Below are positions 1-64,000 of a stretch of DNA of 64,000 nt, one piece after another. The stretch comes from Gemmatimonadota bacterium. Its GTDB lineage: Bacteria > Gemmatimonadota > Gemmatimonadetes > Palauibacterales > Palauibacteraceae. The position numbers and the translations under genes are program-made. The notes beneath the pieces were generated by a model. The model did no database searches. It saw nothing but the letters and a program-made list of their open reading frames with translations, and was not told the origin of the DNA. The number at the start of each line of letters is the position of its first letter. Within the stretch, counting starts at the first letter, position 1. Location: contig DATHRZ010000012.1 in the NCBI GenBank assembly GCA_035464655.1, positions 4,225-68,224 on the forward strand, written 5' to 3'.

Positions 1-25
1 GTCGCGGCCGGGCTAGCGTGGCTCG

Positions 26-799
26 ATGCCCCATATCGAGCGCGTGCAGGTCGATGACATGGACGTTCCCGTGGAGGTTCGCGGTCGCTCGTCCGAGTCC
101 CTGCTCTTCCTGCCCGGGATGGGCGTCCACCCGCGTCACTACGCACCGGGACTCGATCGCCTGGCCCATCACTTCACGGTCGTCGCCCCCGACCTCTCGT
201 TCGGCTCGAACCGGTCGCTGCCACTCGACTACACGGGCTACCTTGCCTGCGTGGATGCCGTCGCCGACCGCCTGGCGCCGGGCGCGCCGCGAGTCGGGCA
301 CTCGCTCGGCGGCCTGCTCGCCCTGCAGGGTGACACGCCGGCCGTAGCGCTCTCGCCCCTGCTGCCGCTGCCCCTGGGCTGGGTCGGGCAGATCTGGCGA
401 GCCGTGCGTCTGCAGCTCCGCGAGATCGCCGGTATCGAGGGTGCCCGGGGCGTTCGGTGGGCGCTGGCGATCCTGGCCGAGTACGTCGGCATGGCGCTGA
501 CCGCGCCCGAGAAGCTCTTCCCGGCTCTCGCCTGTACCCATATCGAGTTCGGCGACGCTTTCCGTCCGAGCGCGCCGTCGATCCGTCTCGTCCTGGGACG
601 GTTCGACCAGCTGTACCGACGGTCGGAATACGGCCGCTTCGTCGAGGACGTGGGGCTGGACGCGAACGCCGTACGCTGGCTGCCACATGGGCACGACTGG
701 CCGGTCACCCGCCCCGCGGTGATGGAGGCCGAGGTGTTGTCCGCGCTGCAGGATTGGAGCGGCTCCGGCGGAATCAGTTCTGGAACAGCGCCAGCGTGA
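26..799 (+). CDS. alpha/beta-hydrolase fold protein
   Basis: ATG at 26; nucleophile elbow G-H-S-L-G-G (GxSxG) about 100 aa in; size typical of the fold. Confidence 0.6.
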   Translation: MPHIERVQVDDMDVPVEVRGRSSESLLFLPGMGVHPRHYAPGLDRLAHHFTVVAPDLSFGSNRSLPLDYTGYLACVDAVADRLAPGAPRVGHSLGGLLALQGDTPAVALSPLLPLPLGWVGQIWRAVRLQLREIAGIEGARGVRWALAILAEYVGMALTAPEKLFPALACTHIEFGDAFRPSAPSIRLVLGRFDQLYRRSEYGRFVEDVGLDANAVRWLPHGHDWPVTRPAVMEAEVLSALQDWSGSGGISSGTAPA

Positions 800-1974
800 T
801 CGACAGGCGCTGAAAGCTCTCCTCCACGCCGGACCCTCCGAGATCTCCGCGGGAGCCGATCTCGACCGCCACGTCGACCCGGGCCTGTTCTTCGGCCACG
901 CGTACCCCCAACCCCATCGTCAATGCGCGCTCCGATAGCTGGTCGCGACCCCGGGGGTGGAAGGGAAGATCCGTCCGGCGCAGGCCCAACCGCAGCGGCA
1001 CGTTGACACCCATGAGCCGCGTACCGGTCAACTCCGCGCCGATACCGGCCCACACGACGTTCGACGCGACGAAGTCGTCCGAGCCACCCTCGGCGCCCGA
1101 CCAGCCCGTCCAGCCGCCGGCCCCGGTGAGCATCAGGCGCTCGGAGACCCTGGCGCTGGCGCCGAGCTCGAAAGCCGCGGGCATGTCGAACTTTCGCGTC
1201 AACCCCTCCGCACCGATCGTGTCACGCTCGGCGGTGAGCGCGCCCTGGAGCGACACGTCGCCGCCGAGATGGATGTCGTCCGTCAGACCGACGGCGGCTC
1301 CGAAGCGGAAGCGTCTGCCGCTGTATTCCCAGTCGGTGATCCCCGACACCGATCCGAGGAAGCGTGACGGGTCGTCGATCGCCGGTTCGAAGTCCCGCCG
1401 GAACGACTGCTGCAGACGCCCCGTGACAATCGCGTACTCCGCGCCCAGGCTCACGGAGCCGAGACGACGCGCCAGGGTGAAGTTCACCGAGCTGAGCCCA
1501 CCGTCCTGGCTCCGCTGCTCCGTGAACGGGAAGGCGCCGTCCTCGACGGATAAAGTGTCGACGAAGGAAAGCTGCCAGTCCTGATCCAGCTCCGCCGCAA
1601 AGGCGACTCCGGCCGCCCACTCGTCGAACGGAATCGCGCCCCGGAGCACGGCCATCCGACTCCGGCCCGAGTCGGCATTGCCCGCGTCGCCTTTCACCGA
1701 CACCCCCTCCGGGGCGTAGGTGATCCCGAGGACGGGCTGCCTGTACAGGGCGATGTCGGCCGGGTTCCGGGCCGATACGCTGCCCGTTTCGAACCCGATC
1801 CCCGTACCGCCGAGCGCGGCGGAGCGGGCATCGATCGGCGATACCGGCGCGCCCAGGCCGAGCGCCGTGACGGGCGTCTGGGCGACGGCCGGCGGCGCTC
1901 CCATCGTCAGAGCCAGCCCTGCACTGGCCACCGCGATCACTACCCGGCCCACCGCTCGCCCCGTATGCCGCCGC
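774..1974 (-). CDS. outer-membrane beta-barrel protein (FadL/porin-like, family uncertain)
   Basis: Internal start MRRHTG...; signal peptide ending AVAQ; alternating amphipathic G/S/A-rich strands through to the C-terminus; the ORF-track N-extension overlaps the upstream gene and is rejected. Confidence 0.5.
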
Positions 1975-1993
1975 ATTCCAGATCTCCTCGTCG

Positions 1994-3262
1994 TCATGGC
2001 AGGTCGAATCCGGTGGACGGCGTGAACACGATGCGCACGCGGGGAGCGCGCGCGGGATCTTCGCGATGGCCGAACTCCCAGTATGCCAGGCCCCCACCTT
2101 CGGGCAGCACCCGAACTCCCAGGTTGAGTTCCGGCATCGAGTCGGGATCGGAGGCCGCCCAGTTCTGGACCAGGGCAGTGATGGAAAGCTGGAGATCGCC
2201 TCCGGCCTCCATGTCCTCCGGCAAAATCTGCACCGGATTCGACGTGTTCACGCCGACCGGCGTCTTCGGACCGAACTCGAACGGGTTCGACAGCAGGCTG
2301 AAGATGCTCGCCAGCAGCGTGTCGGTCGTAGCGAAGGGCGCCGGCGGCGTACCCGTCGACGTCAACAGCAAAGTGGCCCGGTTGATTCGCGCGCCACGTA
2401 ATTCCACCCCGCTCAGCGACTCCGGCAACTCGAAGCTCACGTAGGTGCGGGCCGCGGGAAGCCCGCCGAGGCGCAGACCCGCTCCCGGCGCGGGCGTCGG
2501 CGGATCGAAGACGAAGGTGTTCGCCGTCGGCGAGCGCAGCGTCTCGACCAGGGTGTCGCGCCCGACCGGCTTCACGTCGAACGCGAGAACGACCTGCTCG
2601 ACCGCCAGCACGGTGCCGTCCACGGGGCTCAGCAGGGCGAGCCCGGTCCCGCCGTCGGCCGCGCGCCAGGCCCGGAGGAGCGAGTCCGTCTCGACGGTCA
2701 GGGGAAGAAACATGGTATCGGCGGCGAGTTCCTCGATCTCGAGGGCTCCCAGCAGTTCTCCCAGGTCCCCGCCCGGTGCCGTCCACGGATCGCCGTCCGC
2801 CGCGTTCGACCAGGTCGCCTCCCGGGTAACGAAGTCGCGGGTCAGGGCGTACGCCTCGACCGAGCCGCCGGCTTCCGGCACCTCCGAGCCTGTCGTATCG
2901 AAGACGAGGCGGAGGCGGCCCGACTCGAAGCGCTCGACGGCGAGGCGTTCCCCACCGACGAACACGGAATCGGGGAGAGTGCCGAATCGGGCGAGGATCC
3001 GCGCCCGGATGTCGGCCGTCTGAGCGACGAACTTGCTCGCGCTCGTCGCCGCAAGCGCGTAGTCGGTGTAGGTCGTATCGCGCCAGGCCGGAAGCTCCGT
3101 GGCCGACAGTTCGATCTCCACCGTCGCCTGGCCCGCGCCGGGGGCGGAGTCGGGGTCGACGCCGGTGAGCGTGTCCTCCGTGCAGGCCCCGATCGAAGCT
3201 GCGCCCAGTCCGGCGAGCAGCAATCCGACGGCGCGCTGATGTCGCGCGAGCGATCGTCTCAC
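1994..3262 (-). CDS. hypothetical lipoprotein
   Basis: GTG start ([27 protein letters not shown]); lipobox-like IGAC with Cys; overlaps the cdd stop by 4 nt; no recognisable catalytic motif. Confidence 0.5.
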
Positions 3263-3684
3263 GCGGCGTCTCCGCCGGTCGCCGCCTGGAGATCGAAGGC
3301 GGCCGGCAGCAGCTCCGAAAGCCTCCATGCGGCTTCGCTGCCCGAGGTTCCGCGACTCACGATCCGCAGTTCGCGGCTGAACTCCGCCAGGGCCTGGCGG
3401 CACATTCCGCAGGGAGCCACCGGCTGTGCGTCGTCGGAGCACAAGTAGAGTCGCTCGAAGTCCGTCGCGCCGTCCGCGACGGCGGCCCCGAGCGCGACGC
3501 GCTCGGCACAGATCGTCACCGGATAGGACGCGTTCTCGACGTTGCAGCCCGCGTACGTGCGGCCATCTGAGGCCTCGAGGGCGGCACCCACCCGGAAGCG
3601 CGAGTACGGCGCATAGGCGGCCCGCCTGGCCGCTTCGGCAGCCTCCCGCAGGGGCGTCCAGCTCTCGTCCGGCTCCACGTTCAT
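3259..3684 (-). CDS. cdd: cytidine deaminase
   Basis: Zinc-binding motifs C-A-E-R-V-A and P-C-G-M-C-R-Q; 141 aa from MNVEPDE. Confidence 0.85.
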
Positions 3685-3686
3685 CC

Positions 3687-4815
3687 TCACACGTCTCCGT
3701 CGATTGCGATTCTCGGTATCCGGGAACTCCACCCGGTCAGGATCTCGTAGGCGATCGTCCCGCACGCGTCGGCCAACTCCTCCGGCGTGATCTCGGCTTC
3801 CCCGTCGCGCCCGAGCACGGTCGCCACGTCCCCGGGCTCCACGTCGTCGCGACCGGTCACGTCGACCACCGTCGAGTCCATCGTGATGACGCCGCGCGTC
3901 GGAACGGAGCGCCCGTGAATCAGGGCCCGTCCGCGGCCCGTCAGGCAGCGACGCAGACCGTCGGCGTAGCCGATGCCCAGCGTCGCCAGCCGCGCCCGAC
4001 CCGGCGCCGTCCAGGTGGCGCCATAGCTGACCGTACTCCCCGGCTTCACGTCTCTCACCTCGAGCACCCGGGCCCGCACGTGCGCGACCGGCGCCGGACG
4101 CCGGTCCACGACCTCGGCGCCATACAGCCAGACGCCCGGGCGGACGAGATCACCTGCCACGCCGGAGTACTCCATTGCCGCCGCACTGTTCGCGGCATGG
4201 CACAGCCCGGGGTCGACGCCCGCCGCCCGAAGGGCCCCGATCGATTCGCCCAGGCGCCGCCATTGTTCACGCGTCGCGGCCTCGTCCGCCTCGGCCGAGT
4301 GAAAATGCGTGAACGTAGAGGCGAGCGTCGCGCCGCCCTCCCCGAGAATCGCAGCGACCCGGGGCGCGACGCGCGCGACCTCGTCCCACGGGATGCCGAA
4401 TCGTCCCATTCCCGTGTCGATCTCGAGGTGCACGGGAAGCCCGGCGCCGCGGGCCCGCGCTGCGGCCGCGCACGTCGCGAGCGCCGCCGGGCTGCCGACC
4501 ACGGGCTCGAACCCGGCGGCCAGCAGCGCCTCGAGGTCGGCCGGCAGGGTCGGCGTGAACACGACGACGCGACCGTCCCAACCGTCCTCGCGGACCCGCA
4601 CGGCTTCGTCCAGCGTCGCCACCCCGAACCCGTACGGATCGAGCGGACCGAGGGCCCGCACCGCCAGCCCGGCCCCCGTCCCGTACGCATCGGCTTTCAC
4701 CATGGGAAGCATCCGGCAGCCGGCGGGGATACGTTGGGCGATGGCGGTGTAGTTGGCTCTCAACGCGCGGCAGTCGACCTCCATCCAGGCGCGCCGCATC
4801 GGTTCGGTCGGCATG
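3687..4815 (-). CDS. alr: alanine racemase
   Basis: PLP-lysine region [10 protein letters not shown]; about 376 aa from ATG at 4815; the ORF-track extension to 5576 is antisense to mazG and rejected. Confidence 0.85.
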
Positions 4816-4907
4816 GTTTCCAAGCGGGCTAGTATACCGGCCCTCACAGGGAGGAGCAACAGATTTCCAGCGAATCGAGACATCCGCGTGGCGACGAACG
4901 GCGCCAC

Positions 4908-5726
4908 CTGGACCGGGCGGTCGACTCCGACGATAGGCTCGGGCGGGCCCTCGCGCTCGTCCGCTATCTGCGCGAGCACTGCGACTGGGACGCGCGACAG
5001 ACGCCCGACTCGCTGCTGCCCTACCTGCTCGAGGAGGCGAACGAGGTGGCCGACGCCGTGCGCCGGGCCGACGACGCCGAGCTTCCGGGCGAGCTCGGCG
5101 ACCTCCTGCTCAACCTGGCCTTTCAGATCGTCCTCGCCGAAGAGCGGCGGGCGTTCGGGGCCGCGGAGGTCGTGGCCGAGCTCGAGCGCAAAATGGTCGC
5201 CCGGCACCCGCACGTGTATGGCGATGCCGACGAAGCACCCGACTGGGAGCGCATGAAAGCCGGCGAGCGGGCCGAGCGGGCCGACGCCGGGAACGGGCGG
5301 CGCCGCGACCCGCTCGCCGGCGTTCCGGACGGCCTCGAGCCGCTGAGCCGTGCCCTGCGGGTGCAGGAACGGGCGGCGGGCGTCGGGTTCGACTGGCCCG
5401 ACGTGGCCGGCGCACTCGGCAAGCTGCGCGAAGAGATCGACGAGCTCGATGCCGTCGTCGACGGCCGGGCCGCCTCTCCCTCGTCGGCCGGCCCGCCGCC
5501 GTCCGCCGCCGTCGTCGACGAAGCCGGCGACCTCCTGTTCGCCGCCATCAACGTGTGCCGGCTGGCCGGCGTGCATCCGGCGGCGGCGCTCGCCGCCGCC
5601 ACCGATAAATTCGCCCGGCGCTTCCGGGCGGTGGCCGAGCGCTCCGGGGCCGCCGGCATCGACATGACGGCGGCCGACCTCGAGACCCTCGACCGGATGT
5701 GGGACGACGTGAAGCGGGGCGAGTGA
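4908..5726 (+). CDS. mazG: nucleoside triphosphate pyrophosphohydrolase MazG (5' end uncertain)
   Basis: MazG motifs RYLREHCDWDARQTPDSLLPYLLEEANEV and a second EEAGDLLFAAINV half-domain; homology starts about 45 codons upstream of the first canonical start (GTG at 5046) with no ATG/GTG/TTG in frame back to the TAG at 4830. Confidence 0.7.
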   Translation: MDRAVDSDDRLGRALALVRYLREHCDWDARQTPDSLLPYLLEEANEVADAVRRADDAELPGELGDLLLNLAFQIVLAEERRAFGAAEVVAELERKMVARHPHVYGDADEAPDWERMKAGERAERADAGNGRRRDPLAGVPDGLEPLSRALRVQERAAGVGFDWPDVAGALGKLREEIDELDAVVDGRAASPSSAGPPPSAAVVDEAGDLLFAAINVCRLAGVHPAAALAAATDKFARRFRAVAERSGAAGIDMTAADLETLDRMWDDVKRGE

Positions 5727-5729
5727 GCG

Positions 5730-6002
5730 CTACCGGTTGAGCAGCCGGACCTCGCGCTGCCCCTTCCGCACGGCGGTTCCGACCACGATGCCGAACACGA
5801 TGGCGGTTCCCGCGCCGAGCACGGGCAGCACCGCGACCACGGGCGACAGCGCGAGGGTCGAGGCGACGCCGGCGAGCCACGGCGTCGAACGCTTCTGAGC
5901 GGCGTCCACGAACCGCAGCCGTTCGCTGACGAAATCGCGGACCTTCATATAACTGATCCCCATCCCGGCGCCGGCGGCGGCCAGAAACAGAAACTCGATC
6001 AT
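5730..6002 (-). CDS. small hypothetical membrane protein
   Basis: Strong SD AAGGAGG 7 nt before ATG (MIEFLFLAAAGAG...); two predicted TM helices; 90 aa. Confidence 0.45.
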   Translation of the reverse strand: MIEFLFLAAAGAGMGISYMKVRDFVSERLRFVDAAQKRSTPWLAGVASTLALSPVVAVLPVLGAGTAIVFGIVVGTAVRKGQREVRLLNR

Positions 6003-6093
6003 GATGCGACCTCCTTTCGTCCACATCGTACGGGAGACGTTGGAGGAAAGTTGCAGGCCGTACGGCCCGATCATCTCGATATCACATCATATA

Positions 6094-7389
<1,296 letters not shown>

Positions 7390-7478
7390 GAGCTCCGTCG
7401 GGTATCGGGGACGATGAGGTGGTACCGGCGCGAAGCTACGCCGGCCGCGTGGAACGCGTCAACGCGCTGGACCCGATT

Positions 7479-9566
7479 CTAGCCGATGCCGAAGCGCCGC
7501 TCGCGCTCCGCGTAGCGTTCGGCGATCACGCGGGCGAAGCGGCGGTTCGGCGGTCGGCCGAGCTCCGGATCGTCCTCCGCCAGCGCCCGGGCCCGGCGTC
7601 GGGCGTGTTCGAGCAAATCGAGGTCGCGGGCCAGGTCGGCGAAGCGCAGCCCGGGAACACCGTGCTGCTCGGGCCCGAACAGGTCGCCCTGTCCGCGTAG
7701 CCGCAGGTCCTCTTCGGCAATCCGGAATCCGTCGGTCGTACCGGCGAAGGCTCGCAGGCGTTCCGGGGGTCGCTCTCCCCCGTGAAACGCGATGCACCAG
7801 CTCTGGTTCGACCCGCGGCCCACCCGGCCCCGCAGCTGATGCAGCTGGGCCAGGCCGAAGCGCTCGGCATGTTCGATCAGCATGACCGTCGCGTTGGGCA
7901 CGTCGATTCCGACCTCGATCACAGTCGTCGCGACCAGGACATCGACGTCGCCGGCGAGAAAGGGCCGCATGATCTCGTCCCGCTCGCCCGCTGACATACG
8001 GCCGTGAAGCAACTCGACGCGCCGGTCGGGAAACCGCGCGGCGAGCTCGTCGACACCGGCGGTGGCCGCCGCCGCGTCGATCGCGTCGGACTCCTCGATC
8101 AACGGATAGACGACGTACGCCTGCCGGCCCTCGGCGAGGCGTTCCTCGAGCCAGTCGAGCGCCGCGGCGCGTGCCCCGTAGGCGCGCAGCGCGGTCACGA
8201 CCGGCTTGCGACCCGGCGGCATCTCGTCCAGCGTGCTGACGTCCAGGTCGCCGTACAGCGCCAGTGCCAGCGATCGAGGAATCGGGGTGGCCGACATGAC
8301 GAGCACGTCGGCCGTTCCGCCGGTTTCGGCCAGGGCGCGACGCTGGTCGACCCCGAAGCGGTGCTGCTCGTCGATCACCACGATCCCGGCCTGTCGGAAC
8401 TCGACGGCCTCCTGGATGAGCGCCTGCGTCCCCACGACTACCCGCACCTCGCCCGATCGCAGACCCGCCTGGGCGGCCTCGCGCGCGGATGCCGAGAGCG
8501 CGCCCGTCAGCAGGGTCACCTCGACCCCGAGCGGCTCGAACCAGGTTCGCAGGGTCGCCGCGTGCTGTTCCGCCAGCAGCTCGGTCGGTGCCATGAGCAC
8601 GGCCTGGGCCCCGTTCTCGACGGCCTTGAGGAGCGCGGCGGCCGCCACCGCCGTCTTACCGCTCCCGACATCGCCGTGCAGGAGTCGGTACATCCGCGCC
8701 GGCGACGCCATGTCTGCGGCGAGTTCGTCCCACACCCGCCGCTGCGCACCGGTAAGCTCGAACGGGAGCCGTTCCAGGAACACGTCCGACAGCCGGGCCG
8801 ATCCCGACATCTCGAGCCCCGGCTCGGCGCGACGGGCCGCCCGGGCCCGCGCGTGCAGCAACTGCAGAAAGAACAGCTCCTCGTAGGCCAGGCGCCGGCG
8901 CGCCGGCTCGACCTCGGTCAGCTCGGCCGGCTGATGCAGCGAACGGATCGCCACGTCGAGCGCCGGAAGCTTCAGCTCGGCCCGCCAGTCGGCCGGGAAT
9001 GGCTCGGCCTCGGCCAGCTCGGGCAACAGCACCTCGAGATTGTCGTCCACGATCGTCCGGATCTGGCGATGCCCGAGCCCCTCCGTGGCGGGGTAGACAG
9101 GAAACACCCGCCCCTCGGACTCGCCCGCGTTCCCGTCGTCGGCGTCGTCGCGGCCGGACAGTACCGTGAACTCGCGCGGCCGAAGCTGGGGCCCGTGGTA
9201 GAAGCCCACCTGTCCCGTGACGAGCAGCAGATCTCCCTTGCGGATCTGCCGGTCGAGCCACGGCTGACCGGGCCAGGCGCACTCGATCACGCCCGAGCGG
9301 TCGCGCAGCACCGCGCGGAAGATCCGCAGGCGGCCACGCGTCGGCAGGACGCCCCGCGCGACGACGCGGCCGATCACCGTCGCGTCGTCGCCGGGCCGGA
9401 GCGTAGCGGCGGCGCGCACGGTCGTCGCGTCCTCGTAGCGATGGGGAACGTGGTACAGCAGGTCGCGGGCGGTCTCGACGCCGAGCTTCGCGAAACGCTC
9501 GGCACGCCGGGGCCCGACGCCCTTCAGGTACTGGACCGACTTTTCCAGCCGACCCTCTGCCGTCAT
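7479..9566 (-). CDS. recG: ATP-dependent DNA helicase RecG
   Basis: Wedge domain; helicase motifs GDVGSGKT, DEQHRFG, TATPIPR; C-terminal QLRGRVGRG; 695 aa. Confidence 0.9.
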   Translation of the reverse strand: MTAEGRLEKSVQYLKGVGPRRAERFAKLGVETARDLLYHVPHRYEDATTVRAAATLRPGDDATVIGRVVARGVLPTRGRLRIFRAVLRDRSGVIECAWPGQPWLDRQIRKGDLLLVTGQVGFYHGPQLRPREFTVLSGRDDADDGNAGESEGRVFPVYPATEGLGHRQIRTIVDDNLEVLLPELAEAEPFPADWRAELKLPALDVAIRSLHQPAELTEVEPARRRLAYEELFFLQLLHARARAARRAEPGLEMSGSARLSDVFLERLPFELTGAQRRVWDELAADMASPARMYRLLHGDVGSGKTAVAAAALLKAVENGAQAVLMAPTELLAEQHAATLRTWFEPLGVEVTLLTGALSASAREAAQAGLRSGEVRVVVGTQALIQEAVEFRQAGIVVIDEQHRFGVDQRRALAETGGTADVLVMSATPIPRSLALALYGDLDVSTLDEMPPGRKPVVTALRAYGARAAALDWLEERLAEGRQAYVVYPLIEESDAIDAAAATAGVDELAARFPDRRVELLHGRMSAGERDEIMRPFLAGDVDVLVATTVIEVGIDVPNATVMLIEHAERFGLAQLHQLRGRVGRGSNQSWCIAFHGGERPPERLRAFAGTTDGFRIAEEDLRLRGQGDLFGPEQHGVPGLRFADLARDLDLLEHARRRARALAEDDPELGRPPNRRFARVIAERYAERERRFGIG

Positions 9567-9582
9567 CCCGCCCTCGATCGTC

Positions 9583-10527
9583 TCAGTCCTCAGCGAACAG
9601 CTTCTCCAGGTACCGATCGGCGTCGAACGGCTCGAGATCGGCCGCCGTCTCGCCGGTGCCGACCCAGCGCACCGGTAGACCCAGCGCGCGAGCCACGGCG
9701 ACGGCGGTCCCCGCCCGCGCCGAGCTGTCGAACTTCGCGAGCACGAGTCCGTCGAGCGCGAGTGCCTCGCCGAACTGCCGGGCCTGGGCGACCACGTTCT
9801 GGCCCGCCGTCGCGTCGACGACCAGCAGCCGCTCGTGCGGGGTGCCGGGGACGACCCGTTCGAGCACCCGATCGATCTTCCGCAGCTCGGCCATCAGGCC
9901 GCCCTGCGTGTGCAGCCGGCCCGCCGTGTCGACGATCAGCAGATCGACGCCACGCGCCTTCGCCGCCTCGGCGGCATCCCAGGCCACCGCCGCCGGGTCA
10001 CCGCCCGGCTTGCCGCCGACGAACGCCGCGCCGAGGCGATCGGCCCACTGACGAAGCTGCTCCTGGGCTCCGCTGCGGAACGTGTCGGTCGCCGCGAGCA
10101 GGGGCGTCTCACCCGCCTCGATCGCGCGATGGGCGAGACGGGCCGCCGTGGTCGTCTTTCCGGTTCCGTTGACGCCGACGAGCAGCACGACGCGCGGCGC
10201 ACCTCCGGGGGACGCCGGCGCTTCGTCCTCCTCTATTCCGTTCGCTCCGCGCTTCAGCATGGCCCGGATCTCGTCGCCCAGCAGGACCCGCAAGTCGTTC
10301 TCCGTCTTCACCGTTCCGCGACGGGCCGCGCTCTCGAGCGCTTCGACCAGTTCGAGGGTCGCGTCTATGCCGAAGTCGGCTTCGAGCAGCACCCGTTCGA
10401 GGTTCTCGATCGCGTCCTCGTCGACGCCTTTTACCAGCACCGACACGTCGGTGAGCGAGATGTCGACGATTTTCTGCCACAGCGACTTCTTCCGCCCCTC
10501 CGACGCCGGGCGGAACCGGTCCGTCAT
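9583..10527 (-). CDS. ftsY: signal recognition particle receptor FtsY
   Basis: NG domain GVNGTGKTTT, DTAGR, LAKFD; 314 aa. Confidence 0.9.
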   Translation of the reverse strand: MTDRFRPASEGRKKSLWQKIVDISLTDVSVLVKGVDEDAIENLERVLLEADFGIDATLELVEALESAARRGTVKTENDLRVLLGDEIRAMLKRGANGIEEDEAPASPGGAPRVVLLVGVNGTGKTTTAARLAHRAIEAGETPLLAATDTFRSGAQEQLRQWADRLGAAFVGGKPGGDPAAVAWDAAEAAKARGVDLLIVDTAGRLHTQGGLMAELRKIDRVLERVVPGTPHERLLVVDATAGQNVVAQARQFGEALALDGLVLAKFDSSARAGTAVAVARALGLPVRWVGTGETAADLEPFDADRYLEKLFAED

Positions 10528-10558
10528 GCAGCCTCCGTTGCGATGGGATCGCGACCGT

Positions 10559-12493
10559 TCAGCGCAGGCCGATCCTGCGCCGCCAGTACCACTCTCCGCA
10601 CAACATTAGGGCCGCGAGCACGAAGGGCCACATCGCCCGTCCGCCCGTGGCGGCGGCACCCGCGGATCCGACCGTCGTGCCCACCAGCTCCCGCCCGACC
10701 GGTCGGGCCGGGAGCTCGCGTTCGGCGCCCTCGACCTCGAACGGCCGACCCGTGCGGAACGCCTCGCCGGCCGCGATGCCTTCGGCCACGAAACTGTGGG
10801 AGCCCGCCGGGGCCGGCGGTCCGGCGAGGGAGGCCCCGGGCGCCGCCGCCGTGTCTTCCCAGATCACGGTTCCGGCCGAATCCTGGATCGCGATCCGCAG
10901 GTCGCTCACCCCCGACGCCACTCTCCAGCTCACGGGTTCTCCGGCCGCCAGGCGTCTTCGAGCCAGCTCGACGGGACGGCGTTCAGGCGCCTCGAGCAGC
11001 CAGCTTGCGAGGCCGGCGAACAGCGAGCGATAGGCCTGCCGCGCCTCCCCGCCGCGCGACGCCCAGCGCCACGTGCCTTCGGCCGCGACGACCACGCGCC
11101 GCCGGTCCCCCGAGCGTGCGGCACCGATCGGTGCCCGTCCGGCGCCGGAGCGATTCCGCCGGAGCTCCAGGGGCGCCCATTCGTGCCCCTGCAGGTCGAA
11201 CAGGCGACTGACGGGGGGAAGCGCGGGATGATCGAGACCGCCGAGGAAGCCGGCGATCGGGCTCGGCGGCAGCGGACCTCCCGGATACCATTCTCCCGCT
11301 TGCGGCCCCCCGACGCGAAGCCCGGAGCCCGGCACGACGCCCGCGCCCCGGGCGAACCAGAGCACGCGCGGATGGCGGGCGGCCAGCGCGTCGAGCCACG
11401 CCGGTCCGGCCCCCGGCGTCCCCTGTACGACCAGCAACTCGGCCCGTGCGGCGTCGCGCCGGACGCGGTCGGCGTCACCCGTCGGCACGCGCTCCGTACC
11501 GGATCGAATCCAGCGATCGGGCCCCACTCTCAGCCACGCGCGCGCGCCCCCGGCGGTGGACCGCGCCAGCACGGGCAGAAGGTAGTGCGGCTCCCAGTCG
11601 GGATCGGCCGCCACTATCACGGCGCCGGCGGCCGTCGGTACGATCTCGATCCACACGCGATGGCGTGGACCGGGGCCGAGGGGATCCGCATCGGGTTCGA
11701 GCCGGATGTCGTACGCCCGCCAGGCGTCGCCCCCCCCTTCGAGCGCCACGACGCCTACCGGCACGCGGCGGGTTCGACCGGGCGTCGGCGCCTCGAAGCC
11801 GACGATCGACCGGGCCCCGTCGGGGCCCGTCACCGAGAGCGACGCGGAATCGGCAAGCCTCGTGTCGCCGATCCCTGCAACTTCGACGACGAGGCGGATC
11901 GTATCGCCGGCCTCGGCGGCGGCCGGCGCGTCGACGCCGCGGATGGCGAGCCTGGCCGGACGCTCCGCCACCCGCACTTCGCGGACGGTGAGGCCGAGTC
12001 TGCGCGCTACCGGGCGGGCCTCCTCGCGGTCGTCGAGCTCTCCGTCGGTGAGGAGCACGACACGGTCGGCACCGGCCGCGCGCGCCGCTTCGAGAGCCGG
12101 CACGACGCGACTCGCCACATCCGCCGGGCCGGCGCCGTGGTCTTCGGCCGCGGCGCGTGCCGAATCGCCGAACCACACCGTCGTTTCCCGTTCGATGTCA
12201 CGGGCAAGGAGCGCCGTGGAGTCGGCCCGTGACATGCCGCCCGGGGAAGCCGGCAGGGACATGCTGAGGGATCGATCGACGAGAAGGGCGGTGGTCGGTC
12301 GGTCGCCGCCGGCACCGGAGAACGGGGAGGGAAGCCACCAGCCGGCGAGCAGCAGGAAGAGCGCGCATCCGCGCAGTATGGCAGGGCCGGCGCGGCCGGG
12401 AACCGGCTCTTCGAGCCTGGCGTACGCCCACCAGCTCACCGCGGCGCCCACGAGCGCCGCGAGTACGACGGGAATCAGGCCGCCCGCTGCCAC
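10559..12493 (-). CDS. membrane protein with von Willebrand factor A domain (BatA-like N-terminus)
   Basis: Two N-terminal TM helices, MIDAS-like D-R-S-L-S, VVLLTDGE, C-terminal TM; 644 aa. Confidence 0.55.
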   Translation of the reverse strand: MAAGGLIPVVLAALVGAAVSWWAYARLEEPVPGRAGPAILRGCALFLLLAGWWLPSPFSGAGGDRPTTALLVDRSLSMSLPASPGGMSRADSTALLARDIERETTVWFGDSARAAAEDHGAGPADVASRVVPALEAARAAGADRVVLLTDGELDDREEARPVARRLGLTVREVRVAERPARLAIRGVDAPAAAEAGDTIRLVVEVAGIGDTRLADSASLSVTGPDGARSIVGFEAPTPGRTRRVPVGVVALEGGGDAWRAYDIRLEPDADPLGPGPRHRVWIEIVPTAAGAVIVAADPDWEPHYLLPVLARSTAGGARAWLRVGPDRWIRSGTERVPTGDADRVRRDAARAELLVVQGTPGAGPAWLDALAARHPRVLWFARGAGVVPGSGLRVGGPQAGEWYPGGPLPPSPIAGFLGGLDHPALPPVSRLFDLQGHEWAPLELRRNRSGAGRAPIGAARSGDRRRVVVAAEGTWRWASRGGEARQAYRSLFAGLASWLLEAPERRPVELARRRLAAGEPVSWRVASGVSDLRIAIQDSAGTVIWEDTAAAPGASLAGPPAPAGSHSFVAEGIAAGEAFRTGRPFEVEGAERELPARPVGRELVGTTVGSAGAAATGGRAMWPFVLAALMLCGEWYWRRRIGLR

Positions 12494-12506
12494 GTCCGGC
12501 GTCGAC

Positions 12507-13769
12507 TCAGTCGGCTACCCGGGCGATCACCGGCTCCTCGATCGGTATGGCCGGGAGGTCGAACCCGTCGAGCAAGCCGAGCGCCCGGTCCCTCGAAGCG
12601 TTGAACTCCGCCATGTATTCCTGCTCGAGCGCGGGCGCGGACGGCAGGTCGATGCTCGCCGGATTCCGGTGTCGACCGCCCTGCAGGAACTCGTAGTGCA
12701 GGTGCGCCCCGGTCGCGAGACCCGTCGCACCGACCCGCCCGATTACCTCGCCCTGGTCCACGGGCTGCCCCACCCGAACACCGATCGAGCTGAGGTGGGC
12801 GTAACGCGTCGTGATCCCCTTCGCGTGCCGCACCTCGACCATGCGTCCGTAACCGCCCCACGTACCGGCGCGCGTGACTGTGCCTGCCGCGGTCGCCTTT
12901 ACCGGGGTACCGTAGGGCGCCCCGTAGTCGGTACCGAGGTGCGCCCGGCGGACCTTGAGCACGGGATGATAGCGTCGCGACGAGAAGCTGCTCGTGATTC
13001 GGAAGTCGACCGGGTAGCGCAGGAACGACCCCCGCATCGCATCGCCGTTGAAGTCGAAGTACTCCCGGTTCCCGTCGGGGCGGGTGAACGGGATCGCCTG
13101 CAGGCGCTTGCCGCGGTTCATCAGCTCGACCACGAGGAACTTCCGCTCGCGCACGCTGCCGTCGGGCCGGCGCTCGCGCTCAACGGCCACGCGAAACGCG
13201 TCGCCCCGCCGAATATCCCGCGTGAAGTCGATCTTCCACATGAACACGTCTGCCAGGTGGAAGACGTACTCCTTGAACTCGTTCTCGCCCATGCGATCGA
13301 CGTCGCCCGACAGGCTCGCGAACCACAGGCTCGATTCGATCAGGCCGGCAAAGCGGATCGTGTCGATCACCACCGGGACCTCGTGCACGCGGGCCGCCCA
13401 CCCCTCGTCGCCGGCCGACAGTTCGACGAGGGAATCCGGGTTGACGAGCAGATGCACCGTCTCGGGCGGCTGCTCGGGGCGGCCAGAGAACCGGGCCACC
13501 ATGCCGGCCTGCAGGCGACGCGGGCTCTTCACCTCGCGCACGACCTGCGTGAAGGCGTAGGCTGCGGGCGGGTCGAACCCGTTGTCGACCAGCAGCTCGG
13601 CCAGGGTTTCACCGCTGTCGAGAGTATCGTAGACCGTGACGGGCGGCGGGGGCACGGGGACGACCACTTGCCTTACCGGCGGGGTTTCCGCGGCTCCACC
13701 CAGCGATGACGCGGCCAGCCAGAACAGGCCCAGGGCCCCGGCCCCGGTCGCCAGCACCCTGCGCATCAT
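12507..13769 (-). CDS. M23 family metallopeptidase (murein endopeptidase-like)
   Basis: Signal peptide from MMRRVLATGAGALGLFWLAA; HLGTDY and HLHYE zinc motifs of peptidase M23. Confidence 0.75.
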   Translation of the reverse strand: MMRRVLATGAGALGLFWLAASSLGGAAETPPVRQVVVPVPPPPVTVYDTLDSGETLAELLVDNGFDPPAAYAFTQVVREVKSPRRLQAGMVARFSGRPEQPPETVHLLVNPDSLVELSAGDEGWAARVHEVPVVIDTIRFAGLIESSLWFASLSGDVDRMGENEFKEYVFHLADVFMWKIDFTRDIRRGDAFRVAVERERRPDGSVRERKFLVVELMNRGKRLQAIPFTRPDGNREYFDFNGDAMRGSFLRYPVDFRITSSFSSRRYHPVLKVRRAHLGTDYGAPYGTPVKATAAGTVTRAGTWGGYGRMVEVRHAKGITTRYAHLSSIGVRVGQPVDQGEVIGRVGATGLATGAHLHYEFLQGGRHRNPASIDLPSAPALEQEYMAEFNASRDRALGLLDGFDLPAIPIEEPVIARVAD

Positions 13770-13856
13770 GAACGTTCCGCCGTCCCGTTCCGTTTCGATC
13801 ACCTCGTCCTGTCTCCTCGGTCTCGCGGGTCTCGCCCGTCGGTCGGACCGCGCCCG

Positions 13857-15047
13857 TCAGTCCATCTGACGCCGGATGAAGGTCGGAATCTCCAGATCCT
13901 CCAGTGGAGCCCGCCCGACAGCCGTCGTCTCGAAGGCGAAGGAACTCGTCTTTTTGCCGATTTCCGGAGCCGGCGTCCTCGTACCCGAGGGCATCAGCCG
14001 CGGTCCGTCGTCCGGGTTGTTCGCCTTCGCCGGCGGCGTCGTCGCCGGCACGACCTTGAGGGTCGGAACCGGCTCTTCCTCTTCGACCTCCGCCCCGAAG
14101 CCGGTCGCGATGACCGTGACCCGAACGTGTCCGTCTAGTTCCGGATCGTGAACGGCGCCGAAGATCATCTCCGCGTCGTCGCCCACGGCTTCCTGGACGA
14201 TCGAGTTGATCGTCGTGACTTCATCGATTGCAAGGTCGGAGCCACCGGAGATGTTCACGAGCACGCCCGTAGCGCCGAGTATCGATACGCTGTCGAGCAG
14301 CGGGGAGCAAATGGCCTGCTGCGCGGCCTCGACGGCCCGTTCCTCGCCCGTCGCCTCGCCCGTGCCCATGAGGGCGGCGCCCCGGTTCGACATCACGGTA
14401 CGAACGTCGGCGAAGTCGACGTTCACGTCCCCCGTAACGCTGATCAGGTCGCTGATTCCCTGCGTAGCGTGCAGAAGTACCTCGTCGGCCTTCTTCAGGG
14501 CGTCCCGGAAGGTCGTTCCCTTTCCGACCACCGACAGCAGCTTCTCGTTCGGCACGACGATCATCGTGTCGACCGACCGGCGCAGATCACGCAGTCCGAG
14601 GTCGGCGTGACGCATCCGCTTCCGGCCCTCGAACTGGAACGGGCGCGACACGATCGCGATCACCAGGGCGCCGAGTTCACTTGCAATCTGCCCGACCCGC
14701 GGCGCCGCGCCGGTCCCCGTGCCTCCGCCCATCCCGGCGGTGACGAACACGAGATCGGCGCCTTCGAGGGCCTGGCGCACCTCCTCCTCGTTCTCGGCCA
14801 TCGCCTGCCGACCGACCTCCGGCCGCGCACCGGCACCGAGGCCGCGCGTCAACTTGCGACCGATCTGGATTTTCACGTGCGCGTCACATTCCTTGAGCGC
14901 CTGCGCATCGGTGTTGATCGCGACGAACTCCACCCCGTCGAGATTCTCGGCGATCATCCGGTTCACGGCGTTGCCGCCCGCGCCCCCGACGCCTACGACC
15001 TTCATGCGGGCATTGCTGCTCACGCCCTCGTCGAATTCGAAGACCAT
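13857..15047 (-). CDS. ftsZ: cell division GTPase FtsZ
   Basis: GGGTGTG tubulin signature; start moved to MVFEFDE, which is preceded by AGGAGG. Confidence 0.95.
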   Translation of the reverse strand: MVFEFDEGVSSNARMKVVGVGGAGGNAVNRMIAENLDGVEFVAINTDAQALKECDAHVKIQIGRKLTRGLGAGARPEVGRQAMAENEEEVRQALEGADLVFVTAGMGGGTGTGAAPRVGQIASELGALVIAIVSRPFQFEGRKRMRHADLGLRDLRRSVDTMIVVPNEKLLSVVGKGTTFRDALKKADEVLLHATQGISDLISVTGDVNVDFADVRTVMSNRGAALMGTGEATGEERAVEAAQQAICSPLLDSVSILGATGVLVNISGGSDLAIDEVTTINSIVQEAVGDDAEMIFGAVHDPELDGHVRVTVIATGFGAEVEEEEPVPTLKVVPATTPPAKANNPDDGPRLMPSGTRTPAPEIGKKTSSFAFETTAVGRAPLEDLEIPTFIRRQMD

Positions 15048-15095
15048 CTGTCCCTCCTGTTGTGGATGGTTTTCCACCTGCTGCGTGCGTTTCAT

Positions 15096-16325
15096 CTAGA
15101 AAAATTCGCGGATCCAGCCGCCGACCCGGCTCAGGGTGCGCGCGACCGCGCTCCCGCCGTTGTCGAGCCGCCGATGCCGTCCGTACAGGGCCAAACCGAC
15201 CGCCGCCGCGCACTCCGGCCGGCGCACGGCCTCGACGACACCGTCGAGACCGGCTCCGGGGAGTCCGCGCGCCACCGGCAGATTGAGGACCTCCTGGGCG
15301 AGCTCGATGACCCCGTCGAGCTCGACGCCGCCGCCCGTCAGCACGACCCCCCCGGGCAGCTCGTCGATCAGGCCGTGCGTGTCGAGCTCCTCGAACACGA
15401 GCCCGAGAATCTCGTCGAGTCGCTGTTCGATGATGTGGGCGAGCAACTCGCGCGAGACCTCGCGCCGGCCGGCGGGCGTCGGGCCCGAGATCTCGAACTT
15501 CTCGGCCGCGTCCACCCGCCGGGTCTGTGCGCTGCCGTAGAGCGCCTTCAGCGTCTCGGCCTCCGCCTCGGGAACGCCGAGTCCCCTGGCGATGTCCCGG
15601 GTGACGGTCGCGGCGCCCCACGGCAGGGTGCGCGCGAGCCGCAGGCGCTCGTCCTTGAACGCGAGGATCTCGGTCGAGCCGCCCCCGATCTCGACGAGCA
15701 CGGTGCCGGCGACGCGGCCCGCCTCGGTGAGCACTGACAGGCTGCTGGCGAGCGGCGTGAGAACCAGCTCTTCGATCCGGTAGCCGGCCCGGTCGATCGC
15801 CTTGCGTAGGTTCTGACAGGCGGCGCTGTCGGCCGAGATCACGCTGACCTCCGACTCGAGACGGGTCGCCTCCATACCCGTCGGGTCCTGGATGCCCGCC
15901 CGGCCGTCGACGATGTAGTCCTGTGGAATCGCGTGTAGGATCTCGCGGTCGGGCGGCAGCACGACCGCCTGGGCCACCTCGTGGACGTTCTCGATGTCGC
16001 GCGGCATGATCTCGCGCCCCGAGATCGCCACGACGCCCACCGAGCGGTCGATCACGATGTGGTTCCCGCCGACGCCGGCGAATACGGTCTGCGCCTCGAC
16101 ACCCGCCATGTCCTCGGCCTCGCGCAGGGCCGTCCGGATCGACTCGGTCGCCGCCTCGATGTTGGCCACCGAGCGTTGCCGAACGCCCTCGGTAGGCGCG
16201 TGCCCGACCCCGATGACCTCGGGCCGCTCCTGTTCGGCAAACGCGGCACCCGGGTCGAGGATCACCGCGCAGGTCTTCGTCGAGCCGACGTCCAGGCCGA
16301 CGATGTAGCGCGATCCGCCGATCAT
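15096..16325 (-). CDS. ftsA: cell division protein FtsA
   Basis: Actin-fold; N-terminus IVGLDVGSTKT; 409 aa. Confidence 0.9.
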   Translation of the reverse strand: MIGGSRYIVGLDVGSTKTCAVILDPGAAFAEQERPEVIGVGHAPTEGVRQRSVANIEAATESIRTALREAEDMAGVEAQTVFAGVGGNHIVIDRSVGVVAISGREIMPRDIENVHEVAQAVVLPPDREILHAIPQDYIVDGRAGIQDPTGMEATRLESEVSVISADSAACQNLRKAIDRAGYRIEELVLTPLASSLSVLTEAGRVAGTVLVEIGGGSTEILAFKDERLRLARTLPWGAATVTRDIARGLGVPEAEAETLKALYGSAQTRRVDAAEKFEISGPTPAGRREVSRELLAHIIEQRLDEILGLVFEELDTHGLIDELPGGVVLTGGGVELDGVIELAQEVLNLPVARGLPGAGLDGVVEAVRRPECAAAVGLALYGRHRRLDNGGSAVARTLSRVGGWIREFF

Positions 16326-17057
16326 TGGCTCCTCCCCATGCGGATCACCACTTCGTTCTCGTATCGCGCGTCGGCCTCGCGCACGGGCCCGCGTGCCTCC
16401 GCCAGGCTGACGGCGCTGCCGACTCGCAGGAAGGCGGCGGCGGCGTCACGAATCGGCAGCACGACCCGATCGAGCGGACTGCCCGGGAGCAGCAGGAATT
16501 CGACCGACGTGCCCCGCAGCGGACGGATCTCGGAGATGCGGCGCGTGAACGCCGAGTCGAGGGCACTCACCTGGTCGAGTACCTCGAGTGCCAGGCGCGC
16601 CGCCTCGGGCTCGACACGGCCGTCTGTTACGTCGGCGCCGACGAGTATCGGCAGATCGAGGGCGCTGCCGGCCGGATCGAGGGCGAGGGCCCGTCCCGCC
16701 GCATCCACCGGGACGAGCTCGGGGGTCGAGACGAACGCCACCGGTTGCACCTCACGGATCACGACGTCGACGCGGTGGATACCGGCCCGCCGCACGCTGG
16801 CCTCGAGGAGGAGCGGATGCTCGGCCAGGCGGTTCTCGATCGGCCGCATGTCGTCCCATACCGACGCCTCCGGCCCGAACGCCGCGAGAGCGCGGATCTG
16901 TTCGGCGGGCACGAAGTGCGCCCCGCGGACCCGCACGTCCTCGACGCCGAAGATCGGCACGTTTCGAAGGGCCACGGGTCCCCAGACCGGGCTCAGCACC
17001 CCGATGGTGCCGGCCGTGACGACCACCAGCAGGCGGCTCCGCAGGCGCCGGTTCACG
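16322..17057 (-). CDS. ftsQ: cell division protein FtsQ/DivIB
   Basis: GTG start preceded by GGAGAGGGAGGGG; single TM then POTRA-like region; GTGA overlap with the murB stop. Confidence 0.65.
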
Positions 17058-17994
17058 TCGCCCCTCCCTCTCCGGACCCCGCCGCGTCGGGCGCGCCCAC
17101 GGCGGCCAGCTCGTCGGCGGAGAACCCCCACAGCCGGATCTCCGGCGACAGCAGGACGCCCGTTTCTTCGTGCACCCGGCGCCGGGTTTCCGCCATCAGC
17201 CACCAGACGTCGGCCGCCGTGGCTTCACCGAGATTGGCGATGAAGTTGGCATGCCGTTCGGCGATCTGGGCATCGCCTCGCCGCGCCCCGCGCATGCCGA
17301 CCCGATCGACGAGCTGCCAGGCGCCGGTCCACGGCGCGCCGGGATTCCTCCAGATCGAGCCGCAGGACGGGAGATCGTAGACCTGGGCCTCGACCTTCGC
17401 GCGGCGGCGCGCGAAGTGCTCCTTCTCGACGTCTTCCGCGTCGCCGATCGTCGCGGCGAAGCGCGCGGCGACGAAGATCCACGGCTCCGGCACGTCGACC
17501 GTGCGGTAGGCCGGACGCGCCTCGGCCGGAGTCAGACGCACCGTTTCGCCGGCCGGTGTGATCGCCTCGGCCCACTCCACGCAGTCCCAGAGCCCGACCT
17601 CCACCGAGCCGGCGTTCATGCGCAATCCCCCGCCGACGCTGCCGGGCACCGCCTCGAGAAAGCTCCAGCCCTCGAACGCGGCCCGCCGCGCCTCGCCGAC
17701 CAGGGCCGGAAGGCCCGCGGCCCCACCGGCCTCGAGGTGATCGTCCTCCACGCGCAGGGCGCCGAACTCCCCCGCCAGGACGAGCACCCGCTCGGCCACG
17801 CCGCCATCCGACACCAGCAGGTTCGCCCCGCGTCCGAGCACGCGATACGGGGCGCCCGCCAGGCCGGCGAGCGCCTCGATCAGCGCGGCCCGGCCCTCGG
17901 CGTGCCCGAGGGCTGGCGTCGGACCGCCGATCCGGTAACGGGTGTGCTCGGCGAGTCGCACGTCAGCCTCCCAATGCATCGGGGTGTCCGGCAT
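17053..17994 (-). CDS. murB: UDP-N-acetylenolpyruvoylglucosamine reductase
   Basis: FAD-binding N-terminus (RYRIGGP, GRGANLLVSDGG); 313 aa. Confidence 0.85.
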   Translation of the reverse strand: MPDTPMHWEADVRLAEHTRYRIGGPTPALGHAEGRAALIEALAGLAGAPYRVLGRGANLLVSDGGVAERVLVLAGEFGALRVEDDHLEAGGAAGLPALVGEARRAAFEGWSFLEAVPGSVGGGLRMNAGSVEVGLWDCVEWAEAITPAGETVRLTPAEARPAYRTVDVPEPWIFVAARFAATIGDAEDVEKEHFARRRAKVEAQVYDLPSCGSIWRNPGAPWTGAWQLVDRVGMRGARRGDAQIAERHANFIANLGEATAADVWWLMAETRRRVHEETGVLLSPEIRLWGFSADELAAVGAPDAAGSGEGGAT

Positions 17995-19366
17995 GCGCGG
18001 CCCGTGCCGCGTCGTGAGCGAGTCTGGTCACGTCGCCCGCCCCCATGAACGCGAGCACGCTGGGTCGGTCGACCCGCACGAGACCGTCGACCTGGTCGGG
18101 CTCGAGCGGTTCGAGACCCCGCCGCGCTCCGAGGATGAGTTCACGCGTGACCCCCGCGATCGGCGCTTCGCGGGCCGGATAGATCGGCAGCACGAGGGCC
18201 CGGTCGGCACGGGCCAGGGCGTCGGCGAACCCGGCGGCCTGGTCCCGCGTTCGCGTGTAGAGGTGCGGCTGGAACACGACGATGAGCCGGCGACCCGGCC
18301 AGGCCGAACGAAGCGCCTCCATTCCCGCGCGCACCTCCGTCGGATGGTGCGCGTAGTCGTCGACCACGACGAGGTCCGCGTCCTCGTGCAGCACCTGGAG
18401 GCGCCGATCCGCGCCCCGGAAGTCTTCGAGGGCCGTCGCCAGGGCGGCCCGGTCGGCGCCGAGCCAGATGGCGGCGGCCAGGGCGGCGGCCGCGTTCTGG
18501 GCGTTGTGCGCGCCGGGCGCCCCGACCCGAAACGGAACGGCCTCGTCCGGACCATGCAGGCGGCACGACTGGCCGGCTCGTCCGGCGTCGAGAACCTCGA
18601 GCCGCCACGTCGACTCGGCGGCGAAGCCATACGTCCGTACTTCCGCCGGCGACCGGACGGAAGGGGCGAGCCGGAGCGCGCCCTCGTCGTCGGCGCACAG
18701 GAGAACCCGCGCGGCCCGAGACACGAACTCTACGAACGCCGCCTCCAGCGAGGCCGCGTCTCCGTAGGTGTCGAGGTGTTCGGGCTCGACGGATGTCACG
18801 ATGGCCAGATCGGGGTCGAGTTCGAGAAACGAACGGTCGTACTCGTCGGCCTCCACCACCGCGAGGTTCCCCGCGCCGATCCGCGAGTTGCCGCCCCAGC
18901 TGCCCACCCGTCCGCCGACGAACGCAAGCGGGTCCAGCCCCGCCCGTTCCACGGCCACGGCCAGCATCGTCGTGACCGTCGTCTTGCCGTGCGTACCCGC
19001 CACGGCGGCCAGCCGTCGGTCGTTGACCAGCGCCCCGAGGGCGCGCGCGCGCTTCAAAGTGGGTACGCCGGCCGCGCGCGCCGCGGCCAGGGCCGGATGA
19101 TCCTCCGGCAGGGCCGAACTGTAGATCACCAGGTCTGCCGCGCGTACCGGCTCGAGCTCGGTCTCCCGATGCACGTCGACGCCGAGGGCCTCGAGGTCGG
19201 CCGCCGCGGCGATCTCCCGATCCGAACCGGCCACTGTGCACCCGCGAGCCATCAGGGCCGGCACGAGGGCACGCATTCCCGCGCCCGCGAGGCCGAGGAA
19301 AAACACCGAACCGCCGGCGGGCGGGAGATCGGACGGACGCGCGAGTCGCGGCTCAGTCATCGGCAT
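17963..19366 (-). CDS. murC: UDP-N-acetylmuramate--L-alanine ligase
   Basis: Mur ligase motifs GTHGKTTVT and DEYDRSF; start at MPMTEPR (ATG 19366), not the ORF-track extension. Confidence 0.9.
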   Translation of the reverse strand: MPMTEPRLARPSDLPPAGGSVFFLGLAGAGMRALVPALMARGCTVAGSDREIAAAADLEALGVDVHRETELEPVRAADLVIYSSALPEDHPALAAARAAGVPTLKRARALGALVNDRRLAAVAGTHGKTTVTTMLAVAVERAGLDPLAFVGGRVGSWGGNSRIGAGNLAVVEADEYDRSFLELDPDLAIVTSVEPEHLDTYGDAASLEAAFVEFVSRAARVLLCADDEGALRLAPSVRSPAEVRTYGFAAESTWRLEVLDAGRAGQSCRLHGPDEAVPFRVGAPGAHNAQNAAAALAAAIWLGADRAALATALEDFRGADRRLQVLHEDADLVVVDDYAHHPTEVRAGMEALRSAWPGRRLIVVFQPHLYTRTRDQAAGFADALARADRALVLPIYPAREAPIAGVTRELILGARRGLEPLEPDQVDGLVRVDRPSVLAFMGAGDVTRLAHDAARAAHAGHPDALGG

Positions 19367-20492
19367 GCGACCCTCCCCTGCCCCGCGCGGCGAGTGCGAG
19401 CAGGTCGGCGACGATCCGATCGGCCGCGTCGGGACGCCCGCGCTCCGCCATTCGGTTCGCCATCGCCTGGTGCTTCGCCGGAGCGCCGAGGACCTCGACG
19501 ACGGCCGCCCACAGCGCACCCGGGGCCGTATTTCCCTGCTCGAACACCAGGGCCGCGCCCGCGTCCTCGAGAGCCCGGGCGTTGTGGCGCTGGTGATCGC
19601 CGGCGGCGCTCGGTAGCGGAACCAGCAGGGCGGGCACCCCGACGGCCGCCAGCTCGGCCGAGAACATCGCACCGGCGCGAGCGATCGCGAGGTCGACTCG
19701 ATCGAGCTGCGCACCGAGGCCGTCGATCCAGGGAACGACGCGGATTCGGTCGGCCCACGGAGTGCTCCGAACGGCCGACGTCACCGCTTCTTCGTGCGCA
19801 GGACCGGTGATCCAGACGAGGGTCGTCGCGCTCGGCCATGCCCCGGTGGCCGACAGGTCGCGCAGCAGCATCTCGTTCAGCGCCCGCGCTCCCTGGCTGC
19901 CGCCGGTTACGAGCACGATCTTCCCCGCCGGCCAATCGAACTCGTGAGATTTCGAAGAGGCCGCGTCCGCGGAGGCCGGCAGCGCGACCGGGTTCCCATG
20001 CGCGTGGATCTCCGTTTCCCGTCCTGGCTTCAAGCGGGAGGCCGCCTCGGGGTAGCCCAGGTGCACCTGGTCGACATGGGGGGCCAGCAGGCGCGTGACC
20101 AGCCCGGGCCATGCATTCTGCTCCTGCAGGGCCGTGGGCCGTCGAGCCGCGATCGCGTAGGCGAGTGCCGGCGCCGCCGCGTAGCCCCCCGTTCCGACCG
20201 CGACGTCGGGCCGAAAATTCCGGAAGATCGCGCTGACGCCGCGGAACACGGCCGGGGTGCTGGTCAGCAGCTGCCAGTTGCGCCAAGGACGGCGGCGCGC
20301 CAGGGGCTGCATCGGCAGGAGCTGGTAGGCGAAGCCGCTGTTCGGCAGGACGCGGCTCTCGATTCCGCGTTCCGCGCCCACCAGCAGCAGCTCGCAGGCC
20401 GGCTCGGCCCTCCGCAGCGCCGCTGCCAGATTCAGGGCCGGGACGAGGTGGCCTCCCGTGCCGCCACCCGCGATCAGGATCCGGGACGCCAT
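19353..20492 (-). CDS. murG: undecaprenyldiphospho-muramoylpentapeptide beta-N-acetylglucosaminyltransferase
   Basis: N-terminal GGTGGH motif; GT-B fold; 379 aa. Confidence 0.9.
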   Translation of the reverse strand: MASRILIAGGGTGGHLVPALNLAAALRRAEPACELLLVGAERGIESRVLPNSGFAYQLLPMQPLARRRPWRNWQLLTSTPAVFRGVSAIFRNFRPDVAVGTGGYAAAPALAYAIAARRPTALQEQNAWPGLVTRLLAPHVDQVHLGYPEAASRLKPGRETEIHAHGNPVALPASADAASSKSHEFDWPAGKIVLVTGGSQGARALNEMLLRDLSATGAWPSATTLVWITGPAHEEAVTSAVRSTPWADRIRVVPWIDGLGAQLDRVDLAIARAGAMFSAELAAVGVPALLVPLPSAAGDHQRHNARALEDAGAALVFEQGNTAPGALWAAVVEVLGAPAKHQAMANRMAERGRPDAADRIVADLLALAARGRGGSHADD

Positions 20493-20495
20493 GGC

Positions 20496-21674
20496 TCAGT
20501 GTCTCCATGCGGTCGACACGTTCAGCAGGATGCCCGTCGCCGCCAGCGTCAGCACGAGATTCGTGCCACCGGCGCTGATGAACGGCAGGTTGACGCCAGT
20601 CGTGGGCAACAGGCCGAGCGCCACACCCATGTGGGCAAAGGCGGACAGCGCAACCAGGGCCGTGATGCCGACGGCCAGCAGGCGCCCGTACATGTCGGGG
20701 GCGCCGCGCGCGATTCGCAGGCCGATCAGCGTCCAGGCGACGAACAACACGATGAGCAGGACGGCGCCGATGAAGCCCCATTCTTCGGCGATGATCGAAA
20801 AGATGAAGTCGTTCTGGGGTTCGGGCAGAAACTCCATCTTCAGGCTGCTGCGCCCGAACCCGACACCGGTGAGGCCTCCCGAGCCGATGGCGATCAACGA
20901 CTGCCGAAGCTGATAGCCGCTGGTCGCCGCGACCGACGACGGATCGACGAATGTCGAGATGAACGCGCCGATTCGTGCCCGCCGATACTCCGAGGCGAGC
21001 GCCGCCACGAGGCCGAGTGGGACGACGACGGCCAGCCCGAGCGCGAAGTGGGTCAGCCGCGCACCGGCCACGAACAGGACGACGCCAGCGAGCGCGGCGA
21101 TCCACAGGGCCGCCGAGAAATGAGGCTCGAGCAGGACGAGCCCCGAAACGGCGCCGACCACGAGGAGAATCGGCAGAAGTCCTTCACGAAAATCGTGCAG
21201 CTGGTCCTGCTTCTTCACGCAGATCGCGGCCGTCCAGATCACGACGGCGAGCTTTGCGAGGTCGGAGGGCTGGACGGTAATCCCGAGGGTAAGCCAGCGG
21301 CGAGCCCCGTTCCACTCCGGCGCGATGGCCTCGGTGCCGGGCAGCACGAGGGGCACCAGCAGCGCCGTCGCGACGGCGAGAATCGGCCACGCGAGCTTCT
21401 GGTACAACCGGTAGTCGACAAGGCTCGCGGCAAACAGCGCCACGAGACCGACGGCGGCACGGCTCGCCTGTCCGAACAGGAAGTGCCCGTCCTGCAGCCC
21501 GCGCGTGTGCGCCACGTAGGCGCCGGCGCTGTAGACCGACAGCAACCCGAACACGACGAGCACCAGAGTCAGTCCGAGCAGGGCGCGACCGGGCACGGTG
21601 GCACCCGAGCTCGGGCGCACCGGAAAACCTCGCAGCCCGAAGGCCGATCCGCGGGTGCCACTCACCGCGCTCAC
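20496..21674 (-). CDS. ftsW: peptidoglycan glycosyltransferase FtsW (SEDS family)
   Basis: Ten TM segments; GTG start overlapping the murD stop (GTGA); ORF-track extension rejected. Confidence 0.85.
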   Translation of the reverse strand: MSAVSGTRGSAFGLRGFPVRPSSGATVPGRALLGLTLVLVVFGLLSVYSAGAYVAHTRGLQDGHFLFGQASRAAVGLVALFAASLVDYRLYQKLAWPILAVATALLVPLVLPGTEAIAPEWNGARRWLTLGITVQPSDLAKLAVVIWTAAICVKKQDQLHDFREGLLPILLVVGAVSGLVLLEPHFSAALWIAALAGVVLFVAGARLTHFALGLAVVVPLGLVAALASEYRRARIGAFISTFVDPSSVAATSGYQLRQSLIAIGSGGLTGVGFGRSSLKMEFLPEPQNDFIFSIIAEEWGFIGAVLLIVLFVAWTLIGLRIARGAPDMYGRLLAVGITALVALSAFAHMGVALGLLPTTGVNLPFISAGGTNLVLTLAATGILLNVSTAWRH

Positions 21675-23065
21675 GACAGATCGGCCTCGGCCAGGGTTCG
21701 CACGGCCCGCGTGAAGGCCTCGCCACGAACCTCGTAGTTCGGATACATGTCGAAGCTCGAACAGGCGGGAGAGAACAGCACGACGTCGCCGGGTTCCGCA
21801 TGACGCGCCGCCGCACGCACGGCAGCCTCCATACCGTTCTCGACCGAGACCCTGGGCGCCGCGTTCTCCAGCTCGCCGACGATTCGGGGTGCCGCTTCGC
21901 CGAACGCGACGATCGCGCGAAGGCGATCCTCCGCCGCCTCGGCGATCGACGAGTACGACTCGCCTTTGTGACGTCCGCCCAGCAGCAGGATGATCGGACG
22001 GTCGAACGACTGCACGGCGGCTCGCGAGGCCGCCACGTTCGTGGCTTTCGAGTCGTTGAGCCACAGGACATCGCCGTAGGTGCCGACCTCTTCGAGCCGG
22101 TGCGGCAGGCCCCGCCCCTGGCGCAGGCCCGGACCGACGGCATCGGCCGCGCAGCCCGCCAGGCGGGCCACCAGCCCCGCCGCGAGAGCGTTGGCGACGT
22201 TGTGCCGGCCGATCAGCGGAAACTCCGCCTCCGCCAGCCAGTCCTCCGTCGTTCCCGATTCGATGCGCGCCCGGAGGATTCCGTCTGTCGCCAGCCAGGC
22301 GCCGCGCTCGACTTCGTGCTCGGTGGAGAACGCATACGTGCCGGCTCCGGGCGCTCCGGCCGCGAGATCGAGGACGCTCTCGTCGTCGGCGTTCAGCACC
22401 CAGCTCGTCTCGGGCCCGCCGGCGCTGAACAGGCGCTGCTTGTCGGCGTAGTAGGCCTGCAGGTCTCGGTACCGGTCGAGGTGGTCGGGAGCGAGATTCA
22501 GCATCGCGCCGATGTCCATCCGAAAGCTCTCGAGGTCGGCGAGCTGGAAACTGCTCAGCTCGACCACCACCCAGTCGGGCTGCTCGTCTTCGATCGCCGT
22601 CCACGACAGGGGCCGGCCGATGTTGCCGCCCGCCACGGCCGATGTCCCGCTCGCCTCCAGCACGTCGGCGGCGAGCTGTGTGGTCGTCGTCTTTCCGTTC
22701 GTGCCCGTGATTCCGATCACCCGGCTCCGCAGGGCGCCGTATGCCAGCTCGACCTCCGCGATCGTGCGGATGCCGGCCGCCGAGATCTCCTGCCGCACCT
22801 CGGAGAACGGGCTGATGCCGGGGCTGACGACGACCAGGTCGGACGCGAGGATGCGGTCCATGTCGTGCCTGCCCGCCTCGGCGTCGATTCCTTCGGAACG
22901 GAGCGCCTCGGCGGCGGCGCTCTGCTCGACGCCGGCGAACGCGTCGCTGGCGTACACCTCGGCCTCGCGGCGCGCCGCGAGTCGCGCCGCCGCCGTGCCC
23001 GACACGCCGAGCCCGAGGACGCTCACCTTCGCACCTGACCGGAACGGCATCTCGCGCTCGATCAT
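21671..23065 (-). CDS. murD: UDP-N-acetylmuramoylalanine--D-glutamate ligase
   Basis: GITGTNGKTTTT; ATGA overlap with mraY; only the C-terminal 464 aa of the 940-aa open frame is the gene. Confidence 0.9.
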   Translation of the reverse strand: MIEREMPFRSGAKVSVLGLGVSGTAAARLAARREAEVYASDAFAGVEQSAAAEALRSEGIDAEAGRHDMDRILASDLVVVSPGISPFSEVRQEISAAGIRTIAEVELAYGALRSRVIGITGTNGKTTTTQLAADVLEASGTSAVAGGNIGRPLSWTAIEDEQPDWVVVELSSFQLADLESFRMDIGAMLNLAPDHLDRYRDLQAYYADKQRLFSAGGPETSWVLNADDESVLDLAAGAPGAGTYAFSTEHEVERGAWLATDGILRARIESGTTEDWLAEAEFPLIGRHNVANALAAGLVARLAGCAADAVGPGLRQGRGLPHRLEEVGTYGDVLWLNDSKATNVAASRAAVQSFDRPIILLLGGRHKGESYSSIAEAAEDRLRAIVAFGEAAPRIVGELENAAPRVSVENGMEAAVRAAARHAEPGDVVLFSPACSSFDMYPNYEVRGEAFTRAVRTLAEADLS

Positions 23066-24168
23066 CGGACCTTCAGTGTCGCGAGCGCGACGAGGGCGAA
23101 CATGATTCCGAGAATGTAGAAGCGGATCACGACGCGCGTCTCCGGCCACCCGAGCTGCTCGAAGTGGTGGTGCAGCGGGGCCATGCGGAACACGCGCCGT
23201 CCGGTTCCCGTGCGCTTGCGAGTGATCTTGAACGTCGTGGTTTGAATCAGCACAGAAAGAGCCTCCAGGACGAACATTCCACCGACGACCACCAGGAGCA
23301 GTTCGGACTTGAGCAACACGGCGACCGTTCCGATTGCACCACCGAGCCCGAGGGCTCCCGTGTCGCCCATGAACACACTGGCCGGGGGTGCGTTGTACCA
23401 CAGGAAGCCGATCGCCGCGCCGGCGACCGAGACGCAGAACACCGTCAGCTCGCCCGCACCCGGCAGGTACGGAAGGCCGAGATAGTACGAGGTGTCGATG
23501 CGGCCCATCACGTAGGCGAACAACGCCATCGCGAGGGCGGCGATCGCGGACAGGCCAGCCGCCAGGCCGTCGAGGCCGTCGGTGAGGTTCACCGCGTTCG
23601 AGAACCCGGCCACGACGATGGCGATGAACAGCGGAAAGAAGAAGGGCAGGAGCACGAGCTCGACGTTCTTCAGGAACGGTACCATCCGGTGCGTCACGTC
23701 GCCGCCGGGGAGCGGAAGCCAGAGCAGAAGGAGCCCGAACGAGAGACCCGCCACGAACTGCCAGATGAGCTTGTGGCGTGCGATCAGGCCTCGCGACTCG
23801 TGCCGCACGACCTTCAGGTAGTCGTCCGTGAAGCCGATCAGGCCCGTGACGATCGTCATCGCGAGCGCGGCGTGAATGTACCAGCGATCGAGCGGCGCCC
23901 ACAGCAGGGTCGACACGACGATGGATACCAGGATGATGATCCCGCCCATCGTCGGAGTCCCGGCCTTGTGGTGGTGCGTGCGCGGCCCTTCGACGCGAAC
24001 GACCTGGCCGATGTTGTACGCCTCCAGGCGCCGGATCACCGGGGGGCCGGCGACGAACGCCACGAGCAGCGCCGTGACCATCGCACCGGCGGCCCGAAAC
24101 GAGATGTACTGGAACACGTTGAAGATGATGTGCCGGTCGGCCAGCGGGAACAGGAGATGATAGAGCAT
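23062..24168 (-). CDS. mraY: phospho-N-acetylmuramoyl-pentapeptide transferase
   Basis: Ten TM helices; DDxxD-type motif; MAPLHHHFE. Confidence 0.95.
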   Translation of the reverse strand: MLYHLLFPLADRHIIFNVFQYISFRAAGAMVTALLVAFVAGPPVIRRLEAYNIGQVVRVEGPRTHHHKAGTPTMGGIIILVSIVVSTLLWAPLDRWYIHAALAMTIVTGLIGFTDDYLKVVRHESRGLIARHKLIWQFVAGLSFGLLLLWLPLPGGDVTHRMVPFLKNVELVLLPFFFPLFIAIVVAGFSNAVNLTDGLDGLAAGLSAIAALAMALFAYVMGRIDTSYYLGLPYLPGAGELTVFCVSVAGAAIGFLWYNAPPASVFMGDTGALGLGGAIGTVAVLLKSELLLVVVGGMFVLEALSVLIQTTTFKITRKRTGTGRRVFRMAPLHHHFEQLGWPETRVVIRFYILGIMFALVALATLKVR

Positions 24169-25553
24169 CAGGCGGCCTCGCCGTTCGCCCTGGCGACCAG
24201 CGATTCGACGACACGTTCGAGCCGTTCGCCGCGCGACGCCTTGACGAGCACGACCTCGCCGGGCGCCGCCCCCGACAGGAGCTCCTCGACCACCGCCTCC
24301 ACGGTGTCCGCGGCGGAGACGTACACGGCATCCTCGGCCATCGACGTCTCGGACACGGCGTCACCGAACGCCGCGCGAAATTCCCCCAGGGGAAACAGGC
24401 GCCCGAACCCCGCCTCGACGAGGCGCTTCGCGATCGCGCGATGCGCCGCCGGAGCGTCGAGCCCGAGCTCGAGCATCGAACCCACGACGGCACTGCGAGG
24501 CCGGCCCGGAAACGACGTTTCGCAGAACCGGATCGCGGCTTCGAACGACTCGGGGTTCGCGTTGTAGCAGTCCGCGACGATCGTCAGCTCGCCGGCGCGC
24601 ACGACGGCGCCGCGCATCCCTACCGGTCGATAGCGTGACAGGCCCCTCGCGGTTGCCTCGCCCGAAGCGCCGACCGCGGTGGCCAGCGCCGCGGCGATGA
24701 CGGCGTCACGAAGATGGTGCTCGCCGCCCACCTGCAGGGCGTAGGTAACGCCACCCTGGTCGAAGCGCACACTCTCGGCGCCGGTCTCGAAGCGCTCGGG
24801 CCGGAAGTCGGAGGTCTCCTCGAGGCCCGCCACGATCACGTCGTCCCGGATCCGACGGGCGGCCGCCGGCAACATCGGCGGCACGTCGCCGACCACGACC
24901 CGACCCGCCGGCTGTGCGCCCCGCACCAGGGACAGTTTCTCGCGCAGGATACCGTCGACGTCGCCGAACCCCTCGAGGTGGGCCTGCCCGACCGTGGTCA
25001 CGACGGCATCGTCGGGTTCGGCGATCGCGGTAAGGCGCGAGATTTCGCCGGGGGCGTTGCTGCCCATTTCGAGCACCCAGTAGTCGGCGCCCGGCGTGGC
25101 CCTCAGGATCGTCAGCGGCAGCCCGGTGAGGCTGTTGAGGTTGCCCGGGGTGGCCCAGGTGTCGCCGTGCTCGGCGAGTGCGAGGGCGAGCATTTCCTTC
25201 ACCGTCGTCTTCCCCGAGCTGCCGGTCACGGCGGTGACCCGCGCTCCGCTCCGGCGGCGCGCGAACCGCGCCAGGTCGCCCAGCGCCCGGAGCGTGTCGG
25301 GAACGGCGAACAGTTCGAGGCCCTCGACGTCGAAGGAACGCCCGGCGGGAACGATCGCCCCTGCGGCCCCGCGTCGTGCCGCCTGCCCCACGAAGTCGGC
25401 ACCGTCGACCCGTTCCCCCGGCAGGGCGACGAACAGCCCGCCGCGCTCCACCTCGCGCGAATCGATGGCCACCGACGAGTAGTGCCGGGCCGAGTCGCCC
25501 CGTGACAGGCCGAGGGCCCGACGCACCTCGTGGCTCTCGAAGCGAGCGCTCAT
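24168..25553 (-). CDS. murF: UDP-MurNAc-tripeptide--D-alanyl-D-alanine ligase
   Basis: GSSGKTTVKE P-loop; Mur ligase middle and C-terminal domains. Confidence 0.85.
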   Translation of the reverse strand: MSARFESHEVRRALGLSRGDSARHYSSVAIDSREVERGGLFVALPGERVDGADFVGQAARRGAAGAIVPAGRSFDVEGLELFAVPDTLRALGDLARFARRRSGARVTAVTGSSGKTTVKEMLALALAEHGDTWATPGNLNSLTGLPLTILRATPGADYWVLEMGSNAPGEISRLTAIAEPDDAVVTTVGQAHLEGFGDVDGILREKLSLVRGAQPAGRVVVGDVPPMLPAAARRIRDDVIVAGLEETSDFRPERFETGAESVRFDQGGVTYALQVGGEHHLRDAVIAAALATAVGASGEATARGLSRYRPVGMRGAVVRAGELTIVADCYNANPESFEAAIRFCETSFPGRPRSAVVGSMLELGLDAPAAHRAIAKRLVEAGFGRLFPLGEFRAAFGDAVSETSMAEDAVYVSAADTVEAVVEELLSGAAPGEVVLVKASRGERLERVVESLVARANGEAA

Positions 25554-27091
25554 CCGCCGCCCCCGATCAGCGAACTCACGACGGCCGCTTCATCGAACGG
25601 CAGCTTCTCGCCGCCCACGTCCTGGTAGGTCTCGTGCCCCTTCCCCGCGAGGAGCACGACGTCCCCCGCCTCGGCCCCGGCGAGCGCGACTTCGATCGCC
25701 TCCGCCCGGTCGTCGATCACCTCGGCGGAGCCGGCCGGAAGCGACGACAGGATGTCGCCCATGATCCGCTCGAGCGGCTCGGTACGCGGGTTGTCGGTCG
25801 TGACGATCACGCGATCGGCGCCCGCGACTGCCGCCTCCCCCATCAGCGGCCGCTTTCCGCGATCTCGATCGCCTCCGCAGCCGAACACCACGGTCAGCCG
25901 CCCCGGGGCCAGGCGGCGCAAGGCGGCGAGCGCACGTGTCATCCCGTCCGGCGTGTGCGCGTAGTCGCGCACGACGAGGGGTCCGGGGGGGCCGGCCAGG
26001 GTCTCCATGCGTCCGGGCACCTGGGGGGCGGTCGCCAGCCGGTCCGCCAGGGCGTCGAGCGAGACGCCCACGGCGTAAGCGGTCGCCGCGGCGCCGAGAG
26101 CGTTGGATACGTTGAAGTCGCCGAGCAGCGGGAGCCGAACGTCGACGGCACCACCGGGCGTGGCGAGACGCCAGGAGCTGCCGTCCGCGCCGTGCCGCAC
26201 CCCTTCGGCCCGCACGTCGGCTTTCTCGTGAAGTCCGAACCGGACGCAGCGAATCGGCTCGAACTCGGCCGTCCTCCAGGCGGGGTCGTCGGCGTTCACA
26301 ATCGCGACGCCTTCGTCCTCCAGGTGATCGAGAAGCCGCAGCTTCGCGGCGAGATACGACGCCATGTCGGGATGGTAATCGAGGTGCTCGCGGCTCAGAT
26401 TCGTGAACAGTGCGGCGGCGAACCTCACCGCGTCGACGCGCCGCTGGTCGAGCGCGTGCGACGAGACCTCCATGGTGAGCCACTCGGCGCCCGCCGAACG
26501 AGCCTCCGCGAGGTCGTCGTTGAGCTGAAGCGGCCCGGGCGTCGTCATCCGCCCCCGCGGCGAGCGCGAGCCGTCGGGCAGCCACAGGCCGAGGGTCCCG
26601 AGCGCCGCCGCGGGACCCGCCGCCCCCAGCAGGTGCCGAAGAAGGAGCGTCGTCGTCGTCTTGCCGTTGGTGCCGGTGACACCCACGACGCGGAGGAGGG
26701 TCGCCGGATCTCCGGCTGCGAGGGCCGCGAGGTGAGCCGTCGCCACGCGCGACTCCGGCACCCGGAGCAGGGGAATCTCCGTCTCAATCTCACGCTCCAC
26801 CACGGCCCCCGCGGCGCCCGCCGCGGCGGCGGCGGCCACGAACGCGTGTCCGTCCACCAGGGTTCCGTCGATCGCGCAGAACAGGTCGCCACGGCCGACA
26901 CGCCGCGAATCCACGCGCAGCGCCGCGAAGCCCCCGGGAGGGCTCCCGATCCAGGCGAACGGAATCCCGCGTGCCCGGAGTCGCGCTTCGACGCTGTCTG
27001 TGGTGATCAATGGATCCGCACTTCCCCCATATCGGTTTGCACCTCGCCGGGCGGACCCGGGCCTCGCCGTCGCCAGCGCAGCCGGGTCCAT
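25550..27091 (-). CDS. murE: UDP-MurNAc-L-Ala-D-Glu--2,6-diaminopimelate ligase
   Basis: GVTGTNGKTTTT; DNPR motif (TTDNPRTEP) suggesting DAP specificity; exact start uncertain. Confidence 0.85.
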   Translation of the reverse strand: MDPAALATARPGSARRGANRYGGSADPLITTDSVEARLRARGIPFAWIGSPPGGFAALRVDSRRVGRGDLFCAIDGTLVDGHAFVAAAAAAGAAGAVVEREIETEIPLLRVPESRVATAHLAALAAGDPATLLRVVGVTGTNGKTTTTLLLRHLLGAAGPAAALGTLGLWLPDGSRSPRGRMTTPGPLQLNDDLAEARSAGAEWLTMEVSSHALDQRRVDAVRFAAALFTNLSREHLDYHPDMASYLAAKLRLLDHLEDEGVAIVNADDPAWRTAEFEPIRCVRFGLHEKADVRAEGVRHGADGSSWRLATPGGAVDVRLPLLGDFNVSNALGAAATAYAVGVSLDALADRLATAPQVPGRMETLAGPPGPLVVRDYAHTPDGMTRALAALRRLAPGRLTVVFGCGGDRDRGKRPLMGEAAVAGADRVIVTTDNPRTEPLERIMGDILSSLPAGSAEVIDDRAEAIEVALAGAEAGDVVLLAGKGHETYQDVGGEKLPFDEAAVVSSLIGGGG

Positions 27092-27095
27092 CGGC

Positions 27096-29120
27096 TCAGC
27101 GCAGGAGCACGAGGGCCCCCGGCACGATACGCGTGCCCGGAGCCGGCTCGGTACGCGCGACGCGACCCGATGCCTGATTCTCTACATGCAGCCCGAGCTC
27201 GTGCAGGCGAGCCACCGCCGCGCGAATACCGAGTCCCGAAAGGTCCGGAAGAACGACCTCTCCGCTCTCCGTGGCCGACGGCCTCAACCTCTCCACTTCA
27301 TCGCCCGGGGTCGGGTTCGTGGCGACGAGCCGAAACGGCTGTCCGTCGTCGGACCGCGAGGCACCGTCGTCGCGGGGCACACGCGCATCCCAGTCGTAGT
27401 GCCGTGCTGCCGGAGCCGCCACGCGCCCGGTTACGAGCCCCGATTCGGCGGCCGACAGGATCGCCTGTACGACCGTCCGACTCACCGGCGCCGCCGCGCC
27501 GCCTCCGTAGATCGTCGACTTCGGGTCGGTCAGCTTGGCGAGGACGACGAGCTGCGGATCGTCGGCCGGGACGTACCCCACGAACGACGCCACGTAGCGC
27601 CCCGAGGCGTAGCCGCCGTCCTCCGAGATCCGCGACGTACCGGTCTTTCCGGCGATGTCGATCGTCCTGAGCGCCGCTTCGTCCCCCGTACCCGAGCGAA
27701 CGACGCCCGCCAGGACACCTGTGATCTCTCTCGCCACATCGGCGGCCACGACCGTGCGCAACACGCGCGGCCGGTGCTCGAACAGCCGACGTCCGCTGGC
27801 GTCGCGCACGCTCTTGATCAGGGTCGGACGCAGGAGGATTCCGTCGTTGGCGAGGGCGCCGTACGCCGCCACGAGTTGCATCGACGTCACGGTCATTTCG
27901 TACCCGAAAGCCAGCGACTGGGGGCTGAGCGCCGTCCAGCGTTCTGGCCGGTGGAGCACGCCCGATGCCTCCGATGCCATCTCGATGCCCGTCGGGGTGC
28001 CGAAGCCGAAGTCGCGCAGGTAGGCGTACTGGAGCCCGTGGGAGCCGATGCGGTCGGCCAGCTTGGCGGCGCCGATGTTGCTCGAATACCGGATCACTTC
28101 CTCGACCGTCAGCGAGTCGTACTCGTGAACGTCGGTGATCATTCGATACGGGGTCTCGTACGTACCGCCTTCGACATCGATCGTGTCGTCGAGGCCCGCG
28201 ATGCCCTCCTCCAGCAGGGTGGCGAGCAGGAACGGCTTCGTGGTCGAACCCGGCTCGTAGGGATCGGTGAAAGCCGGAATCCGCTGTTGCGCACCTGCCG
28301 CATAGCTGGCGACCGCGAGCACTTCTCCGGTTCGCGGGTCGGCGAGGATCACGTCGCCCCCGCTCGCCCCGGTCGCGGCCAGGGCGTTTTCGAGCGCCCC
28401 CTCGGCGATCTCCTGCAGCTCCGCATCGATCGTCAGATAGACGTCGCGTCCCGGCTGCGGCGCGACCGAACCCGCGTGCCGCAGCGGATACGTTGCTCCG
28501 TGCGCGTCGCGACGGCTCGTCATCTCGCCCGGTACACCGGTCAGGAGACTGTCGAGCACGAGCTCCAGGCCCGACTGTCCCCTTCCCTTCGCGTCGAGAG
28601 CTCCCAGCAGACCCGCCGCCAGGCGACCTTCCGGATAGTTTCGCGCCGGCACGGGCTGGAAATGAAGCCCGCGTCTCACCGACTGCACGAGGCGCTCGCG
28701 CGTGCGCCCGTCGACGCGTCCGAGCGATACCCAGCCGCTCTCGGCGCGGCGCAGGCGCTCGAGGGCGCCGTGCCCGGGATCCAGCACGGCCTGGATGGCC
28801 GCGAGCGCCGCCTGTTCGTCGACGACTTCAGCCGGGGCATAGAACGCGGCGTGGTGTTCACGAGATATCGCGAGCGGGCGTCCATTGCGGTCGAACAATC
28901 CACCGCGCGCCGCCGGCAATTCACGGACCTCGGTCGTCTGCGAGATGGCCCTTGCACTCCACTGGTCACCCTGGAGAACCTGAAGCTGGAAGGCACGGGC
29001 GGTCACGAGCAGACCGGAGGCAAGCGCCGCCACGGACAGCAACCCGCAGCGGAATGCATGTGTGCGGGACAGCGCCCTTCCCTTCTTGCTCCTGTTGCGC
29101 CCGACTCGCTTCTTGCTCAT
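27096..29120 (-). CDS. ftsI: peptidoglycan D,D-transpeptidase FtsI (class B PBP) with C-terminal PASTA domain
   Basis: Dimerisation domain; S-T-T-K active-site motif; C-terminal approximately 60-aa PASTA-like segment (VVLPDLSGLGIRAAVARLHELGLHV...). Confidence 0.85.
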   Translation of the reverse strand: MSKKRVGRNRSKKGRALSRTHAFRCGLLSVAALASGLLVTARAFQLQVLQGDQWSARAISQTTEVRELPAARGGLFDRNGRPLAISREHHAAFYAPAEVVDEQAALAAIQAVLDPGHGALERLRRAESGWVSLGRVDGRTRERLVQSVRRGLHFQPVPARNYPEGRLAAGLLGALDAKGRGQSGLELVLDSLLTGVPGEMTSRRDAHGATYPLRHAGSVAPQPGRDVYLTIDAELQEIAEGALENALAATGASGGDVILADPRTGEVLAVASYAAGAQQRIPAFTDPYEPGSTTKPFLLATLLEEGIAGLDDTIDVEGGTYETPYRMITDVHEYDSLTVEEVIRYSSNIGAAKLADRIGSHGLQYAYLRDFGFGTPTGIEMASEASGVLHRPERWTALSPQSLAFGYEMTVTSMQLVAAYGALANDGILLRPTLIKSVRDASGRRLFEHRPRVLRTVVAADVAREITGVLAGVVRSGTGDEAALRTIDIAGKTGTSRISEDGGYASGRYVASFVGYVPADDPQLVVLAKLTDPKSTIYGGGAAAPVSRTVVQAILSAAESGLVTGRVAAPAARHYDWDARVPRDDGASRSDDGQPFRLVATNPTPGDEVERLRPSATESGEVVLPDLSGLGIRAAVARLHELGLHVENQASGRVARTEPAPGTRIVPGALVLLR

Positions 29121-29500
29121 CGCGTCCCACTGTCGGTGTTCAGGTTCACGCCTCCCACGATCACGACCTCGTCGTCCGTCGCCTGACGGAAGCCCCGCTC
29201 CTCGACGATTCGCGCGATCCGCTCGCGCGAAGTCAGCGACTCCACTCGCACGACTTCGTCGACGAGCGTTTCCTCGAGCAGCATCGTTTCGCGCCGCAGG
29301 TCCGCGAGCTGCTCGGCCAGCCGGGTACCTTCCGCCGTTCGGCGCACCGAGACCATCAGGCCGACCGGTATGGTCAGCGCGGCGAGCACCATGACGAAAC
29401 GCCGGCGGATCGCCCCCGGCCGCGCCGAGCGTCGGGCGCTCCGTCGCTTCTTCCCACCCCGACTACGCTTCTTCTTCCCCTTCGGGCTCCGGCTGCTCAT
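29117..29500 (-). CDS. ftsL: cell division protein FtsL-like
   Basis: Basic N-tail, single TM, short coiled coil; ATGA overlaps with rsmH and ftsI; canonical position in the cluster. Confidence 0.55.
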   Translation of the reverse strand: MSSRSPKGKKKRSRGGKKRRSARRSARPGAIRRRFVMVLAALTIPVGLMVSVRRTAEGTRLAEQLADLRRETMLLEETLVDEVVRVESLTSRERIARIVEERGFRQATDDEVVIVGGVNLNTDSGTR

Positions 29501-30435
29501 CCCCGCTCCCACCCGCGCAGGCGCGCGCTGCGGGCTCGCGGGTTCGCCTCGATCTCCGCCGCGCTCGGACGCAGCGGCTTCTTCGTCAGCACGCGCCCGA
29601 GTGCATGTCCCCTGCACCGGCAGATCGGCAACTCGGGCGGGCATACGCAGGCGCGGCTCCAGTCGCGAAACGCATGCTTCACGACCCGGTCCTCGAGCGA
29701 GTGATAGGCGATCACCGCGAAGCGTCCGCCCGGCGCGAGCAGGTCGCGCAACACAGGAAGTGTGTCCTCGAGGGCCTCGAGTTCGTCGTTCACGGCGATG
29801 CGCAGGGCCTGGAACAGGCGGGCCTTGGTGGCGGCGGTCAGACCGCCGCCGAGCGCGACCGTGCAGGCGGCGACGAACTCGTCGGATGTGACGAACGGTT
29901 CCGTCTTCCGGCGCTTGACGATCTCGCGCGCCAGGGGGCGCCACCGGCGCTCCTCGCCGTACTCCCTGAAGATCCTGCCGAGCTCGTCCTCGGTCGCCTC
30001 GTTTAGAATGAAGGCAGCGGTCCTCCTCCCGCCGGCTGTCCCGCCCATCCGCATGTCCAACGGTGTGCTCCGACGGAAGGAGAAACCGCGTGCCTGTTCA
30101 TCCAGTTGATGCGACGATACGCCCAGATCGAGCAAAGCTCCCCGCACGGGCATCGTCTCCGTTTCCGACGCCACGAGCCTCGCGGCGTCACGAAAGTCTC
30201 CGTTCACCAGCGTCGTCCGGTCCGCCCAGGGCGCCAGCCTTCGGCCCGCCGCGGCAAGCGCTTCGGGGTCCCGGTCGATGCCGACCAACCGGGCCTCGGG
30301 GTTCGCTCGCAGCAGCCGAGCCGCGTGGCCGCCCCCTCCCAGCGTCCCGTCTATCCATACGCCCCGTCCCTCGGGACGGAGCAAGTCGATCACTTCATCG
30401 GCGAGAACGGGCTCATGCGTGTACTCCGCGTGCAT
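29497..30435 (-). CDS. rsmH: 16S rRNA (cytosine1402-N4)-methyltransferase
   Basis: SAM-binding DGTLGGGGH; MraW family; 312 aa. Confidence 0.9.
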   Translation of the reverse strand: MHAEYTHEPVLADEVIDLLRPEGRGVWIDGTLGGGGHAARLLRANPEARLVGIDRDPEALAAAGRRLAPWADRTTLVNGDFRDAARLVASETETMPVRGALLDLGVSSHQLDEQARGFSFRRSTPLDMRMGGTAGGRRTAAFILNEATEDELGRIFREYGEERRWRPLAREIVKRRKTEPFVTSDEFVAACTVALGGGLTAATKARLFQALRIAVNDELEALEDTLPVLRDLLAPGGRFAVIAYHSLEDRVVKHAFRDWSRACVCPPELPICRCRGHALGRVLTKKPLRPSAAEIEANPRARSARLRGWERG

Positions 30436-30458
30436 CGCGAGCCTCGCCTCCTCGCCGA

Positions 30459-30890
30459 TCAGGCGAACAGCCGTCCGGCCACGTCACCCAGGTCACCCGG
30501 TGCGTCCTCGACGATCTCTTCGAACTTCGCCGGGCTCCAGATCTCGATCTTGTCGAGCGCGCCAATCAGCAGCGCCTCGCCGCCCAGCCCGATCGCCGAG
30601 CGCAGCCGCTCGGAGATCAGGATGCGACCCTGCTTGTCGGGAGTGACCTCCTGAGCCCTGGACGTGAGGGCGAGGACCTCGAGCCTGCGCTGAGGAGCCC
30701 GGCGCAGGTGATCGCGCATCCGCTTCTCGACGTCTTCCCACGCCTCGCTCGGGTAGAGCGTCAGCGCGTCGGGGTGCACCTGGATGAGGACGAACGACGC
30801 ACCGTCCGAGCCTTTTCGAAAGGCTGCCGGAAGCGTGACGCGCCCCTTTTCGTCCACCTGATTGAGGTGGCTCCCCAGGTATCCGCCCAC
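30459..30890 (-). CDS. mraZ: transcriptional regulator MraZ
   Basis: Two MraZ half-domains, each with a DxKGR-type motif (VDEKGRVTLP and TPDKQGRILI); start moved to GTG at 30890 (143 aa) because the ORF-track start would overlap its own operator. Confidence 0.85.
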   Translation of the reverse strand: MGGYLGSHLNQVDEKGRVTLPAAFRKGSDGASFVLIQVHPDALTLYPSEAWEDVEKRMRDHLRRAPQRRLEVLALTSRAQEVTPDKQGRILISERLRSAIGLGGEALLIGALDKIEIWSPAKFEEIVEDAPGDLGDVAGRLFA

Positions 30891-30924
30891 TGTGCTCCAT
30901 TGACGTCGCGGGTTGGAAGGCTGT

Positions 30925-30958
30925 GAGAAATCCCCACTGTTTCCCACTTTTCCCCACT
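30925..30958 (-). promoter_or_regulatory. MraZ operator: three direct GTGGG[GA] hexamers at 10-bp spacing
   Basis: Plus strand CCCACT at 30933-30938, 30943-30948 and 30953-30958, exactly 10 bp apart. In the minus sense it reads AGTGGGGAAA AGTGGGAAAC AGTGGGGATT, 35-67 nt upstream of the mraZ start. Confidence 0.6.
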
Positions 30959-31033
30959 GCGCCCCATTCTACCGACCCCATCCCGACGACGCAACCCCAG
31001 GGCCCCACCACGTCCCGTGGACAGTCCGGACAC

Positions 31034-31070
31034 GAAAAAAGCCCGGCGGAACACTGGGTTTCGCCGGGCC
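31034..31070 (-). terminator. Rho-independent terminator downstream of the TPR gene
   Basis: Stem GCCCGGCG/CGCCGGGC (31041-31048 / 31062-31069) followed on the minus strand by TTTTTT (31035-31040). Confidence 0.5.
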
Positions 31071-31130
31071 TTCAGGGTGTCTGGAGCGGAGCCGGGCCGT
31101 TGTCGGCCCGTACCGCGACTCAGCCGCGCA

Positions 31131-32948
31131 TCAGCGACACGCCGGCTTGTTGAGGATCGCTTCCTGCCGGTAGATGTAGATGTCGGTGTTCTCTCTCACC
31201 TGAGCCTGGCTCTGCCGCTGATAATTGCCCGCCTGGTTCAGATGCGGGAGCACCTGCTTGAATCGACTGAGAGCCCGACGCGCCGGCTGGCAAGCCTCTG
31301 CCTGCATATTCGCGTCGTCGATCTCCGCGCCCCACTGGAAGTAGCTGAACGCCGCGAAGAAGCGGAGCTGCTCTTCGGTCCCCTGTTCATCGACGAACTC
31401 GAGCGCCGTCTCGAACATCGCGGCGGCACGGTCGTATTCGCCGTTCTGGAAGTAGTCGTTGTAGCCGCGACTCAGCAGGGTCTGCGCCACCATATCCGTG
31501 TCCTCGCCGCCTGCCACCGCGGCGCGGAGATCCTGCATCGCCGCGTCTTCGTCGCCCGCCGTCAGCTTGAAGAAGCCGCGCTTCGTGAGGCCGCGGGGGA
31601 GGTCGGGATCGAGTCGCAACGCCTCGTCCATGGCCGCGATCGCCCCCTCGTAATCGCCGGCCCGGGCACGGACGTCGGCCCGCAGCGAACGGAGACTCGC
31701 GTCCTCCGGCAACTGCTCCTCGGCACGCTCGGCGAAGCGGGTCGCCTCGTCCAGGTCGCCGAGCTGCAGATAGGCGGCTACGACGTTCTTGAGGATTTGC
31801 GGATTCGTATCGTCGCCTCGAAGCTCGAGCACCTTCTCGTAGGCCTCGACGGCCGCGCGGATCGCGCCTTCGTTGGCGACGGACCCTTCGGCGGCCTGCC
31901 CGGCCGAATCGTCGCCACCGCCGCCCGTCGTCTCCTCACCGCCCACACCGGTTCCGGTACCGCTCATCGCGACGCTGGCCGTGGTCCCCTTGTTCAACTG
32001 CACGTTCCCGAGGAACTCCCACACGGCCGCGTTGGTGGAATCCCGCGCGATCCCCTCCTCGAGAAGCGTGATCGCGCCGTCGAACTCTCCGGCCTGTACG
32101 AGATCGAAGGCGATCTGCATGCGCACGCTGGCGTCGTCGGGATTGAAGCCGAGGTATTCGCGATAGAACTGCATCGCCCGCTCGGTGTTGCCGAGCTGTG
32201 TCTCGGTGTAGGCGAGGGAGTTCAGGGCGTCGACGTGCGCCGGGTTCTCGGCCACCACTTCGTCGAGATTCTCCTTCGCGATCTCCCAGTTTTCCATGCC
32301 CATGTGCACGCGGCCCATCAGGTACCGTACCGACATGCCGTTCGGGTTGTATTCGGCCGCCTCTTCGCAATTGCGCAGCGCGTCGTCGTACTCTTCGCTC
32401 CCGAGGTAGTCGGCACAGAACAGCAAGGCCCGCTGGTACTCCACCTGGCCCTCGACGGCGTCCATGATGTGGTCGGCGGCCTCCTGCTCGCCGCGTCCAC
32501 CGTCGTCCTGGACGACGAACTCAGGAATCGGCGTGGCGTCTCCGGTGCGCGCGTCGATGAACGAGACGTTGAACGCATTGCCGCCCGAAGCGCGTGACAC
32601 GGTGCCCGACAGGAGGAGATCTGCGTCGAGGCGCCCCGCGAGCTGACGCCACTGGACGACGCCGAGGTCGTCCTCGTCGAGCTTCAGACGCCGGAGCTCG
32701 TCACGGACCGCGTCCTCCTCGATGGCGGTCAGCGTGGCGGCATCCCCGAGCCGGTCACGCACTCTCTCGGCCACCTTCCGACCGAAATTGCGCTTGACGC
32801 CGTTATCTTCGGCGATCGGAACCACGAGCACCCTGGCGCGGCCGCTCTGCTGGGCCTCCGCCGGCGCCGGCGACGCCAGCAGCATCGTAGCCAGCAGCGT
32901 CCCGGCCGTAAGCAATCCGCCACCAATGGCTTTCAGTTGCATCATCAA
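31131..32948 (-). CDS. secreted tetratricopeptide-repeat protein
   Basis: Signal peptide (AEAQ); multiple TPR-like A/Y/L-rich helical repeats; 605 aa. Confidence 0.7.
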   Translation of the reverse strand: MMMQLKAIGGGLLTAGTLLATMLLASPAPAEAQQSGRARVLVVPIAEDNGVKRNFGRKVAERVRDRLGDAATLTAIEEDAVRDELRRLKLDEDDLGVVQWRQLAGRLDADLLLSGTVSRASGGNAFNVSFIDARTGDATPIPEFVVQDDGGRGEQEAADHIMDAVEGQVEYQRALLFCADYLGSEEYDDALRNCEEAAEYNPNGMSVRYLMGRVHMGMENWEIAKENLDEVVAENPAHVDALNSLAYTETQLGNTERAMQFYREYLGFNPDDASVRMQIAFDLVQAGEFDGAITLLEEGIARDSTNAAVWEFLGNVQLNKGTTASVAMSGTGTGVGGEETTGGGGDDSAGQAAEGSVANEGAIRAAVEAYEKVLELRGDDTNPQILKNVVAAYLQLGDLDEATRFAERAEEQLPEDASLRSLRADVRARAGDYEGAIAAMDEALRLDPDLPRGLTKRGFFKLTAGDEDAAMQDLRAAVAGGEDTDMVAQTLLSRGYNDYFQNGEYDRAAAMFETALEFVDEQGTEEQLRFFAAFSYFQWGAEIDDANMQAEACQPARRALSRFKQVLPHLNQAGNYQRQSQAQVRENTDIYIYRQEAILNKPACR

Positions 32949-33082
32949 GTTCCTCGTCGAGTATCGTTCACGGCCCGTGCACTCTGGGGGCCTATACGTC
33001 CATGCTTACGACACTATCCCCCGTGCGCGGGTTCCGCTTCACCCGGTTGCCTCCGGAGCACGCTCTTCGTACTGCTCGCGAA

Positions 33083-33157
33083 TGGGCGAAGCAGGATTCG
33101 AACCTGCGACCTCCTGCTTGTAAGGCAGGCGCTCTGGACCAGCTGAGCTATTCGCCC
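33083..33157 (-). tRNA. tRNA-Val (anticodon UAC)
   Basis: Cloverleaf folded by hand: acceptor GGGCGAA/UUCGCCC, D-stem GCUC/GAGC, anticodon stem CCUGC/GCAGG with loop CUUACAA, T-arm GCAGG-UUCGAAU-CCUGC, discriminator A; CCA not encoded. Confidence 0.85.
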
Positions 33158-33363
33158 CCACCCTCGTCGGGGTCGCGCGATCCGCGTAGCCCGACGAGCA
33201 GTGCGGCTGGTACGAGCACGGCGTAGCCGAGCACCAGGAGCAGCGGAGCCGCGACCGTGGAGCCGCGACCCAACAACAAGTACCCGACCGCGATCGCGAC
33301 GAGCCCTCCCACGAGCAGGCCGACGTTGAGCGGCCGCAGGCCGAAGAACTGCGTCTGCCCCAT
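33148..33363 (-). CDS. hypothetical small membrane protein (doubtful)
   Basis: 71 aa with two hydrophobic helices; 3' end overlaps the tRNA-Val 5' end by 10 nt; no SD check possible. Confidence 0.3.
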   Translation of the reverse strand: MGQTQFFGLRPLNVGLLVGGLVAIAVGYLLLGRGSTVAAPLLLVLGYAVLVPAALLVGLRGSRDPDEGGGE

Positions 33364-33405
33364 GCCGTTCGTGGTTCTCTGTCCGATTGGAGTCATCCGG
33401 GGAGA

Positions 33406-34356
33406 TTAGGATGCGCTCGGGGGGTCGTCAACGTTCGTTAGTTCCAGGGCGGCCGCCTCGCGGCGCTCTCGCTCGCGCATCTCCGACAGGCGCCGCCTGT
33501 CGTGGCGTATCCTGGCGATGCCGAGCCCGATGATCAGGAAGGTCACGGCGAGCCAGACGAAGCCGGTCCGGCTGAGCAGGTACAGCCAGCCGTACCGGTC
33601 GAGTACTCGCTCGCGCCACCGGCGTTCGAACTGATCGGCGGTGATCCCGTACACGCGGCGCAGGGCCGCGTCGAAACGATCGCCGTCGCGCAGCGACGCG
33701 AACAGCGCTTCGAGACCCCGATCGCCGCCCAGCGAGCGCAGGGCGTCGACGGCCGTATACGACAGTATGTAAGCGGTCTGCGGCTCGATGCCCGAACGGA
33801 AGCGTCGGTCGAGGTCCGAGAGAATCGACTGCCCTCCTCGCATCAGGGTGAACTGAAGGCGCCAGCCTTCCCGCCAATCCCACGTCCCGCTCGCCATCTG
33901 GGCATAGCCTTCGTGCATCCAGCGCGGCACGTTCCCGCCGGTCGCGGCATGCAGGGCGACGTGCGCCGCCTCGTGCCGGTACACGGCGAGGAGTCGGTCG
34001 AAGTTGCGCTGCGAGCCACTCACCCGGAGCGCGAGGCGCCGTCGCGCCGGGTCGGCCACGCCGGCCACCCAGGGTTCGGATCGGCCGAGGCCGACGGAGT
34101 CGAGCGTCGACAGGTCGCGCGCGAACCAGATCACGACGCGGCGCCCCGCCAGCACGGAGTCGGGGATGCCCGGCATCGACGCCCAGACTTCGAGGTTGTC
34201 GGTCACGCTACGCGCGAGTTCCTCCAGTCCGGGGTCGGCCCGCACCTCGAGCTCGGGCCCCTGCACCGGGGCCTCCGGCCCCGTCACCGTGGCATCGCCC
34301 GGGTCCGTCGGCTGGCCGCAAGCGGTGATCGCCACGACGGCGATCCGAAGCAGCAC
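33406..34356 (-). CDS. putative zinc metallopeptidase lipoprotein (HExxH) with C-terminal TM anchor
   Basis: GTG start; lipobox ...AITAC; H-E-A-A-H motif; C-terminal hydrophobic helix. Confidence 0.55.
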   Translation of the reverse strand: MLLRIAVVAITACGQPTDPGDATVTGPEAPVQGPELEVRADPGLEELARSVTDNLEVWASMPGIPDSVLAGRRVVIWFARDLSTLDSVGLGRSEPWVAGVADPARRRLALRVSGSQRNFDRLLAVYRHEAAHVALHAATGGNVPRWMHEGYAQMASGTWDWREGWRLQFTLMRGGQSILSDLDRRFRSGIEPQTAYILSYTAVDALRSLGGDRGLEALFASLRDGDRFDAALRRVYGITADQFERRWRERVLDRYGWLYLLSRTGFVWLAVTFLIIGLGIARIRHDRRRLSEMRERERREAAALELTNVDDPPSAS

Positions 34357-34361
34357 CGATC

Positions 34362-35363
34362 TCAGGATGCCGAATCGCGCGCCCACGCCAGCGCTCCGGC
34401 AAGAGGCTCCGGGAGTTCGGACGTGAAGGTCAGTTCGTCGCCCGTGGCGGGATGTACGAACGACAGCCGCGCCGCGTGCAGGAACAGGCGGCCCACCCGG
34501 CGGGCGAATCGTGCCGCCCACTGACCGCCAGCGCCGGTCATGCCGCGCTCCCATCCGGCGCCGTACACCGGGTCGCCCACTACCGGGTGGCCCGTGTCGG
34601 CCAGGTGGACACGAATTTGATGGGTGCGCCCCGTCTCGAGGCGAATCGCCAGCAGATCGGCGGCCGGCCAGCGTTCGAGCCAGCGTACGTGCGTGACGGC
34701 TCGGCGGCCGTCCTCGACGACCGCCATGCGCTTGCGGTCGTTCGGGTGCCGGGCGATCGGGCGATCGATCGTCGAGCGCTCGGGCTCGAACCGGCCCCAT
34801 ACGGCCGCCAGGTAGCCACGGCCGACCTCTCGCCGGGCGAGCGCCGCCGACAGCGCCTGATGGGCTTCCTCGCGCCGGGCGACGATCATAAGGCCGCTCG
34901 TGTCGCGGTCGAGGCGATGCACGATTCCGGGACGGCGGGGCAGACCGATCGGAGAAAGATCGCCGTAGCGGCCGAGCAGCGCGTTTACGACCGTTCCGTC
35001 GGGATGACCGGGCGCCGGGTGGACGACCATGCCGTGGGGCTTATCGACGACCACGAGGTGCTCGTCCTCGTACACGACGTCGATCGGCAGGTCCTGGGCC
35101 GCCAGCTCGATCGGCGGAGGTGGTGGGATCTCGACACGGATCTCGTCGCCCGCCCTCGGACGATAGCTCTTTTGCACCGGCTCCTCGTTGACCGTCACTT
35201 CGCCCGCGGCGATCAGCGCGGCGATTCGCGATCGGCTGAGCCGCGTGCGCTCCGCGAGCAGGGCGTCGAGACGCTCCTCCGCGTCGGCTTCGATCCGCAG
35301 TCGCACCGTCTCGGCGCCGGGCTCAGTCGGGCGGTCGGGACGCCTCGACGGCTCGCGCCTCAC
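34362..35363 (-). CDS. rluD: 23S rRNA pseudouridine synthase, RluA family (RluD-like)
   Basis: N-terminal S4-like domain; catalytic HRLDRDTSG; 333 aa. Confidence 0.85.
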   Translation of the reverse strand: MRREPSRRPDRPTEPGAETVRLRIEADAEERLDALLAERTRLSRSRIAALIAAGEVTVNEEPVQKSYRPRAGDEIRVEIPPPPPIELAAQDLPIDVVYEDEHLVVVDKPHGMVVHPAPGHPDGTVVNALLGRYGDLSPIGLPRRPGIVHRLDRDTSGLMIVARREEAHQALSAALARREVGRGYLAAVWGRFEPERSTIDRPIARHPNDRKRMAVVEDGRRAVTHVRWLERWPAADLLAIRLETGRTHQIRVHLADTGHPVVGDPVYGAGWERGMTGAGGQWAARFARRVGRLFLHAARLSFVHPATGDELTFTSELPEPLAGALAWARDSAS

Positions 35364-35847
35364 GCCTCTCCTCCAGGTAGAAGGAGATCAGCAGCAGTAC
35401 TGCCCCGACGCTGACGGCAGAATCGGCGATGTTGAAGATCCAGAAGCGATATCCACCGTACCCGATGTCGATGAAGTCGACGACGCCGGCCTCGTAGCGC
35501 AGGCGGTCGAAGATGTTGCCGACGGCCCCCCCGCACACCAGCGCGAGGGCGGTCAGGCGCAGAACATCGCGTCGGGGGGTGACGCGGTACATCCAGCCCA
35601 GGACCACGAGTGCGACGAGCGACAGTGCGAGAAAGAACAGGCGGGAGTGCTCGCCGATGTTGATCCCGAACGCGGCGCCGGGATTGTGGGTGTAGGTCAG
35701 CCGGAAGAACTCGCCGAACACCGGCCGAACCTCGTACATGACGAGCGTCGCGACGATCCACTGCTTCGTCAGGACGTCGAGCACCAGGGTGATCCCGGCT
35801 ACTGCGAGGAGCAGGGCGCCCTTGTGGACGCCCGGTTCTTCGGACAC
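35323..35847 (-). CDS. lspA: lipoprotein signal peptidase II
   Basis: FNIADSA and GNxxDR motifs; four TM helices; start chosen at GTG (VSEEPG...). Confidence 0.85.
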   Translation of the reverse strand: MSEEPGVHKGALLLAVAGITLVLDVLTKQWIVATLVMYEVRPVFGEFFRLTYTHNPGAAFGINIGEHSRLFFLALSLVALVVLGWMYRVTPRRDVLRLTALALVCGGAVGNIFDRLRYEAGVVDFIDIGYGGYRFWIFNIADSAVSVGAVLLLISFYLEERREARAVEASRPPD

Positions 35848-35894
35848 GGCGGAAGCGACGGCGGAAGAGACGCTCGTCTCGCCTGCGGCGCCCG

Positions 35895-36269
35895 TCACCC
35901 GTTCTCCTCGCGCTCCTTGCAGGCGATGCACAGGCGCGTGTGCGGAAGCGCATCGAGCCGCTCGTAGGAAATCTCCTCGCCACACTCCTCACACGTACCG
36001 AACTTCGGTGGCGTCTTGTAGATTCGGCGCAACGCCTGGTCGAGATGGTACAGGTAGCGCCCTTCCTTGCTGGCGAACAGGAACGCCTTCTCACGTTCCA
36101 TGGCGTCGGTTCCCTGGTCGGCCATGTGAAAGCTGTACGCCGACGTCTCCCCTTCGGCCCCCGGGTTCACCTTGCTCAGGGCCTCGTCGTAGGCGCCGAG
36201 GTCCTTCAGCGCGCGCGCCCGCATCTCGAGCAGTCGCTCCTCGAAGTATTCCAGGTCCTTCTTATTCAT
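35895..36269 (-). CDS. DksA/TraR family C4-type zinc-finger protein
   Basis: CxxC...CxxC (CEECGEEI...CIACK); coiled-coil N-terminus; 124 aa; at the position of Bacillus ylyA. Confidence 0.75.
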   Translation of the reverse strand: MNKKDLEYFEERLLEMRARALKDLGAYDEALSKVNPGAEGETSAYSFHMADQGTDAMEREKAFLFASKEGRYLYHLDQALRRIYKTPPKFGTCEECGEEISYERLDALPHTRLCIACKEREENG

Positions 36270-36291
36270 TGGTTGCCTTGCGATGTAAAGT

Positions 36292-39200
36292 CTATGAGCG
36301 TCTGCCGGCGTCGTCCGGCACGCCGACGGCGTCCGTCGCCACCTCGAGTCCTATCCCGACCACCTCACCGTCGACGTCGACCTCGCGCGTGATGTCCAGG
36401 GCGTCGACGGCGTCCGATCCGATGGCCAGAGAAACGGCCAGCGTCTCACCGCCGATGTACGCCTCGTGCGCCCGGACCGTTTCCTCGATCGCCGGCGCGC
36501 CTGCGACCGCCAGGCGGATCCGGTCGCTGACGGCCAGTCCGGCATCGCGCCGAAGTCGCTGTACGCGGTTCACGATCTCTCGCGCCAGTCCCTCGGCCCG
36601 CAACTCGTCGTCCAGCGTCGTGTCGAGGCCGACGAGCCATCCGTCGGCCGCCTGCACGACCAGGTCTCCCGCCGCCTCCTCGAGAACCTGCACGTCGTCC
36701 GGTCCGATTTCGACGCGGCGGTCGTCGAACTCGACCTCGATCTGCCCTCCGTCGCGCAATCGGCGGACGGCGTCGCCCTCGAGGGCCGCGATCGCGCCGG
36801 CCACAGCGGGCGTGTCCGAGCTGAACCGCGGGCCGAGGGCACCGAAGTCCGGTTTCGCGGACAGCCGAACAATATCATCGTCACCGGCGCTCAGGACAAC
36901 GCGCCTGACGTTGAGCTCGGTGCGCAGCAGATCGACGAAGGCGTCGGCGAGGCGCCGTCCGTCCGGCAGCACCGCGCGCAGTTCTCCGAGCGGCTGCCGA
37001 ACACGGAGTCCGGCCTCTTCGCGCGCCGCCCGGCCCAGTGTGGCGAGCCGCCGGACATCGTCCATCCCCTGCTCGATCGACGGATCGACGTTCGGCGATC
37101 CGCCCGGAAAGTCCGCCAGGTGCACCGACTCGCCGACCAGCTCCCTGTGCATCCAATCGGGCAGAAACGGCGCGATCGGGGCTAGCAGGCGGCAGGCCAC
37201 CACCAGCGCGTGGTGGAGGGTGGCGAAGGCGTCGACCGTGTCCTGCGCCCCGGCCTCCCCACCCCTTGTCGCCCAGAATCGCTCGCGCGTCAGGCGGATG
37301 TACCAGTTCGAAAGGTCGTCCTGAACGTATGTCGATATCGTCCGCGCCGCCCACGTGAGGTCGTAGTCGGCGAGCGCGCCGCGTACCTCGGCGGCCACCG
37401 CGTCGGTGCGGCCGAGCAGCCAGCGGTCGATCAGCGGCCGCTCGGACGCCGGCCGCGCGGCGCCCACAGAGTCGTCGTGCCGCCACCCCTCGAGCTCGGC
37501 GTACATCGCGAAGAACCGGTAGGCGCTGCGCAGCGTGTCGAACATCTTGCGGTTCGTCTCTCGCAGGCCTGCCGCGTCCCAGCGCTTCGGCAGCCACGGA
37601 TTGCTCGACGCCAGCAGGTAGAACCGGAGGACGTCGGCGCCGTGCTCGGCCAGCGTCTCCCACGGATCGACGACGTTTCCACGCGACTTCGACATCTTCT
37701 GGCCCGAATCGTCGAGAATCAGGTCGTTGACCAGCACGTTCCGGTAGGCGCCTCGGTCGAACAGGATCGTCGACAGGGCGAGCAGCGAGTAGAACCAGCC
37801 ACGTGTCTGGTCGACCCCCTCGGCGATCGCGTTTGCGGGGAAGTGCGTCTCGAACCGCTCGCGGTTCTCGAACGGAAAGTGCCACTGGGCGAACGGCATC
37901 GAGCCCGAATCGAACCACGCGTCGAGTACCTGCGGAACGCGGGTCATCGTACCGCCACAGCCGTCGGACCGGCACGGCCACGTGAGTCCGTCGATCTCCG
38001 GGCGATGCGGATCGAACCCGTCCCCGCCGCCCGGCAGGTCGCCGGCGCGGGCGGCCAGGTCGTCGAACGAGCCGATGACCTCGCGCGCCTCGCAGGCGCC
38101 GCACAGCCAGATCGGGAGTGGGGTCCCCCAGTAGCGATCGCGCGAGATCGCCCAGTCGATGTTTCCCTTCAGCCACTCGCCCATGCGCCCCGAGCCGATC
38201 TCGGGGGGATGCCAGTCGACGGCGGCGTTCTCCTCCATCATGCGCTGCCTGACCCCGGTCGTTCGTACGTACCACGAGTCGCGGGCCATGTAGATCAGCG
38301 CCGTGTCGCAACGCCAGCAGTGCGGGTAGTTGTGGCGGAACGACTCGCGGCGGAACATCAGGCCCCTCTCTTCGAGCAGGTCCTGCAGGCGCCCGTCCGC
38401 TTCCTTCACTCGCTCTCCGCCGACTTCGAGCACATCGGGCAGGAACCGGCCGGCGTCGTCGACGGGTCGGACCACGGGCAGGTCGAAGGTCCGGCCGAAC
38501 TCGAAGTCGTCCGCACCGAACGCGGGCGCCGTGTGAACGAGCCCCGTTCCGTCCTCGTCGCTGACGAAGTCGGCCGGGAGAACGCGGCCGGTGGGCACGT
38601 CGTAAGACGGGACGAGCCGGAGGGGGCGTTCGTATTCGAGCTCTTCCAGCTCGTCGGCCCCGACTTCGCGCGCGATCGTCGCGTCTTCGCCGAAGTAGTA
38701 CGCGACGCGCGAGCGCGCGAGGACGTATCGCCCGCCCTCGTGCTCGACCTCGACGTAACCGACGTCGGGCCCGAAGGCGACCGCCGTGTTCGACACCAGC
38801 GTCCAGGGCGTCGTCGTCCAGACGAGCAGCCAACGATCGGCCGCCCCGGCCACGGCGAAGCGAACCGTGATCGACGGATCCGTGCGATCGCGGTAGCCCT
38901 GGGCGACCTCGTGGCTCGACAGGCCGGTTCCGCAGCGCGGGCAGTACGGCAGCACCTTGTAACCCAGGTATAGCAGGCCCTTGCGTTCGATTTCCGACAG
39001 GGCCCACCACACCGACTCGATGTATTCCGGCGAGCAGGTGATGTACGGATCGTCGTAGTCCAGCCAGTAGCCGATGCGCTGCGACAGGCGCTCCCAGTCC
39101 TCCTTGTAGGTGAACAGGTTGTCGCGACACACGCGGTTGAACTCGGCGATGCCCATCTTCTCGATATCCGGCTTGCCGGAGATCCCGAGCAGCTTCTCGA

Positions 39201-39483
39201 CCTCGAGCTCGACGGGCAGACCGTGCGTGTCCCAACCCGCTTTGCGGGTCACGTGGTGGCCGGTCATGGCCGCGAAGCGCGCGATCGTGTCCTTGAGCGT
39301 GCGCGACATCACGTGGTGCACGCCCGGGCGGCCGTTGGCGGTCGGCGGCCCCTCGTAGAACACGAACTCGGGGGCGCCCTCACGCCGCTCGAGGCCGAGG
39401 CCGAACGTGTCTTCGGTCTCCCAGCGCTCGAGGATCTCGCGCTCCAGCGCCTCGATCGTCTCCGGCAGGGTCCGGTATGTCAT
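36292..39483 (-). CDS. ileS: isoleucine--tRNA ligase
   Basis: Class I aaRS; KMSKS present; editing and Zn-finger C-terminal domains; 1063 aa. Confidence 0.95.
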   Translation of the reverse strand: MTYRTLPETIEALEREILERWETEDTFGLGLERREGAPEFVFYEGPPTANGRPGVHHVMSRTLKDTIARFAAMTGHHVTRKAGWDTHGLPVELEVEKLLGISGKPDIEKMGIAEFNRVCRDNLFTYKEDWERLSQRIGYWLDYDDPYITCSPEYIESVWWALSEIERKGLLYLGYKVLPYCPRCGTGLSSHEVAQGYRDRTDPSITVRFAVAGAADRWLLVWTTTPWTLVSNTAVAFGPDVGYVEVEHEGGRYVLARSRVAYYFGEDATIAREVGADELEELEYERPLRLVPSYDVPTGRVLPADFVSDEDGTGLVHTAPAFGADDFEFGRTFDLPVVRPVDDAGRFLPDVLEVGGERVKEADGRLQDLLEERGLMFRRESFRHNYPHCWRCDTALIYMARDSWYVRTTGVRQRMMEENAAVDWHPPEIGSGRMGEWLKGNIDWAISRDRYWGTPLPIWLCGACEAREVIGSFDDLAARAGDLPGGGDGFDPHRPEIDGLTWPCRSDGCGGTMTRVPQVLDAWFDSGSMPFAQWHFPFENRERFETHFPANAIAEGVDQTRGWFYSLLALSTILFDRGAYRNVLVNDLILDDSGQKMSKSRGNVVDPWETLAEHGADVLRFYLLASSNPWLPKRWDAAGLRETNRKMFDTLRSAYRFFAMYAELEGWRHDDSVGAARPASERPLIDRWLLGRTDAVAAEVRGALADYDLTWAARTISTYVQDDLSNWYIRLTRERFWATRGGEAGAQDTVDAFATLHHALVVACRLLAPIAPFLPDWMHRELVGESVHLADFPGGSPNVDPSIEQGMDDVRRLATLGRAAREEAGLRVRQPLGELRAVLPDGRRLADAFVDLLRTELNVRRVVLSAGDDDIVRLSAKPDFGALGPRFSSDTPAVAGAIAALEGDAVRRLRDGGQIEVEFDDRRVEIGPDDVQVLEEAAGDLVVQAADGWLVGLDTTLDDELRAEGLAREIVNRVQRLRRDAGLAVSDRIRLAVAGAPAIEETVRAHEAYIGGETLAVSLAIGSDAVDALDITREVDVDGEVVGIGLEVATDAVGVPDDAGRRS

Positions 39484-40115
39484 TCGCCGGCCGCTCCCGA
39501 AATCCCCGCGAGGGCCGCGAGGGCCTCGCGCACCAGACCGTCGAGCGTCTCCGCTTCGTCCGGCAGTTCGGTACCCATCGTCAGCAGCGCCAGCCCGGCA
39601 ACGCGCCGACCGGCGTGGCGCGCCGTGATGGCTTCATGGACGAACCCCTCGCTTGCCATATCGGCGCCCACCATGCGGAGCATCTCGAGTTCGGCTGCCG
39701 TCCGCGTCGTGCCGGCGACGCCGCTCACGACCCCCTCCTGCAGAACGATGCCCGCCGCCACGGCCCGCTCGCGAATCGCCCGGCGCAGGGCCGGGTCCCA
39801 GGCGTCGGTCAGGTCGGGAAACCGGAGGCCCCATTCGTCGGCGTTGGGTCCGACGAGCGGGTTCTCGCCAGTGAGGTTGATGTGATCGGCGACGAGGGCG
39901 AACAGCGCCCCGGAACGCGCCCAGTCGGGCCGCACCGGAATCGCGCGTTCGACGAGTAGCAAGGTGTCGACACCCCGCCCGAACATCTCGCGTACGGCGG
40001 CTGCACGGACCGCCGCCGTTTCGCCGGGCACACGCACCAGGGTTTCACCGGCCTCGGAAGCGGCCGCGCCGGGCCCGCCGGGTAGATCCGGTCCGAATAC
40101 CACACCGACGCTCAT
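39480..40115 (-). CDS. PNP/MTAP-family protein, N-terminally degenerate (probable non-catalytic)
   Basis: C-terminal 150 aa match trimeric purine nucleoside phosphorylases (ADHINLTGENPLVGPN, RFPDLTDAWD, MVGADMASEG); the phosphate loop GSGLG is replaced by GPDLPG and about 50 aa are missing; 4-nt overlaps with divIVA and ileS. Confidence 0.5.
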   Translation of the reverse strand: MSVGVVFGPDLPGGPGAAASEAGETLVRVPGETAAVRAAAVREMFGRGVDTLLLVERAIPVRPDWARSGALFALVADHINLTGENPLVGPNADEWGLRFPDLTDAWDPALRRAIRERAVAAGIVLQEGVVSGVAGTTRTAAELEMLRMVGADMASEGFVHEAITARHAGRRVAGLALLTMGTELPDEAETLDGLVREALAALAGISGAAGE

Positions 40116-40660
40116 GCGCCCGCGCCGGTGTGCTCCGGAACGTCGCCGCCGGACTCCTTCGGTTCCACCCCTTCGATCGTCGCCGGCGTGTCGTCTTCCG
40201 CGGCGAGGCGCTTCTCCTCCTGCTCGATCTCTCCGAGGAAGCGCTCGAGCGAACCGCGGAGAGAACGCAGAAACCCGGCGCGGCGAACCTTCAGCTCCTC
40301 GAGCGTCCGCCGTGCCGCGTCGGTCGCCGCCTCCGCGCGCTGGCGGATCGCGGCCGCCTCCTGTTCCGCCTCGCGCAAGCGCAGGTCGGCGCCCTTCTCG
40401 GCCTGCGCGCGGGCCTCCTCGCGAAGCTCCTGGGCCGACACGAGGGCCTCGTTCAGTGCCCGTTCGCGCTCCTCGAACGCGGTCAGGCGCTCACGCAGTG
40501 CCGCGATCTCGCCCTGCTGGCGCTTGTCGCGCTGCACCAGCTCGTCGAGGCGCTCGCCGCACATCTCGAGGAACGCCTCGACCTGGGACGGCTCGTAGCC
40601 ACGAACGACCCGCTTGAAGTCGTCCTTCTTCTTCCGCACGTCGAGCGGAGTGAGCTCCAT
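40112..40660 (-). CDS. divIVA: DivIVA domain protein
   Basis: N-terminal LTPLDVRKKKDDFKRVVRGYEPSQVEAFLE DivIVA motif; coiled coil; 182 aa. Confidence 0.8.
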   Translation of the reverse strand: MELTPLDVRKKKDDFKRVVRGYEPSQVEAFLEMCGERLDELVQRDKRQQGEIAALRERLTAFEERERALNEALVSAQELREEARAQAEKGADLRLREAEQEAAAIRQRAEAATDAARRTLEELKVRRAGFLRSLRGSLERFLGEIEQEEKRLAAEDDTPATIEGVEPKESGGDVPEHTGAGA

Positions 40661-41367
40661 CAGTCTGGTCTTTCTCCCAGCAGGGCCGTTCCGAGCCGGA
40701 CCTGCGTCGCGCCTTCTTCCACGGCGATCTCGAAATCGCCGCTCATGCCCATGGACAGCTCCGAACCGTCGAAACCCGAAAGCCGCTCGCGGCAGGCTTC
40801 GAGGCAGCGCCGCGTCCGTCCGAACACCTCGCGCAGCTCGCCCTCGCTCGCCTCGAACGGAGCCATCGTCATCAACCCGCGCACGCGCAGGCGCGGCATG
40901 GCGTGAATCGCCCCGACCGCCTCGACGGCGGCCGCCACGTCGAACCCTCCCTTCGACGCCTCGCCGGACGCGTTCACCTGGACGAGTACCGGAAGCTCCG
41001 CTCGTCCGATCGACTCGGCGTCGGCCGACAGGCGCCGGGCGAGCCGCAACGAATCGACGGAACCGATACGGTCGAACAGCCCGACGGCGCGCGCCGCCTT
41101 GTTCCGCTGCAAATGCCCGATCATCTGCCAGGAGACGTCCGCCGCGAGATCTCCCAGCTCCTCGTGCTTTCGTTCGGCTTCGCCCACGCGGTTTTCGCCG
41201 ACGGCGGAGAAGCCGGCTCCGACCACCAGTCGAACCACCGATGCCGGAAAGCCCTTGGTCACCGGCAGGATGTCGACGTCGGACGGATCGCGCCCCGCTC
41301 GACGGGCGGCTTCGGCCACCGCCGCGCGCACCTCTTCCGTACGTTCTCTCAGTTCGGACTCGTTCAC
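40660..41367 (-). CDS. yggS: YggS family pyridoxal phosphate homeostasis protein
   Basis: ILPVTKGFP (PLP lysine); alanine racemase N-terminal TIM fold; TGATG junction with divIVA. Confidence 0.8.
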   Translation of the reverse strand: MNESELRERTEEVRAAVAEAARRAGRDPSDVDILPVTKGFPASVVRLVVGAGFSAVGENRVGEAERKHEELGDLAADVSWQMIGHLQRNKAARAVGLFDRIGSVDSLRLARRLSADAESIGRAELPVLVQVNASGEASKGGFDVAAAVEAVGAIHAMPRLRVRGLMTMAPFEASEGELREVFGRTRRCLEACRERLSGFDGSELSMGMSGDFEIAVEEGATQVRLGTALLGERPD

Positions 41368-41491
41368 GGCGCGGAGTCTACCGGGCGGCACGCCGGGCGG
41401 CAACGCGAGCGAGCGCGAAACGCCGACGGGGCCGCCGGCGTATCGCCCGCGGCCCCGTCGCTGCTCGGACTGTCGTGCGCCTCGCTCGGCG

Positions 41492-42163
41492 TCAACTCCG
41501 CGTGCTGAAGTCGACGCGCTGGAGGACCCAAACTCCGACCGGCCTGTCCCGGTTCATGGCCGGCGAGAACTCCATCTCGTCGACCACCTCCGCAGCGGCC
41601 GCATCCAGCTGGGGATAGCCGCTCGATTGCTGAACCTGTGTATTGGTGGGAAGGCCTTTCTCGTCCACGAACACGTACAGCACGACGGTCCCCCCGATAC
41701 CGGCCTCGCGCAGCATCGACGGATACCGCTGCTTGAGGACCCGCTCGATCTGGCGTCCGTTGGTCAGCCGCGGTTCCACGTCGCGCGGGATATACGACGG
41801 CACGTCGGACGGCCGCGCGCCGGCGGGCGGCGGCGGAAGGTTCTCGACCGGATTCGACTCGAAGTCGGTCCGCGCAATCGTGATGTCCTCGTCGAGCGCC
41901 GCAGCGGCGACCCGCGGGGTGGCCGGCCGCGAAATCTGCTCGGGCGGCGGCGGGATCTCCACCTCAGGCGGCAGATCGACGACCTTCGATTCCTCGCCGG
42001 TGAAGTCGATGTCGTCCGCGGTCATCTCGGGGAAGAAAGCGAACAGCGCGCCGTGCGCGAGCACCGCGGCGATCACCCCGATCGCCATCCAGTCGCCGCT
42101 CTTCGACTTGAACCGCTCGTTCGCGGTTACCCAGAGGGCCGAATTCCTGTCGTCGTTGCTCAT
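41492..42163 (-). CDS. tonB: energy transducer TonB
   Basis: ATG at 42163 preceded by AAGGAGG; N-terminal TM; Pro-rich spacer (PPEVEIPPPPEQ); C-terminal TonB domain. Confidence 0.7.
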   Translation of the reverse strand: MSNDDRNSALWVTANERFKSKSGDWMAIGVIAAVLAHGALFAFFPEMTADDIDFTGEESKVVDLPPEVEIPPPPEQISRPATPRVAAAALDEDITIARTDFESNPVENLPPPPAGARPSDVPSYIPRDVEPRLTNGRQIERVLKQRYPSMLREAGIGGTVVLYVFVDEKGLPTNTQVQQSSGYPQLDAAAAEVVDEMEFSPAMNRDRPVGVWVLQRVDFSTRS

Positions 42164-42167
42164 GGGC

Positions 42168-42611
42168 CTACCTCCTTGCCCGCTGTACCCGCTGCTCGAT
42201 CCGTGTCGCGAATGTGACCCGGACCGCGCCCGACTGCTTGAGCTGCTCCGTGATCGTGTTGATCTGCGAATACGGTACGTCACGATCGCCGCGAATGGCC
42301 ACGACCAGGTTTCGGTTCTCCGCGTAGAGCGGGCGAACGATGCCCGCGATACTCCCATCCGCGATGAGCTGGTCGTTGATGTGCACCTGCCCTTCACGGT
42401 CGACCCAGAGGTGGAGGATGTTCTTGCGCTTCTCGTCGATCTTCTCGGTCGCCTCGGCCTGCGCCCAGTCGATCGGGACCGGGCGTTCCTTGCGAAATAC
42501 GGTCGAGACCATGAAGAAGATCAGCAGCAGAAAGGCGATGTCGGCCATCGACGAGGAGGGAATCTCCTCGCTGGCGCTCGACTTTCGTGAAAATCCGCCT
42601 CGTTTCGCCAT
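42168..42611 (-). CDS. exbD: biopolymer transport protein ExbD/TolR
   Basis: ADIAFLLLIFFMVST TM; ExbD fold; 147 aa. Confidence 0.85.
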   Translation of the reverse strand: MAKRGGFSRKSSASEEIPSSSMADIAFLLLIFFMVSTVFRKERPVPIDWAQAEATEKIDEKRKNILHLWVDREGQVHINDQLIADGSIAGIVRPLYAENRNLVVAIRGDRDVPYSQINTITEQLKQSGAVRVTFATRIEQRVQRARR

Positions 42612-42617
42612 GCCGCC

Positions 42618-43040
42618 CTACTCCAGCATCTGAAGGGAGATCCGTTCCGCGCCCGCGAGCTTCACTTCGTCGAGCACTTCGATCATGTGCCGATAGGCAG
42701 CGGAGGGAGCCGTCTTGATCGCGGCGATCAGGTTCTCGTTCGCCGCGAGCTCCGCGCGCAACAGATCTTCGATCTGGTTCGCGCTGACGACCTGCTCCTG
42801 TTCGCTTTCGCCGCGTCGAACGACGACCGATCCGTCAGCCTGCACGAGGAAAAAGATCAGGTTCTTGGCCGACACGTCGACCTCTTCCTGGTCCGCTTCG
42901 GGCAGCACGATCGGCAGCCCCTTTTCCTCGTTGAACACGGTGGTCGTAAGGAAGAAGATCAGCAGGAGGAACGCGATGTCGGCCATCGAGGCCGTGGGGA
43001 TCTCGTCCGACACCCGTTCTTTTCGCTCTAGAATTGCCAT
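42618..43040 (-). CDS. exbD: biopolymer transport protein ExbD/TolR (second paralog)
   Basis: MADIAFLLLIFFLTTTVF; 140 aa. Confidence 0.85.
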   Translation of the reverse strand: MAILERKERVSDEIPTASMADIAFLLLIFFLTTTVFNEEKGLPIVLPEADQEEVDVSAKNLIFFLVQADGSVVVRRGESEQEQVVSANQIEDLLRAELAANENLIAAIKTAPSAAYRHMIEVLDEVKLAGAERISLQMLE

Positions 43041-43050
43041 CAGTCGTTCC

Positions 43051-43722
43051 TCACCACCTTCTCGTGGTCGCGCCAGCGGCCCGCTGTTCGTCCTGCGCTT
43101 GCCAGATCATGTCGAGCACCGCCTGCGTGCCCTGCTCCATGTCGGCAATCAGGGCGTCTATCCTTGTTACAAAGTAGTTGTACGAAATGTTCACCGGAAT
43201 GGCGATCGCCAGCCCGGACGCCGTCGTGATCAGGGCGATCTTGATGCCGGACGCGACGAGCGCGGGTTCGACCTGGCCGGCCGCCTCGATGGCGTCGAAC
43301 GCGGCGATCATCCCGATCACCGTGCCGAGAAAGCCGAGCATGGGGGCCACGTTGGCAATCGTGGCGAGGACGGTGAGCCCGCGCTCGAGAAAGTCGAGCT
43401 CGAGGGTCCCCGTCGTCTTGATCGCCTTGGTGATGTCCTTGCCGCGCTCGTTCCCCTTCAGACGCCGCAATCCGGTCAACAGGATGGCGGCCACGGGACC
43501 GCGGGTTTCGTGTGCGCGCTCGATGGCCTTGTCGAGGTGACCGGCGGTCCCCAGGGCCTCGATCTCGTCGAGCAGACCCCGCGACTCGCGATGCGCGACG
43601 TGCAGCGTCCACGCCTTCGCGATGATGACCCCGAAGGCCACGAGCGAACAGAGGATGAGGGGATACATCATGAATCCCCCGTCGACGAAGATCGTCAGCA
43701 GCTCGTAACTGGTGTCGTTCAC
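43051..43722 (-). CDS. exbB: MotA/TolQ/ExbB proton channel
   Basis: Three TM helices; conserved LGFLGTVIGM segment; 223 aa. Confidence 0.85.
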   Translation of the reverse strand: MNDTSYELLTIFVDGGFMMYPLILCSLVAFGVIIAKAWTLHVAHRESRGLLDEIEALGTAGHLDKAIERAHETRGPVAAILLTGLRRLKGNERGKDITKAIKTTGTLELDFLERGLTVLATIANVAPMLGFLGTVIGMIAAFDAIEAAGQVEPALVASGIKIALITTASGLAIAIPVNISYNYFVTRIDALIADMEQGTQAVLDMIWQAQDEQRAAGATTRRW

Positions 43723-43827
43723 TCGGTCATCTCCGTTGGCGCGAAAGTGCCGTCGTCCCCGTCTTCGTGAGGGGAAGCCGTAGTTTAGCCCGGCCCAGCG
43801 ACCTCGTCAAACATGCGCCGGGCCCCG

Positions 43828-44685
43828 TCAGGACGCAGTCTCCCGCTCCGCCGATCGGGCGGCGGCGCGCGCTTCCGGCGCCGGTTCGACACGCCCTGAG
43901 GCCCCCGCCGTCCGGCCGGGTTCCTCGGATTGCAGGCGCCGGCGCAGCTCCTCGGGCTTCAGGTCGCGGACCAGCAGCCCGCGGTGGGCGAGGGAGATCT
44001 GCCCGGTCTCTTCGGAGATCACTACGACAAGGGCGTCCGTCTCCTCCGACAGCCCGATCGCGGCGCGATGCCGGGTACCCATGGTTCGATCGATGAGCGG
44101 CGACTGCGACAGCCGGAGGATGACGGCCGCCGCCGAAGCGACCCGATCCTGGCGAACGATCACCGCGCCGTCGTGCAGCGGCGAATACGGCGAGAAGATC
44201 GTGGCGAGCAGCTCGGGCGAGATCTCGGCATCGAGCGGCGTTCCGTTGTCGACGTGCGCCGTGAGGTCGACTTCGCGCTGGACGGCGATGATCCCACCGA
44301 TCTTCGCCTTCGCCAGGCGGTCGGCGGCGTCGACGATCGCGTCGAACACCTGCTCGCGCTCCTGGGTGGCGAACAGCCGGAACCAGCGCGTGCGGCCGAG
44401 CCGCGCCAGCGCGGTGCGCAGCTCCTGCTGGAAGATCACGATCAGGGCGAAGGCGCCGTATGTGAACACCTGCGACAGCAGGTAGGGAACCAGCCGGAGC
44501 TGCAGGGCCTGCGAGATCGCGTAGACGCTGACCAGGACGACGAAACCGATCAGGACCTGAAACGCGCGCGTCCCGGCATAGGCGACGAGCAGACGATAGA
44601 CGAGATACGACACGACGACGATCTCGATGACGTCGGTCCAGTCGAGCCTCAGAAAGCCGAGATACTCGAGAATCCCCTGCAGCAT
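43828..44685 (-). CDS. cdaA: membrane-anchored diadenylate cyclase (c-di-AMP synthase) CdaA
   Basis: Three N-terminal TM helices; DAC-domain motifs HDGAVIV and GTRHRAAIGLSEETDA. Confidence 0.8.
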   Translation of the reverse strand: MLQGILEYLGFLRLDWTDVIEIVVVSYLVYRLLVAYAGTRAFQVLIGFVVLVSVYAISQALQLRLVPYLLSQVFTYGAFALIVIFQQELRTALARLGRTRWFRLFATQEREQVFDAIVDAADRLAKAKIGGIIAVQREVDLTAHVDNGTPLDAEISPELLATIFSPYSPLHDGAVIVRQDRVASAAAVILRLSQSPLIDRTMGTRHRAAIGLSEETDALVVVISEETGQISLAHRGLLVRDLKPEELRRRLQSEEPGRTAGASGRVEPAPEARAAARSAERETAS

Positions 44686-44695
44686 CGTCTCCTCG

Positions 44696-45559
44696 TCAGC
44701 CGTTCGGGCCGGCGCGCCGGATGGCGTCGGCCAGGTCGAGCGCGCGCCGCGCCGGTCCCACGTCGTGTACCCGGAAGATCCGCGCGCCCCGTTCGAAGGC
44801 CGCGAGGCAGGCGGCCAGCGTGCCCTCGAGGCGGCGCTCGACCGGCACGCCGAGCACCTTTCCGATGAACGACTTGCGCGACGGGCCGACGAGCACCGGA
44901 TAGCCGAGCCTGGTGAGCTCGGCCGTACGGGCCAGCAACTCGAGATTGCCGTTCGTCGACTTGCCGAATCCGATTCCCGGGTCGATCACGATCTGCTCAC
45001 GCGCGCAGCCGGCTTCCCTCGCCCTCCGCGCACGCTCCTCCAGCCACCGCGTGACCTCGCCGATGAGATCATCGTAGCCGGTATCCTCCTGCATGGTGCG
45101 GGGCGAGCCACGCATGTGCATGAGTACGAGTCCGGCGCCCGTCCGCGCACACAGGTCGCCGATCGCGGGGGCGTTCTCGAGCCCTGACACATCGTTGACG
45201 ATCGCGGCGCCGGCGCCCAGCGCCCGTGCGGCGACCTCGGCCTTCATCGTATCAATGGAGACGGTGACGCCGCGCTGCGCCAGAGGCTCGACGACCCCGG
45301 AGAGGCGAGCCCACTCCTCGGCGGGCTCCACGGGAGCGGCGCCGGGGCGGGTGGACTCGGCGCCGACGTCGATCACGTCTGCCCCCTCGTCGACCATTCG
45401 CAGGGCATGCTCGATGGCCAGGGCCGGCTCGACGTAGCGATCGCCGTCGGAGAACGAATCGGGCGTGACGTTGAGCACGCCCATCACGACGGGCCGGTCG
45501 AGCGGAACCGCGCCCCCACGAACCTGCCAGGCGACGGCGGGGGCGACGGTGGGGGTCAA
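44696..45559 (-). CDS. folP: dihydropteroate synthase
   Basis: MGVLNVTPDSFSDGD and GADVIDVGAESTRPG pterin-binding motifs; start provisionally TTG at 45559. Confidence 0.85.
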   Translation of the reverse strand: MTPTVAPAVAWQVRGGAVPLDRPVVMGVLNVTPDSFSDGDRYVEPALAIEHALRMVDEGADVIDVGAESTRPGAAPVEPAEEWARLSGVVEPLAQRGVTVSIDTMKAEVAARALGAGAAIVNDVSGLENAPAIGDLCARTGAGLVLMHMRGSPRTMQEDTGYDDLIGEVTRWLEERARRAREAGCAREQIVIDPGIGFGKSTNGNLELLARTAELTRLGYPVLVGPSRKSFIGKVLGVPVERRLEGTLAACLAAFERGARIFRVHDVGPARRALDLADAIRRAGPNG

Positions 45560-45572
45560 GGCGGTCGCCCGG

Positions 45573-47570
<1,998 letters not shown>

Positions 47571-47589
47571 GCACTCGCCATATGTGTAG

Positions 47590-48180
47590 TCAGAGTCCCG
47601 CCACGAACGGCAGGTGGCGGAAATCCTCCGCGTGATCGAGGCCGTAGCCGACCAGAAACTCCGGGGGCGCGTCGAAACCGGTCCAGCGCGGCTCGAGCTG
47701 CAGGTCGGTCGCCAGGTGCTTGTGCAACAATGCGCACAACTCCAGCGACTTCGGTTCGCGCTTGTCCAGGGCTTCGGCCAAACGGTTCACCGTATTGCCG
47801 CTGTCGACGATATCCTCGACGAGCAACACGTGCCGGTCGGCGATCGGCGCCATCGGATCGTACAGGAGTCTAACATTTCCGGACGAAGTTGTTCCCGATC
47901 CGTAGCTCGAGGCGACGATGAAATCGACGTGGAGCGGCCGGTTGATCGCCCGGACCAGGTCCGCCAGAAAGATGAACGATCCCTTCAGAAGGCCGAGAAC
48001 GAGCAGGTCTTCACCGGGCGGGTAGTACCGGGTGATCTCGGTCGCTATCTCCCGCACCCGTTGCTGGATCTGATCCGCGGAGTAGATGATGCGGGCCTGG
48101 TCCCGGTCGCCAGCGTCCGTGAGCCAGTGCCCCTCGGGAAGGGGTCCCGTTTCGATCTGCTCGTGCGCCGCGTCAGCCAT
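47590..48180 (-). CDS. hpt: hypoxanthine-guanine phosphoribosyltransferase
   Basis: PRPP-binding VLLVEDIVDSGNT; 196 aa. Confidence 0.9.
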   Translation of the reverse strand: MADAAHEQIETGPLPEGHWLTDAGDRDQARIIYSADQIQQRVREIATEITRYYPPGEDLLVLGLLKGSFIFLADLVRAINRPLHVDFIVASSYGSGTTSSGNVRLLYDPMAPIADRHVLLVEDIVDSGNTVNRLAEALDKREPKSLELCALLHKHLATDLQLEPRWTGFDAPPEFLVGYGLDHAEDFRHLPFVAGL

Positions 48181-49558
48181 CCTCGACCTCGAACCCGAAG
48201 TTCACGTTGGCCGCCGCATCCCGGTCGATCCGGTGCGACAGCTCGCGTCGTAGTACACAGAGGATCCGCCCGTGCCGGTCGACGAGTACCGGCGCCGAAC
48301 GGCGTTCGCTTCTCGGGATCCGCGCCTCGCTCATCAGACGGCTCAGCTTTCGCCCGCCGCCGGGCAGTCGAATCCTGTCTCCGGCGGACCACGGTCGGAT
48401 CACGAGGGGAAAATGGTCCGCCTGTACGCGCAGAGCAACGCGCGTGCCGCCACTCCCGGCCGGTTGGGCGGGTCCCCAGCGTACCCGCCGTCGGTGGCCG
48501 GACGCGCCGAAGCCCCCCGAGCCCACCCCGGCGTCGTCGATGATCAGTGGCTCGAAGTCCCCGGCCTCCGTCCCGGTACGCCGCACCCTCCACGCATCGA
48601 ACGTCCTCTCGAGGCGGAGCCCTCCACCCAGGTCGAAGCCGTGCCCGCTGACGAGTTCGGGAAGCTCGCGGGCCGCACGTCGAACGGCCGCTCCGCGCAA
48701 CCGAACACCCGCCCTTCTGCCGGCGAGGCGGAGCGCTTCGGCCCGCAGCTCGACGGGCCAGTCGGGCGCCGACCCTTCGGCCATGGCATCGAGCGCGCGC
48801 GCCGCCACGCGCTCCGTGTTCCGGCATACTTCGGCCGCCGCCCCGGCGATCGCGAGCAGGGACTCCCCCACATCGACGCCGACCGCACGCTCGAGAGCCG
48901 GCAGCAGATCGTGCCGCAGCCGGCTGCGGGCGTAGCGCCGGTCCCGATTCGACGGATCGTCGAACGGCTCGGCGCCCTGCTCGTCCACCCAGCGGGCGAG
49001 TTCGTCGCGTCCGAACCCGAGCAGCGGACGAACGAGCCGGCCGCGGCGCGCCGGGATCCCGGCCAGCCCCCGATTTCCGGTTCCCCGCAAGATGCGGAAC
49101 AGCACGGTTTCGACCTGGTCGTCGCGCTGATGGGCGGTGGCGATCCGATCGGCGGCCACCGCATCCGCCTCGCGGCGGAGCCAGTCGTATCGTGCCCGCC
49201 GCAGCTCCGCGTGGGCCCGGTCGAGTTGCCGTTCGGGCGCGCCCGCGACCAGCGGAACGCCGAGTGGAGCGAGCCGGCTCCGCAGCCGGGCAATCCGTTC
49301 GGCCCCTCCCGGGCGGATCCCGTGATCGAAGTGGGCCGCCGTCAGGCTCCAGTCGAACGCCGGGGCCAGACCGTTCAGCAGCAGCAGCAGAGCCGTCGAA
49401 TCAGGCCCACCCGACAGGGCCACGAGAATCCGGCTTCCGGGGGGAAGCAGGTCGCGGCGCTCACGGAGGTGAGATTCGAGGCGATCCGGCAGATCCGCCG
49501 TCGCCCCGCCCGGTCTCGCCGGGGTGGCCGGCGTGCGCACGTGCTCCGGCACCGGCAT
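48173..49558 (-). CDS. tilS: tRNA(Ile)-lysidine synthase
   Basis: PP-loop SGGPDS; start at ATG 49558 (MPVPEH...). Confidence 0.8.
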   Translation of the reverse strand: MPVPEHVRTPATPARPGGATADLPDRLESHLRERRDLLPPGSRILVALSGGPDSTALLLLLNGLAPAFDWSLTAAHFDHGIRPGGAERIARLRSRLAPLGVPLVAGAPERQLDRAHAELRRARYDWLRREADAVAADRIATAHQRDDQVETVLFRILRGTGNRGLAGIPARRGRLVRPLLGFGRDELARWVDEQGAEPFDDPSNRDRRYARSRLRHDLLPALERAVGVDVGESLLAIAGAAAEVCRNTERVAARALDAMAEGSAPDWPVELRAEALRLAGRRAGVRLRGAAVRRAARELPELVSGHGFDLGGGLRLERTFDAWRVRRTGTEAGDFEPLIIDDAGVGSGGFGASGHRRRVRWGPAQPAGSGGTRVALRVQADHFPLVIRPWSAGDRIRLPGGGRKLSRLMSEARIPRSERRSAPVLVDRHGRILCVLRRELSHRIDRDAAANVNFGFEVEDG

Positions 49559-49565
49559 TCGAGAC

Positions 49566-49877
49566 TCAGGCGTCGGCGATCGTCTCGCCGCGCGACTTCG
49601 GTTCGGGAAGGCCGTCTCTCCAGGTGCTGGCGTTGCGGTAGAAATCGAACACGGGAGGAACTCCGACACCGTACGCCGCATTCGACGAGCGTGTAGCGCC
49701 GGCACGGGTCGGCGTCGGGGCACTCTCGTCGTCCGTCCGACCACCGAGCCGTCGCTTCTCGTCGAACGTGAGGGCACGGCTGCGCCCCGCCACGTAGGTG
49801 CCCAGCGCCCGGCGCCAGTCGGATCGGGCAGGCAACGGACGGCGCCCGTAGGGTTCCCGAGGATCAGGGTCGGTCAT
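49566..49877 (-). CDS. hypothetical Arg/Pro-rich small protein (uncertain)
   Basis: ATG overlaps the frr stop (ATGA); ends 8 nt before tilS; 103 aa; low complexity. Confidence 0.3.
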   Translation of the reverse strand: MTDPDPREPYGRRPLPARSDWRRALGTYVAGRSRALTFDEKRRLGGRTDDESAPTPTRAGATRSSNAAYGVGVPPVFDFYRNASTWRDGLPEPKSRGETIADA

Positions 49878-50431
49878 ACCTCCATGACCTCGGCCTCGCG
49901 GCGGGCAAGCATGTCGTCGATGCGCTCGATGAAGTCGTCGGTTTGCTTCTGCAGCTCGTCCAGGTGACGGTGCATCTCGTCCTCCGAGATCTCGCCCTGC
50001 TTCTTCTGACTCTCGATCTCCGTCTTCGCCTTCTGTCGCGCGTGCCGCACCGCGATGCGACCGTCTTCGGCCATTCGGTGCAGGAGCTTCACCATTTCCT
50101 TCCGGCGCTCTTCGTTGAGCGGCGGGATCGATACGCGGATCAGGTTGCCGTCGACGCTCGGGTTCAGCCCGAGATCGGCACTCTGGATCCCCTTGGCGAT
50201 CGCGTTCACGAGCGTCGTGTCCCAGGGCTGCACCACGAGCATGGCCGGCTCGGGCGCGGTGACCGTAGCCGTCTGCTTGAGCGGCATCAGCGAACCATAG
50301 GCCGACACCTGGACGGATTCGATGAGGGCCGGGCTCGCCTTGCCGGTCCGAACTCCGGAAAACTCCCGGGCCACGGCGTCCAGGCTCTTGCCCATCTGTG
50401 TCGATGCCTCTTTGACGATCTCGCTGGTCAT
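49874..50431 (-). CDS. frr: ribosome recycling factor
   Basis: Full-length RRF; 185 aa. Confidence 0.95.
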   Translation of the reverse strand: MTSEIVKEASTQMGKSLDAVAREFSGVRTGKASPALIESVQVSAYGSLMPLKQTATVTAPEPAMLVVQPWDTTLVNAIAKGIQSADLGLNPSVDGNLIRVSIPPLNEERRKEMVKLLHRMAEDGRIAVRHARQKAKTEIESQKKQGEISEDEMHRHLDELQKQTDDFIERIDDMLARREAEVMEV

Positions 50432-50440
50432 GTCTTCCTC

Positions 50441-51154
50441 TCAGGTTACGAGCGTGCCGATACGCTCACCGCGCAACGCGGCGAGGATCGCGCCCGGCTC
50501 CCGGATGTTCAACACCATCACGGGCAGGTCGTTCTCGCGACACAACGAAATCGCCGCTGCGTCCATCACCTTCAGGTCGCGATTCAGAACGTCCCTGTAT
50601 GTCAGATCGGTCAGCAGTTCGGCCTCCGGGTCGAGCTCGGGGTCGGCGGTGTACACGCCGTCGACCCGTGTCGCCTTGAGGATGACGTCGGCGTCCATCT
50701 CGATGGCTCGCAGCACGGCGGCCGTGTCGGTGGAAAAGTACGGATTCCCGGTGCCACCCGCGAAGAGGACGACCCGGCCCTTCTCGATATGGCGCAGGGC
50801 GCGACGCCGAATGTACGGCTCGGCGAGCTGTTCCATGCGAATCGCCGTCATCACGCGCGTCTCGACGCCCGCCCGCTCCAGGGCGTCCTGCAGGGCCAGC
50901 GCGTTGATCACCGTGGCCAGCATCCCCATGTAGTCCGCCGACACCCTGTCCATGCCCTGCTGGCTGGCGACAGTGCCGCGGACGATATTCCCGCCGCCGA
51001 CGACCAGTCCGAGGTCGACACCGGCTTCGTGCACGTCTCTGATTTCCCGGGTCAGCTTGTCCACCACGCTCGGCTCGATGCCGAAGCCCCGCTCTCCGGC
51101 GAGCGACTCGCCGGAGAGCTTCACGAGGGCCCGGGGATACTTCAGGTCGGCCAT
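50441..51154 (-). CDS. pyrH: UMP kinase
   Basis: KLSGE...VVGGGN motifs; 237 aa. Confidence 0.95.
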
Positions 51155-51192
51155 GCCGTCCCGCCTTCCCGTGTCGGGTCGCGGAGGAAGGT

Positions 51193-52041
51193 TCAGTCCC
51201 CGATCTGGAACCGGACGAACCGCCGCACGGTCAATCCCTCGGCCACGCCGTTCAGAAGGGCCTGGATCGTGACGTCCTGGTCCTTCACGAACGGCTGCAG
51301 CAGAAGTGCGTTCTGTTCGTAGAACTTGCGCATCCGGCCCTCGACGATCTTCTCGACGATCGACTCGGGCTTTCCCTCCTCCTTGGCCTGCTCGGCCAGC
51401 AACTTGCGCTCGCGGTCGCGCTCCTCCGTCGGGATGTCGTCGGGCGACACGCCGATCGGGTCAGTGGCCGCCACGTGCATCGCAACCTCCCGGGCGGCCT
51501 CGTCGTGGCCGGACCCTCCGGACAGCTCGACGAGCACGCCGATCTTGCCGCCGAAGTGGACGTAGGAGGCGACGCTCGAATCATCCTGCGGCTCGAGCCG
51601 AGCCGCCTGTTCGACCGTGACGTTCTCGCCGATGCGGGCCCGCAAATCGACGATCTCGTCGGCGAACGCGGCGAATGCGTCCCGCTCCAGCAGTGCGTCT
51701 CCCCCGACCGTCTCGCCGTCGGGCAGGTCGCCTTCCGTCAGGACGTGGCGGGCCAGTCGCTCCGCGAAGTCGCGGAACTCGTCGTTGCGCGCCACGAAAT
51801 CCGTCTCGCTCGCAACCGCGACCATCGCGTATCGCTCGCCCTGCTCTTCGACATGGACGAGGCCCTCCGACGTGGCTCGTTCGGAGCGCTTGGCCGCCTT
51901 CGCGGCGCCCCACTTCCGCAGCAGGTCGATCGCCTGCTCCTCGTCGCCCCCCGCTTCCTGGAGGGCCTTCTTGCAGTCCATCATTCCCGCGCCCGTCCGG
52001 TCACGCAAGGACTTCACGGCCTTCGCCGAAATCGTAGCCAT
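51193..52041 (-). CDS. tsf: translation elongation factor Ts
   Basis: N-terminal UBA-like [16 protein letters not shown]; 282 aa. Confidence 0.95.
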
Positions 52042-52103
52042 ATCACATCTCTCTTTTCGTCAATCGGGAGGCGGCTCCGCCTCCGTCCGTATCGCTGCTC
52101 ATC

Positions 52104-52133
52104 AAAAAAAAGGGCCACCCCGCGGGGTGGCCC
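52104..52133 (-). terminator. Rho-independent terminator/attenuator between rpsB and tsf
   Basis: Stem GGGCCACCCC/GGGGTGGCCC (52112-52133) followed on the minus strand by eight T (52104-52111). Confidence 0.55.
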
Positions 52134-52148
52134 ACCATCCGATCGGGC

Positions 52149-53171
52149 TCAGGGTGAGACCCCGTCCTCCCCCGCCTCGTCGGCGTCGCCACCTTCCCCC
52201 GAGTCGGCTTCGGCCGCTACGGCCGCTGCCTCCCTCGGTTCTTCCTCGGCGGCGGCCTTCGTCTCGTCCTCCGCCTCCGCATCGGGCTGCTCCGCCTCGT
52301 CGTCGGCCACGTCGTCGCCCGACTCCTCGCCACCCTCGTCGGTGGCGTGCCGCCGGCGCCGGATGAGTTCCGGACGAGGGCGACGCTTCGGACGCTTCTT
52401 CCGCGACCCCGATGCGGCCTCGGCTTCGCCGACGTCCGACGAATACGTATACGCGCCCTGTTCCCCGGCTCCGTCCTTGCCGTCAGGACGCTCGCGACGG
52501 GCCGCTTCGATCTCGTCGGCGATGACGCCCGTGATCAACTGCACCGAGCGAATCGCGTCGTCGTTGCCGGCGATCGGAACCGTGAGCTGGTCGGGGTCGG
52601 CGTTCGTGTCGGCGATCGCGACCACCGGGATGTCGAGCCGGTTGGCCTCGCGGACGGCGATCTCTTCCTTCTTCGCGTCGACCACGTAGACCAGGCCGGG
52701 AAGACGGTTCATGTCCTTGATGCCCGACAGATACCGGTCGAGCTTCGTCAGCTCGCGGTCGAGCAGCAAGCGCTCCTTCTTCGTATAGAACTCGAACGCG
52801 TTCTCCTCCATGCCGTGCTCGAGCTCTTTCAGGCGTCGAATGTTCTTCTTGATCGTCTGGAAGTTCGTCAGCATGCCCCCGAGCCAGCGCTCGGTGACGT
52901 AGAACGCTCCACAGCGTTCCGCCTCGCCGCGCACGATCTCGGCCAGCTGCGGCTTGGTGCACACGAACAGGACGGTGCCCCCGTCGCGCACCGTCGAGTG
53001 CACCAGCTCGCGCGCGTTCTTGAGCTCGCGCAGCGTCTTCTTCAGGTCGATCAGGTAGATCCCGCCACGCTCGGCGAAGATGTACTTGCGCATTTTCGGG
53101 TTCCAGCGGTGTGTCTGGTGTCCGAAGTGCACGCCAGCCTGGAGGAGGTCTTTCATCCCGACGTCAGCCAT
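52149..53171 (-). CDS. rpsB: 30S ribosomal protein S2 with long acidic C-terminal extension
   Basis: Canonical S2 core (VHFGHQTHRWNPKM...); about 95 extra C-terminal residues rich in D/E/A. Confidence 0.95.
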   Translation of the reverse strand: MADVGMKDLLQAGVHFGHQTHRWNPKMRKYIFAERGGIYLIDLKKTLRELKNARELVHSTVRDGGTVLFVCTKPQLAEIVRGEAERCGAFYVTERWLGGMLTNFQTIKKNIRRLKELEHGMEENAFEFYTKKERLLLDRELTKLDRYLSGIKDMNRLPGLVYVVDAKKEEIAVREANRLDIPVVAIADTNADPDQLTVPIAGNDDAIRSVQLITGVIADEIEAARRERPDGKDGAGEQGAYTYSSDVGEAEAASGSRKKRPKRRPRPELIRRRRHATDEGGEESGDDVADDEAEQPDAEAEDETKAAAEEEPREAAAVAAEADSGEGGDADEAGEDGVSP

Positions 53172-53207
53172 AAATATCCATGCTCTGGTTTCGATTCGGT
53201 TCCGCGG

Positions 53208-53603
53208 TCAACGCTTCGAGAACTGGAAACGCTTTCTGGCCTTTGGCCGACCCGGCTTCTTGCGTTCGACGACGCGCGCGTCCCGCGTCAGCAAGCCCCG
53301 GGCACGAAGCGCGGCCCGTCTGTCTTCGTCTTCGGCGAGTACGGCGCGCGCGATGGCGAGCTGAATGGCACCCGCCTGGCCGCTGAGCCCGCCGCCGCGA
53401 ACTCGGATGTGGACCGCGTAGCGCCCTTCGGTCTCCGTCGCCGCGAACGGGCGGCTCACGGCCTCACGATGTCGGTGCTGCGGAAAGAAGTCGTCGAGGG
53501 TGCGACCATTGATCTCCCACTCGCCGCTTCCGGGGCGCAGCCACACGCGCGCTACGGCCGCCTTCCGGCGCCCGACCGCCTGTGCAATCGTCTGATCCGC
53601 CAA
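53208..53603 (-). CDS. rpsI: 30S ribosomal protein S9
   Basis: C-terminal KKPGRPKARKRFQFSKR; 131 aa. Confidence 0.95.
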   Translation of the reverse strand: MADQTIAQAVGRRKAAVARVWLRPGSGEWEINGRTLDDFFPQHRHREAVSRPFAATETEGRYAVHIRVRGGGLSGQAGAIQLAIARAVLAEDEDRRAALRARGLLTRDARVVERKKPGRPKARKRFQFSKR

Positions 53604-53633
53604 GCTTCCTCCGTGTATTGTCGTCTCGTGCCG

Positions 53634-54062
53634 CTACGGCTCGATCGTGCGCGGCTGCTGCGGGGCATGTGGATGCTGGTCATCCGCATACACGCGCAGC
53701 TTGCCGAGCATCTGCCGGCCGAGCGCGTTCTTCGGCAACATCCCCTTCACGGCCAGCTCGATCACGCGTTCCGGCCGGCGAGCGAGCATCGTCTTGAACG
53801 GGATGAACTTCTCGCTGCCCATGTAGCCGCTGTGCTTGAAATAGGTCTTCTGATCGGCCTTGCGGCCGGTGAGACGAACCTGTTTCGCGTTGATCACGAC
53901 GACGTAATCGCCGACATCCAGGTGGGTGCTGTACGTGGGCTTATGTTTCCCCCGCAGCAGGCTGGCCACCTTCGTGGCGAGCCGTCCCAGCACCTGATCC
54001 CTGGCGTCGATGACGAGCCATTCACGCTCGATTTCGCCCGCCTTGACTGTATACGTCTTCAT
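53634..54062 (-). CDS. rplM: 50S ribosomal protein L13
   Basis: Start at MKTYTVKAGE; 142 aa; the ORF-track N-extension is rejected. Confidence 0.95.
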   Translation of the reverse strand: MKTYTVKAGEIEREWLVIDARDQVLGRLATKVASLLRGKHKPTYSTHLDVGDYVVVINAKQVRLTGRKADQKTYFKHSGYMGSEKFIPFKTMLARRPERVIELAVKGMLPKNALGRQMLGKLRVYADDQHPHAPQQPRTIEP

Positions 54063-54176
54063 TGCTCGCGCCTGGCCGTTGGTCCGAAGTCCGCCACCGA
54101 ATCGTCGCGTGGGGAGAAAAAGCGAGCCGCCCCGCACTCGTCGGGACGGCCATTACCATGATACCCGCAGCCAAGC

Positions 54177-54205
54177 AAGCTACCTGTAGAATTTGAGCAT
54201 GTCAA
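54177..54205 (-). promoter_or_regulatory. putative sigma70-type promoter of rplM-rpsI (TTGACA-17-TAGCTT)
   Basis: Minus-strand TTGACA (54205-54200), 17-nt spacer, TAGCTT (54182-54177); about 110-nt leader with a hairpin plus TTTTTCT before rplM. Confidence 0.35.
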
Positions 54206-54232
54206 GGAAGGCCGAGAATCCCGGAGCCGGGG

Positions 54233-55066
54233 TCAGTGTACGTGAAACGTGTGCAGATCGCGCCCCGCCGGACCGAGCCGGAGCCGGGCGAGGGCCCGGT
54301 CCCGAATATGCCCCGCGCGCTCCCGGCTGACGCCCAGGGTCGACGCGATCTCCGCGAGGGTCTCGGGCTCCGCCCCGTCGAGTCCATAGTAGCGGCCTAC
54401 GACCTCCGCCTCCCGTTCGGGAAGGCAGAGCAGGCCGTGCCGGAGGGCGCCCACGAGGGCTTCGCCGTCGACTCGATCCGAGGGGTCGGCACCCGAACCG
54501 TCCGGGATCAACTCGAGCAGGGGCGCGCCCTGCGTGGCCTCGGCCGGGGCGTCGAGGGAGACGTCGGGGCTGCGCAGCGCGAGTGCCTCCCGGACGGCGC
54601 CCGCGCTGACGCCCAGTTCGGCGGCTACTTCGTGGGGCCGCGCGCCGCGGCCCATCCGCTGGCTCAACCGTCGTCCGGCGGCCGCCACCCGGCGTGCCTC
54701 GTCGAGCCGCCCCGCAGGCACGTGAACGATGCGCGCATCGCGCGACAGCGCGGCGAGCACGGCCCGACGAATCCACCACACGGCGTAGGACACGAAGCGG
54801 ACACCCCGCGATTCGTCGAATCGCCGCGCGGCTTCGATCAGGCCGACGTTGCCCTCGTTCACGAGCTCGTCGAGCGGCACCCCGTGCCCCGCGTAGCGTC
54901 GGGCCACCGAGACGACGAATCGGAGGTTCGCGTTGACCAGTCGCTCCAGCGCGCGCTCGTCGCCGTCGCGCGCCCGACGCGCGAGCTCGGCTTCTTCTTC
55001 GTGATCGAGCAGCCGATGCCGCCTGACTTCCGCCAGATACGTGTCGAACGCGTCCCCGTACGTCAC
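54233..55066 (-). CDS. RNA polymerase sigma factor, sigma-70 family (group 3-like)
   Basis: Region 2 (NLRFVVSVARRY...LVNEGNVGLIEAARRFD...FVSYAVWWIRRAV) and region 4 HTH (LAEIASTLGVSRERAGHIRDRAL); GTGA overlap with the lepB stop; 277 aa. Confidence 0.75.
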   Translation of the reverse strand: MTYGDAFDTYLAEVRRHRLLDHEEEAELARRARDGDERALERLVNANLRFVVSVARRYAGHGVPLDELVNEGNVGLIEAARRFDESRGVRFVSYAVWWIRRAVLAALSRDARIVHVPAGRLDEARRVAAAGRRLSQRMGRGARPHEVAAELGVSAGAVREALALRSPDVSLDAPAEATQGAPLLELIPDGSGADPSDRVDGEALVGALRHGLLCLPEREAEVVGRYYGLDGAEPETLAEIASTLGVSRERAGHIRDRALARLRLGPAGRDLHTFHVH

Positions 55067-55869
55067 CGGATCGGATCGAGCAGGCGGCCCCAGCGGATCT
55101 CCGTCAGCCAGGGGAAGGGGACGAGCTTGTCGCGTTCGTAGGAAAAGTAGATGACCAGGGGCCGGCCCTTGACCGATTCGGTCGGCACGAATCCCCAGTA
55201 GCGTGAGTCCTCCGAATTGTCGCGGTTGTCGCCCATGACGAAGTAGCTGTCGGGCGGCACGGTGATCGGGCCCCAGTTGTCGCGGGTGGGCCGGTAGTCG
55301 CTCGCCGCGCGCCCGTCGCCGAGCAGGTACGACCGCTGCCAGTCGAACTGAGGGCTGCGCGGATCTTCGTAGGGCCGACTGTGCTTGACGTAGGGCTCGA
55401 CGACCTCGGAGCCGTTCCGGTACAGAACCCCGTCGATCATCTGCAAGGTGTCGTCGGGCAGCCCGACGACTCGCTTCACGTAGTTGGTGTGTGCGGCCTG
55501 CTGGGCGCGCGGCGGGGGCTCGAACACGACGATGTCGCCGTGGTCGGGCGGCGCGAGCGACGGCAGGCGCACGTCCGTTCCGGGAATCTCGGCGCCGTAT
55601 ACCATCTTGTTGACCAGTAGAAAGTCGCCGACCAGCAGCGTGTTCTCCATCGATCCGGTGGGGATCTGGAACGCTTCGACGACGAAGGTGCGGACGAGCA
55701 GGAAGAGGGCGAACGCCACGGTGATCGACTTCGTCCATTCCCACATCCAGCGCCCGACCGACGCCTCGCGATCGTCGCGGACGGCAGACGGCTTCCCCTT
55801 CCCCGCCTGCGCGCGGGTCGCCGTCTCGCCGGTCGGATTGCTGCTGCGCGGTTTCGTACTCGCTGTCAT
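55063..55869 (-). CDS. lepB: signal peptidase I
   Basis: TM then catalytic GSMENTL (Ser) and KRVVGLPDD (Lys) boxes; GDNRDNSEDSRYWG. Confidence 0.85.
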   Translation of the reverse strand: MTASTKPRSSNPTGETATRAQAGKGKPSAVRDDREASVGRWMWEWTKSITVAFALFLLVRTFVVEAFQIPTGSMENTLLVGDFLLVNKMVYGAEIPGTDVRLPSLAPPDHGDIVVFEPPPRAQQAAHTNYVKRVVGLPDDTLQMIDGVLYRNGSEVVEPYVKHSRPYEDPRSPQFDWQRSYLLGDGRAASDYRPTRDNWGPITVPPDSYFVMGDNRDNSEDSRYWGFVPTESVKGRPLVIYFSYERDKLVPFPWLTEIRWGRLLDPIR

Positions 55870-55979
55870 TGGCTCACGTCCTGGGATTCGTCCCTCGTCA
55901 TGGTTCGCGCGTCCACTACCCGTGGGGCACGGGCGACGTTCCCGGTCGAGAGATCATCGCTGGCCCCTTCAACGCGAAA

Positions 55980-56627
55980 TCAATCCGACGCCGACGGGCC
56001 GGGAACGAGCACGACGTCATCGCCGTCGAGACGTACTTCGTCGACACCCGGGAACAGGGGCACGACGATCGTTCCGTCCCTGACCCTGACCCCCTGCTGC
56101 TCGAGGCTCCGAACGACTGCCGGCAGCATCAACGGAGGAACGACGAACGCCCCGATCTGCAGGCTTCGCACCCGAAGCCACGTCTCGCCCGGACCGCCCC
56201 GAGACGGCACGAGTCCGGCGATCACCCGCGTCGTGTCGCCCATCGTCGACCTGAGGGCATCGGGGGCGGAGAAGCCGTCGAAACTGTCGGGGCGCAAGCG
56301 GGCGGACAGGACGACGACGGTGTCCTGCACGTCCACCTGCGGGTCTTCAATCCCCGGTGGGAGGACCGGGCCGCTCCGATAGGTAAGAAGGCTCTGCAGC
56401 TCCGCCTCGCTGAATCTCACCTCGTCGTCCATCCCCTCCTGCGCGATCCGGTTCAGCCTGTCCTCCGCCTGCCCGGCCAGGCGTTCGCTGGGTTCGCCGC
56501 TGCTGCTCAGCTCGAAGCGGCCCATCCAGTCGCCGATCGAATCACGGGCCAGCCAGGCGCCACCGGCGAGCAGCGCCAGCAAGACGACGCAGCCGACGCT
56601 TCTCGCGCATCCCCTGCCGGACGCCAT
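55980..56627 (-). CDS. hypothetical exported/membrane-anchored protein
   Basis: N-terminal hydrophobic segment CVVLLALLAGGAWLA; no known motif; 10 nt downstream of thpR. Confidence 0.4.
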   Translation of the reverse strand: MASGRGCARSVGCVVLLALLAGGAWLARDSIGDWMGRFELSSSGEPSERLAGQAEDRLNRIAQEGMDDEVRFSEAELQSLLTYRSGPVLPPGIEDPQVDVQDTVVVLSARLRPDSFDGFSAPDALRSTMGDTTRVIAGLVPSRGGPGETWLRVRSLQIGAFVVPPLMLPAVVRSLEQQGVRVRDGTIVVPLFPGVDEVRLDGDDVVLVPGPSASD

Positions 56628-56666
56628 GGCCTGTCCTCGTTTCGGGTTCGTGTTCACCGGCCGAGA

Positions 56667-57260
56667 CTACGCCGACGTGTCGTCGGCGGGAAGGCCCGCG
56701 TCTCCCAGTTCGATCGCGGCGAGGCATTCGTATCGCGCACCGCCGGGCTCCAGATGGCTTCGCATGAGGTCGAGGGACGAGACCGGGAACGGCGCGTCGA
56801 TACCGACGTCGTCGGTGGCGGCGACGAACGGGCGAAACTCGCCGGGGCGCGCGTCGCGCTTCGCCCGGCCCAGCGTAATGTGGGGCCGGAACGACCGTGC
56901 GTCACGACCGAATCCGTCCCTGGCGAGGCGCCGCTCGAGCTCGTCACGCAACAGCCGGAGACGCGGGCCGGCCTCGACGGAGATCCATATCACCCGCGGC
57001 CGGCGCGGTGACGGGAACGCCCCGACCGGCCCGAACCCCCCTTCGAACGGTTCGAACTCGGCGGCGACCTCGCGGAGAATCGCCGTCACGGCCGCCCGAT
57101 CCTCGTCGTCGCGGTCCCCCAGCCAGCGCAAGGTCAGGTGGAACGCCTCCTCCGGGGTCCAGCGAACCGGAAGCTCTGCCTGCGCGAGTTGCGCCGCGAC
57201 GTCGGCCAGGGCCCGTCGAACCGGGGCCGGAAAGTTCACGGCAACGAACAGACGCACGGC
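56667..57260 (-). CDS. thpR: RNA 2',3'-cyclic phosphodiesterase (2H family, ThpR/LigT-like)
   Basis: Two H-x-T-x motifs (HLTLRW and HITLGR); GTG start at VRLFVAV. Confidence 0.75.
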   Translation of the reverse strand, partial: AVRLFVAVNFPAPVRRALADVAAQLAQAELPVRWTPEEAFHLTLRWLGDRDDEDRAAVTAILREVAAEFEPFEGGFGPVGAFPSPRRPRVIWISVEAGPRLRLLRDELERRLARDGFGRDARSFRPHITLGRAKRDARPGEFRPFVAATDDVGIDAPFPVSSLDLMRSHLEPGGARYECLAAIELGDAGLPADDTSA

Positions 57261-57496
57261 ACCTCCCCTGCCAGGAACGCCACGCCACGACTCCCTGCTC
57301 CATTCATGGTTCTCGGTCCCGTTCAACGTGTCGCCAATCGTTCCACCCGGGCAAGCACCCGACCGAGCCGAGGAAGGAAAGGGCCTGCTCGCCCGTGGCG
57401 GGCCGGCCCCCTACCATGTGACTCCGGGTGCGCGATCATCCGACGCGGCCGCCGGGGAGGCGGTGCGTTCGTCATCCCAACGTCGACGAGAAATCC

Positions 57497-57988
57497 ATGG
57501 ACCAGTTCCGCATCGCGGTCAGCAAGGACGGCAACCAGTTCGCGGCCGCACATTTCATCACTCACGGAAACGGTCAATCCGAGCCCCTGCACGGCCACAA
57601 CTACCGGATCGGAGCCGCCCTCTCGGGACCGCTCGACGACTATCACCTCGTGTTCGACTTCGTCCGCCTGAAGAGGGACATCGAACTCGTGGCCGCCGAA
57701 CTCGACCACCGGGTACTGCTGGCGGCCGACAACCCCGCCCTTCCCGTGGAGCGCTCGGCCGAGGATGAGGTCGTCGTGCGCAGCGGAGCGGATCGCTACG
57801 TGTTTCCGGCGCGCGACGTCGTAATCCTCGACATCCCGAACACGACGGCGGAGATGATCGCGGCGTGGATCGCCGACCGCCTGCTCGAGCGACTTGCCGA
57901 CGACGCCGACCGGCTCACGAGGATCGAGGTCGAGTTGGAAGAAACGACGGGCCAGTGCGCCGTCGTGCGCCGCGACCTGTCCCGATGA
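57497..57988 (+). CDS. 6-pyruvoyl-tetrahydropterin synthase family protein (QueD/PTPS-like, Cys-less)
   Basis: HGHNY zinc motif; the segment before it is S-E-P-L-HGH instead of the QueD-type C-x3-HGH; 163 aa; ATGA overlap with pabB. Confidence 0.75.
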   Translation: MDQFRIAVSKDGNQFAAAHFITHGNGQSEPLHGHNYRIGAALSGPLDDYHLVFDFVRLKRDIELVAAELDHRVLLAADNPALPVERSAEDEVVVRSGADRYVFPARDVVILDIPNTTAEMIAAWIADRLLERLADDADRLTRIEVELEETTGQCAVVRRDLSR

Positions 57989-59490
57989 CCGACCCGGCGG
58001 TCGCCACCGTCGCTGCCGCTCCGACCCCCGAAACCGTGTTCGCGGGCCTTGCACACCTTCCCTACGCGCTGTGGCTCGACTCGACGGCCGACGCCGGGGA
58101 CAGCGGGCGCTGGTCTTTCGTCACGGCCGACCCGTTCGCGGTCCTCCGGGCGCGCAACGGGTTCACGACATGGATCACGGCCGACGGTGTGGCGCCGCTG
58201 GCCGGGTCGCCGTTCGCGGAGCTCGGCGCTGCGCTGGATCGCATGAAGTCGCCGGTGTCGACGCCGATCCCGTTCGACGGTGGCGCCGCCGGGTTCATCG
58301 CCTACGAGGCGGCGGGCGAGTTCGAGAGGCTGCCGCCGCCTCCGCCGCGAGATCACGATCTGCCGGACGTTCACCTCGCGTTCTACGATGTCGTGGTCGG
58401 CTGGAACCACGAGACCGGCGAGTGCACGGTCGTCTCGAGCGGACGGCCCGCGACCGGAGCCACGGGCCGGCGACGCGCCGAGCGGCGCCTGGGCGAGGCC
58501 CTCCGCTGGCTGTCCGGCGAGAGCCCGGCACGCGGTTCCCTCGCGCCGGCCGACCGCGCCGGGGCCGAGGCGGCGAGCGGATCGCCCGTCACTATCCCGC
58601 GCCGACCCGTCGACGACGTGCCGTGGCTCAGCTCGACGACGAGCAGCGCCGAATACGAAGAGGCGGTCGCGCGGGTGATCGGCGCGATCCGCGACGGCGA
58701 CGTCTACCAGGTGAACCTCTCGCAGCGCTTCTCGGCCCGCGTGGCCGCCGCTCCGATCGACATCCACCGCGAGCTTCGCCGCCGTAGCCCCGCGCCGTAC
58801 GGCGCCGTCGTACGAGCCGGCGACGCGACGATCCTCAGCTCGTCGCCCGAGCGCTTCCTGCGCGTGACCCGCGACGGCGTCGTCGAAGCGCGACCGATCA
58901 AGGGCACTCGGCCACGCGGCGCCGATGCCGCCGCCGATGCGCGGCTGGCCGACGAGCTGCGTTCGAGTGCCAAGGACCGCGCCGAGAACCTGATGATCGT
59001 CGATCTCCTCCGAAACGACCTGTCGCGCGTTTGCCGGCCCGGCTCGATTCGCGTTCCCGAGCTGTTCCGACTCGATTCCTGGGCGACCGTACACCACCTG
59101 GTTTCGGTGGTGCAGGGCCGTCTGCGACCGGGCGTCGGGCCGGAAGAGTTGCTGCGTGCGACGTTTCCCTGCGGTTCGGTGACGGGGGCGCCCCGGATTC
59201 GCGCCATGGCGATGATCGCCGACCTCGAGCACGTGGCACGGGGCCCATATTGCGGAGCCATCGGCTACTTCGGGTTCGGCGGCGACATCGACCTTTCCGT
59301 GGCGATTCGCATCCTGGTCGCGCACGGCGGGCGCGTCGACTTCCACGCCGGGGGAGGCGTCGTCTACGACTCCGATCCCGCCGACGAGTACCGGGAGACC
59401 CTGGCGAAGGCGCGGGCGATCATCGGGTCCCTCGAGGCCGTCGGGCTACCGGAGCGCCCGGAGCCGGTCACCCGGGAGGCGCTCACGTGA
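57985..59490 (+). CDS. pabB: aminodeoxychorismate synthase component I (chorismate-binding enzyme)
   Basis: Chorismate-binding C-terminal domain (PIKGTRPRG, AENLMIVDLLRNDL, SVTGAPRIRAM, GAIGYF); N-terminus PabB-like; TrpE cannot be excluded. Confidence 0.7.
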   Translation: MTDPAVATVAAAPTPETVFAGLAHLPYALWLDSTADAGDSGRWSFVTADPFAVLRARNGFTTWITADGVAPLAGSPFAELGAALDRMKSPVSTPIPFDGGAAGFIAYEAAGEFERLPPPPPRDHDLPDVHLAFYDVVVGWNHETGECTVVSSGRPATGATGRRRAERRLGEALRWLSGESPARGSLAPADRAGAEAASGSPVTIPRRPVDDVPWLSSTTSSAEYEEAVARVIGAIRDGDVYQVNLSQRFSARVAAAPIDIHRELRRRSPAPYGAVVRAGDATILSSSPERFLRVTRDGVVEARPIKGTRPRGADAAADARLADELRSSAKDRAENLMIVDLLRNDLSRVCRPGSIRVPELFRLDSWATVHHLVSVVQGRLRPGVGPEELLRATFPCGSVTGAPRIRAMAMIADLEHVARGPYCGAIGYFGFGGDIDLSVAIRILVAHGGRVDFHAGGGVVYDSDPADEYRETLAKARAIIGSLEAVGLPERPEPVTREALT

Positions 59491-60113
59491 TTCTCCTGAT
59501 CGACAACTACGACTCGTTCTCCCACAACCTCGCTCGCTACCTCGAGGAGCTCGGCGAGTCGGTGCGAGTGGCCCGCAACGACGCGCTGACCGTGGAGGAG
59601 GCTCTCGGCGTCGGCGCGAAGGCGATCGTCATTTCACCCGGACCGGGCCGCCCCGAAGACGCCGGGATCTCGATCGGCGTGATCCGTGGCGCCCCGCCGA
59701 CCCTGCCGATCCTCGGGGTCTGCCTCGGCCAGCAGGCGATCGGCGTCGCCTGCGGGGGCGCTGTCGTGCACGGGCCGGCGCCCGTACACGGGAAGCTGAC
59801 CGTGGTGCATCACGACGGCGAAGACCTGTTCGCCGGCATTCCCTCGCCCTTCATGGCGACCCGATACCACTCCCTCGTGGTCTCGGACGAGCTGCCTGCC
59901 GCTCTGCGGGCCCTCGCACGAGCCGACGACGGAAGCCTGATGGCCCTGCGCATGCTCGACCGTCCCGTCTGGGGTGTCCAGTTCCACCCCGAGGCCCTGC
60001 TCACCGAGCACGGACACGCCGTACTCGCCAATTTCCTCGCCCTCGCGACCGGGCGCGCGCCACGCGGCCTGGCACGGGCGCTTCCCGCGCCGGAATCAGC
60101 CGCGACGGGCTGA
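59487..60113 (+). CDS. pabA: glutamine amidotransferase component II (PabA/TrpG)
   Basis: GTG start in GTGA overlap; class I GATase triad context GVCLGQQ...HSL; 208 aa. Confidence 0.8.
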   Translation: MILLIDNYDSFSHNLARYLEELGESVRVARNDALTVEEALGVGAKAIVISPGPGRPEDAGISIGVIRGAPPTLPILGVCLGQQAIGVACGGAVVHGPAPVHGKLTVVHHDGEDLFAGIPSPFMATRYHSLVVSDELPAALRALARADDGSLMALRMLDRPVWGVQFHPEALLTEHGHAVLANFLALATGRAPRGLARALPAPESAATG

Positions 60114-61631
60114 ACGCCGACTCACGCCGCTTCCCACCCGCCGCCGATAGCCGAGCGCCTCGGCCACGTGATCGGCGCCGACCCGGTCCGCCGCCGCCAG
60201 ATCGGCGATCGTTCGGGCCACCCGCAGCACGCGATGGCTGCCCCTGGTGCTCAGCCCCGCCTGCCGAGAGGCCGCGGTCAGCAAGGCGCCGGCTTCGTCG
60301 TCGAGCCGACCGTGTCTTCGCAGTCCGTGCAGATCGAGGGCCGCATTGGGCCCGGCCTGCCCCCGACGCCGTCCGACCCGGCGAGCGGCAGCGACCCGCC
60401 ACGCCACGATCTCGCTCGTTTCCGCCCTGGTGTCGGCGTGCACGCTCCAGACGGCCGAGGACATTTCGAGCGTCATGTCGATGCGGTCGAGCAGCGGGCC
60501 GCTGACCCGCGACAGGTAACGCCGAATCGTCCATTCGTCGCACACACAACGATCGTCGCCCGACGTCACGAACCCGCAGGGGCAGCCGTTCATCGCCGCT
60601 ACGAGTTGAAAACGAGCCGGCATCCGCAGCGCCCCGCTGGCCCGCACGAGCCGAACTTCTCCCGATTCGAGTGGCTGGCGCAACGCCTCCAGCACGCCGG
60701 AACGAAATTCACCGAGCTCGTCGAGAAACAGCACACCGTGATGCGCCAGCGACACTTCACCGGGGCGGAGCCTGGTTCCGCCGCCGACGAGGCCAGCGGC
60801 GGTAGCGGTATGGTGGGGAGCACGATACGGCCGGCGGCTCAACAAACCCTCCGCCGGGTCGAGCAGGCCCGCGACGCTGTGCACGATGCTCGCCTCGATC
60901 GCCTCGTCGCGTCGTAGCGGCGGCAGCAGACCGGGCAGCCGTCGCGCCAGCATGGTCTTACCGCACCCCGGCTCGCCGATCAGCAGGATGTGGTGCCCGC
61001 CGGCCGCCGCGATCTCGAGAACTCGCTTCGCCACGTGGTGCCCGTTCACATCCGACAGGTCGGGCGACCGCGACGCCGCCCGGGACGGGCGCTTGGAGCG
61101 ACCGATCGGGAGCTTCGTCTCGCCCCGCAGATGAGCCACGAGCTCGCCCAGCGTCGATACGCCGCGGACGTCCAATCCACCAGCCACGGAAGCTTCCGCG
61201 AGGTTGGCGGCAGGCACGATGAGCGTGCGGACCTCGGGGTCGGGGGCACAGGTCAGGGAGACGGGCAGCACGCCACGCGCCGGTCGGACGCCGCCGTCGA
61301 GCCCGAGCTCGCCGAGGGCCGCCAGCCCGTCGAGTGCCGCGCCGGGAATGTGGCCGGAGGCCGCGAGAATGGCCACCGCGATCGGGAGGTCGAAGGCCGC
61401 CCCCGACTTCGGCAGATCGGCCGGCGCGAGGTTGACCGTGATGCGGAGCCCCGGAAGCCGAAGGCCCGAACGGCTGGAGGCCGCCCGGATACGCTCGCCG
61501 CACTCCCGCGCAGCGCCCGCCGCGAGCCCGACGATGACCAGCATGGGCGTGCCGCGCCGTATGGAGACCTCTACGCGGATCCGAGACGGCTGCAGGCCGA
61601 CGAGCGCGAACGTCGTAATCGATCGGTACAC
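60096..61631 (-). CDS. YifB/ComM family Mg-chelatase-like AAA+ ATPase
   Basis: N-terminal Lon-protease-like domain; Walker A GEPGCGKT; VLFLDE; C-terminal Mg-chelatase subunit ChlI domain; 511 aa. Confidence 0.85.
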   Translation of the reverse strand: MYRSITTFALVGLQPSRIRVEVSIRRGTPMLVIVGLAAGAARECGERIRAASSRSGLRLPGLRITVNLAPADLPKSGAAFDLPIAVAILAASGHIPGAALDGLAALGELGLDGGVRPARGVLPVSLTCAPDPEVRTLIVPAANLAEASVAGGLDVRGVSTLGELVAHLRGETKLPIGRSKRPSRAASRSPDLSDVNGHHVAKRVLEIAAAGGHHILLIGEPGCGKTMLARRLPGLLPPLRRDEAIEASIVHSVAGLLDPAEGLLSRRPYRAPHHTATAAGLVGGGTRLRPGEVSLAHHGVLFLDELGEFRSGVLEALRQPLESGEVRLVRASGALRMPARFQLVAAMNGCPCGFVTSGDDRCVCDEWTIRRYLSRVSGPLLDRIDMTLEMSSAVWSVHADTRAETSEIVAWRVAAARRVGRRRGQAGPNAALDLHGLRRHGRLDDEAGALLTAASRQAGLSTRGSHRVLRVARTIADLAAADRVGADHVAEALGYRRRVGSGVSRRSARRG

Positions 61632-61693
61632 GCCTTCGATGTACCGGGCGGCGTCAACCTGGCGTCAATCCGGCCCGATCCCACTCCGTGTCC

Positions 61694-62419
61694 TCACTCC
61701 TCCGGGGGCGAATCGTCCCCGAAGAACGTGGCGATGGCATCGAGTGGTTGCCTGCCGAGGTCCGGCACGCGGGCGCCGGGGGCCGGGTAGCCCGCCACGA
61801 GCAGCAGAAACGGTCGCTCGTTCTCGGGCCGTTCGAGAATCGACGAGAGAAAGGTCATCGGGCTGGGCGTATGCGTCAGGGTGACCAGGCCGGCGTAGTG
61901 GAGAGCCGTGATCAGCATGCCCGTCGCGATGCCGACCGACTCCTGCACGTAGTAGTGCTTGAAGCGCTCGCCCCGCTCGTCCAGTCCGTAGCGCCTCGCG
62001 AAAATCGCGATCAGGCAGGGCGCCGTTTCGAGAAACGCCTTGTCGGCGTCGGTCCCGAGGCGCTCGAGCGCCGCCAACCACTCGGGCGGCGCGCGGTTCG
62101 CGTAGAACTTCCGTTCCTCGGCTTCGGCGGCCACCCGAATTCGGCGCTTGAGTCCCGGGTCGCGCACGACGACGAAGTGCCAGGGTTGCATGTGCGCGCC
62201 GCTCGGCGCCGTTCCCGCCGCCCGGATGCAGTCCTCGACGACGTCGGACGGAATCCGCCGATCGGAAAAGTCTCGCACGGTGCGGCGCCGACGAAGATCT
62301 TCGTAGAATGACCGGGCGCGAGCCTGCATCTCTTCGGGCCGGCGTTCGATCCAGCTCGACAGCGGGACGAACCGGGGAGCGCTCTCCGCCGGCCGGTCTG
62401 GACGGTCGGGTTCCGGCAT
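61694..62419 (-). CDS. nitroreductase-family flavoprotein, iodotyrosine-deiodinase/dehalogenase-like subgroup (tentative)
   Basis: [43 protein letters not shown] resemble IYD/BluB-type nitroreductases; 241 aa. Confidence 0.65.
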
Positions 62420-62521
62420 TTCACCTCCTGCGTCAGGCTTGACGGTCCGACGGAGACGGTTTCAACTTCGAGCCGGCCCCACCGCGGTACCTCTGCGAGT
62501 CTCCCGAAACTGAGGATCGCC

Positions 62522-63511
62522 ATGTTTGAACCGACTGTCCAGACACCCGCACCCGACGCGACACGGCGACGCGTCGGCCTCGTCATGGCGCTCGGGGCCG
62601 GGTTCTTCTGGGGCACGACGGGGCCGCTCAGCACGGCGCTGTACGCCGAGGGGGCGGCCCTGACGGCCGTCGGCTTCTGGCGGATCGCGCTGGCCGCCGT
62701 CGCGCTGGCGCTGTGGGGCGTGCTGCGCCGTGAGCTGTTCGCCGTCGACCTGCGGGGCCTGCTCGTGGTCGGCCTGCTGGGCGGGGCCTGCGTGGCCGGC
62801 TTCGAGGTCGCCTACCAGTTCGCGATCGCGGGCGTGGGCGTAGCCGGCGCCGCCGCCCTTCTCTACACGGCCCCGGTGCTCGTGGCCGTCGCGGCGCGGC
62901 TCGTCCTCGGTGAGGCGCTCACGCCGCTGCGCCTCGTTCTCGCCCTCGTCGTCATGGTGGGAGCGACCCTCACCGTCCGGGGCGGGGCGGGCGTCGAGGC
63001 GCTGTTCGCGTCGCGCGAGCAGGGCATGATGCTCGGTGTGGCCGGCGGCCTCACGGCGGCCGTATCGTACGCGGGAACCACACTGATCGGTCGCTGGGCG
63101 GTACCCCGCTACGGCGCGCTGCGCGTCCTGTGGCTCGAGATCGCCGGGGGAACCGTGCTGCTGGCCGTCATCCTTCCGCTCGTCGACCAGGCGCCGGCGC
63201 TCCCGGCGGGTCTCGGAGCGTGGATCTACGTCGGCCTGCTCGCCGCGGGAACGGTCGTCGCCGCGAACATCCTGTTCTTCGGCGCGCTGCGCCGCATCGA
63301 GGCCGCACCCGTGAGCGTCGCGGCGACGATCGAGCCCGTCGCTGGCGCCCTCCTCGCCCTGGTTCTCCTCGGCCAGACGTTGACGGTCTTCGGCTGGCTC
63401 GGACTCGTGCTCGTGGTAGCGGCGGTGGCGACCGGCTACATGGTCGAGGGAGCACGCCCGGGCGGCCGTCGCCCCGCGCCGCCACTCGACCCGCGGACGG
63501 CCGGTCGATGA
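62522..63511 (+). CDS. EamA/DMT family transporter
   Basis: Ten predicted TM helices in two 5-TM EamA repeats; 329 aa. Confidence 0.7.
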   Translation: MFEPTVQTPAPDATRRRVGLVMALGAGFFWGTTGPLSTALYAEGAALTAVGFWRIALAAVALALWGVLRRELFAVDLRGLLVVGLLGGACVAGFEVAYQFAIAGVGVAGAAALLYTAPVLVAVAARLVLGEALTPLRLVLALVVMVGATLTVRGGAGVEALFASREQGMMLGVAGGLTAAVSYAGTTLIGRWAVPRYGALRVLWLEIAGGTVLLAVILPLVDQAPALPAGLGAWIYVGLLAAGTVVAANILFFGALRRIEAAPVSVAATIEPVAGALLALVLLGQTLTVFGWLGLVLVVAAVATGYMVEGARPGGRRPAPPLDPRTAGR

Positions 63512-63555
63512 CCGCGTCGGGTGTCGGATGGACCAGGTACAGGTAGGTTCAGCGG

Positions 63556-64000
63556 GTGCGAACGAACGCCGAAGCTGTGCCCGACCGGGTCGATCGACTC
63601 GACGAGCTGAGCTGGGCCGGCCTGGTCGCGTGGTTCCGCCGCGACCCCCGGCTCCTGCTGCCGGTGGGCAGCTGTATCCAGCACGGCCCGCACCTGCCGC
63701 TCGGGACCGACAGCCTGATCACGGCGCGGCTCGCACGCGACGTGTGTCGGCGCACGCGCATTTTGCTTGCACCACTGGTCCCGTTCGGGGTCGCGTCCGC
63801 CGAGGACCTGGCATACGCCGGAACCGCCGGGCTGGAGCGAAAGACCCTGCACCGGGTACTCAACGAGCTGGTCCAGTCGTGGGAGCGGCAGGGCCTCGCC
63901 GAGGTCACGCTCCTCACGACGAACGGGAATACGCGAAACATCCAGGCCCTCGCGATGGTGATGGGGAACAGGCTTCGCGTGCGATCGATCGACACGCGGG
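63556..64000 (+). CDS. creatininase-family amidohydrolase (3' partial, runs off the window)
   Basis: Not in the ORF track because it has no stop. GTG at 63556 opens a frame encoding LLLPVGSCIQHGPHLPLGTDSLI, the creatininase signature. Confidence 0.55.
   Translation, partial: MRTNAEAVPDRVDRLDELSWAGLVAWFRRDPRLLLPVGSCIQHGPHLPLGTDSLITARLARDVCRRTRILLAPLVPFGVASAEDLAYAGTAGLERKTLHRVLNELVQSWERQGLAEVTLLTTNGNTRNIQALAMVMGNRLRVRSIDTR

Follow-up and report, generated by a model that had tools for sequence, protein, structure and literature searches.

The operators closest to the one described here are those of the mra promoters, which are stated to carry three MraZ boxes in most bacteria (PMC12957436). 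In E. coli, three TGGGN/GTGGG direct repeats in Pmra (mraZ1p) are bound by MraZ (Eraso et al. 2014, as cited in PMC7761207), and the K-12 genome (NC_000913.3) reads TTGACA, 17 nt, GTAAAC, tcctttc, AGTGGGAAAT TGTGGGGCAA AGTGGGAATA and 15 nt to the ATG. In B. subtilis, three GTGG[A/T]G boxes separated by 4-nt spacers are required for MraZ-dependent repression of the mra operon, and residues R15 and R86 of MraZ are required as well (bioRxiv 10.1101/2022.02.09.479790). Operators with four boxes have also been described. In the cryo-EM structure of the M. genitalium complex, four GTG(G/T) boxes separated by 6-nt spacers are each occupied by one of four MraZ subunits; K13, R15 and R86 read the bases and are essential for binding, and transcription starts inside box 1 with the -10 hexamer just upstream (PMC12957436). 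The PmraBc promoter of B. cenocepacia has four 7-nt repeats with 3-nt spacers, which come after the -10 hexamer and overlap the point where transcription starts, 'as in E. coli' (PMC7761207). A literature search found no papers linking MraZ operators to Gemmatimonadota.

Here we analyse a 64-kb stretch of DNA (the window) from a Gemmatimonadota bacterium, in which a phased repeat array precedes mraZ. The nearest MraZ proteins and contigs are those of uncultured Gemmatimonadota, and the lineage is known from metagenomes only. The repeats, the identity of the mraZ gene, its DNA-reading residues, the match to E. coli and an association with mraZ in every one of 50 loci all support the proposal of an earlier sequence-only reading that the array is an MraZ operator, and we consider it very probable that it serves as the MraZ operator for the mra (dcw) promoter of this bacterium.

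A phased repeat array upstream of mraZ

On the minus strand the region reads TAGAATGGGGCGC AGTGGGGAAA AGTGGGAAAC AGTGGGGATT TCTCAC, with three AGTGGG units that start at 30958, 30948 and 30938 in exact 10-bp phasing (Table 1). The sequence-only reading had listed CCCACT at plus-strand positions 30933, 30943 and 30953, as direct reading of the sequence bears out, and had put the repeats 35-67 nt upstream of mraZ, in agreement with an array that begins 68 nt and ends 38 nt before the GTG at 30890. Without mismatches, AGTGGG-N4-AGTGGG-N4-AGTGGG occurs a single time in the window and gave no matches in 100 dinucleotide-preserving shuffles (chance expectation 0); TGGG-N6-TGGG-N6-TGGG was likewise absent from the shuffles. 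The pair GTGGG-N5-GTGGG is found within the window only at the array, compared with 0.2 expected. The lone pentamer GTGGG is not enriched (128 found in the window, 149 expected), and the signal therefore resides in the phasing. Tandem Repeats Finder independently called a period-10 array at 30931..30959. A search for further MraZ sites found no second double or triple box elsewhere in the 64-kb window.

One register upstream of the three perfect boxes stands a candidate fourth (box 1), which has ATGG in place of GTGG and keeps the 10-bp register with boxes 2-4.

Table 1. Features of the mraZ upstream region, with window coordinates
Feature	Position	Strand	Basis or remark
G-run GGGG	30998..30995	minus	conserved; precedes the -35-like hexamer
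-35-like hexamer TTGCGT	30994..30989	minus	conservation; TTGCG[T/C] in relatives
-10-like hexamer TAGAAT	30971..30966	minus	conservation; TA[G/C/A][A/G/T]AT in relatives
Box 1, AATGGGGCGC, degenerate MraZ box candidate	30968..30959	minus	1 mismatch to register
Box 2, AGTGGGGAAA	30958..30949	minus	sequence read; invariant in 20/20 Gemmatimonadota upstream regions
Box 3, AGTGGGAAAC	30948..30939	minus	includes GTG 30947..30945
Box 4, AGTGGGGATT	30938..30929	minus	GTGGGGA invariant in 20/20
Leader segment ATTTCTCAC	30931..30923	minus	conserved in most relatives
Leader segment CCTTCCA	30920..30914	minus	conserved in most relatives
Shine-Dalgarno-like GGAG	30895..30898	minus	4 nt ahead of GTG 30890
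mraZ CDS, 143 aa, start GTG 30890	30459..30890	minus	MraZ models, homologue lengths
Intrinsic terminator of upstream TPR gene, GC-rich hairpin and U-run	31070..31035	minus	folding

The mraZ gene and its start codon

The gene behind the array is identified as mraZ by Pfam PF02381 (1.7e-24) and NCBIfam TIGR00242. Its product contains two DXXXR motifs, D13-E-K15-G-R17 and D85-K-Q-G-R89, and residues K15, R17 and R89 align with K13, R15 and R86 of M. genitalium MraZ (chain 9qlr_J). The longest open reading frame opens at the GTG of the middle perfect box (box 3), which would put the start of the gene within its own operator; the sequence-only reading had for this reason moved the start from 30947 to the GTG at 30890. 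The later start is upheld by model alignment, homologue length, a homologous start codon in relatives and length changes in the leader. In the 143-aa form, residue 1 falls on position 2 of the NF001476 model and residue 5 on position 3 of the 144-position TIGR00242 model, and MraZ homologues are mostly 142-144 aa long. The equivalent codon in relatives is GTG, ATG (L001) or TTG (L007, L033), with GGAG, GGGG or GAGG at the Shine-Dalgarno place. Moreover, the stretch between the boxes and the start codon differs in length by 1-2 nt among relatives and is therefore not coding. Ten public calls for close MraZ homologues (P0011, P0014, P0020, P0045, P0063, P0065, P0071, P0076, P0084 and P0085) are 160-175 aa long, probably through the same over-extension into the operator as in the open reading frame track.

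A conserved promoter signature and an upstream terminator

Twenty distinct Gemmatimonadota upstream regions all contain GGGGTTGCG unchanged, and in each of them a spacer of exactly 17 nt, variable in sequence, comes next. The -10-like hexamer, which conserves its T, its A and the final AT, always stands 17 nt past TTGCG. Since this hexamer spacing is constant in every sequence while the spacer itself varies, we take the pair for a sigma-70-type promoter signature. The -35-like TTGCGT agrees with the TTGACA consensus at 3/6 positions, which explains why a generic sigma-70 scan of 30400..31400 returned no promoter reaching threshold; given the weak -35 hexamer and the missed call, the promoter assignment rests on conservation and on the geometry of the E. 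coli promoter. In the window, 7 nt separate the -10 hexamer from the first AGTGGG. Because a C-A step is conserved 7-8 nt past the hexamer, the transcription start is predicted at about A30958, where the first perfect box begins, giving a 68-nt leader. With the promoter in this position, the three perfect boxes would span about +1 to +30 of the transcript. The description of the operator as lying upstream of mraZ thus holds with respect to the gene; more exactly, it would sit on and just downstream of the predicted promoter, from -10 to about +30.

A predicted intrinsic terminator bounds this region on its far side. The fold of 31085..31025 has an energy of -34.9 kcal/mol (z = -6.1), which no shuffle equals, and a CCCGGCG...CGCCGGGC-TTTTT element recurs upstream in most related loci, with L004, L007 and L051 differing. 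A consensus terminator scan of 30400..31400 did not pick up the hairpin because its stem has an internal loop. The predicted terminator leaves ~140 nt within which the mraZ promoter must sit, and sets that promoter apart as its own transcription unit. The gene that it would terminate encodes a TPR protein of 605 aa (31131..32948, minus strand) and ends at 31131. In most close relatives the TPR gene and terminator are likewise found in synteny with mraZ.

Conservation of the boxes within and beyond Gemmatimonadota

The footprint set comprised 22 Gemmatimonadota loci, from genomes and metagenome contigs, whose MraZ proteins are 62-94% identical; these gave 20 distinct upstream regions including that of the window, which were anchored without gaps. 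The resulting consensus is GGGGTTGCG, 17 variable nt and TAnAAT-GGGG..CAGTGGGGAAAAGTGGGAaaCaGTGGGGATTTCTCaC..CCttcCa. Within it, GGGGTTGCG, TAnAAT and CAGTGGGGAAAAGTGGGA..C.GTGGGGA show little or no variation, the inter-box spacer bases GAAAA and AAAC are conserved as well, and free variation is seen in the 17-nt promoter spacer and in the distal leader. Across the 20 regions, boxes and promoter hexamers are thus kept while the flanking intergenic DNA diverges.

The association of the boxes with mraZ is strict and extends across phyla. Each of 50 loci drawn from Gemmatimonadota, Acidimicrobiia, Firmicutes (Allofournierella), one Ectothiorhodospiraceae genome and E. coli K-12 has GTGG-N6-GTGG-N6-GTGG on the sense strand within the 200 nt that precede mraZ, and both strands of the 189 kb from these loci contain no other copy. 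Phased boxes also occur in four more Gemmatimonadota loci besides the 50.

Comparison with described MraZ operators

A close counterpart is found in E. coli. Both the E. coli operator and the predicted one of the window have three AGTGGG-type boxes with a 10-bp period, on the sense strand directly upstream of mraZ at the head of the dcw cluster, and in both the boxes begin 7 nt past the -10 hexamer, a predicted one in the case of the window; by a direct count from the two sequences, the E. coli K-12 operator and the three perfect boxes of the window are identical at 22/30 positions. They differ in that the window shows an additional candidate box, the in-register ATGGGG joined to the -10 hexamer, 38 nt rather than 15 nt between the last box and the start codon, and TTGCGT as its -35 hexamer with a conserved G-run ahead. 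The hexamer plus 4-nt spacer architecture that had been proposed for the array agrees with the K-12 sequence read here and with the description of the B. subtilis operator. The latter is also similar in the uniqueness of its triple repeat, which occurs once in the B. subtilis genome as the array does in the window, and differs at the fifth base, which is G in the window (GTGGGG/GTGGGA) and A or T in B. subtilis. The B. subtilis-type GTGGAG does occur as box 3 in two relatives of the window (L050, L052).

The M. genitalium operator shares with the window the GTG(G/T) core, the 10-bp period (a 4-nt core and a 6-nt spacer), a -10 hexamer immediately upstream and a transcription start in or at the first boxes, the last two as predictions in the case of the window. 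It has four boxes, one per subunit, and the window likewise has four if box 1 is counted. Its base-reading Lys/Arg/Arg residues are retained in the window as K15, R17 and R89, although the two proteins have low identity (phmmer E-value 1.5e-06) and the window genome, at 69% G+C, contrasts with the very A+T-rich genome of M. genitalium. In contrast to M. genitalium, box 1 of the window is degenerate and overlaps the -10 hexamer itself. The same difference separates the window from B. cenocepacia, where the first of the four repeats is not of this kind; with box 1 counted, the two are alike in the four repeats and the 10-bp period, and also in the location of the repeats past the -10 hexamer and over the transcription start, again as predicted for the window.

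Proposed operation of the promoter and alternative readings

From this geometry we propose the following scheme. The promoter TTGCGT-N17-TAGAAT (30994..30966) would fire at about A30958, with the three perfect AGTGGG[G/A] boxes at approximately +1 to +30, a weaker AATGGGG box over the -10 hexamer, and all boxes facing the same side of the helix. The MraZ protein, whose coding sequence begins 68 nt past the predicted start, would bind cooperatively as an oligomer that places one subunit on each box, and each subunit would read the GTGG core in the major groove through K15, R17 and R89. MraZ occupying -10 to +30 would exclude or trap RNA polymerase, blocking either its binding or its escape, and would in this way repress its own synthesis together with that of the promoter-proximal dcw genes, forming a negative feedback loop.

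Two readings of box 1 bear on the number of boxes. Box 1 overlaps the last three bases of the -10 hexamer TAGAAT, and its ATGGGG is kept in 18 of the 20 upstream regions of the clade, L002 and L004 being the exceptions; the clade with box 1 has the TPR gene upstream of mraZ. Box 1 may be a weak fourth MraZ box or, alternatively, the end of the -10 hexamer with a GGG discriminator behind it, two readings that are about equal and can coexist. A GGG(A) discriminator contacts sigma region 1.2 (Haugen 2006, Feklistov 2006). To the reading in which box 1 serves this contact only, leaving a three-box operator as in E. coli and B. subtilis, we assign slightly less than an even chance. The AT of ATGGGG belongs to the -10 hexamer, and the first G of GTGG is missing. 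Moreover, the more distant Gemmatimonadota L049, L051 and L055 lack box 1 and have three boxes, the first 7 nt past the -10 hexamer; the Firmicutes loci and E. coli also have three boxes, and in none of these is there a G-run past the -10. A fourth box is favoured by the exact 10-bp register of the unit with the other three, by the documented four-box operators of M. genitalium and B. cenocepacia (PMC12957436, PMC7761207), and by L053 and L056, in which ATGG replaces GTGG in box 3, so that ATGG is tolerated as a box variant in the clade. We regard as unlikely a more elaborate arrangement. In it, box 1 of a four-box operator would be joined to the -10 hexamer, with the ATGGGG core opening on the last AT of TAGAAT, MraZ and the sigma factor would compete for identical bases, and ATTTCTCAC and CCTTCCA in the leader would provide a further layer of control, of a kind not described for any mra promoter, which would act on the RNA or by way of another factor.

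Other G-rich elements of the region do not add to the count. The sequence-only reading had noted additional CCCCA-rich elements at 30961-31015, and part of this proved conserved, namely box 1 with the -10 hexamer and the G-run before the -35 hexamer. As further boxes these elements did not stand: the G-runs of the promoter spacer are unconserved and were ruled out, and the G-run before the -35 hexamer, although conserved, is 33 bp from box 1 and out of register. An inverted fifth box (GTGAG, plus strand, 30923..30927) was also ruled out, the relatives having GCGAG. Separately, a TGGGG-N5-TGGGC pair with 10-bp spacing (TGGAG for TGGGG in the window, 30886..30899, minus strand) spans the Shine-Dalgarno region and the start codon, and lies likewise at -9/+1 of mraZ in L003, L005, L006 and L007; its distance to box 4 ranges from 26 to 47 nt. 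This pair could be a weak MraZ half-site, or equally just the ribosome-binding site and conserved Met-Gly-Gly codons.

The boxes might also act through something other than MraZ binding. Four G-tracts make up a canonical quadruplex motif, GGGG-N6-GGGG-N6-GGG-N7-GGGG (GGGGCGCAGTGGGGAAAAGTGGGAAACAGTGGGG, 30965..30932, minus strand; G4Hunter mean 1.66), a type of motif that occurs only 6 times in the window, and a quadruplex in the non-template DNA or the 5' leader RNA could tune dcw expression instead of or alongside MraZ. A quadruplex in the mraZ promoter region of S. aureus is reported to form in vitro and to affect expression (PMC11796246). Of 25 Gemmatimonadota loci, 20 have a quadruplex motif overlapping the boxes, and so does E. 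coli. Such a motif is, however, the automatic outcome of four TGGG boxes placed 10 bp apart, a quadruplex with 6-7 nt loops is weak, and it needs no conservation of the spacers, whose bases GAAAA and AAAC are nevertheless conserved. The motif is lost in 5 of the 25 Gemmatimonadota loci (L002, L050, L051, L052 and L055), in 3/3 Firmicutes and in 12/15 Acidimicrobiia, whereas GTGG phasing is kept in all 45 loci scored. Because the phasing persists where the motif is lost, we reject the quadruplex as a selected feature and regard it as a by-product of the boxes; a regulatory role for it is improbable.

Control at the RNA level, which we rate as more doubtful still, would have the G-rich boxes of the leader pair with AUUUCUCAC or CCUUCCA, or CCUUCCA pair with the start-codon region, to affect the stability or translation of mraZ mRNA. 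The pyrimidine-rich leader segments ATTTCTCAC and CCTTCCA do have complements in the G-rich boxes and around the start codon, and MraZ binding does not account for their conservation. In the minimum-free-energy fold, CUCAC is the partner of box 4, UUCCA that of box 3 and CCCGC that of box 2, and RNAalifold pairs CCUUCCA with UGGGCGG at the start codon. Yet the leader folds no better than shuffled sequence (z = 0.10; 103 of 200 shuffles fold at least as well), the covariation term is 0.02 with 0 compensatory pairs, and five relatives (L003, L004, L007, L025 and L033) are without one or both segments and keep the boxes, as do other phyla, where the same boxes occur without the pyrimidine segments. 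An Rfam search of the window matched only the tRNA and no leader RNA family. Winged-helix response regulators, too, typically have tandem direct repeats of 10 bp as their sites, so the array would suit another tandem-repeat-binding regulator with ~10-bp spacing, for example of OmpR/PhoB type, and a link between MtrA and mraZ is reported in Actinobacteria (PMC9602371). Against this stand the confinement of the triple GTGG array to mraZ in the 50 loci and the match of the sequence to operators that MraZ has been shown experimentally to bind (PMC12957436, bioRxiv 10.1101/2022.02.09.479790, PMC7761207); chance origin as a short tandem repeat is excluded by the shuffles and by conservation. We consider either of these two origins, another regulator or chance, highly improbable.

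Read as an MraZ operator, the array belongs to a type of site that is already well known; it is useful for annotation, of the gene start and the promoter, and is neither surprising nor the opening of a new question. It fixes the annotated start of mraZ at 30890 in place of 30947, and it locates, to within a few bases, the predicted dcw promoter in a Gemmatimonadota lineage that is uncultured. Judged by sequence, it would extend the GTGG, 10-bp-period MraZ operator with E. coli promoter geometry to another phylum, and the shared geometry fits an ancient and very stable autoregulatory circuit heading the cell-division cluster.

The dcw cluster and its neighbourhood

Profile identities of the genes bear out the earlier description of mraZ as the head of a co-directional 15-gene dcw cluster, which on the minus strand runs mraZ, rsmH, ftsL, ftsI, murE, murF, mraY, murD, ftsW, murG, murC, murB, ftsQ, ftsA and ftsZ. 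The ftsQ product is an FtsQ-type POTRA protein, and ftsL is assigned by position and composition only. The 127-aa FtsL-like protein had no Pfam or NCBIfam match; at the equivalent place in L049 lies a gene with weak FtsL/DivIC matches. The start codon (ATG) of the FtsL-like gene and the stop codon of rsmH overlap as ATGA (29497..29500, minus strand), which suggests translational coupling of the two genes. In the segment 7479..17203 (minus strand), no ddl gene was found between murB and ftsQ.

Past ftsZ lie genes for an M23 peptidase (12507..13802), a 644-aa open reading frame with only a faint GAF match (10559..12493), ftsY (9583..10527) and recG (7479..9566). Antisense open reading frames of 700-760 aa opposite murE and ftsI (25376..29186, plus strand) and elsewhere are probably not genes but an artefact that comes with 69% G+C. 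On the other side of the cluster, a 464-aa open reading frame (33406..34800, minus strand) has a weak match to HExxH flagellinolysin-type metalloproteases (E-value 6.9e-09, far below the family cut-off); it adjoins a tRNA-Val gene (anticodon TAC; 33083..33157, minus strand), which lies upstream of the TPR gene.

Follow-up and report, generated by a model that had tools for sequence, protein, structure and literature searches.

The locus between divIVA, a cell-division gene, and ileS, which encodes an essential tRNA synthetase, raises the question of whether the short gene lying there encodes a purine nucleoside phosphorylase (PNP) at all and, if its active site is gone, where the gene came from and what has kept it. 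Throughout, the window is the whole stretch of DNA that was analysed, 64,000 nucleotides (64 kb) in length.

Reading frame and operon context

The 211-aa reading frame described in the initial annotation is present (Table 1), and we refer to its product as mini-PNP. The 4-nt overlaps claimed for its two ends, with the divIVA stop and the ileS start, both read ATGA. The overlap with divIVA recurs in L001, L006, L081 and L095-L100, and the ATGA overlap with ileS is found in all 17 mini-PNP loci with data. Profile searches also bore out the neighbours that had been named from the sequence (YggS, DivIVA, IleS, a DksA-like protein and LspA). Synteny of divIVA holds in every related locus whose flanks are long enough, and the DksA/YteA-like protein served as the probe for finding sister lineages. 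A c-di-AMP synthase (CdaA) is also encoded in the gene neighbourhood of mini-PNP, as is the DksA-like factor. Rfam and tRNA scans of the locus returned nothing at the mini-PNP gene, and terminator-like and promoter-like matches at the locus showed no excess over the shuffled expectation.

A normal full-length PNP might be concealed by a mis-assembly, a frameshift or a misplaced start codon, and upstream of the mini-PNP ATG the frame does run on without a stop for 125 codons. This upstream stretch, however, is Arg/Gly-rich, corresponds to out-of-frame divIVA, and contains neither an ATG, GTG or TTG codon nor any PNP similarity. A tblastn search of the window with intact and dead PNPs located the missing PNP parts in no other frame or place, and the short architecture is repeated in about 70 independent homologue clusters (204-225 aa) and 20 loci. 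The missing start codon, the null tblastn result and the recurrence across clusters rule out an upstream extension, a frameshift or an artefact, to which we assign a negligible probability; the initial view that a wrong start or a missing part was unlikely is upheld, and no frameshift hiding a full-length PNP was found.

Table 1. Features of the mini-PNP locus, in window coordinates.
Feature	Position	Strand	Basis
mini-PNP CDS, 211 aa, dead and shortened PNP fold	39480..40115	-	longest ORF, ATG start, PF01048 match
ATGA overlap, divIVA stop / mini-PNP start	40112..40115	-	read from sequence
ATGA overlap, mini-PNP stop / ileS start, translational coupling	39480..39483	-	read from sequence
divIVA, 182 aa, upstream operon partner	40112..40660	-	PF05103, E 2.5e-25
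ileS, 1063 aa, downstream operon partner	36292..39483	-	ORF; orthologue has tRNA-synt_1, Anticodon_1, DUF5915
yggS/ylmE-type PLP-binding protein, starts the tight yggS-divIVA-X-ileS run	40660..41403	-	TIGR00044, 168.8 bits, cut-off 106
DksA/YteA-like zinc-finger protein downstream of ileS	35895..36269	-	profile matches
Residues 5-14, VVFGPDLPGG, remnant of strand beta1 and the G-S/T-G-L-G phosphate loop, Ser33 replaced by Pro9	40074..40103	-	alignment with canonical PNPs
Residues 76-108, ADHINLTGENPLVGPNADEWGLRFPDLTDAWDP, best-conserved family block, equivalent to human PNP 133-168	39792..39890	-	alignment of 55-69 members
Residues 148-157, MVGADMASEG, former GAD-x-V-G-M-S motif, G218-M219-S220 replaced by S-E-G	39645..39674	-	alignment

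Fold and active site of mini-PNP

The product had been described as aligning with trimeric PNPs, and Pfam, PDB and Foldseek comparisons agree on this. PF01048 matches residues 73-180 only (profile positions 92-198 of 233; E 1.7e-13), with 51 bits against a gathering score of 25.1 bits. The NCBIfam PNP models cover profile positions 95-237 of 274 only and score mini-PNP at 110-112 bits against cut-offs of 197-218 (TIGR01697, 109.9 vs 197.1; PRK08202, 111.9 vs 218); TIGR01700 likewise falls short of its cut-off (97 vs 293). PNPs in the PDB align with residues 40-180 (E 9e-26). The AF2 model has a pLDDT of 88 and a pTM of 0.88, with low pLDDT in the monomer at residues 81-100 (73 and 56). The best Foldseek matches to this model in the PDB are all trimeric PNPs, with probability 1.00 and TM 0.73-0.79, as are all of the top 50 PDB matches (E down to 5e-16; TM(query) 0.66-0.79). 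The predicted structure shows mini-PNP folding as a PNP alpha/beta core.

Trimeric NP-I PNPs (PunA/PNPH/XapA; 8swu, 4m1e, 6tk9 and human PNP) have this fold in common with mini-PNP at TM 0.73-0.79 and are 40-49% identical to it over residues 40-190. The likeness includes the DHINL-G-NPL-GPN...RFP loop with Phe159 and the EG, AE, GAD and ARH core motifs; the motifs quoted in the initial annotation lie at residues 76-91, 98-107, 148-157 and 5-14. Against the full length of about 260-290 aa in trimeric PNPs, mini-PNP is 60-75 residues shorter, lacks the N-terminal helix, the beta2-beta4 hairpin and the His257 loop, and reaches only about half of the NCBIfam cut-offs.

Catalytic residues were assigned in human PNP numbering from an alignment with canonical PNPs. 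Among the phosphate contacts, Ser33 is replaced by Pro9, Ala116 by Arg57 and Ser220 by Gly157, and His64 and His86 are deleted. Among the ribose and base contacts, Tyr88 is replaced by Val29, Glu201 by Arg138, Met219 by Glu156 and Asn243 by Met180, and Phe200 and His257 are deleted; Gly118 has become Ile. All phosphate, ribose and base contacts but Arg84 are thus replaced or deleted, and the only residues retained are Arg84 (R28) and Phe159 of the neighbouring subunit (F99). Ten of the 12 contacts are lost or deleted among 69 members of the mini-PNP family and invariant in 49 full-length matches. The sequence VVFGPDLPGG, read initially as the ghost of a phosphate loop, is indeed such a remnant. 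An absence of some 50 residues carrying the His/Tyr contacts had also been proposed; the contacts are gone, but the residues are missing at three places rather than in one block, with about 25 lost at the N-terminus, about 30 internally and about 15 in a C-terminal loop. The alignment gaps fall at the N-terminus and at human residues 39-80 and 244-258, and the beta-hairpin with His64, His86 and Tyr88 is absent.

The alignment supports mini-PNP as a genuine PNP homologue with a destroyed active site. Its residue pattern predicts that the protein does not carry out purine nucleoside phosphorolysis, and the same comparison shows that binding of phosphate, ribose or base in the PNP manner would be impossible. 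Where the initial annotation had allowed for intact phosphate- and ribose-binding residues, Arg84 alone is kept; the comparison with PF01048 and of the predicted structure with PNPs, which it had also proposed, points to a PNP fold with a destroyed active site.

The divIVA-ileS slot in Gemmatimonadota

The gene had been taken as a recruit into a normally empty slot, with the gene order of Bacillus as the comparison. Neither part of this reading stands: Bacillus is the wrong reference, as in Gemmatimonadota the slot recurrently holds a PNP. Intact PNPs of 273-286 aa with all catalytic residues lie between divIVA and ileS in L084, L087, L088, L089 and L094, in the same yggS-divIVA-X-ileS-dksA-like-lspA-rluD run as mini-PNP. 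These proteins (P0097/L087, P0328/L088, P0345/L089 and those of L084 and L094) are of a Thr33/Cys117/Leu200/Asp243 type and are about 46% identical to mini-PNP in the shared region. The ATGA overlap onto ileS is common to mini-PNP, L087 and L089, whereas in L088 and L094 the PNP gene abuts ileS without overlap. A second PNP paralogue type (Ser33/Asn243/His257) is encoded outside the slot in L045, L059, L064 and L117.

Other loci carry degenerate forms or no PNP. Full-length dead PNPs occupy the slot in L085 (P0241) and L090 (P0362), both with ATGA onto ileS, and in L092 a dead full-length PNP (P0363) follows yggS-divIVA at a place where ileS is absent. A second short form, P0373 in L091, keeps the ATGA. 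L086 and L093 have nothing in the slot, and in L093 divIVA directly overlaps ileS. The three full-length dead proteins (264-276 aa) retain the N-terminal helix and hairpin, unlike mini-PNP; these and P0373 share with mini-PNP the positions at which catalytic residues have degenerated. P0373, although short, is only about 47% identical to mini-PNP and may represent an independent truncation. Each of these four proteins is a singleton or near-singleton in databases. A large 'intermediate' family around the L085 dead form was considered and rejected, that form being essentially a singleton with its next match at 42% identity.

The mini-PNP family forms one clade in a neighbour-joining (NJ) tree, with 100% bootstrap support, and its grouping with the other degenerate forms has support of 56-81%; the degenerate forms join the Asp243-type slot PNPs at only 42%, and orthology therefore rests mainly on synteny. 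The clustering of degenerate forms could partly reflect long-branch attraction. By position, mini-PNP is the orthologue of the Gemmatimonadota slot PNP. Since intact and dead PNPs occupy the same slot, mini-PNP appears to have died and shrunk in place and not to have been imported. The loss of the gene in L086 and L093 shows that the phylum as a whole does not depend on whatever non-catalytic role it may have.

Selection, the interface loop and the former pocket

The mini-PNP family is rare and monophyletic: it accounts for 3 of the 50%-identity clusters in a set of 1.84 billion representatives and occurs in 6 GTDB species, all of them Gemmatimonadota metagenome-assembled genomes (MAGs). Carriers include the MAGs JASFRN01, CBDUXS01, JARFPW01, JBDHMQ01, JAOTWC01 and JBPCJZ01. 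A search of related genomes for orthologues in the same position, suggested at the outset, found synteny kept wherever flanks exist, in 10 JGI loci and three additional contigs as well as in 6 of 6 GTDB species. An alignment of 55 sequences, with identities of 40-88%, has 23 invariant columns. From CDSs trimmed of the out-of-frame divIVA overlap, the comparison of the window with L081 gave a dN/dS of 0.21 for mini-PNP (dS 0.42), 0.27 for yggS, 0.15 for divIVA and 0.105 for ileS; as dS is near saturation for most pairs, only this window/L081 ratio is reliable. Purifying selection on mini-PNP is clear, with a ratio similar to those of yggS and divIVA. Between the window and L001, the non-synonymous divergence of mini-PNP is roughly double that of ileS (dN 0.271 vs 0.130), whereas the intact PNPs of the slot are slower-evolving than ileS, and constraint on mini-PNP has therefore been relaxed. 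Because the protein is nonetheless conserved and under purifying selection, the term 'pseudo-enzyme' used in the initial annotation fits it: the catalytic residues are gone, and both the dN/dS and the invariant columns speak for a maintained protein.

What is conserved lies mostly away from the former pocket. Nearly every position of residues 76-108 is at least 90% conserved among the 55-69 family members aligned, and the equivalent loop of human PNP brings Phe159 into the active site of the adjacent subunit. The sequence of this loop, Phe159 included, is kept in 68 of 69 members, and nearly all invariant residues of mini-PNP are core or interface residues that ordinary PNPs also have. In the pocket, S220-T221 has become G-F in 68 of 69 members, and the replacements Arg57, Arg138 and Glu156 are present in 48, 59 and 37 of the 69, respectively; deeper branches (P0056, P0062, P0064, P0071 and P0361) carry D/V/E/A/S, S/H/G and T/D/S/R at these three positions. 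A conserved new ligand pocket was rejected on account of this variation, and as the pocket is unconserved across the family, ligand sensing there is unlikely.

Origin, possible role and alternatives

We consider it probable that mini-PNP is a pseudoenzyme that evolved in situ and has a non-catalytic, probably oligomeric, role; conservation is the ground on which we infer the role. An ancestral slot PNP would have lost its active site in the window's clade and next have lost about 60-70 residues, comprising the N-terminal helix, the beta-hairpin with His64, His86 and Tyr88, and the His257 loop. A compact PNP alpha/beta core would have been kept, and most strongly the subunit-interface loop with Phe159. 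The protein would then most probably act in oligomeric form as a binding or scaffolding protein, with a partner that may be a product of the yggS-divIVA-X-ileS operon or be expressed together with it, and it would continue a second, non-enzymatic role already held by the intact slot PNP. The dead PNP of L092, next to divIVA without ileS, counts in favour of this reading through a link to DivIVA. A more specific version, in which the PNP fold after divIVA also does non-catalytic work for DivIVA or for the coupled ileS, and in which selection preserves this work instead of phosphorolysis, is speculative and seems to us unlikely. If true, this version would explain why the active site died, with the interface loop and operon position kept, in several lineages (two short forms and at least three full-length dead forms, one of them beside divIVA without ileS). 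The fold might then serve as a scaffold at the pole or septum, or as an adaptor joining purine or translation status to division, and mini-PNP would be a minimal 'interaction-only' PNP module.

Three other explanations accept that the active site is dead or altered. The dead protein might co-assemble with an active PNP paralogue encoded elsewhere, donate its Phe159 loop and so tune purine salvage, by analogy with 'prozyme'-type heteromers of pseudoenzyme and enzyme. The near-universal Phe159 loop, as the best-conserved block of the family, is what such a heteromer would lead one to expect, and Gemmatimonadota have the Ser33/Asn243/His257 paralogue outside the slot, in one case (L117) from the same metagenome as a mini-PNP locus (L098). 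However, tblastn with intact and dead PNPs found no second PNP within the 64-kb window, and the interface may have been changed when the N-terminal helix and the beta2-beta4 hairpin were lost; we regard a heteromer as quite unlikely. A re-lined site (Arg57, Arg138, Glu156, Gly157-Phe158 and PVRPDW) that binds or converts another, probably anionic, ligand seems improbable to a similar degree. It would draw on the frequency with which E201 has become Arg, A116 Arg and S220-T221 G-F, and on CdaA and the DksA-like factor nearby; yet the deletions remove roughly one third of the pocket wall, the three charged replacements fail in the deeper branches, and the invariant residues are nearly all ordinary PNP positions.

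Mini-PNP might, finally, be a functionless, decaying relic whose reading frame stays open only because ileS translation needs ribosomes terminating at the ATGA. The universal ATGA overlap in the mini-PNP loci, the accelerated rate relative to ileS, and the progressive shrinkage of the gene to total loss in L086 and L093, with divIVA overlapping ileS in the latter, are all in keeping with a spacer. Decay of this kind is nevertheless very unlikely: dN/dS is 0.21 and not about 1, the length is fixed at 204-225 aa, the invariant columns and long motifs persist down to 40% identity, the model is confident and well packed, and 211 codons are not needed for a spacer, as L093 shows.

The preferred reading, a pseudoenzyme that evolved in place, does not make mini-PNP a new kind of system. 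Like pseudoenzymes in general, it is an enzyme homologue that has lost its catalytic residues and remains under purifying selection; a full-text search turned up no published account of a PNP pseudoenzyme, and the literature likewise yielded nothing on divIVA in Gemmatimonadetes. A parallel is offered by YlmD/YfiH (DUF152, FAMIN), a purine-nucleoside-metabolising protein likewise linked to yggS/ylmE and divIVA, in Firmicutes and Actinobacteria. YlmD and YfiH turn adenosine, 5'-methylthioadenosine (MTA) and inosine into free bases (PMC6978800). This likeness comes from the literature and is one of analogy and not of descent: the folds are unrelated, a Pfam scan of mini-PNP at E values up to 1 gives PF01048 only and no DUF152 (Cu-oxidase_4), the ylmD gene precedes ylmE whereas the mini-PNP gene follows divIVA, and YlmD is active whereas mini-PNP lacks the catalytic residues.

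Several members of the family are labelled 'purine nucleoside phosphorylase', a mis-annotation that would falsely credit these MAGs with a capacity for purine salvage. More broadly, one translationally coupled slot presents a natural series from intact enzyme through full-length dead and truncated dead forms to gene loss, which is useful material on the origin and retention of pseudoenzymes. It also raises the question of whether the PNP linked to divIVA and ileS in Gemmatimonadota has a role beyond catalysis, a question that parallels the unexplained linkage of the unrelated YlmD to ylmE and divIVA in Gram-positive bacteria (PMC6978800).

The mini-PNP locus and its distribution

In the window, which has a G+C content of 69%, the 211-aa open reading frame termed mini-PNP, after purine nucleoside phosphorylase (PNP), lies in a tight run of genes. 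As the initial annotation correctly observed, it encodes a short, degenerate PNP homologue with ATGA overlaps at both its divIVA and ileS junctions. The frame stays open for 125 further codons 5' of the start; this stretch contains none of the start codons ATG, GTG and TTG, and its Arg/Gly-rich translation corresponds to divIVA read out of frame. A tblastn search of the 64-kb window with intact PNPs returned no match in any other frame or at any other place. Mini-PNP is thus genuinely short, and its reading as an artefact is refuted.

Synteny with the closely related contig L081 continues 3' of lspA through rluD, a Peptidase_MA_2 gene and a TPR gene to mraZ-rsmH-ftsI. Upstream of mraZ, a single tRNA-Val gene (anticodon TAC) separates the TPR gene from a small ORF that lies 3' of the Peptidase_MA_2 gene. 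Ahead of yggS on the same strand are tilS, an HPRT-type phosphoribosyltransferase gene, ftsH, folP, cdaA (c-di-AMP synthase) and exbB-exbD-exbD-tonB, such that purine-salvage and purine-derived second-messenger genes (HPRT-type and cdaA) are located within 8 kb of mini-PNP. The real starts of TonB and FolP are probably internal to their longest-ORF calls, as the L081 orthologues are 223 and 262 aa in length. FtsH has no intein in the window, while its orthologue at L081:1208-4552 (1114 aa) has an intein-splicing match inside the AAA domain.

Features of the mini-PNP region of the window, with dN/dS calculated against L081
Feature	Coordinates	Strand	dN/dS	Remark
HPRT-type gene	47590..48180	-		
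ftsH	45573..47570	-		665 aa
folP	44696..45760	-		longest-ORF call, 354 aa
cdaA	43828..44685	-		
tonB	41492..42397	-		longest-ORF call, 301 aa; overlaps exbD
yggS	40660..41403	-	0.27	tight gene run
divIVA	40112..40660	-	0.15	tight gene run
mini-PNP	39480..40115	-	0.21	tight gene run; 211 aa
ileS	36292..39483	-	0.105	tight gene run
DksA/YteA-like gene	35895..36269	-	0.05	tight gene run
lspA		-		tight gene run; after DksA/YteA-like gene
tRNA-Val	33083..33157	-		

A word-indexed search returned around 70 clusters of 204-225 aa with 43-89% identity to mini-PNP, whose named members are Gemmatimonadota MAGs; full-length PNPs come next, at no more than 49% identity. When 1.84 billion representatives were searched exhaustively with an HMM, end-to-end matches were limited to three clusters (50% identity), after which the score falls from 222 to 158 bits. 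The gene is carried by six GTDB species representatives and ten JGI metagenome contigs. It is situated between divIVA and ileS at every locus with flanks, and its coupling to ileS is constant, with the mini-PNP stop overlapping the ileS start in 17/17 loci with data. Mini-PNP is a small, coherent family limited to one Gemmatimonadota clade.

Fold and active site of mini-PNP

The Pfam family PF01048 covers only residues 73-180 of mini-PNP, the NCBIfam PNP models score it at about half of their cut-offs, and PNPs in the PDB align to residues 40-180 (8swu, E 9e-26). A high-confidence AlphaFold2 model built from a 55-sequence family alignment (pLDDT 88, pTM 0.88) has trimeric PNPs as all of its best structural matches in the PDB (TM 0.66-0.79, probability 1.00), which shows that a folded PNP core is kept. 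Trimeric NP-I PNPs are the nearest proteins by fold and sequence, although on every functional ground mini-PNP would not qualify as one of them.

Residues were compared in an alignment of 69 short relatives, 49 full-length PNPs and human PNP, using human numbering, which was verified manually at only two spots, Ser33 and the surroundings of Phe159. In the window protein Ser33 is replaced by Pro, Tyr88 by Val, Ala116 by Arg, Gly118 by Ile, Glu201 by Arg, Met219-Ser220-Thr221 by Glu-Gly-Phe and Asn243 by Met, and His64, His86, Phe200 and His257 are deleted; these positions are essentially invariant in the 49 full-length matches. Only Arg84 (54/69 members) and Phe159 (68/69) survive in the short family. 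Residues are missing at three sites: the N-terminal helix, a stretch of about 30 residues across the beta-hairpin that separates the phosphate loop from Arg84, and a stretch of about 15 in the C-terminal loop. As shown by this comparison, mini-PNP would be unable to perform PNP chemistry through the canonical mechanism. In a separate 237-aa PNP, P0414, recovered by the HMM search, the His64-to-Tyr88 segment is cleanly deleted internally and the other catalytic motifs are intact; this protein may have been partly truncated independently, or the gap may be an artefact of assembly.

Intact and degenerate PNPs between divIVA and ileS

Searches seeded with the DksA-like neighbour, which is well conserved, led to contigs from more distant relatives in which an intact PNP with all catalytic residues occupies the divIVA-ileS slot: L084 (276 aa), L087 (P0097, 277 aa), L088 (Gemmatimonadaceae; P0328, 286 aa), L089 (Gemmatimonadales; P0345, 273 aa) and L094 (277 aa). 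The 4-nt overlap with ileS is kept in L087 and L089, and the PNP gene abuts ileS without overlap in L088 and L094. In L084 (positions 4763-7986 of a 317-kb ENA contig) the PNP gene is intact and ileS and divIVA are broken into several fragments, which looks like assembly frameshift error. An intact PNP thus recurrently fills this slot in other Gemmatimonadota, and the proposal of recruitment into an otherwise empty slot, made by comparison with the Bacillus gene order, was wrong. The slot is empty in the Gemmatimonadota-like lineages L086 (3926-7938) and L093; in L093 the stop of divIVA (3194-3733) overlaps the start of ileS (3730-6957) by 4 nt.

Degenerate forms also occur here: full-length but catalytically degenerate PNPs in L085 (P0241, 264 aa) and L090 (P0362, 265 aa, followed by ileS), and a second short form in L091 (P0373, 201 aa). 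At L092:2144-5831 the genes that precede a dead full-length PNP (P0363, 276 aa) are yggS and one for a DivIVA of 608 aa whose acidic tail is very long; thrA, not ileS, lies 3', and the DivIVA-PNP adjacency persists without ileS.

The intact slot PNPs share a Thr33/Cys117/Leu200/Asp243 signature, whereas PNPs elsewhere in Gemmatimonadota genomes (L045, L059, L064) are of a Ser33/Asn243/His257 type, indicating two paralogue types in the phylum; PNPs on two taxonomically unassigned metagenomic contigs (L117, L172) are also of the latter type. The human E201Q/N243D mutant, crystallized with adenine-type ligands (PDB 3ggs and 3gb9, among the structure matches), was engineered to carry Asp at position 243, and by this analogy the slot enzyme may prefer 6-aminopurine nucleosides. 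In a neighbor-joining tree the mini-PNP family is monophyletic (100% bootstrap) and clusters with the remaining degenerate forms with 56-81% support; their join to the Asp243-type clade has 42% support, so orthology rests mainly on synteny. Taken together, mini-PNP is shown to be a positional descendant of an intact enzyme gene that evolved in place.

Selection and possible role

Nei-Gojobori dN/dS values were calculated for the window and L081, the least saturated pair (dS ~0.42); more distant pairs, in which dS is saturated, gave 0.16-0.36. Relative to ileS, non-synonymous changes are ~2.1x in mini-PNP and ~0.7x in intact slot PNPs; constraint is relaxed, yet far from absent. Twenty-three columns are invariant across 55 family members, and residues 76-108, ADH(I/L)NLTGdNPLVGPN..WGPRFPDLTDAWDP, form an almost fully conserved block. 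In trimeric PNPs the matching loop brings Phe159 into the active site of the adjoining subunit. Within the monomer model, confidence is low for this block alone, which is what an interface element would be expected to show. Mini-PNP is kept by purifying selection (dN/dS 0.21), and with its catalytic residues lost the earlier label of pseudo-enzyme was apt.

These observations suggest that mini-PNP acts non-catalytically, is probably oligomeric through the preserved interface loop, and probably has a partner that the yggS-divIVA-X-ileS operon encodes or that is expressed together with it. A pure spacer ORF serving translational coupling, with which the ileS overlap would fit, is contradicted by dN/dS and motif conservation. 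A pocket re-lined for a new ligand is made less likely by the replacement residues, which are poorly conserved and vary in deeper branches (Arg57 48/69, Arg138 59/69, Glu156 37/69). We also considered, as a rival reading, a regulatory heteromer with an active PNP paralogue.

Our literature search found neither a paper describing a PNP pseudoenzyme nor one dealing with divIVA in Gemmatimonadetes. In Firmicutes and Actinobacteria, the ylm-divIVA cluster encodes YlmD (DUF152) next to ylmE, and this protein acts as a purine-nucleoside phosphorylase and deaminase (PMC6978800); it is unrelated to mini-PNP and provides an analogy only.

Overall, mini-PNP is a genuine and conserved PNP derivative, truncated, catalytically dead and the product of evolution at its present position. 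Several lineages appear to have lost the active site with the gene remaining beside divIVA, once even without ileS; this repetition hints, speculatively, at a second role already present in the slot PNP.

Follow-up and report, generated by a model that had tools for sequence, protein, structure and literature searches.

A PTPS-III-type gene coupled to pabB and pabA in a Gemmatimonadota bacterium: a probable FolB-independent folate precursor operon

The window analysed here, a 64-kb stretch of a Gemmatimonadota contig, carries three overlapping genes that probably form a translationally coupled operon for both substrates of dihydropteroate synthase, with a PTPS-III enzyme encoded by the first gene (we put this reading at roughly three in four). 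A folate precursor module of PTPS-III and pabB-pabA had been proposed by the sequence-only reading, and the proposal is supported by the SExxHGH motif of the first protein, the alignment of its Glu29 with Glu38 of the Plasmodium enzyme, the structural comparison, and the operons of relatives that contain folK, folP or folE2. The features concerned are the following:

44696-45559, minus strand: folP, dihydropteroate synthase (Pterin_bind, E = 2.4e-81)
57327-57496, no strand: divergent intergenic region between a LigT-like gene (minus strand) and the PTPS operon, presumed promoter
57497-57988, plus strand: PTPS-III-type 6-pyruvoyltetrahydropterin-synthase paralogue, 163 aa (PF01242, motif, structure match)
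57985-59490, plus strand: pabB, aminodeoxychorismate synthase component I, 501 aa (Chorismate_bind and TIGR00553)
59487-60113, plus strand: pabA, trpG/pabA-type glutamine amidotransferase, 208 aa (GATase and TIGR00566)

Reading of the sequence placed the ATG of the PTPS gene at 57497 and its TGA at 57986-57988, and the start codon is fixed by the homologues, which are also 163 aa long. The ATG of pabB (57985-57987) overlaps the PTPS stop as ATGA, and the GTG of pabA (59487-59489) overlaps the pabB stop (TGA, 59488-59490) as GTGA, coordinates that agree with the earlier description of a 163-aa HGH-motif PTPS gene joined to pabB and pabA through such overlaps. The long ORFs spanning the PTPS gene and pabB showed a GC3 of ~0.84. 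The three genes are probably co-transcribed, and the operon promoter presumably lies within 57327-57496. The suggestion of a THF riboswitch upstream of the operon did not hold up in any of the Rfam, folding and orthologue comparisons. The Rfam search of 57327-57496 returned only microRNA/snoRNA noise at E <= 10, folding of the same interval against shuffled sequences revealed no structured leader (z = -0.86), and five orthologous intergenic regions were essentially unconserved, without a meaningful alignment and without conserved structure. A scan of 57200-60400 for consensus promoters and terminators gave nothing, a result that is uninformative for this phylum.

The pabB product matched Chorismate_bind (E = 2.3e-90) and Anth_synt_I_N in Pfam, and TIGR00553 (pabB) was the sole NCBIfam model to exceed its curated cut-off (351.7 vs 328.4), whereas every TrpE model stayed under its own (trpE_most, 382.3 vs 517.7). 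Moreover, the protein carries K306 in the PIKGT motif (AAG at 58900-58902, within RPIKGTRPRG), a lysine that we take to be the discriminator of PabB, as in K274 of E. coli PabB versus the PIAGT of TrpE. A trpE identity was ruled out by these cut-offs and this lysine. The pabA product matched GATase (E = 2.5e-49) and TIGR00566 (trpG_papA, 196.6 vs a cut-off of 121), and it retains the catalytic Cys79 (59721-59723) and the His-Glu pair within VQFHPE.

For the first gene, the 163-aa protein was matched by Pfam PF01242 (PTPS, E = 1.1e-22), and in NCBIfam neither the QueD nor the 6PTHBS model, nor any other, reached its cut-off. PTPS-III in bacteria was reportedly defined in the work of Pribat et al. 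in 2009 and Phillips et al. in 2012. According to a 2016 review, a later one from the group that defined the bacterial enzymes, the signatures are ExxHGH for PTPS-III, CxxxHGH for QueD/PTPS-I, CxxxxxHGH for PTPS-II and CExxHGH for the dual PTPS-I/III proteins (PMC5041015). The window protein reads Q-S-E-P-L-H-G-H, with Ser28 at 57578-57580, Glu29 at 57581-57583 and HGH at 57590-57598, and thus contains the PTPS-III signature (residues 28-34, S-E-P-L-H-G-H). The cysteine position of CxxxHGH is occupied by Ser28, and Gly26 stands six residues ahead of HGH where PTPS-II has its cysteine (G-N-G-Q-S-E-P-L-HGH). The observation in the sequence-only reading that the cysteine of C-x3-HGH is replaced next to a glutamate was therefore correct, and its rule of Glu for Cys in Plasmodium and bacterial PTPS-III matches the published signatures (PMC5041015) as well as mutagenesis of the Plasmodium enzyme, in which Glu38 permits the formation of 6-hydroxymethyl-dihydropterin and the E38C, E38Q and E38L variants lose it (PMC2229834).

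The other residues expected of the family are retained, namely the zinc ligands His19, His32 and His34, the Asp70-His71 dyad and the pterin anchor Glu148/Glu149. Among 44 homologues, H19, H32, G33, H34, D70, H71, E148 and E149 were invariant and E29 was at least 90% conserved, and the three zinc histidines were also invariant among 104 homologues. Of the 120 closest homologues, 119 have the signature glutamate, as do 142 of the 150 top cluster representatives, and no cysteine was flagged at the PTPS-II position in any of these 150. We also considered a role of the PTPS-like protein as a substitute for a missing PabC, which was ruled out by the retained zinc ligands, catalytic dyad and pterin-anchoring glutamate and by the adjacency of relatives to HPPK.

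Comparison with solved structures pointed to the Plasmodium PTPS (PDB 1Y13, 2A0S), the founding PTPS-III. By sequence, the best match was P. falciparum PTPS 1Y13 (E = 5.5e-17, residues 6-159), with C. elegans PTPS at 7e-4 and E. coli QueD at ~1e-3, and Glu29 aligned with Glu38 in the FRETLHGH of P. falciparum PTPS. The AF2 model of the window protein (pLDDT 93.6) superposed over its full length on the P. vivax and P. falciparum enzymes with a TM of 0.86-0.89 and an rmsd of ~2 A, versus a TM of ~0.5 for QueD and human PTPS. Both proteins have 163 residues (modelled residues in the case of Plasmodium), and both share an insertion of ~40 residues, placed after the central helix and before the second half of the sheet, that is absent from the 115-121-aa QueD chains, the three zinc histidines and the catalytic glutamate in the same alignment columns, and the pattern xE-x-L-HGH-NY. 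On the other side, the identity is only ~28-29%, the glutamate is preceded by Arg in Plasmodium and by Ser here, and the Plasmodium gene is eukaryotic and stands alone, whereas this one opens a bacterial operon that continues with pabB and pabA. E. coli QueD (PDB 4NTK, 3QN0; PTPS-I) shares the T-fold, the zinc histidine triad, the Asp-His dyad and the C-terminal pterin-anchoring glutamate, whereas its CxxxHGH with an essential cysteine, its length of ~120 aa without the insertion and its clustering with queC/queE have no counterpart here.

In the proposed pathway, the zinc-dependent T-fold enzyme would act on 7,8-dihydroneopterin triphosphate, the product of GTP cyclohydrolase, using Glu29 instead of a cysteine as the active-site base, and would cleave the side chain to yield 6-hydroxymethyl-7,8-dihydropterin; we infer both this product and the phosphorylation state of the substrate. 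The same side-chain cleavage is normally performed by FolB after dephosphorylation. From chorismate and glutamine, PabB and PabA would form 4-amino-4-deoxychorismate, from which p-aminobenzoate (pABA) is made. FolK and PabC, encoded outside the window, together with FolP would then complete dihydropteroate, with FolP joining the products of the pterin and pABA branches. The source genome presumably lacks folB. In folB-less bacteria, FolB is replaced by the bacterial PTPS-III/PTPS-I/III family (PMC5041015, PMC3223725), with which the window gene, like these COG0720 members, shares the ExxHGH signature and the physical clustering with folate genes. The difference lies in the partners, which are folK, folP and folE there and genes of the pABA branch here.

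The presence of folP at 44696-45559, as noted earlier, was confirmed, and the gene lies on the minus strand within an ftsH-folP-cdaA arrangement (Pfam; FtsH at 45573-47570, the DAC/CdaA cyclase at 43828-44685), without folB or folK beside it. A Pfam search of essentially every plausible ORF of the window detected no QueC, QueE, QueF, FolB, HPPK or FolE, so the claim that the PTPS gene has no queC, queE or queF as a neighbour extends to the whole 64 kb. Clustering with queC, queE, queF or folE was likewise absent from the syntenic Gemmatimonadota relatives.

Four related Gemmatimonadota contigs, at 52-78% identity, show the same three-gene order, and so does a fifth that is more fragmented; the trio is kept in contigs L002, L004, L006, L007, L010 and L019, and the 4-nt overlap of pabB and pabA is also found in L002, L004, L006 and L007. 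Because the 163-aa homologues and the gene order recur in this way, the trio is not due to chance. However, the whole neighbourhood from rpsB through comM is conserved alongside it within Gemmatimonadota, and conservation of the trio there is therefore by itself weak evidence of functional coupling. Further relatives came from a metagenome scan with a 25-sequence alignment as the query, which yielded 79 related loci in which a PTPS ORF was present; all-against-all clustering of the neighbouring ORFs was noisy owing to antisense ORFs in high-GC DNA and was used after a GC3 filter. A single-protein scan of the genome collection found as its sole match a 117-aa QueD (CxxxHGH) of Haliscomenobacter. 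Among relatives at 43-59% identity, the arrangements PTPS-HPPK-FolP (L020), PTPS-HPPK (L021), PTPS-FolP (L016) and PTPS followed by an HPPK-FolE2 fusion (L030, L033, L026) were observed, and in ~20 further loci PabB lies directly downstream of PTPS or past one small Pterin_4a gene. Clustering with folate genes is thus seen both in the overlapping pabB and pabA of the window and in the HPPK, FolP and FolE2 beside other family members.

The same enzyme chemistry could also supply hydroxymethyl-dihydropterin and pABA for (dephospho)tetrahydromethanopterin, instead of or besides folate, since both compounds are precursors of that cofactor too; we consider this unlikely, though it is the best placed of the alternatives. 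The nearest relatives outside Gemmatimonadota (P0130/L009, P0124/L008) are fused or adjacent to a CitG-like gene and sit next to mch and an ATP-grasp ligase. CitG is upstream of PTPS in 28 of the 79 metagenomic loci, islands of the tetrahydromethanopterin (H4MPT) type, of which 15 also carry MCH; locus L022 has the order CitG-PTPS-HPPK, and islands L047, L083 and L089 run on into PabB-PabA a few kb downstream. Furthermore, the whole H4MPT pathway is encoded in some soil Gemmatimonadetes (PMC5103831). The PTPS of such tetrahydromethanopterin/methylofuran C1 islands (mch, orf5/myfB, CitG-like, HisA/F-like orf17; orf5/myfB and orf17 were identified in PMC8141765) resembles the window protein in its 43-50% identity and its signature glutamate, and pabB-pabA also occur in some islands. 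It differs in carrying CExxHGH and in being encoded directly after, or fused to, the CitG-like gene, neither of which applies to the window gene; a neighbour-joining tree, though a rough one, places the syntenic Gemmatimonadota clade apart from the CitG-linked clades. Neither the 64 kb of the window nor the 10 kb on each side of the locus in the Gemmatimonadota relatives contained mch, fae or any gene of the CitG-like, ATP-grasp or HisA/F-like type. The window also holds a canonical folP, and folate synthesis therefore requires hydroxymethyl-dihydropterin in any case.

Still less probable is a different pterin, for example a product of the 6-pyruvoyl-tetrahydropterin type for a biopterin-like cofactor. 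In sister clades, PTPS is followed by pterin-4a-carbinolamine dehydratase, with an SDR as well in L044 and some islands, and these two enzymes are hallmarks of biopterin metabolism. Wild-type Plasmodium PTPS also forms the conventional pterin product besides hydroxymethyl-dihydropterin (PMC2229834). Against such a product, the window protein lacks the cysteine of CxxxxxHGH, the 64-kb window encodes no dehydratase, no reductase and no aromatic amino-acid hydroxylase, and the coupled partners are pabB and pabA rather than biopterin-type genes. Finally, it is very improbable that the gene encodes a normal queuosine-pathway QueD (6-carboxy-tetrahydropterin synthase) lying next to pabB by accident. 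In favour of QueD, TIGR03367 (QueD) is the top-scoring NCBIfam model, one public source gives homologue P0075 this name, and more distant orthologues carry the CExxHGH linked to dual folate/queuosine function. Against it, the score of 66 bits falls below the cut-off of 89.25, the cysteine is replaced by Ser, the chain of 163 aa has the Plasmodium-type insertion and que genes are absent nearby.

Returning to the folate precursor operon, the cysteine position in the clade of the window protein is occupied by Ser, Ala, Pro, Gly or Asp, whereas more distant syntenic orthologues carry CExxHGH, which implies that the cysteine was lost within this clade. As CExxHGH is tied to dual folate/queuosine function (PMC5041015), we tentatively suggest that an ancestor with the dual signature lost its cysteine and gave rise to a folate-only PTPS-III. 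If so, the lineage would have gained a separate QueD or given up de novo queuosine synthesis. Since sister clades reside in methanopterin islands, a second possibility, equally tentative, is a shared supply of folate and methanopterin in methylotrophic Gemmatimonadota.

The operon is an ordinary member of its family, of which the enzyme class, the motif and the clustering with folate genes have been known since 2008-2012, and it opens no long-standing question. New here are the loss of the cysteine in the clade of the window protein, the placement of sister clades in tetrahydromethanopterin/methylofuran islands, and the absence of a THF riboswitch or structured leader. A literature search combining Gemmatimonadota and dihydroneopterin aldolase found no paper, and Gemmatimonadota are not among the phyla listed for bacterial PTPS-III in one secondary source. 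The main value of the finding lies in a better annotation of Gemmatimonadota PTPS proteins. The homologues are publicly named '6-pyruvoyl tetrahydropterin synthase family protein' or, in the case of P0075, '6-carboxytetrahydropterin synthase', and with no NCBIfam cut-off reached, metabolic reconstructions of this phylum would therefore either leave the FolB step unfilled or assign the gene wrongly to queuosine or biopterin synthesis. Recognition of the protein as PTPS-III would close the pterin branch of folate synthesis and would extend the FolB bypass to this phylum.

The three genes of the operon lie on the forward strand:

57497-57988, +, gene 1, PTPS; ATG start, 163-aa frame; PF01242 in Pfam
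57985-59490, +, gene 2, pabB; Anth_synt_I_N and Chorismate_bind in Pfam
59487-60113, +, gene 3, pabA; GTG start; GATase in Pfam

The ORF list and the sequence bore out the sequence-only reading that these genes are joined by ATGA and GTGA overlaps. The stop codon of gene 1 and the ATG of gene 2 (57985-57987) share one ATGA, and the stop codon of gene 2 (59488-59490) and the GTG start of gene 3 share one GTGA. Such 4-nt overlaps suggest translational coupling, by which the enzymes of the pterin and pABA branches would stay in step. The long ORFs spanning genes 1 and 2 have a GC3 of about 0.84 (window GC, 69%), and genes 1 and 2 look real because of this strong third-position bias. For gene 2, pabB TIGR00553 was the only NCBIfam model over its curated cut-off (351.7 vs. 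328.4 bits), with the TrpE, isochorismate synthase and salicylate synthase models all under theirs; the protein also contains PIKGT, the lysine of which separates E. coli-type PabB from TrpE. Gene 3 passed the NCBIfam trpG/pabA subfamily model. The THF riboswitch that the same reading had suggested looking for upstream of the operon was not found, nor was any structured or conserved leader, and no consensus promoters or terminators were found around the operon.

To classify gene 1, its product was compared with solved structures. The top match was the Plasmodium falciparum PTPS 1Y13 (E = 5.5e-17, residues 6-159), followed by the P. vivax PTPS 2A0S, whereas E. coli QueD and C. elegans PTPS scored near 1e-3. 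In the alignment with 1Y13, FAAAHFITHGNGQSEPLHGHNY stands opposite FNCAHFIAY-NGFRETLHGHNY, which places Glu29 on Glu38 of the P. falciparum enzyme. According to Dittrich et al., Glu38 stands in for the Cys of other PTPS enzymes; the wild-type enzyme converts dihydroneopterin triphosphate to 6-hydroxymethyl-dihydropterin, and this product is lost in the E38C, E38Q and E38L mutants (PMC2229834). A review by the group that described the bacterial subfamilies gives the signatures CxxxxxHGH for PTPS-II, CxxxHGH for QueD/PTPS-I, ExxHGH for PTPS-III and CExxHGH for dual I/III enzymes (PMC5041015). The Glu-for-Cys rule given in the sequence-only reading for Plasmodium and bacterial PTPS-III matches both these signatures and the mutants, and gene 1 reads exactly as had been described, Q-S-E-P-L-H-G-H (Ser28, Glu29, His32, His34). 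Judged by this motif and the position of Glu29, the protein is a textbook ExxHGH member without the Cys. In many bacteria PTPS-III is described as a replacement for FolB, validated in eight prokaryotes (PMC3223725).

The AlphaFold model, built from 44 homologues (pLDDT 93.6, pTM 0.90), pointed the same way. In a Foldseek search of the PDB, four Plasmodium PTPS entries led over the full length (TM 0.86-0.89, rmsd about 2 Å), two of them labelled "E37A/E37C catalytic residue mutant", whereas QueD, the human, rat and C. elegans PTPS and SCO6650 reached only TM 0.5-0.6; the gap is due to an insertion of about 40 residues (query about 76-112) common to the query and the Plasmodium enzymes. H19, H32, G33, H34, D70, H71, E148 and E149 are invariant in the 44 homologues, with E29 conserved in at least 90%; in 104 more diverse sequences H19, H32, G33 and H34 remain invariant and E29, D70 and E149 are conserved in at least 90%. 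A scan of a genome collection with the query returned a single match, a QueD from Haliscomenobacter.

Of the 120 nearest homologues, 119 have the Glu and one has Asp instead. At the preceding position all 42 proteins at least 65% identical to the query, and four others, have a residue other than Cys (Ser, Ala, Pro, Gly, Asp or Val); the remaining 74 have Cys there, and P0067, P0077 and P0096, which are syntenic Gemmatimonadota orthologues, are among these. A rough neighbour-joining tree with the Plasmodium sequence as its root places the query and the homologue P0015 inside a Gemmatimonadota clade whose other members carry CExxHGH. The Cys-less state therefore appears derived within the query's lineage, and the ancestral gene at this locus would have carried CExxHGH, a signature associated with dual folate/queuosine enzymes (PMC5041015).

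The most similar database proteins, at up to 94% identity, are metagenomic, and the few named ones come from Gemmatimonadota MAGs. Four long Gemmatimonadota contigs with homologues at 52-78% identity share one arrangement, a LigT-like gene (-), then PTPS-PabB-PabA, then a Mg-chelatase gene (-), and are syntenic with the window from rpsB through the EamA gene; a fifth (L003, 54% identity) has matching flanks, with pabB and pabA as fragments only. The trio is thus conserved in Gemmatimonadota, which alone says little about function because the whole surroundings are conserved too. Conserved genes (pabB, pabA, tsf) are broken into fragments in L003 (8719-10334) and contig L004 (1695-2546), and these look like assembly frameshift errors rather than true pseudogenes.

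Searched exhaustively with HMMER, 1.8 billion cluster representatives yielded 2405 relatives at E <= 1e-3, of which 710 also pass E <= 1e-10; ExxHGH occurred in 142 of the 150 best representatives, 80 without and 62 with the preceding Cys. When metagenomes were scanned with an alignment of 25 sequences, 80 loci at 43-59% identity came back; ORFs were called in them and compared with reference proteins taken from the window and annotated loci, Pfam being run on representatives. The following contexts were distinguished:

Type A, Gemmatimonadota arrangement: L010-L013, L017, L019
Type B, mch, RimK-type ATP-grasp, CitG-like gene, PTPS, HisA/F-family gene on the opposite strand: 28 loci with CitG, 15 of them with MCH
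Type C, housekeeping genes, then PTPS, pterin-4a-carbinolamine dehydratase (PCD), PabB: about 20 loci
Type D, core pterin-branch operons: L020, L021, L030, L033, L026, L016

Type D is a classical PTPS-III context, independent of the Gemmatimonadota synteny. It comprises PTPS-HPPK-FolP in L020, whose PTPS is Cys-less (LEPLHGH), PTPS-HPPK in L021 and PTPS-FolP in L016. In L030, L033 and L026 an HPPK (FolK)-FolE2-type GTP cyclohydrolase IB fusion (501 aa; L030 8497-10002) lies directly downstream of PTPS, so that cyclohydrolase, PTPS-III and HPPK are neighbours and FolB is absent from the group. HPPK right after PTPS without FolB is expected if PTPS passes hydroxymethyl-dihydropterin to the kinase.

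Pfam was run on essentially every plausible ORF of the window, which is housekeeping DNA. It carries alanine racemase, an asparaginyl/aspartyl-type tRNA synthetase, recG, ftsY, the full dcw cell-wall/division cluster from mraZ to ftsZ, ileS, lspA, a dksA-type gene, divIVA, tonB/exbBD, cdaA-folP-ftsH-hpt-tilS, frr, pyrH, tsf, rpsB, a sigma factor, lepB, a conserved hypothetical and a LigT-like gene; after the operon come a convergent comM/yifB-type Mg-chelatase gene, a nitroreductase and an EamA transporter. These scans found no FolB, HPPK (FolK), GTP cyclohydrolase or PabC in the 64 kb, and no QueC, QueE or QueF, in agreement with the sequence-only reading, which had also correctly located folP:

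44696-45559, -, folP; in ftsH-folP-cdaA (43828-47570), with the diadenylate cyclase gene directly downstream

In bacteria a folB-folK pair often comes after folP; the Pfam scan found none beside this folP. Several other ORFs were noted:

55980-56657, -, 225 aa, no Pfam match; between lepB and the LigT-like gene
10559-12493, -, 644 aa, good coding statistics, no Pfam match
774-3442, -, 482-670 aa by the frame chosen, good coding statistics, no Pfam match
5046-5726, +, MazG-domain ORF; overlaps the 5' extension of the alanine racemase ORF
3687-5576, -, alanine racemase ORF, 629 aa

The first is probably a real gene conserved across the phylum, because the related contigs L002-L007 have a 200-215-aa gene without a Pfam match at the equivalent position. 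The racemase probably starts much further downstream, as its domains begin only at residue 267.

The PTPS-III-like reading thus has the support of the signature motif, of the structure and of independent gene neighbourhoods, and the following pathway is the best supported. GTP cyclohydrolase, encoded elsewhere, would make dihydroneopterin triphosphate, which a PTPS-III hexamer would bind through Zn (His19, His32, His34) and the pterin-anchoring Glu148/149; Glu29, with the Asp70-His71 dyad, would supply the acid-base groups for side-chain cleavage to 6-hydroxymethyl-dihydropterin. PabA/PabB would aminate chorismate, PabC elsewhere would release pABA, FolK would pyrophosphorylate the pterin, and FolP would condense it with pABA. 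The analysis shows the residues, the fold and the contexts, and infers the chemistry from the Plasmodium enzyme and from published bacterial complementation work, cited second-hand.

The serious rival, which we consider unlikely, is that the same reaction feeds (dephospho)tetrahydromethanopterin, a cofactor built from the same pterin and pABA. A third of the sampled relatives lie in type B, an "archaeal-like" tetrahydromethanopterin/methylofuran island whose ATP-grasp and HisA/F genes resemble orf5/myfB and orf17 of Methylorubrum (PMC8141765), and the full pathway occurs in some soil Gemmatimonadetes (PMC5103831). Island PTPS copies (L009 2261-3688; L008 50-1484; also L025, L031, L036-L038, L047, L048, L052, L054, L066, L070, L083, L085 and L089) are 43-50% identical to the window PTPS, carry CExxHGH and lie straight after, or are fused to, the CitG-like gene, as in the fusions P0130 (475 aa) and P0221 (373 aa); L022 reads CitG-PTPS-HPPK. 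Several islands extend into an amino-acid-kinase-family gene, SDR, dehydratase, PabB and PabA. In the literature searched, no paper described a PTPS-III role or a CitG fusion for bacterial methanopterin/methylofuran islands. However, Pfam found no methanopterin-pathway domain in the 64 kb, the flanks of the Gemmatimonadota relatives (+/-10 kb) hold no such gene, the Gemmatimonadota clade is separate in the rough tree, and the window has a canonical folP.

Still less probable is a biopterin-type product: sister clades with a dehydratase and an SDR as neighbours might favour it, but nothing in the window does. In about 30 loci out of 80, among them L035 (7342-7683), L051 (8443-8820) and L044 (3117-3476), a Pterin_4a gene (E = 1.1e-27) directly precedes pabB, whether the surroundings are housekeeping genes (PTPS-PCD-PabB) or a methanopterin island (kinase-SDR-PCD-PabB-PabA); the type C locus L044 reads PTPS, kinase-family gene, SDR, dehydratase, PabB, PabA. 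The window operon has no such gene. Three features, the missing Cys, a QueD model score under its threshold and the different architecture, exclude a plain QueD for practical purposes.

The literature has described PTPS-III, and the way it clusters with folate genes, since 2008-2012; our search found no paper on dihydroneopterin aldolase in Gemmatimonadota. Since public pipelines name such genes generically or as QueD, the value of assigning gene 1 to PTPS-III lies in its correct annotation, and the loss of the Cys in one Gemmatimonadota clade adds a small evolutionary footnote.
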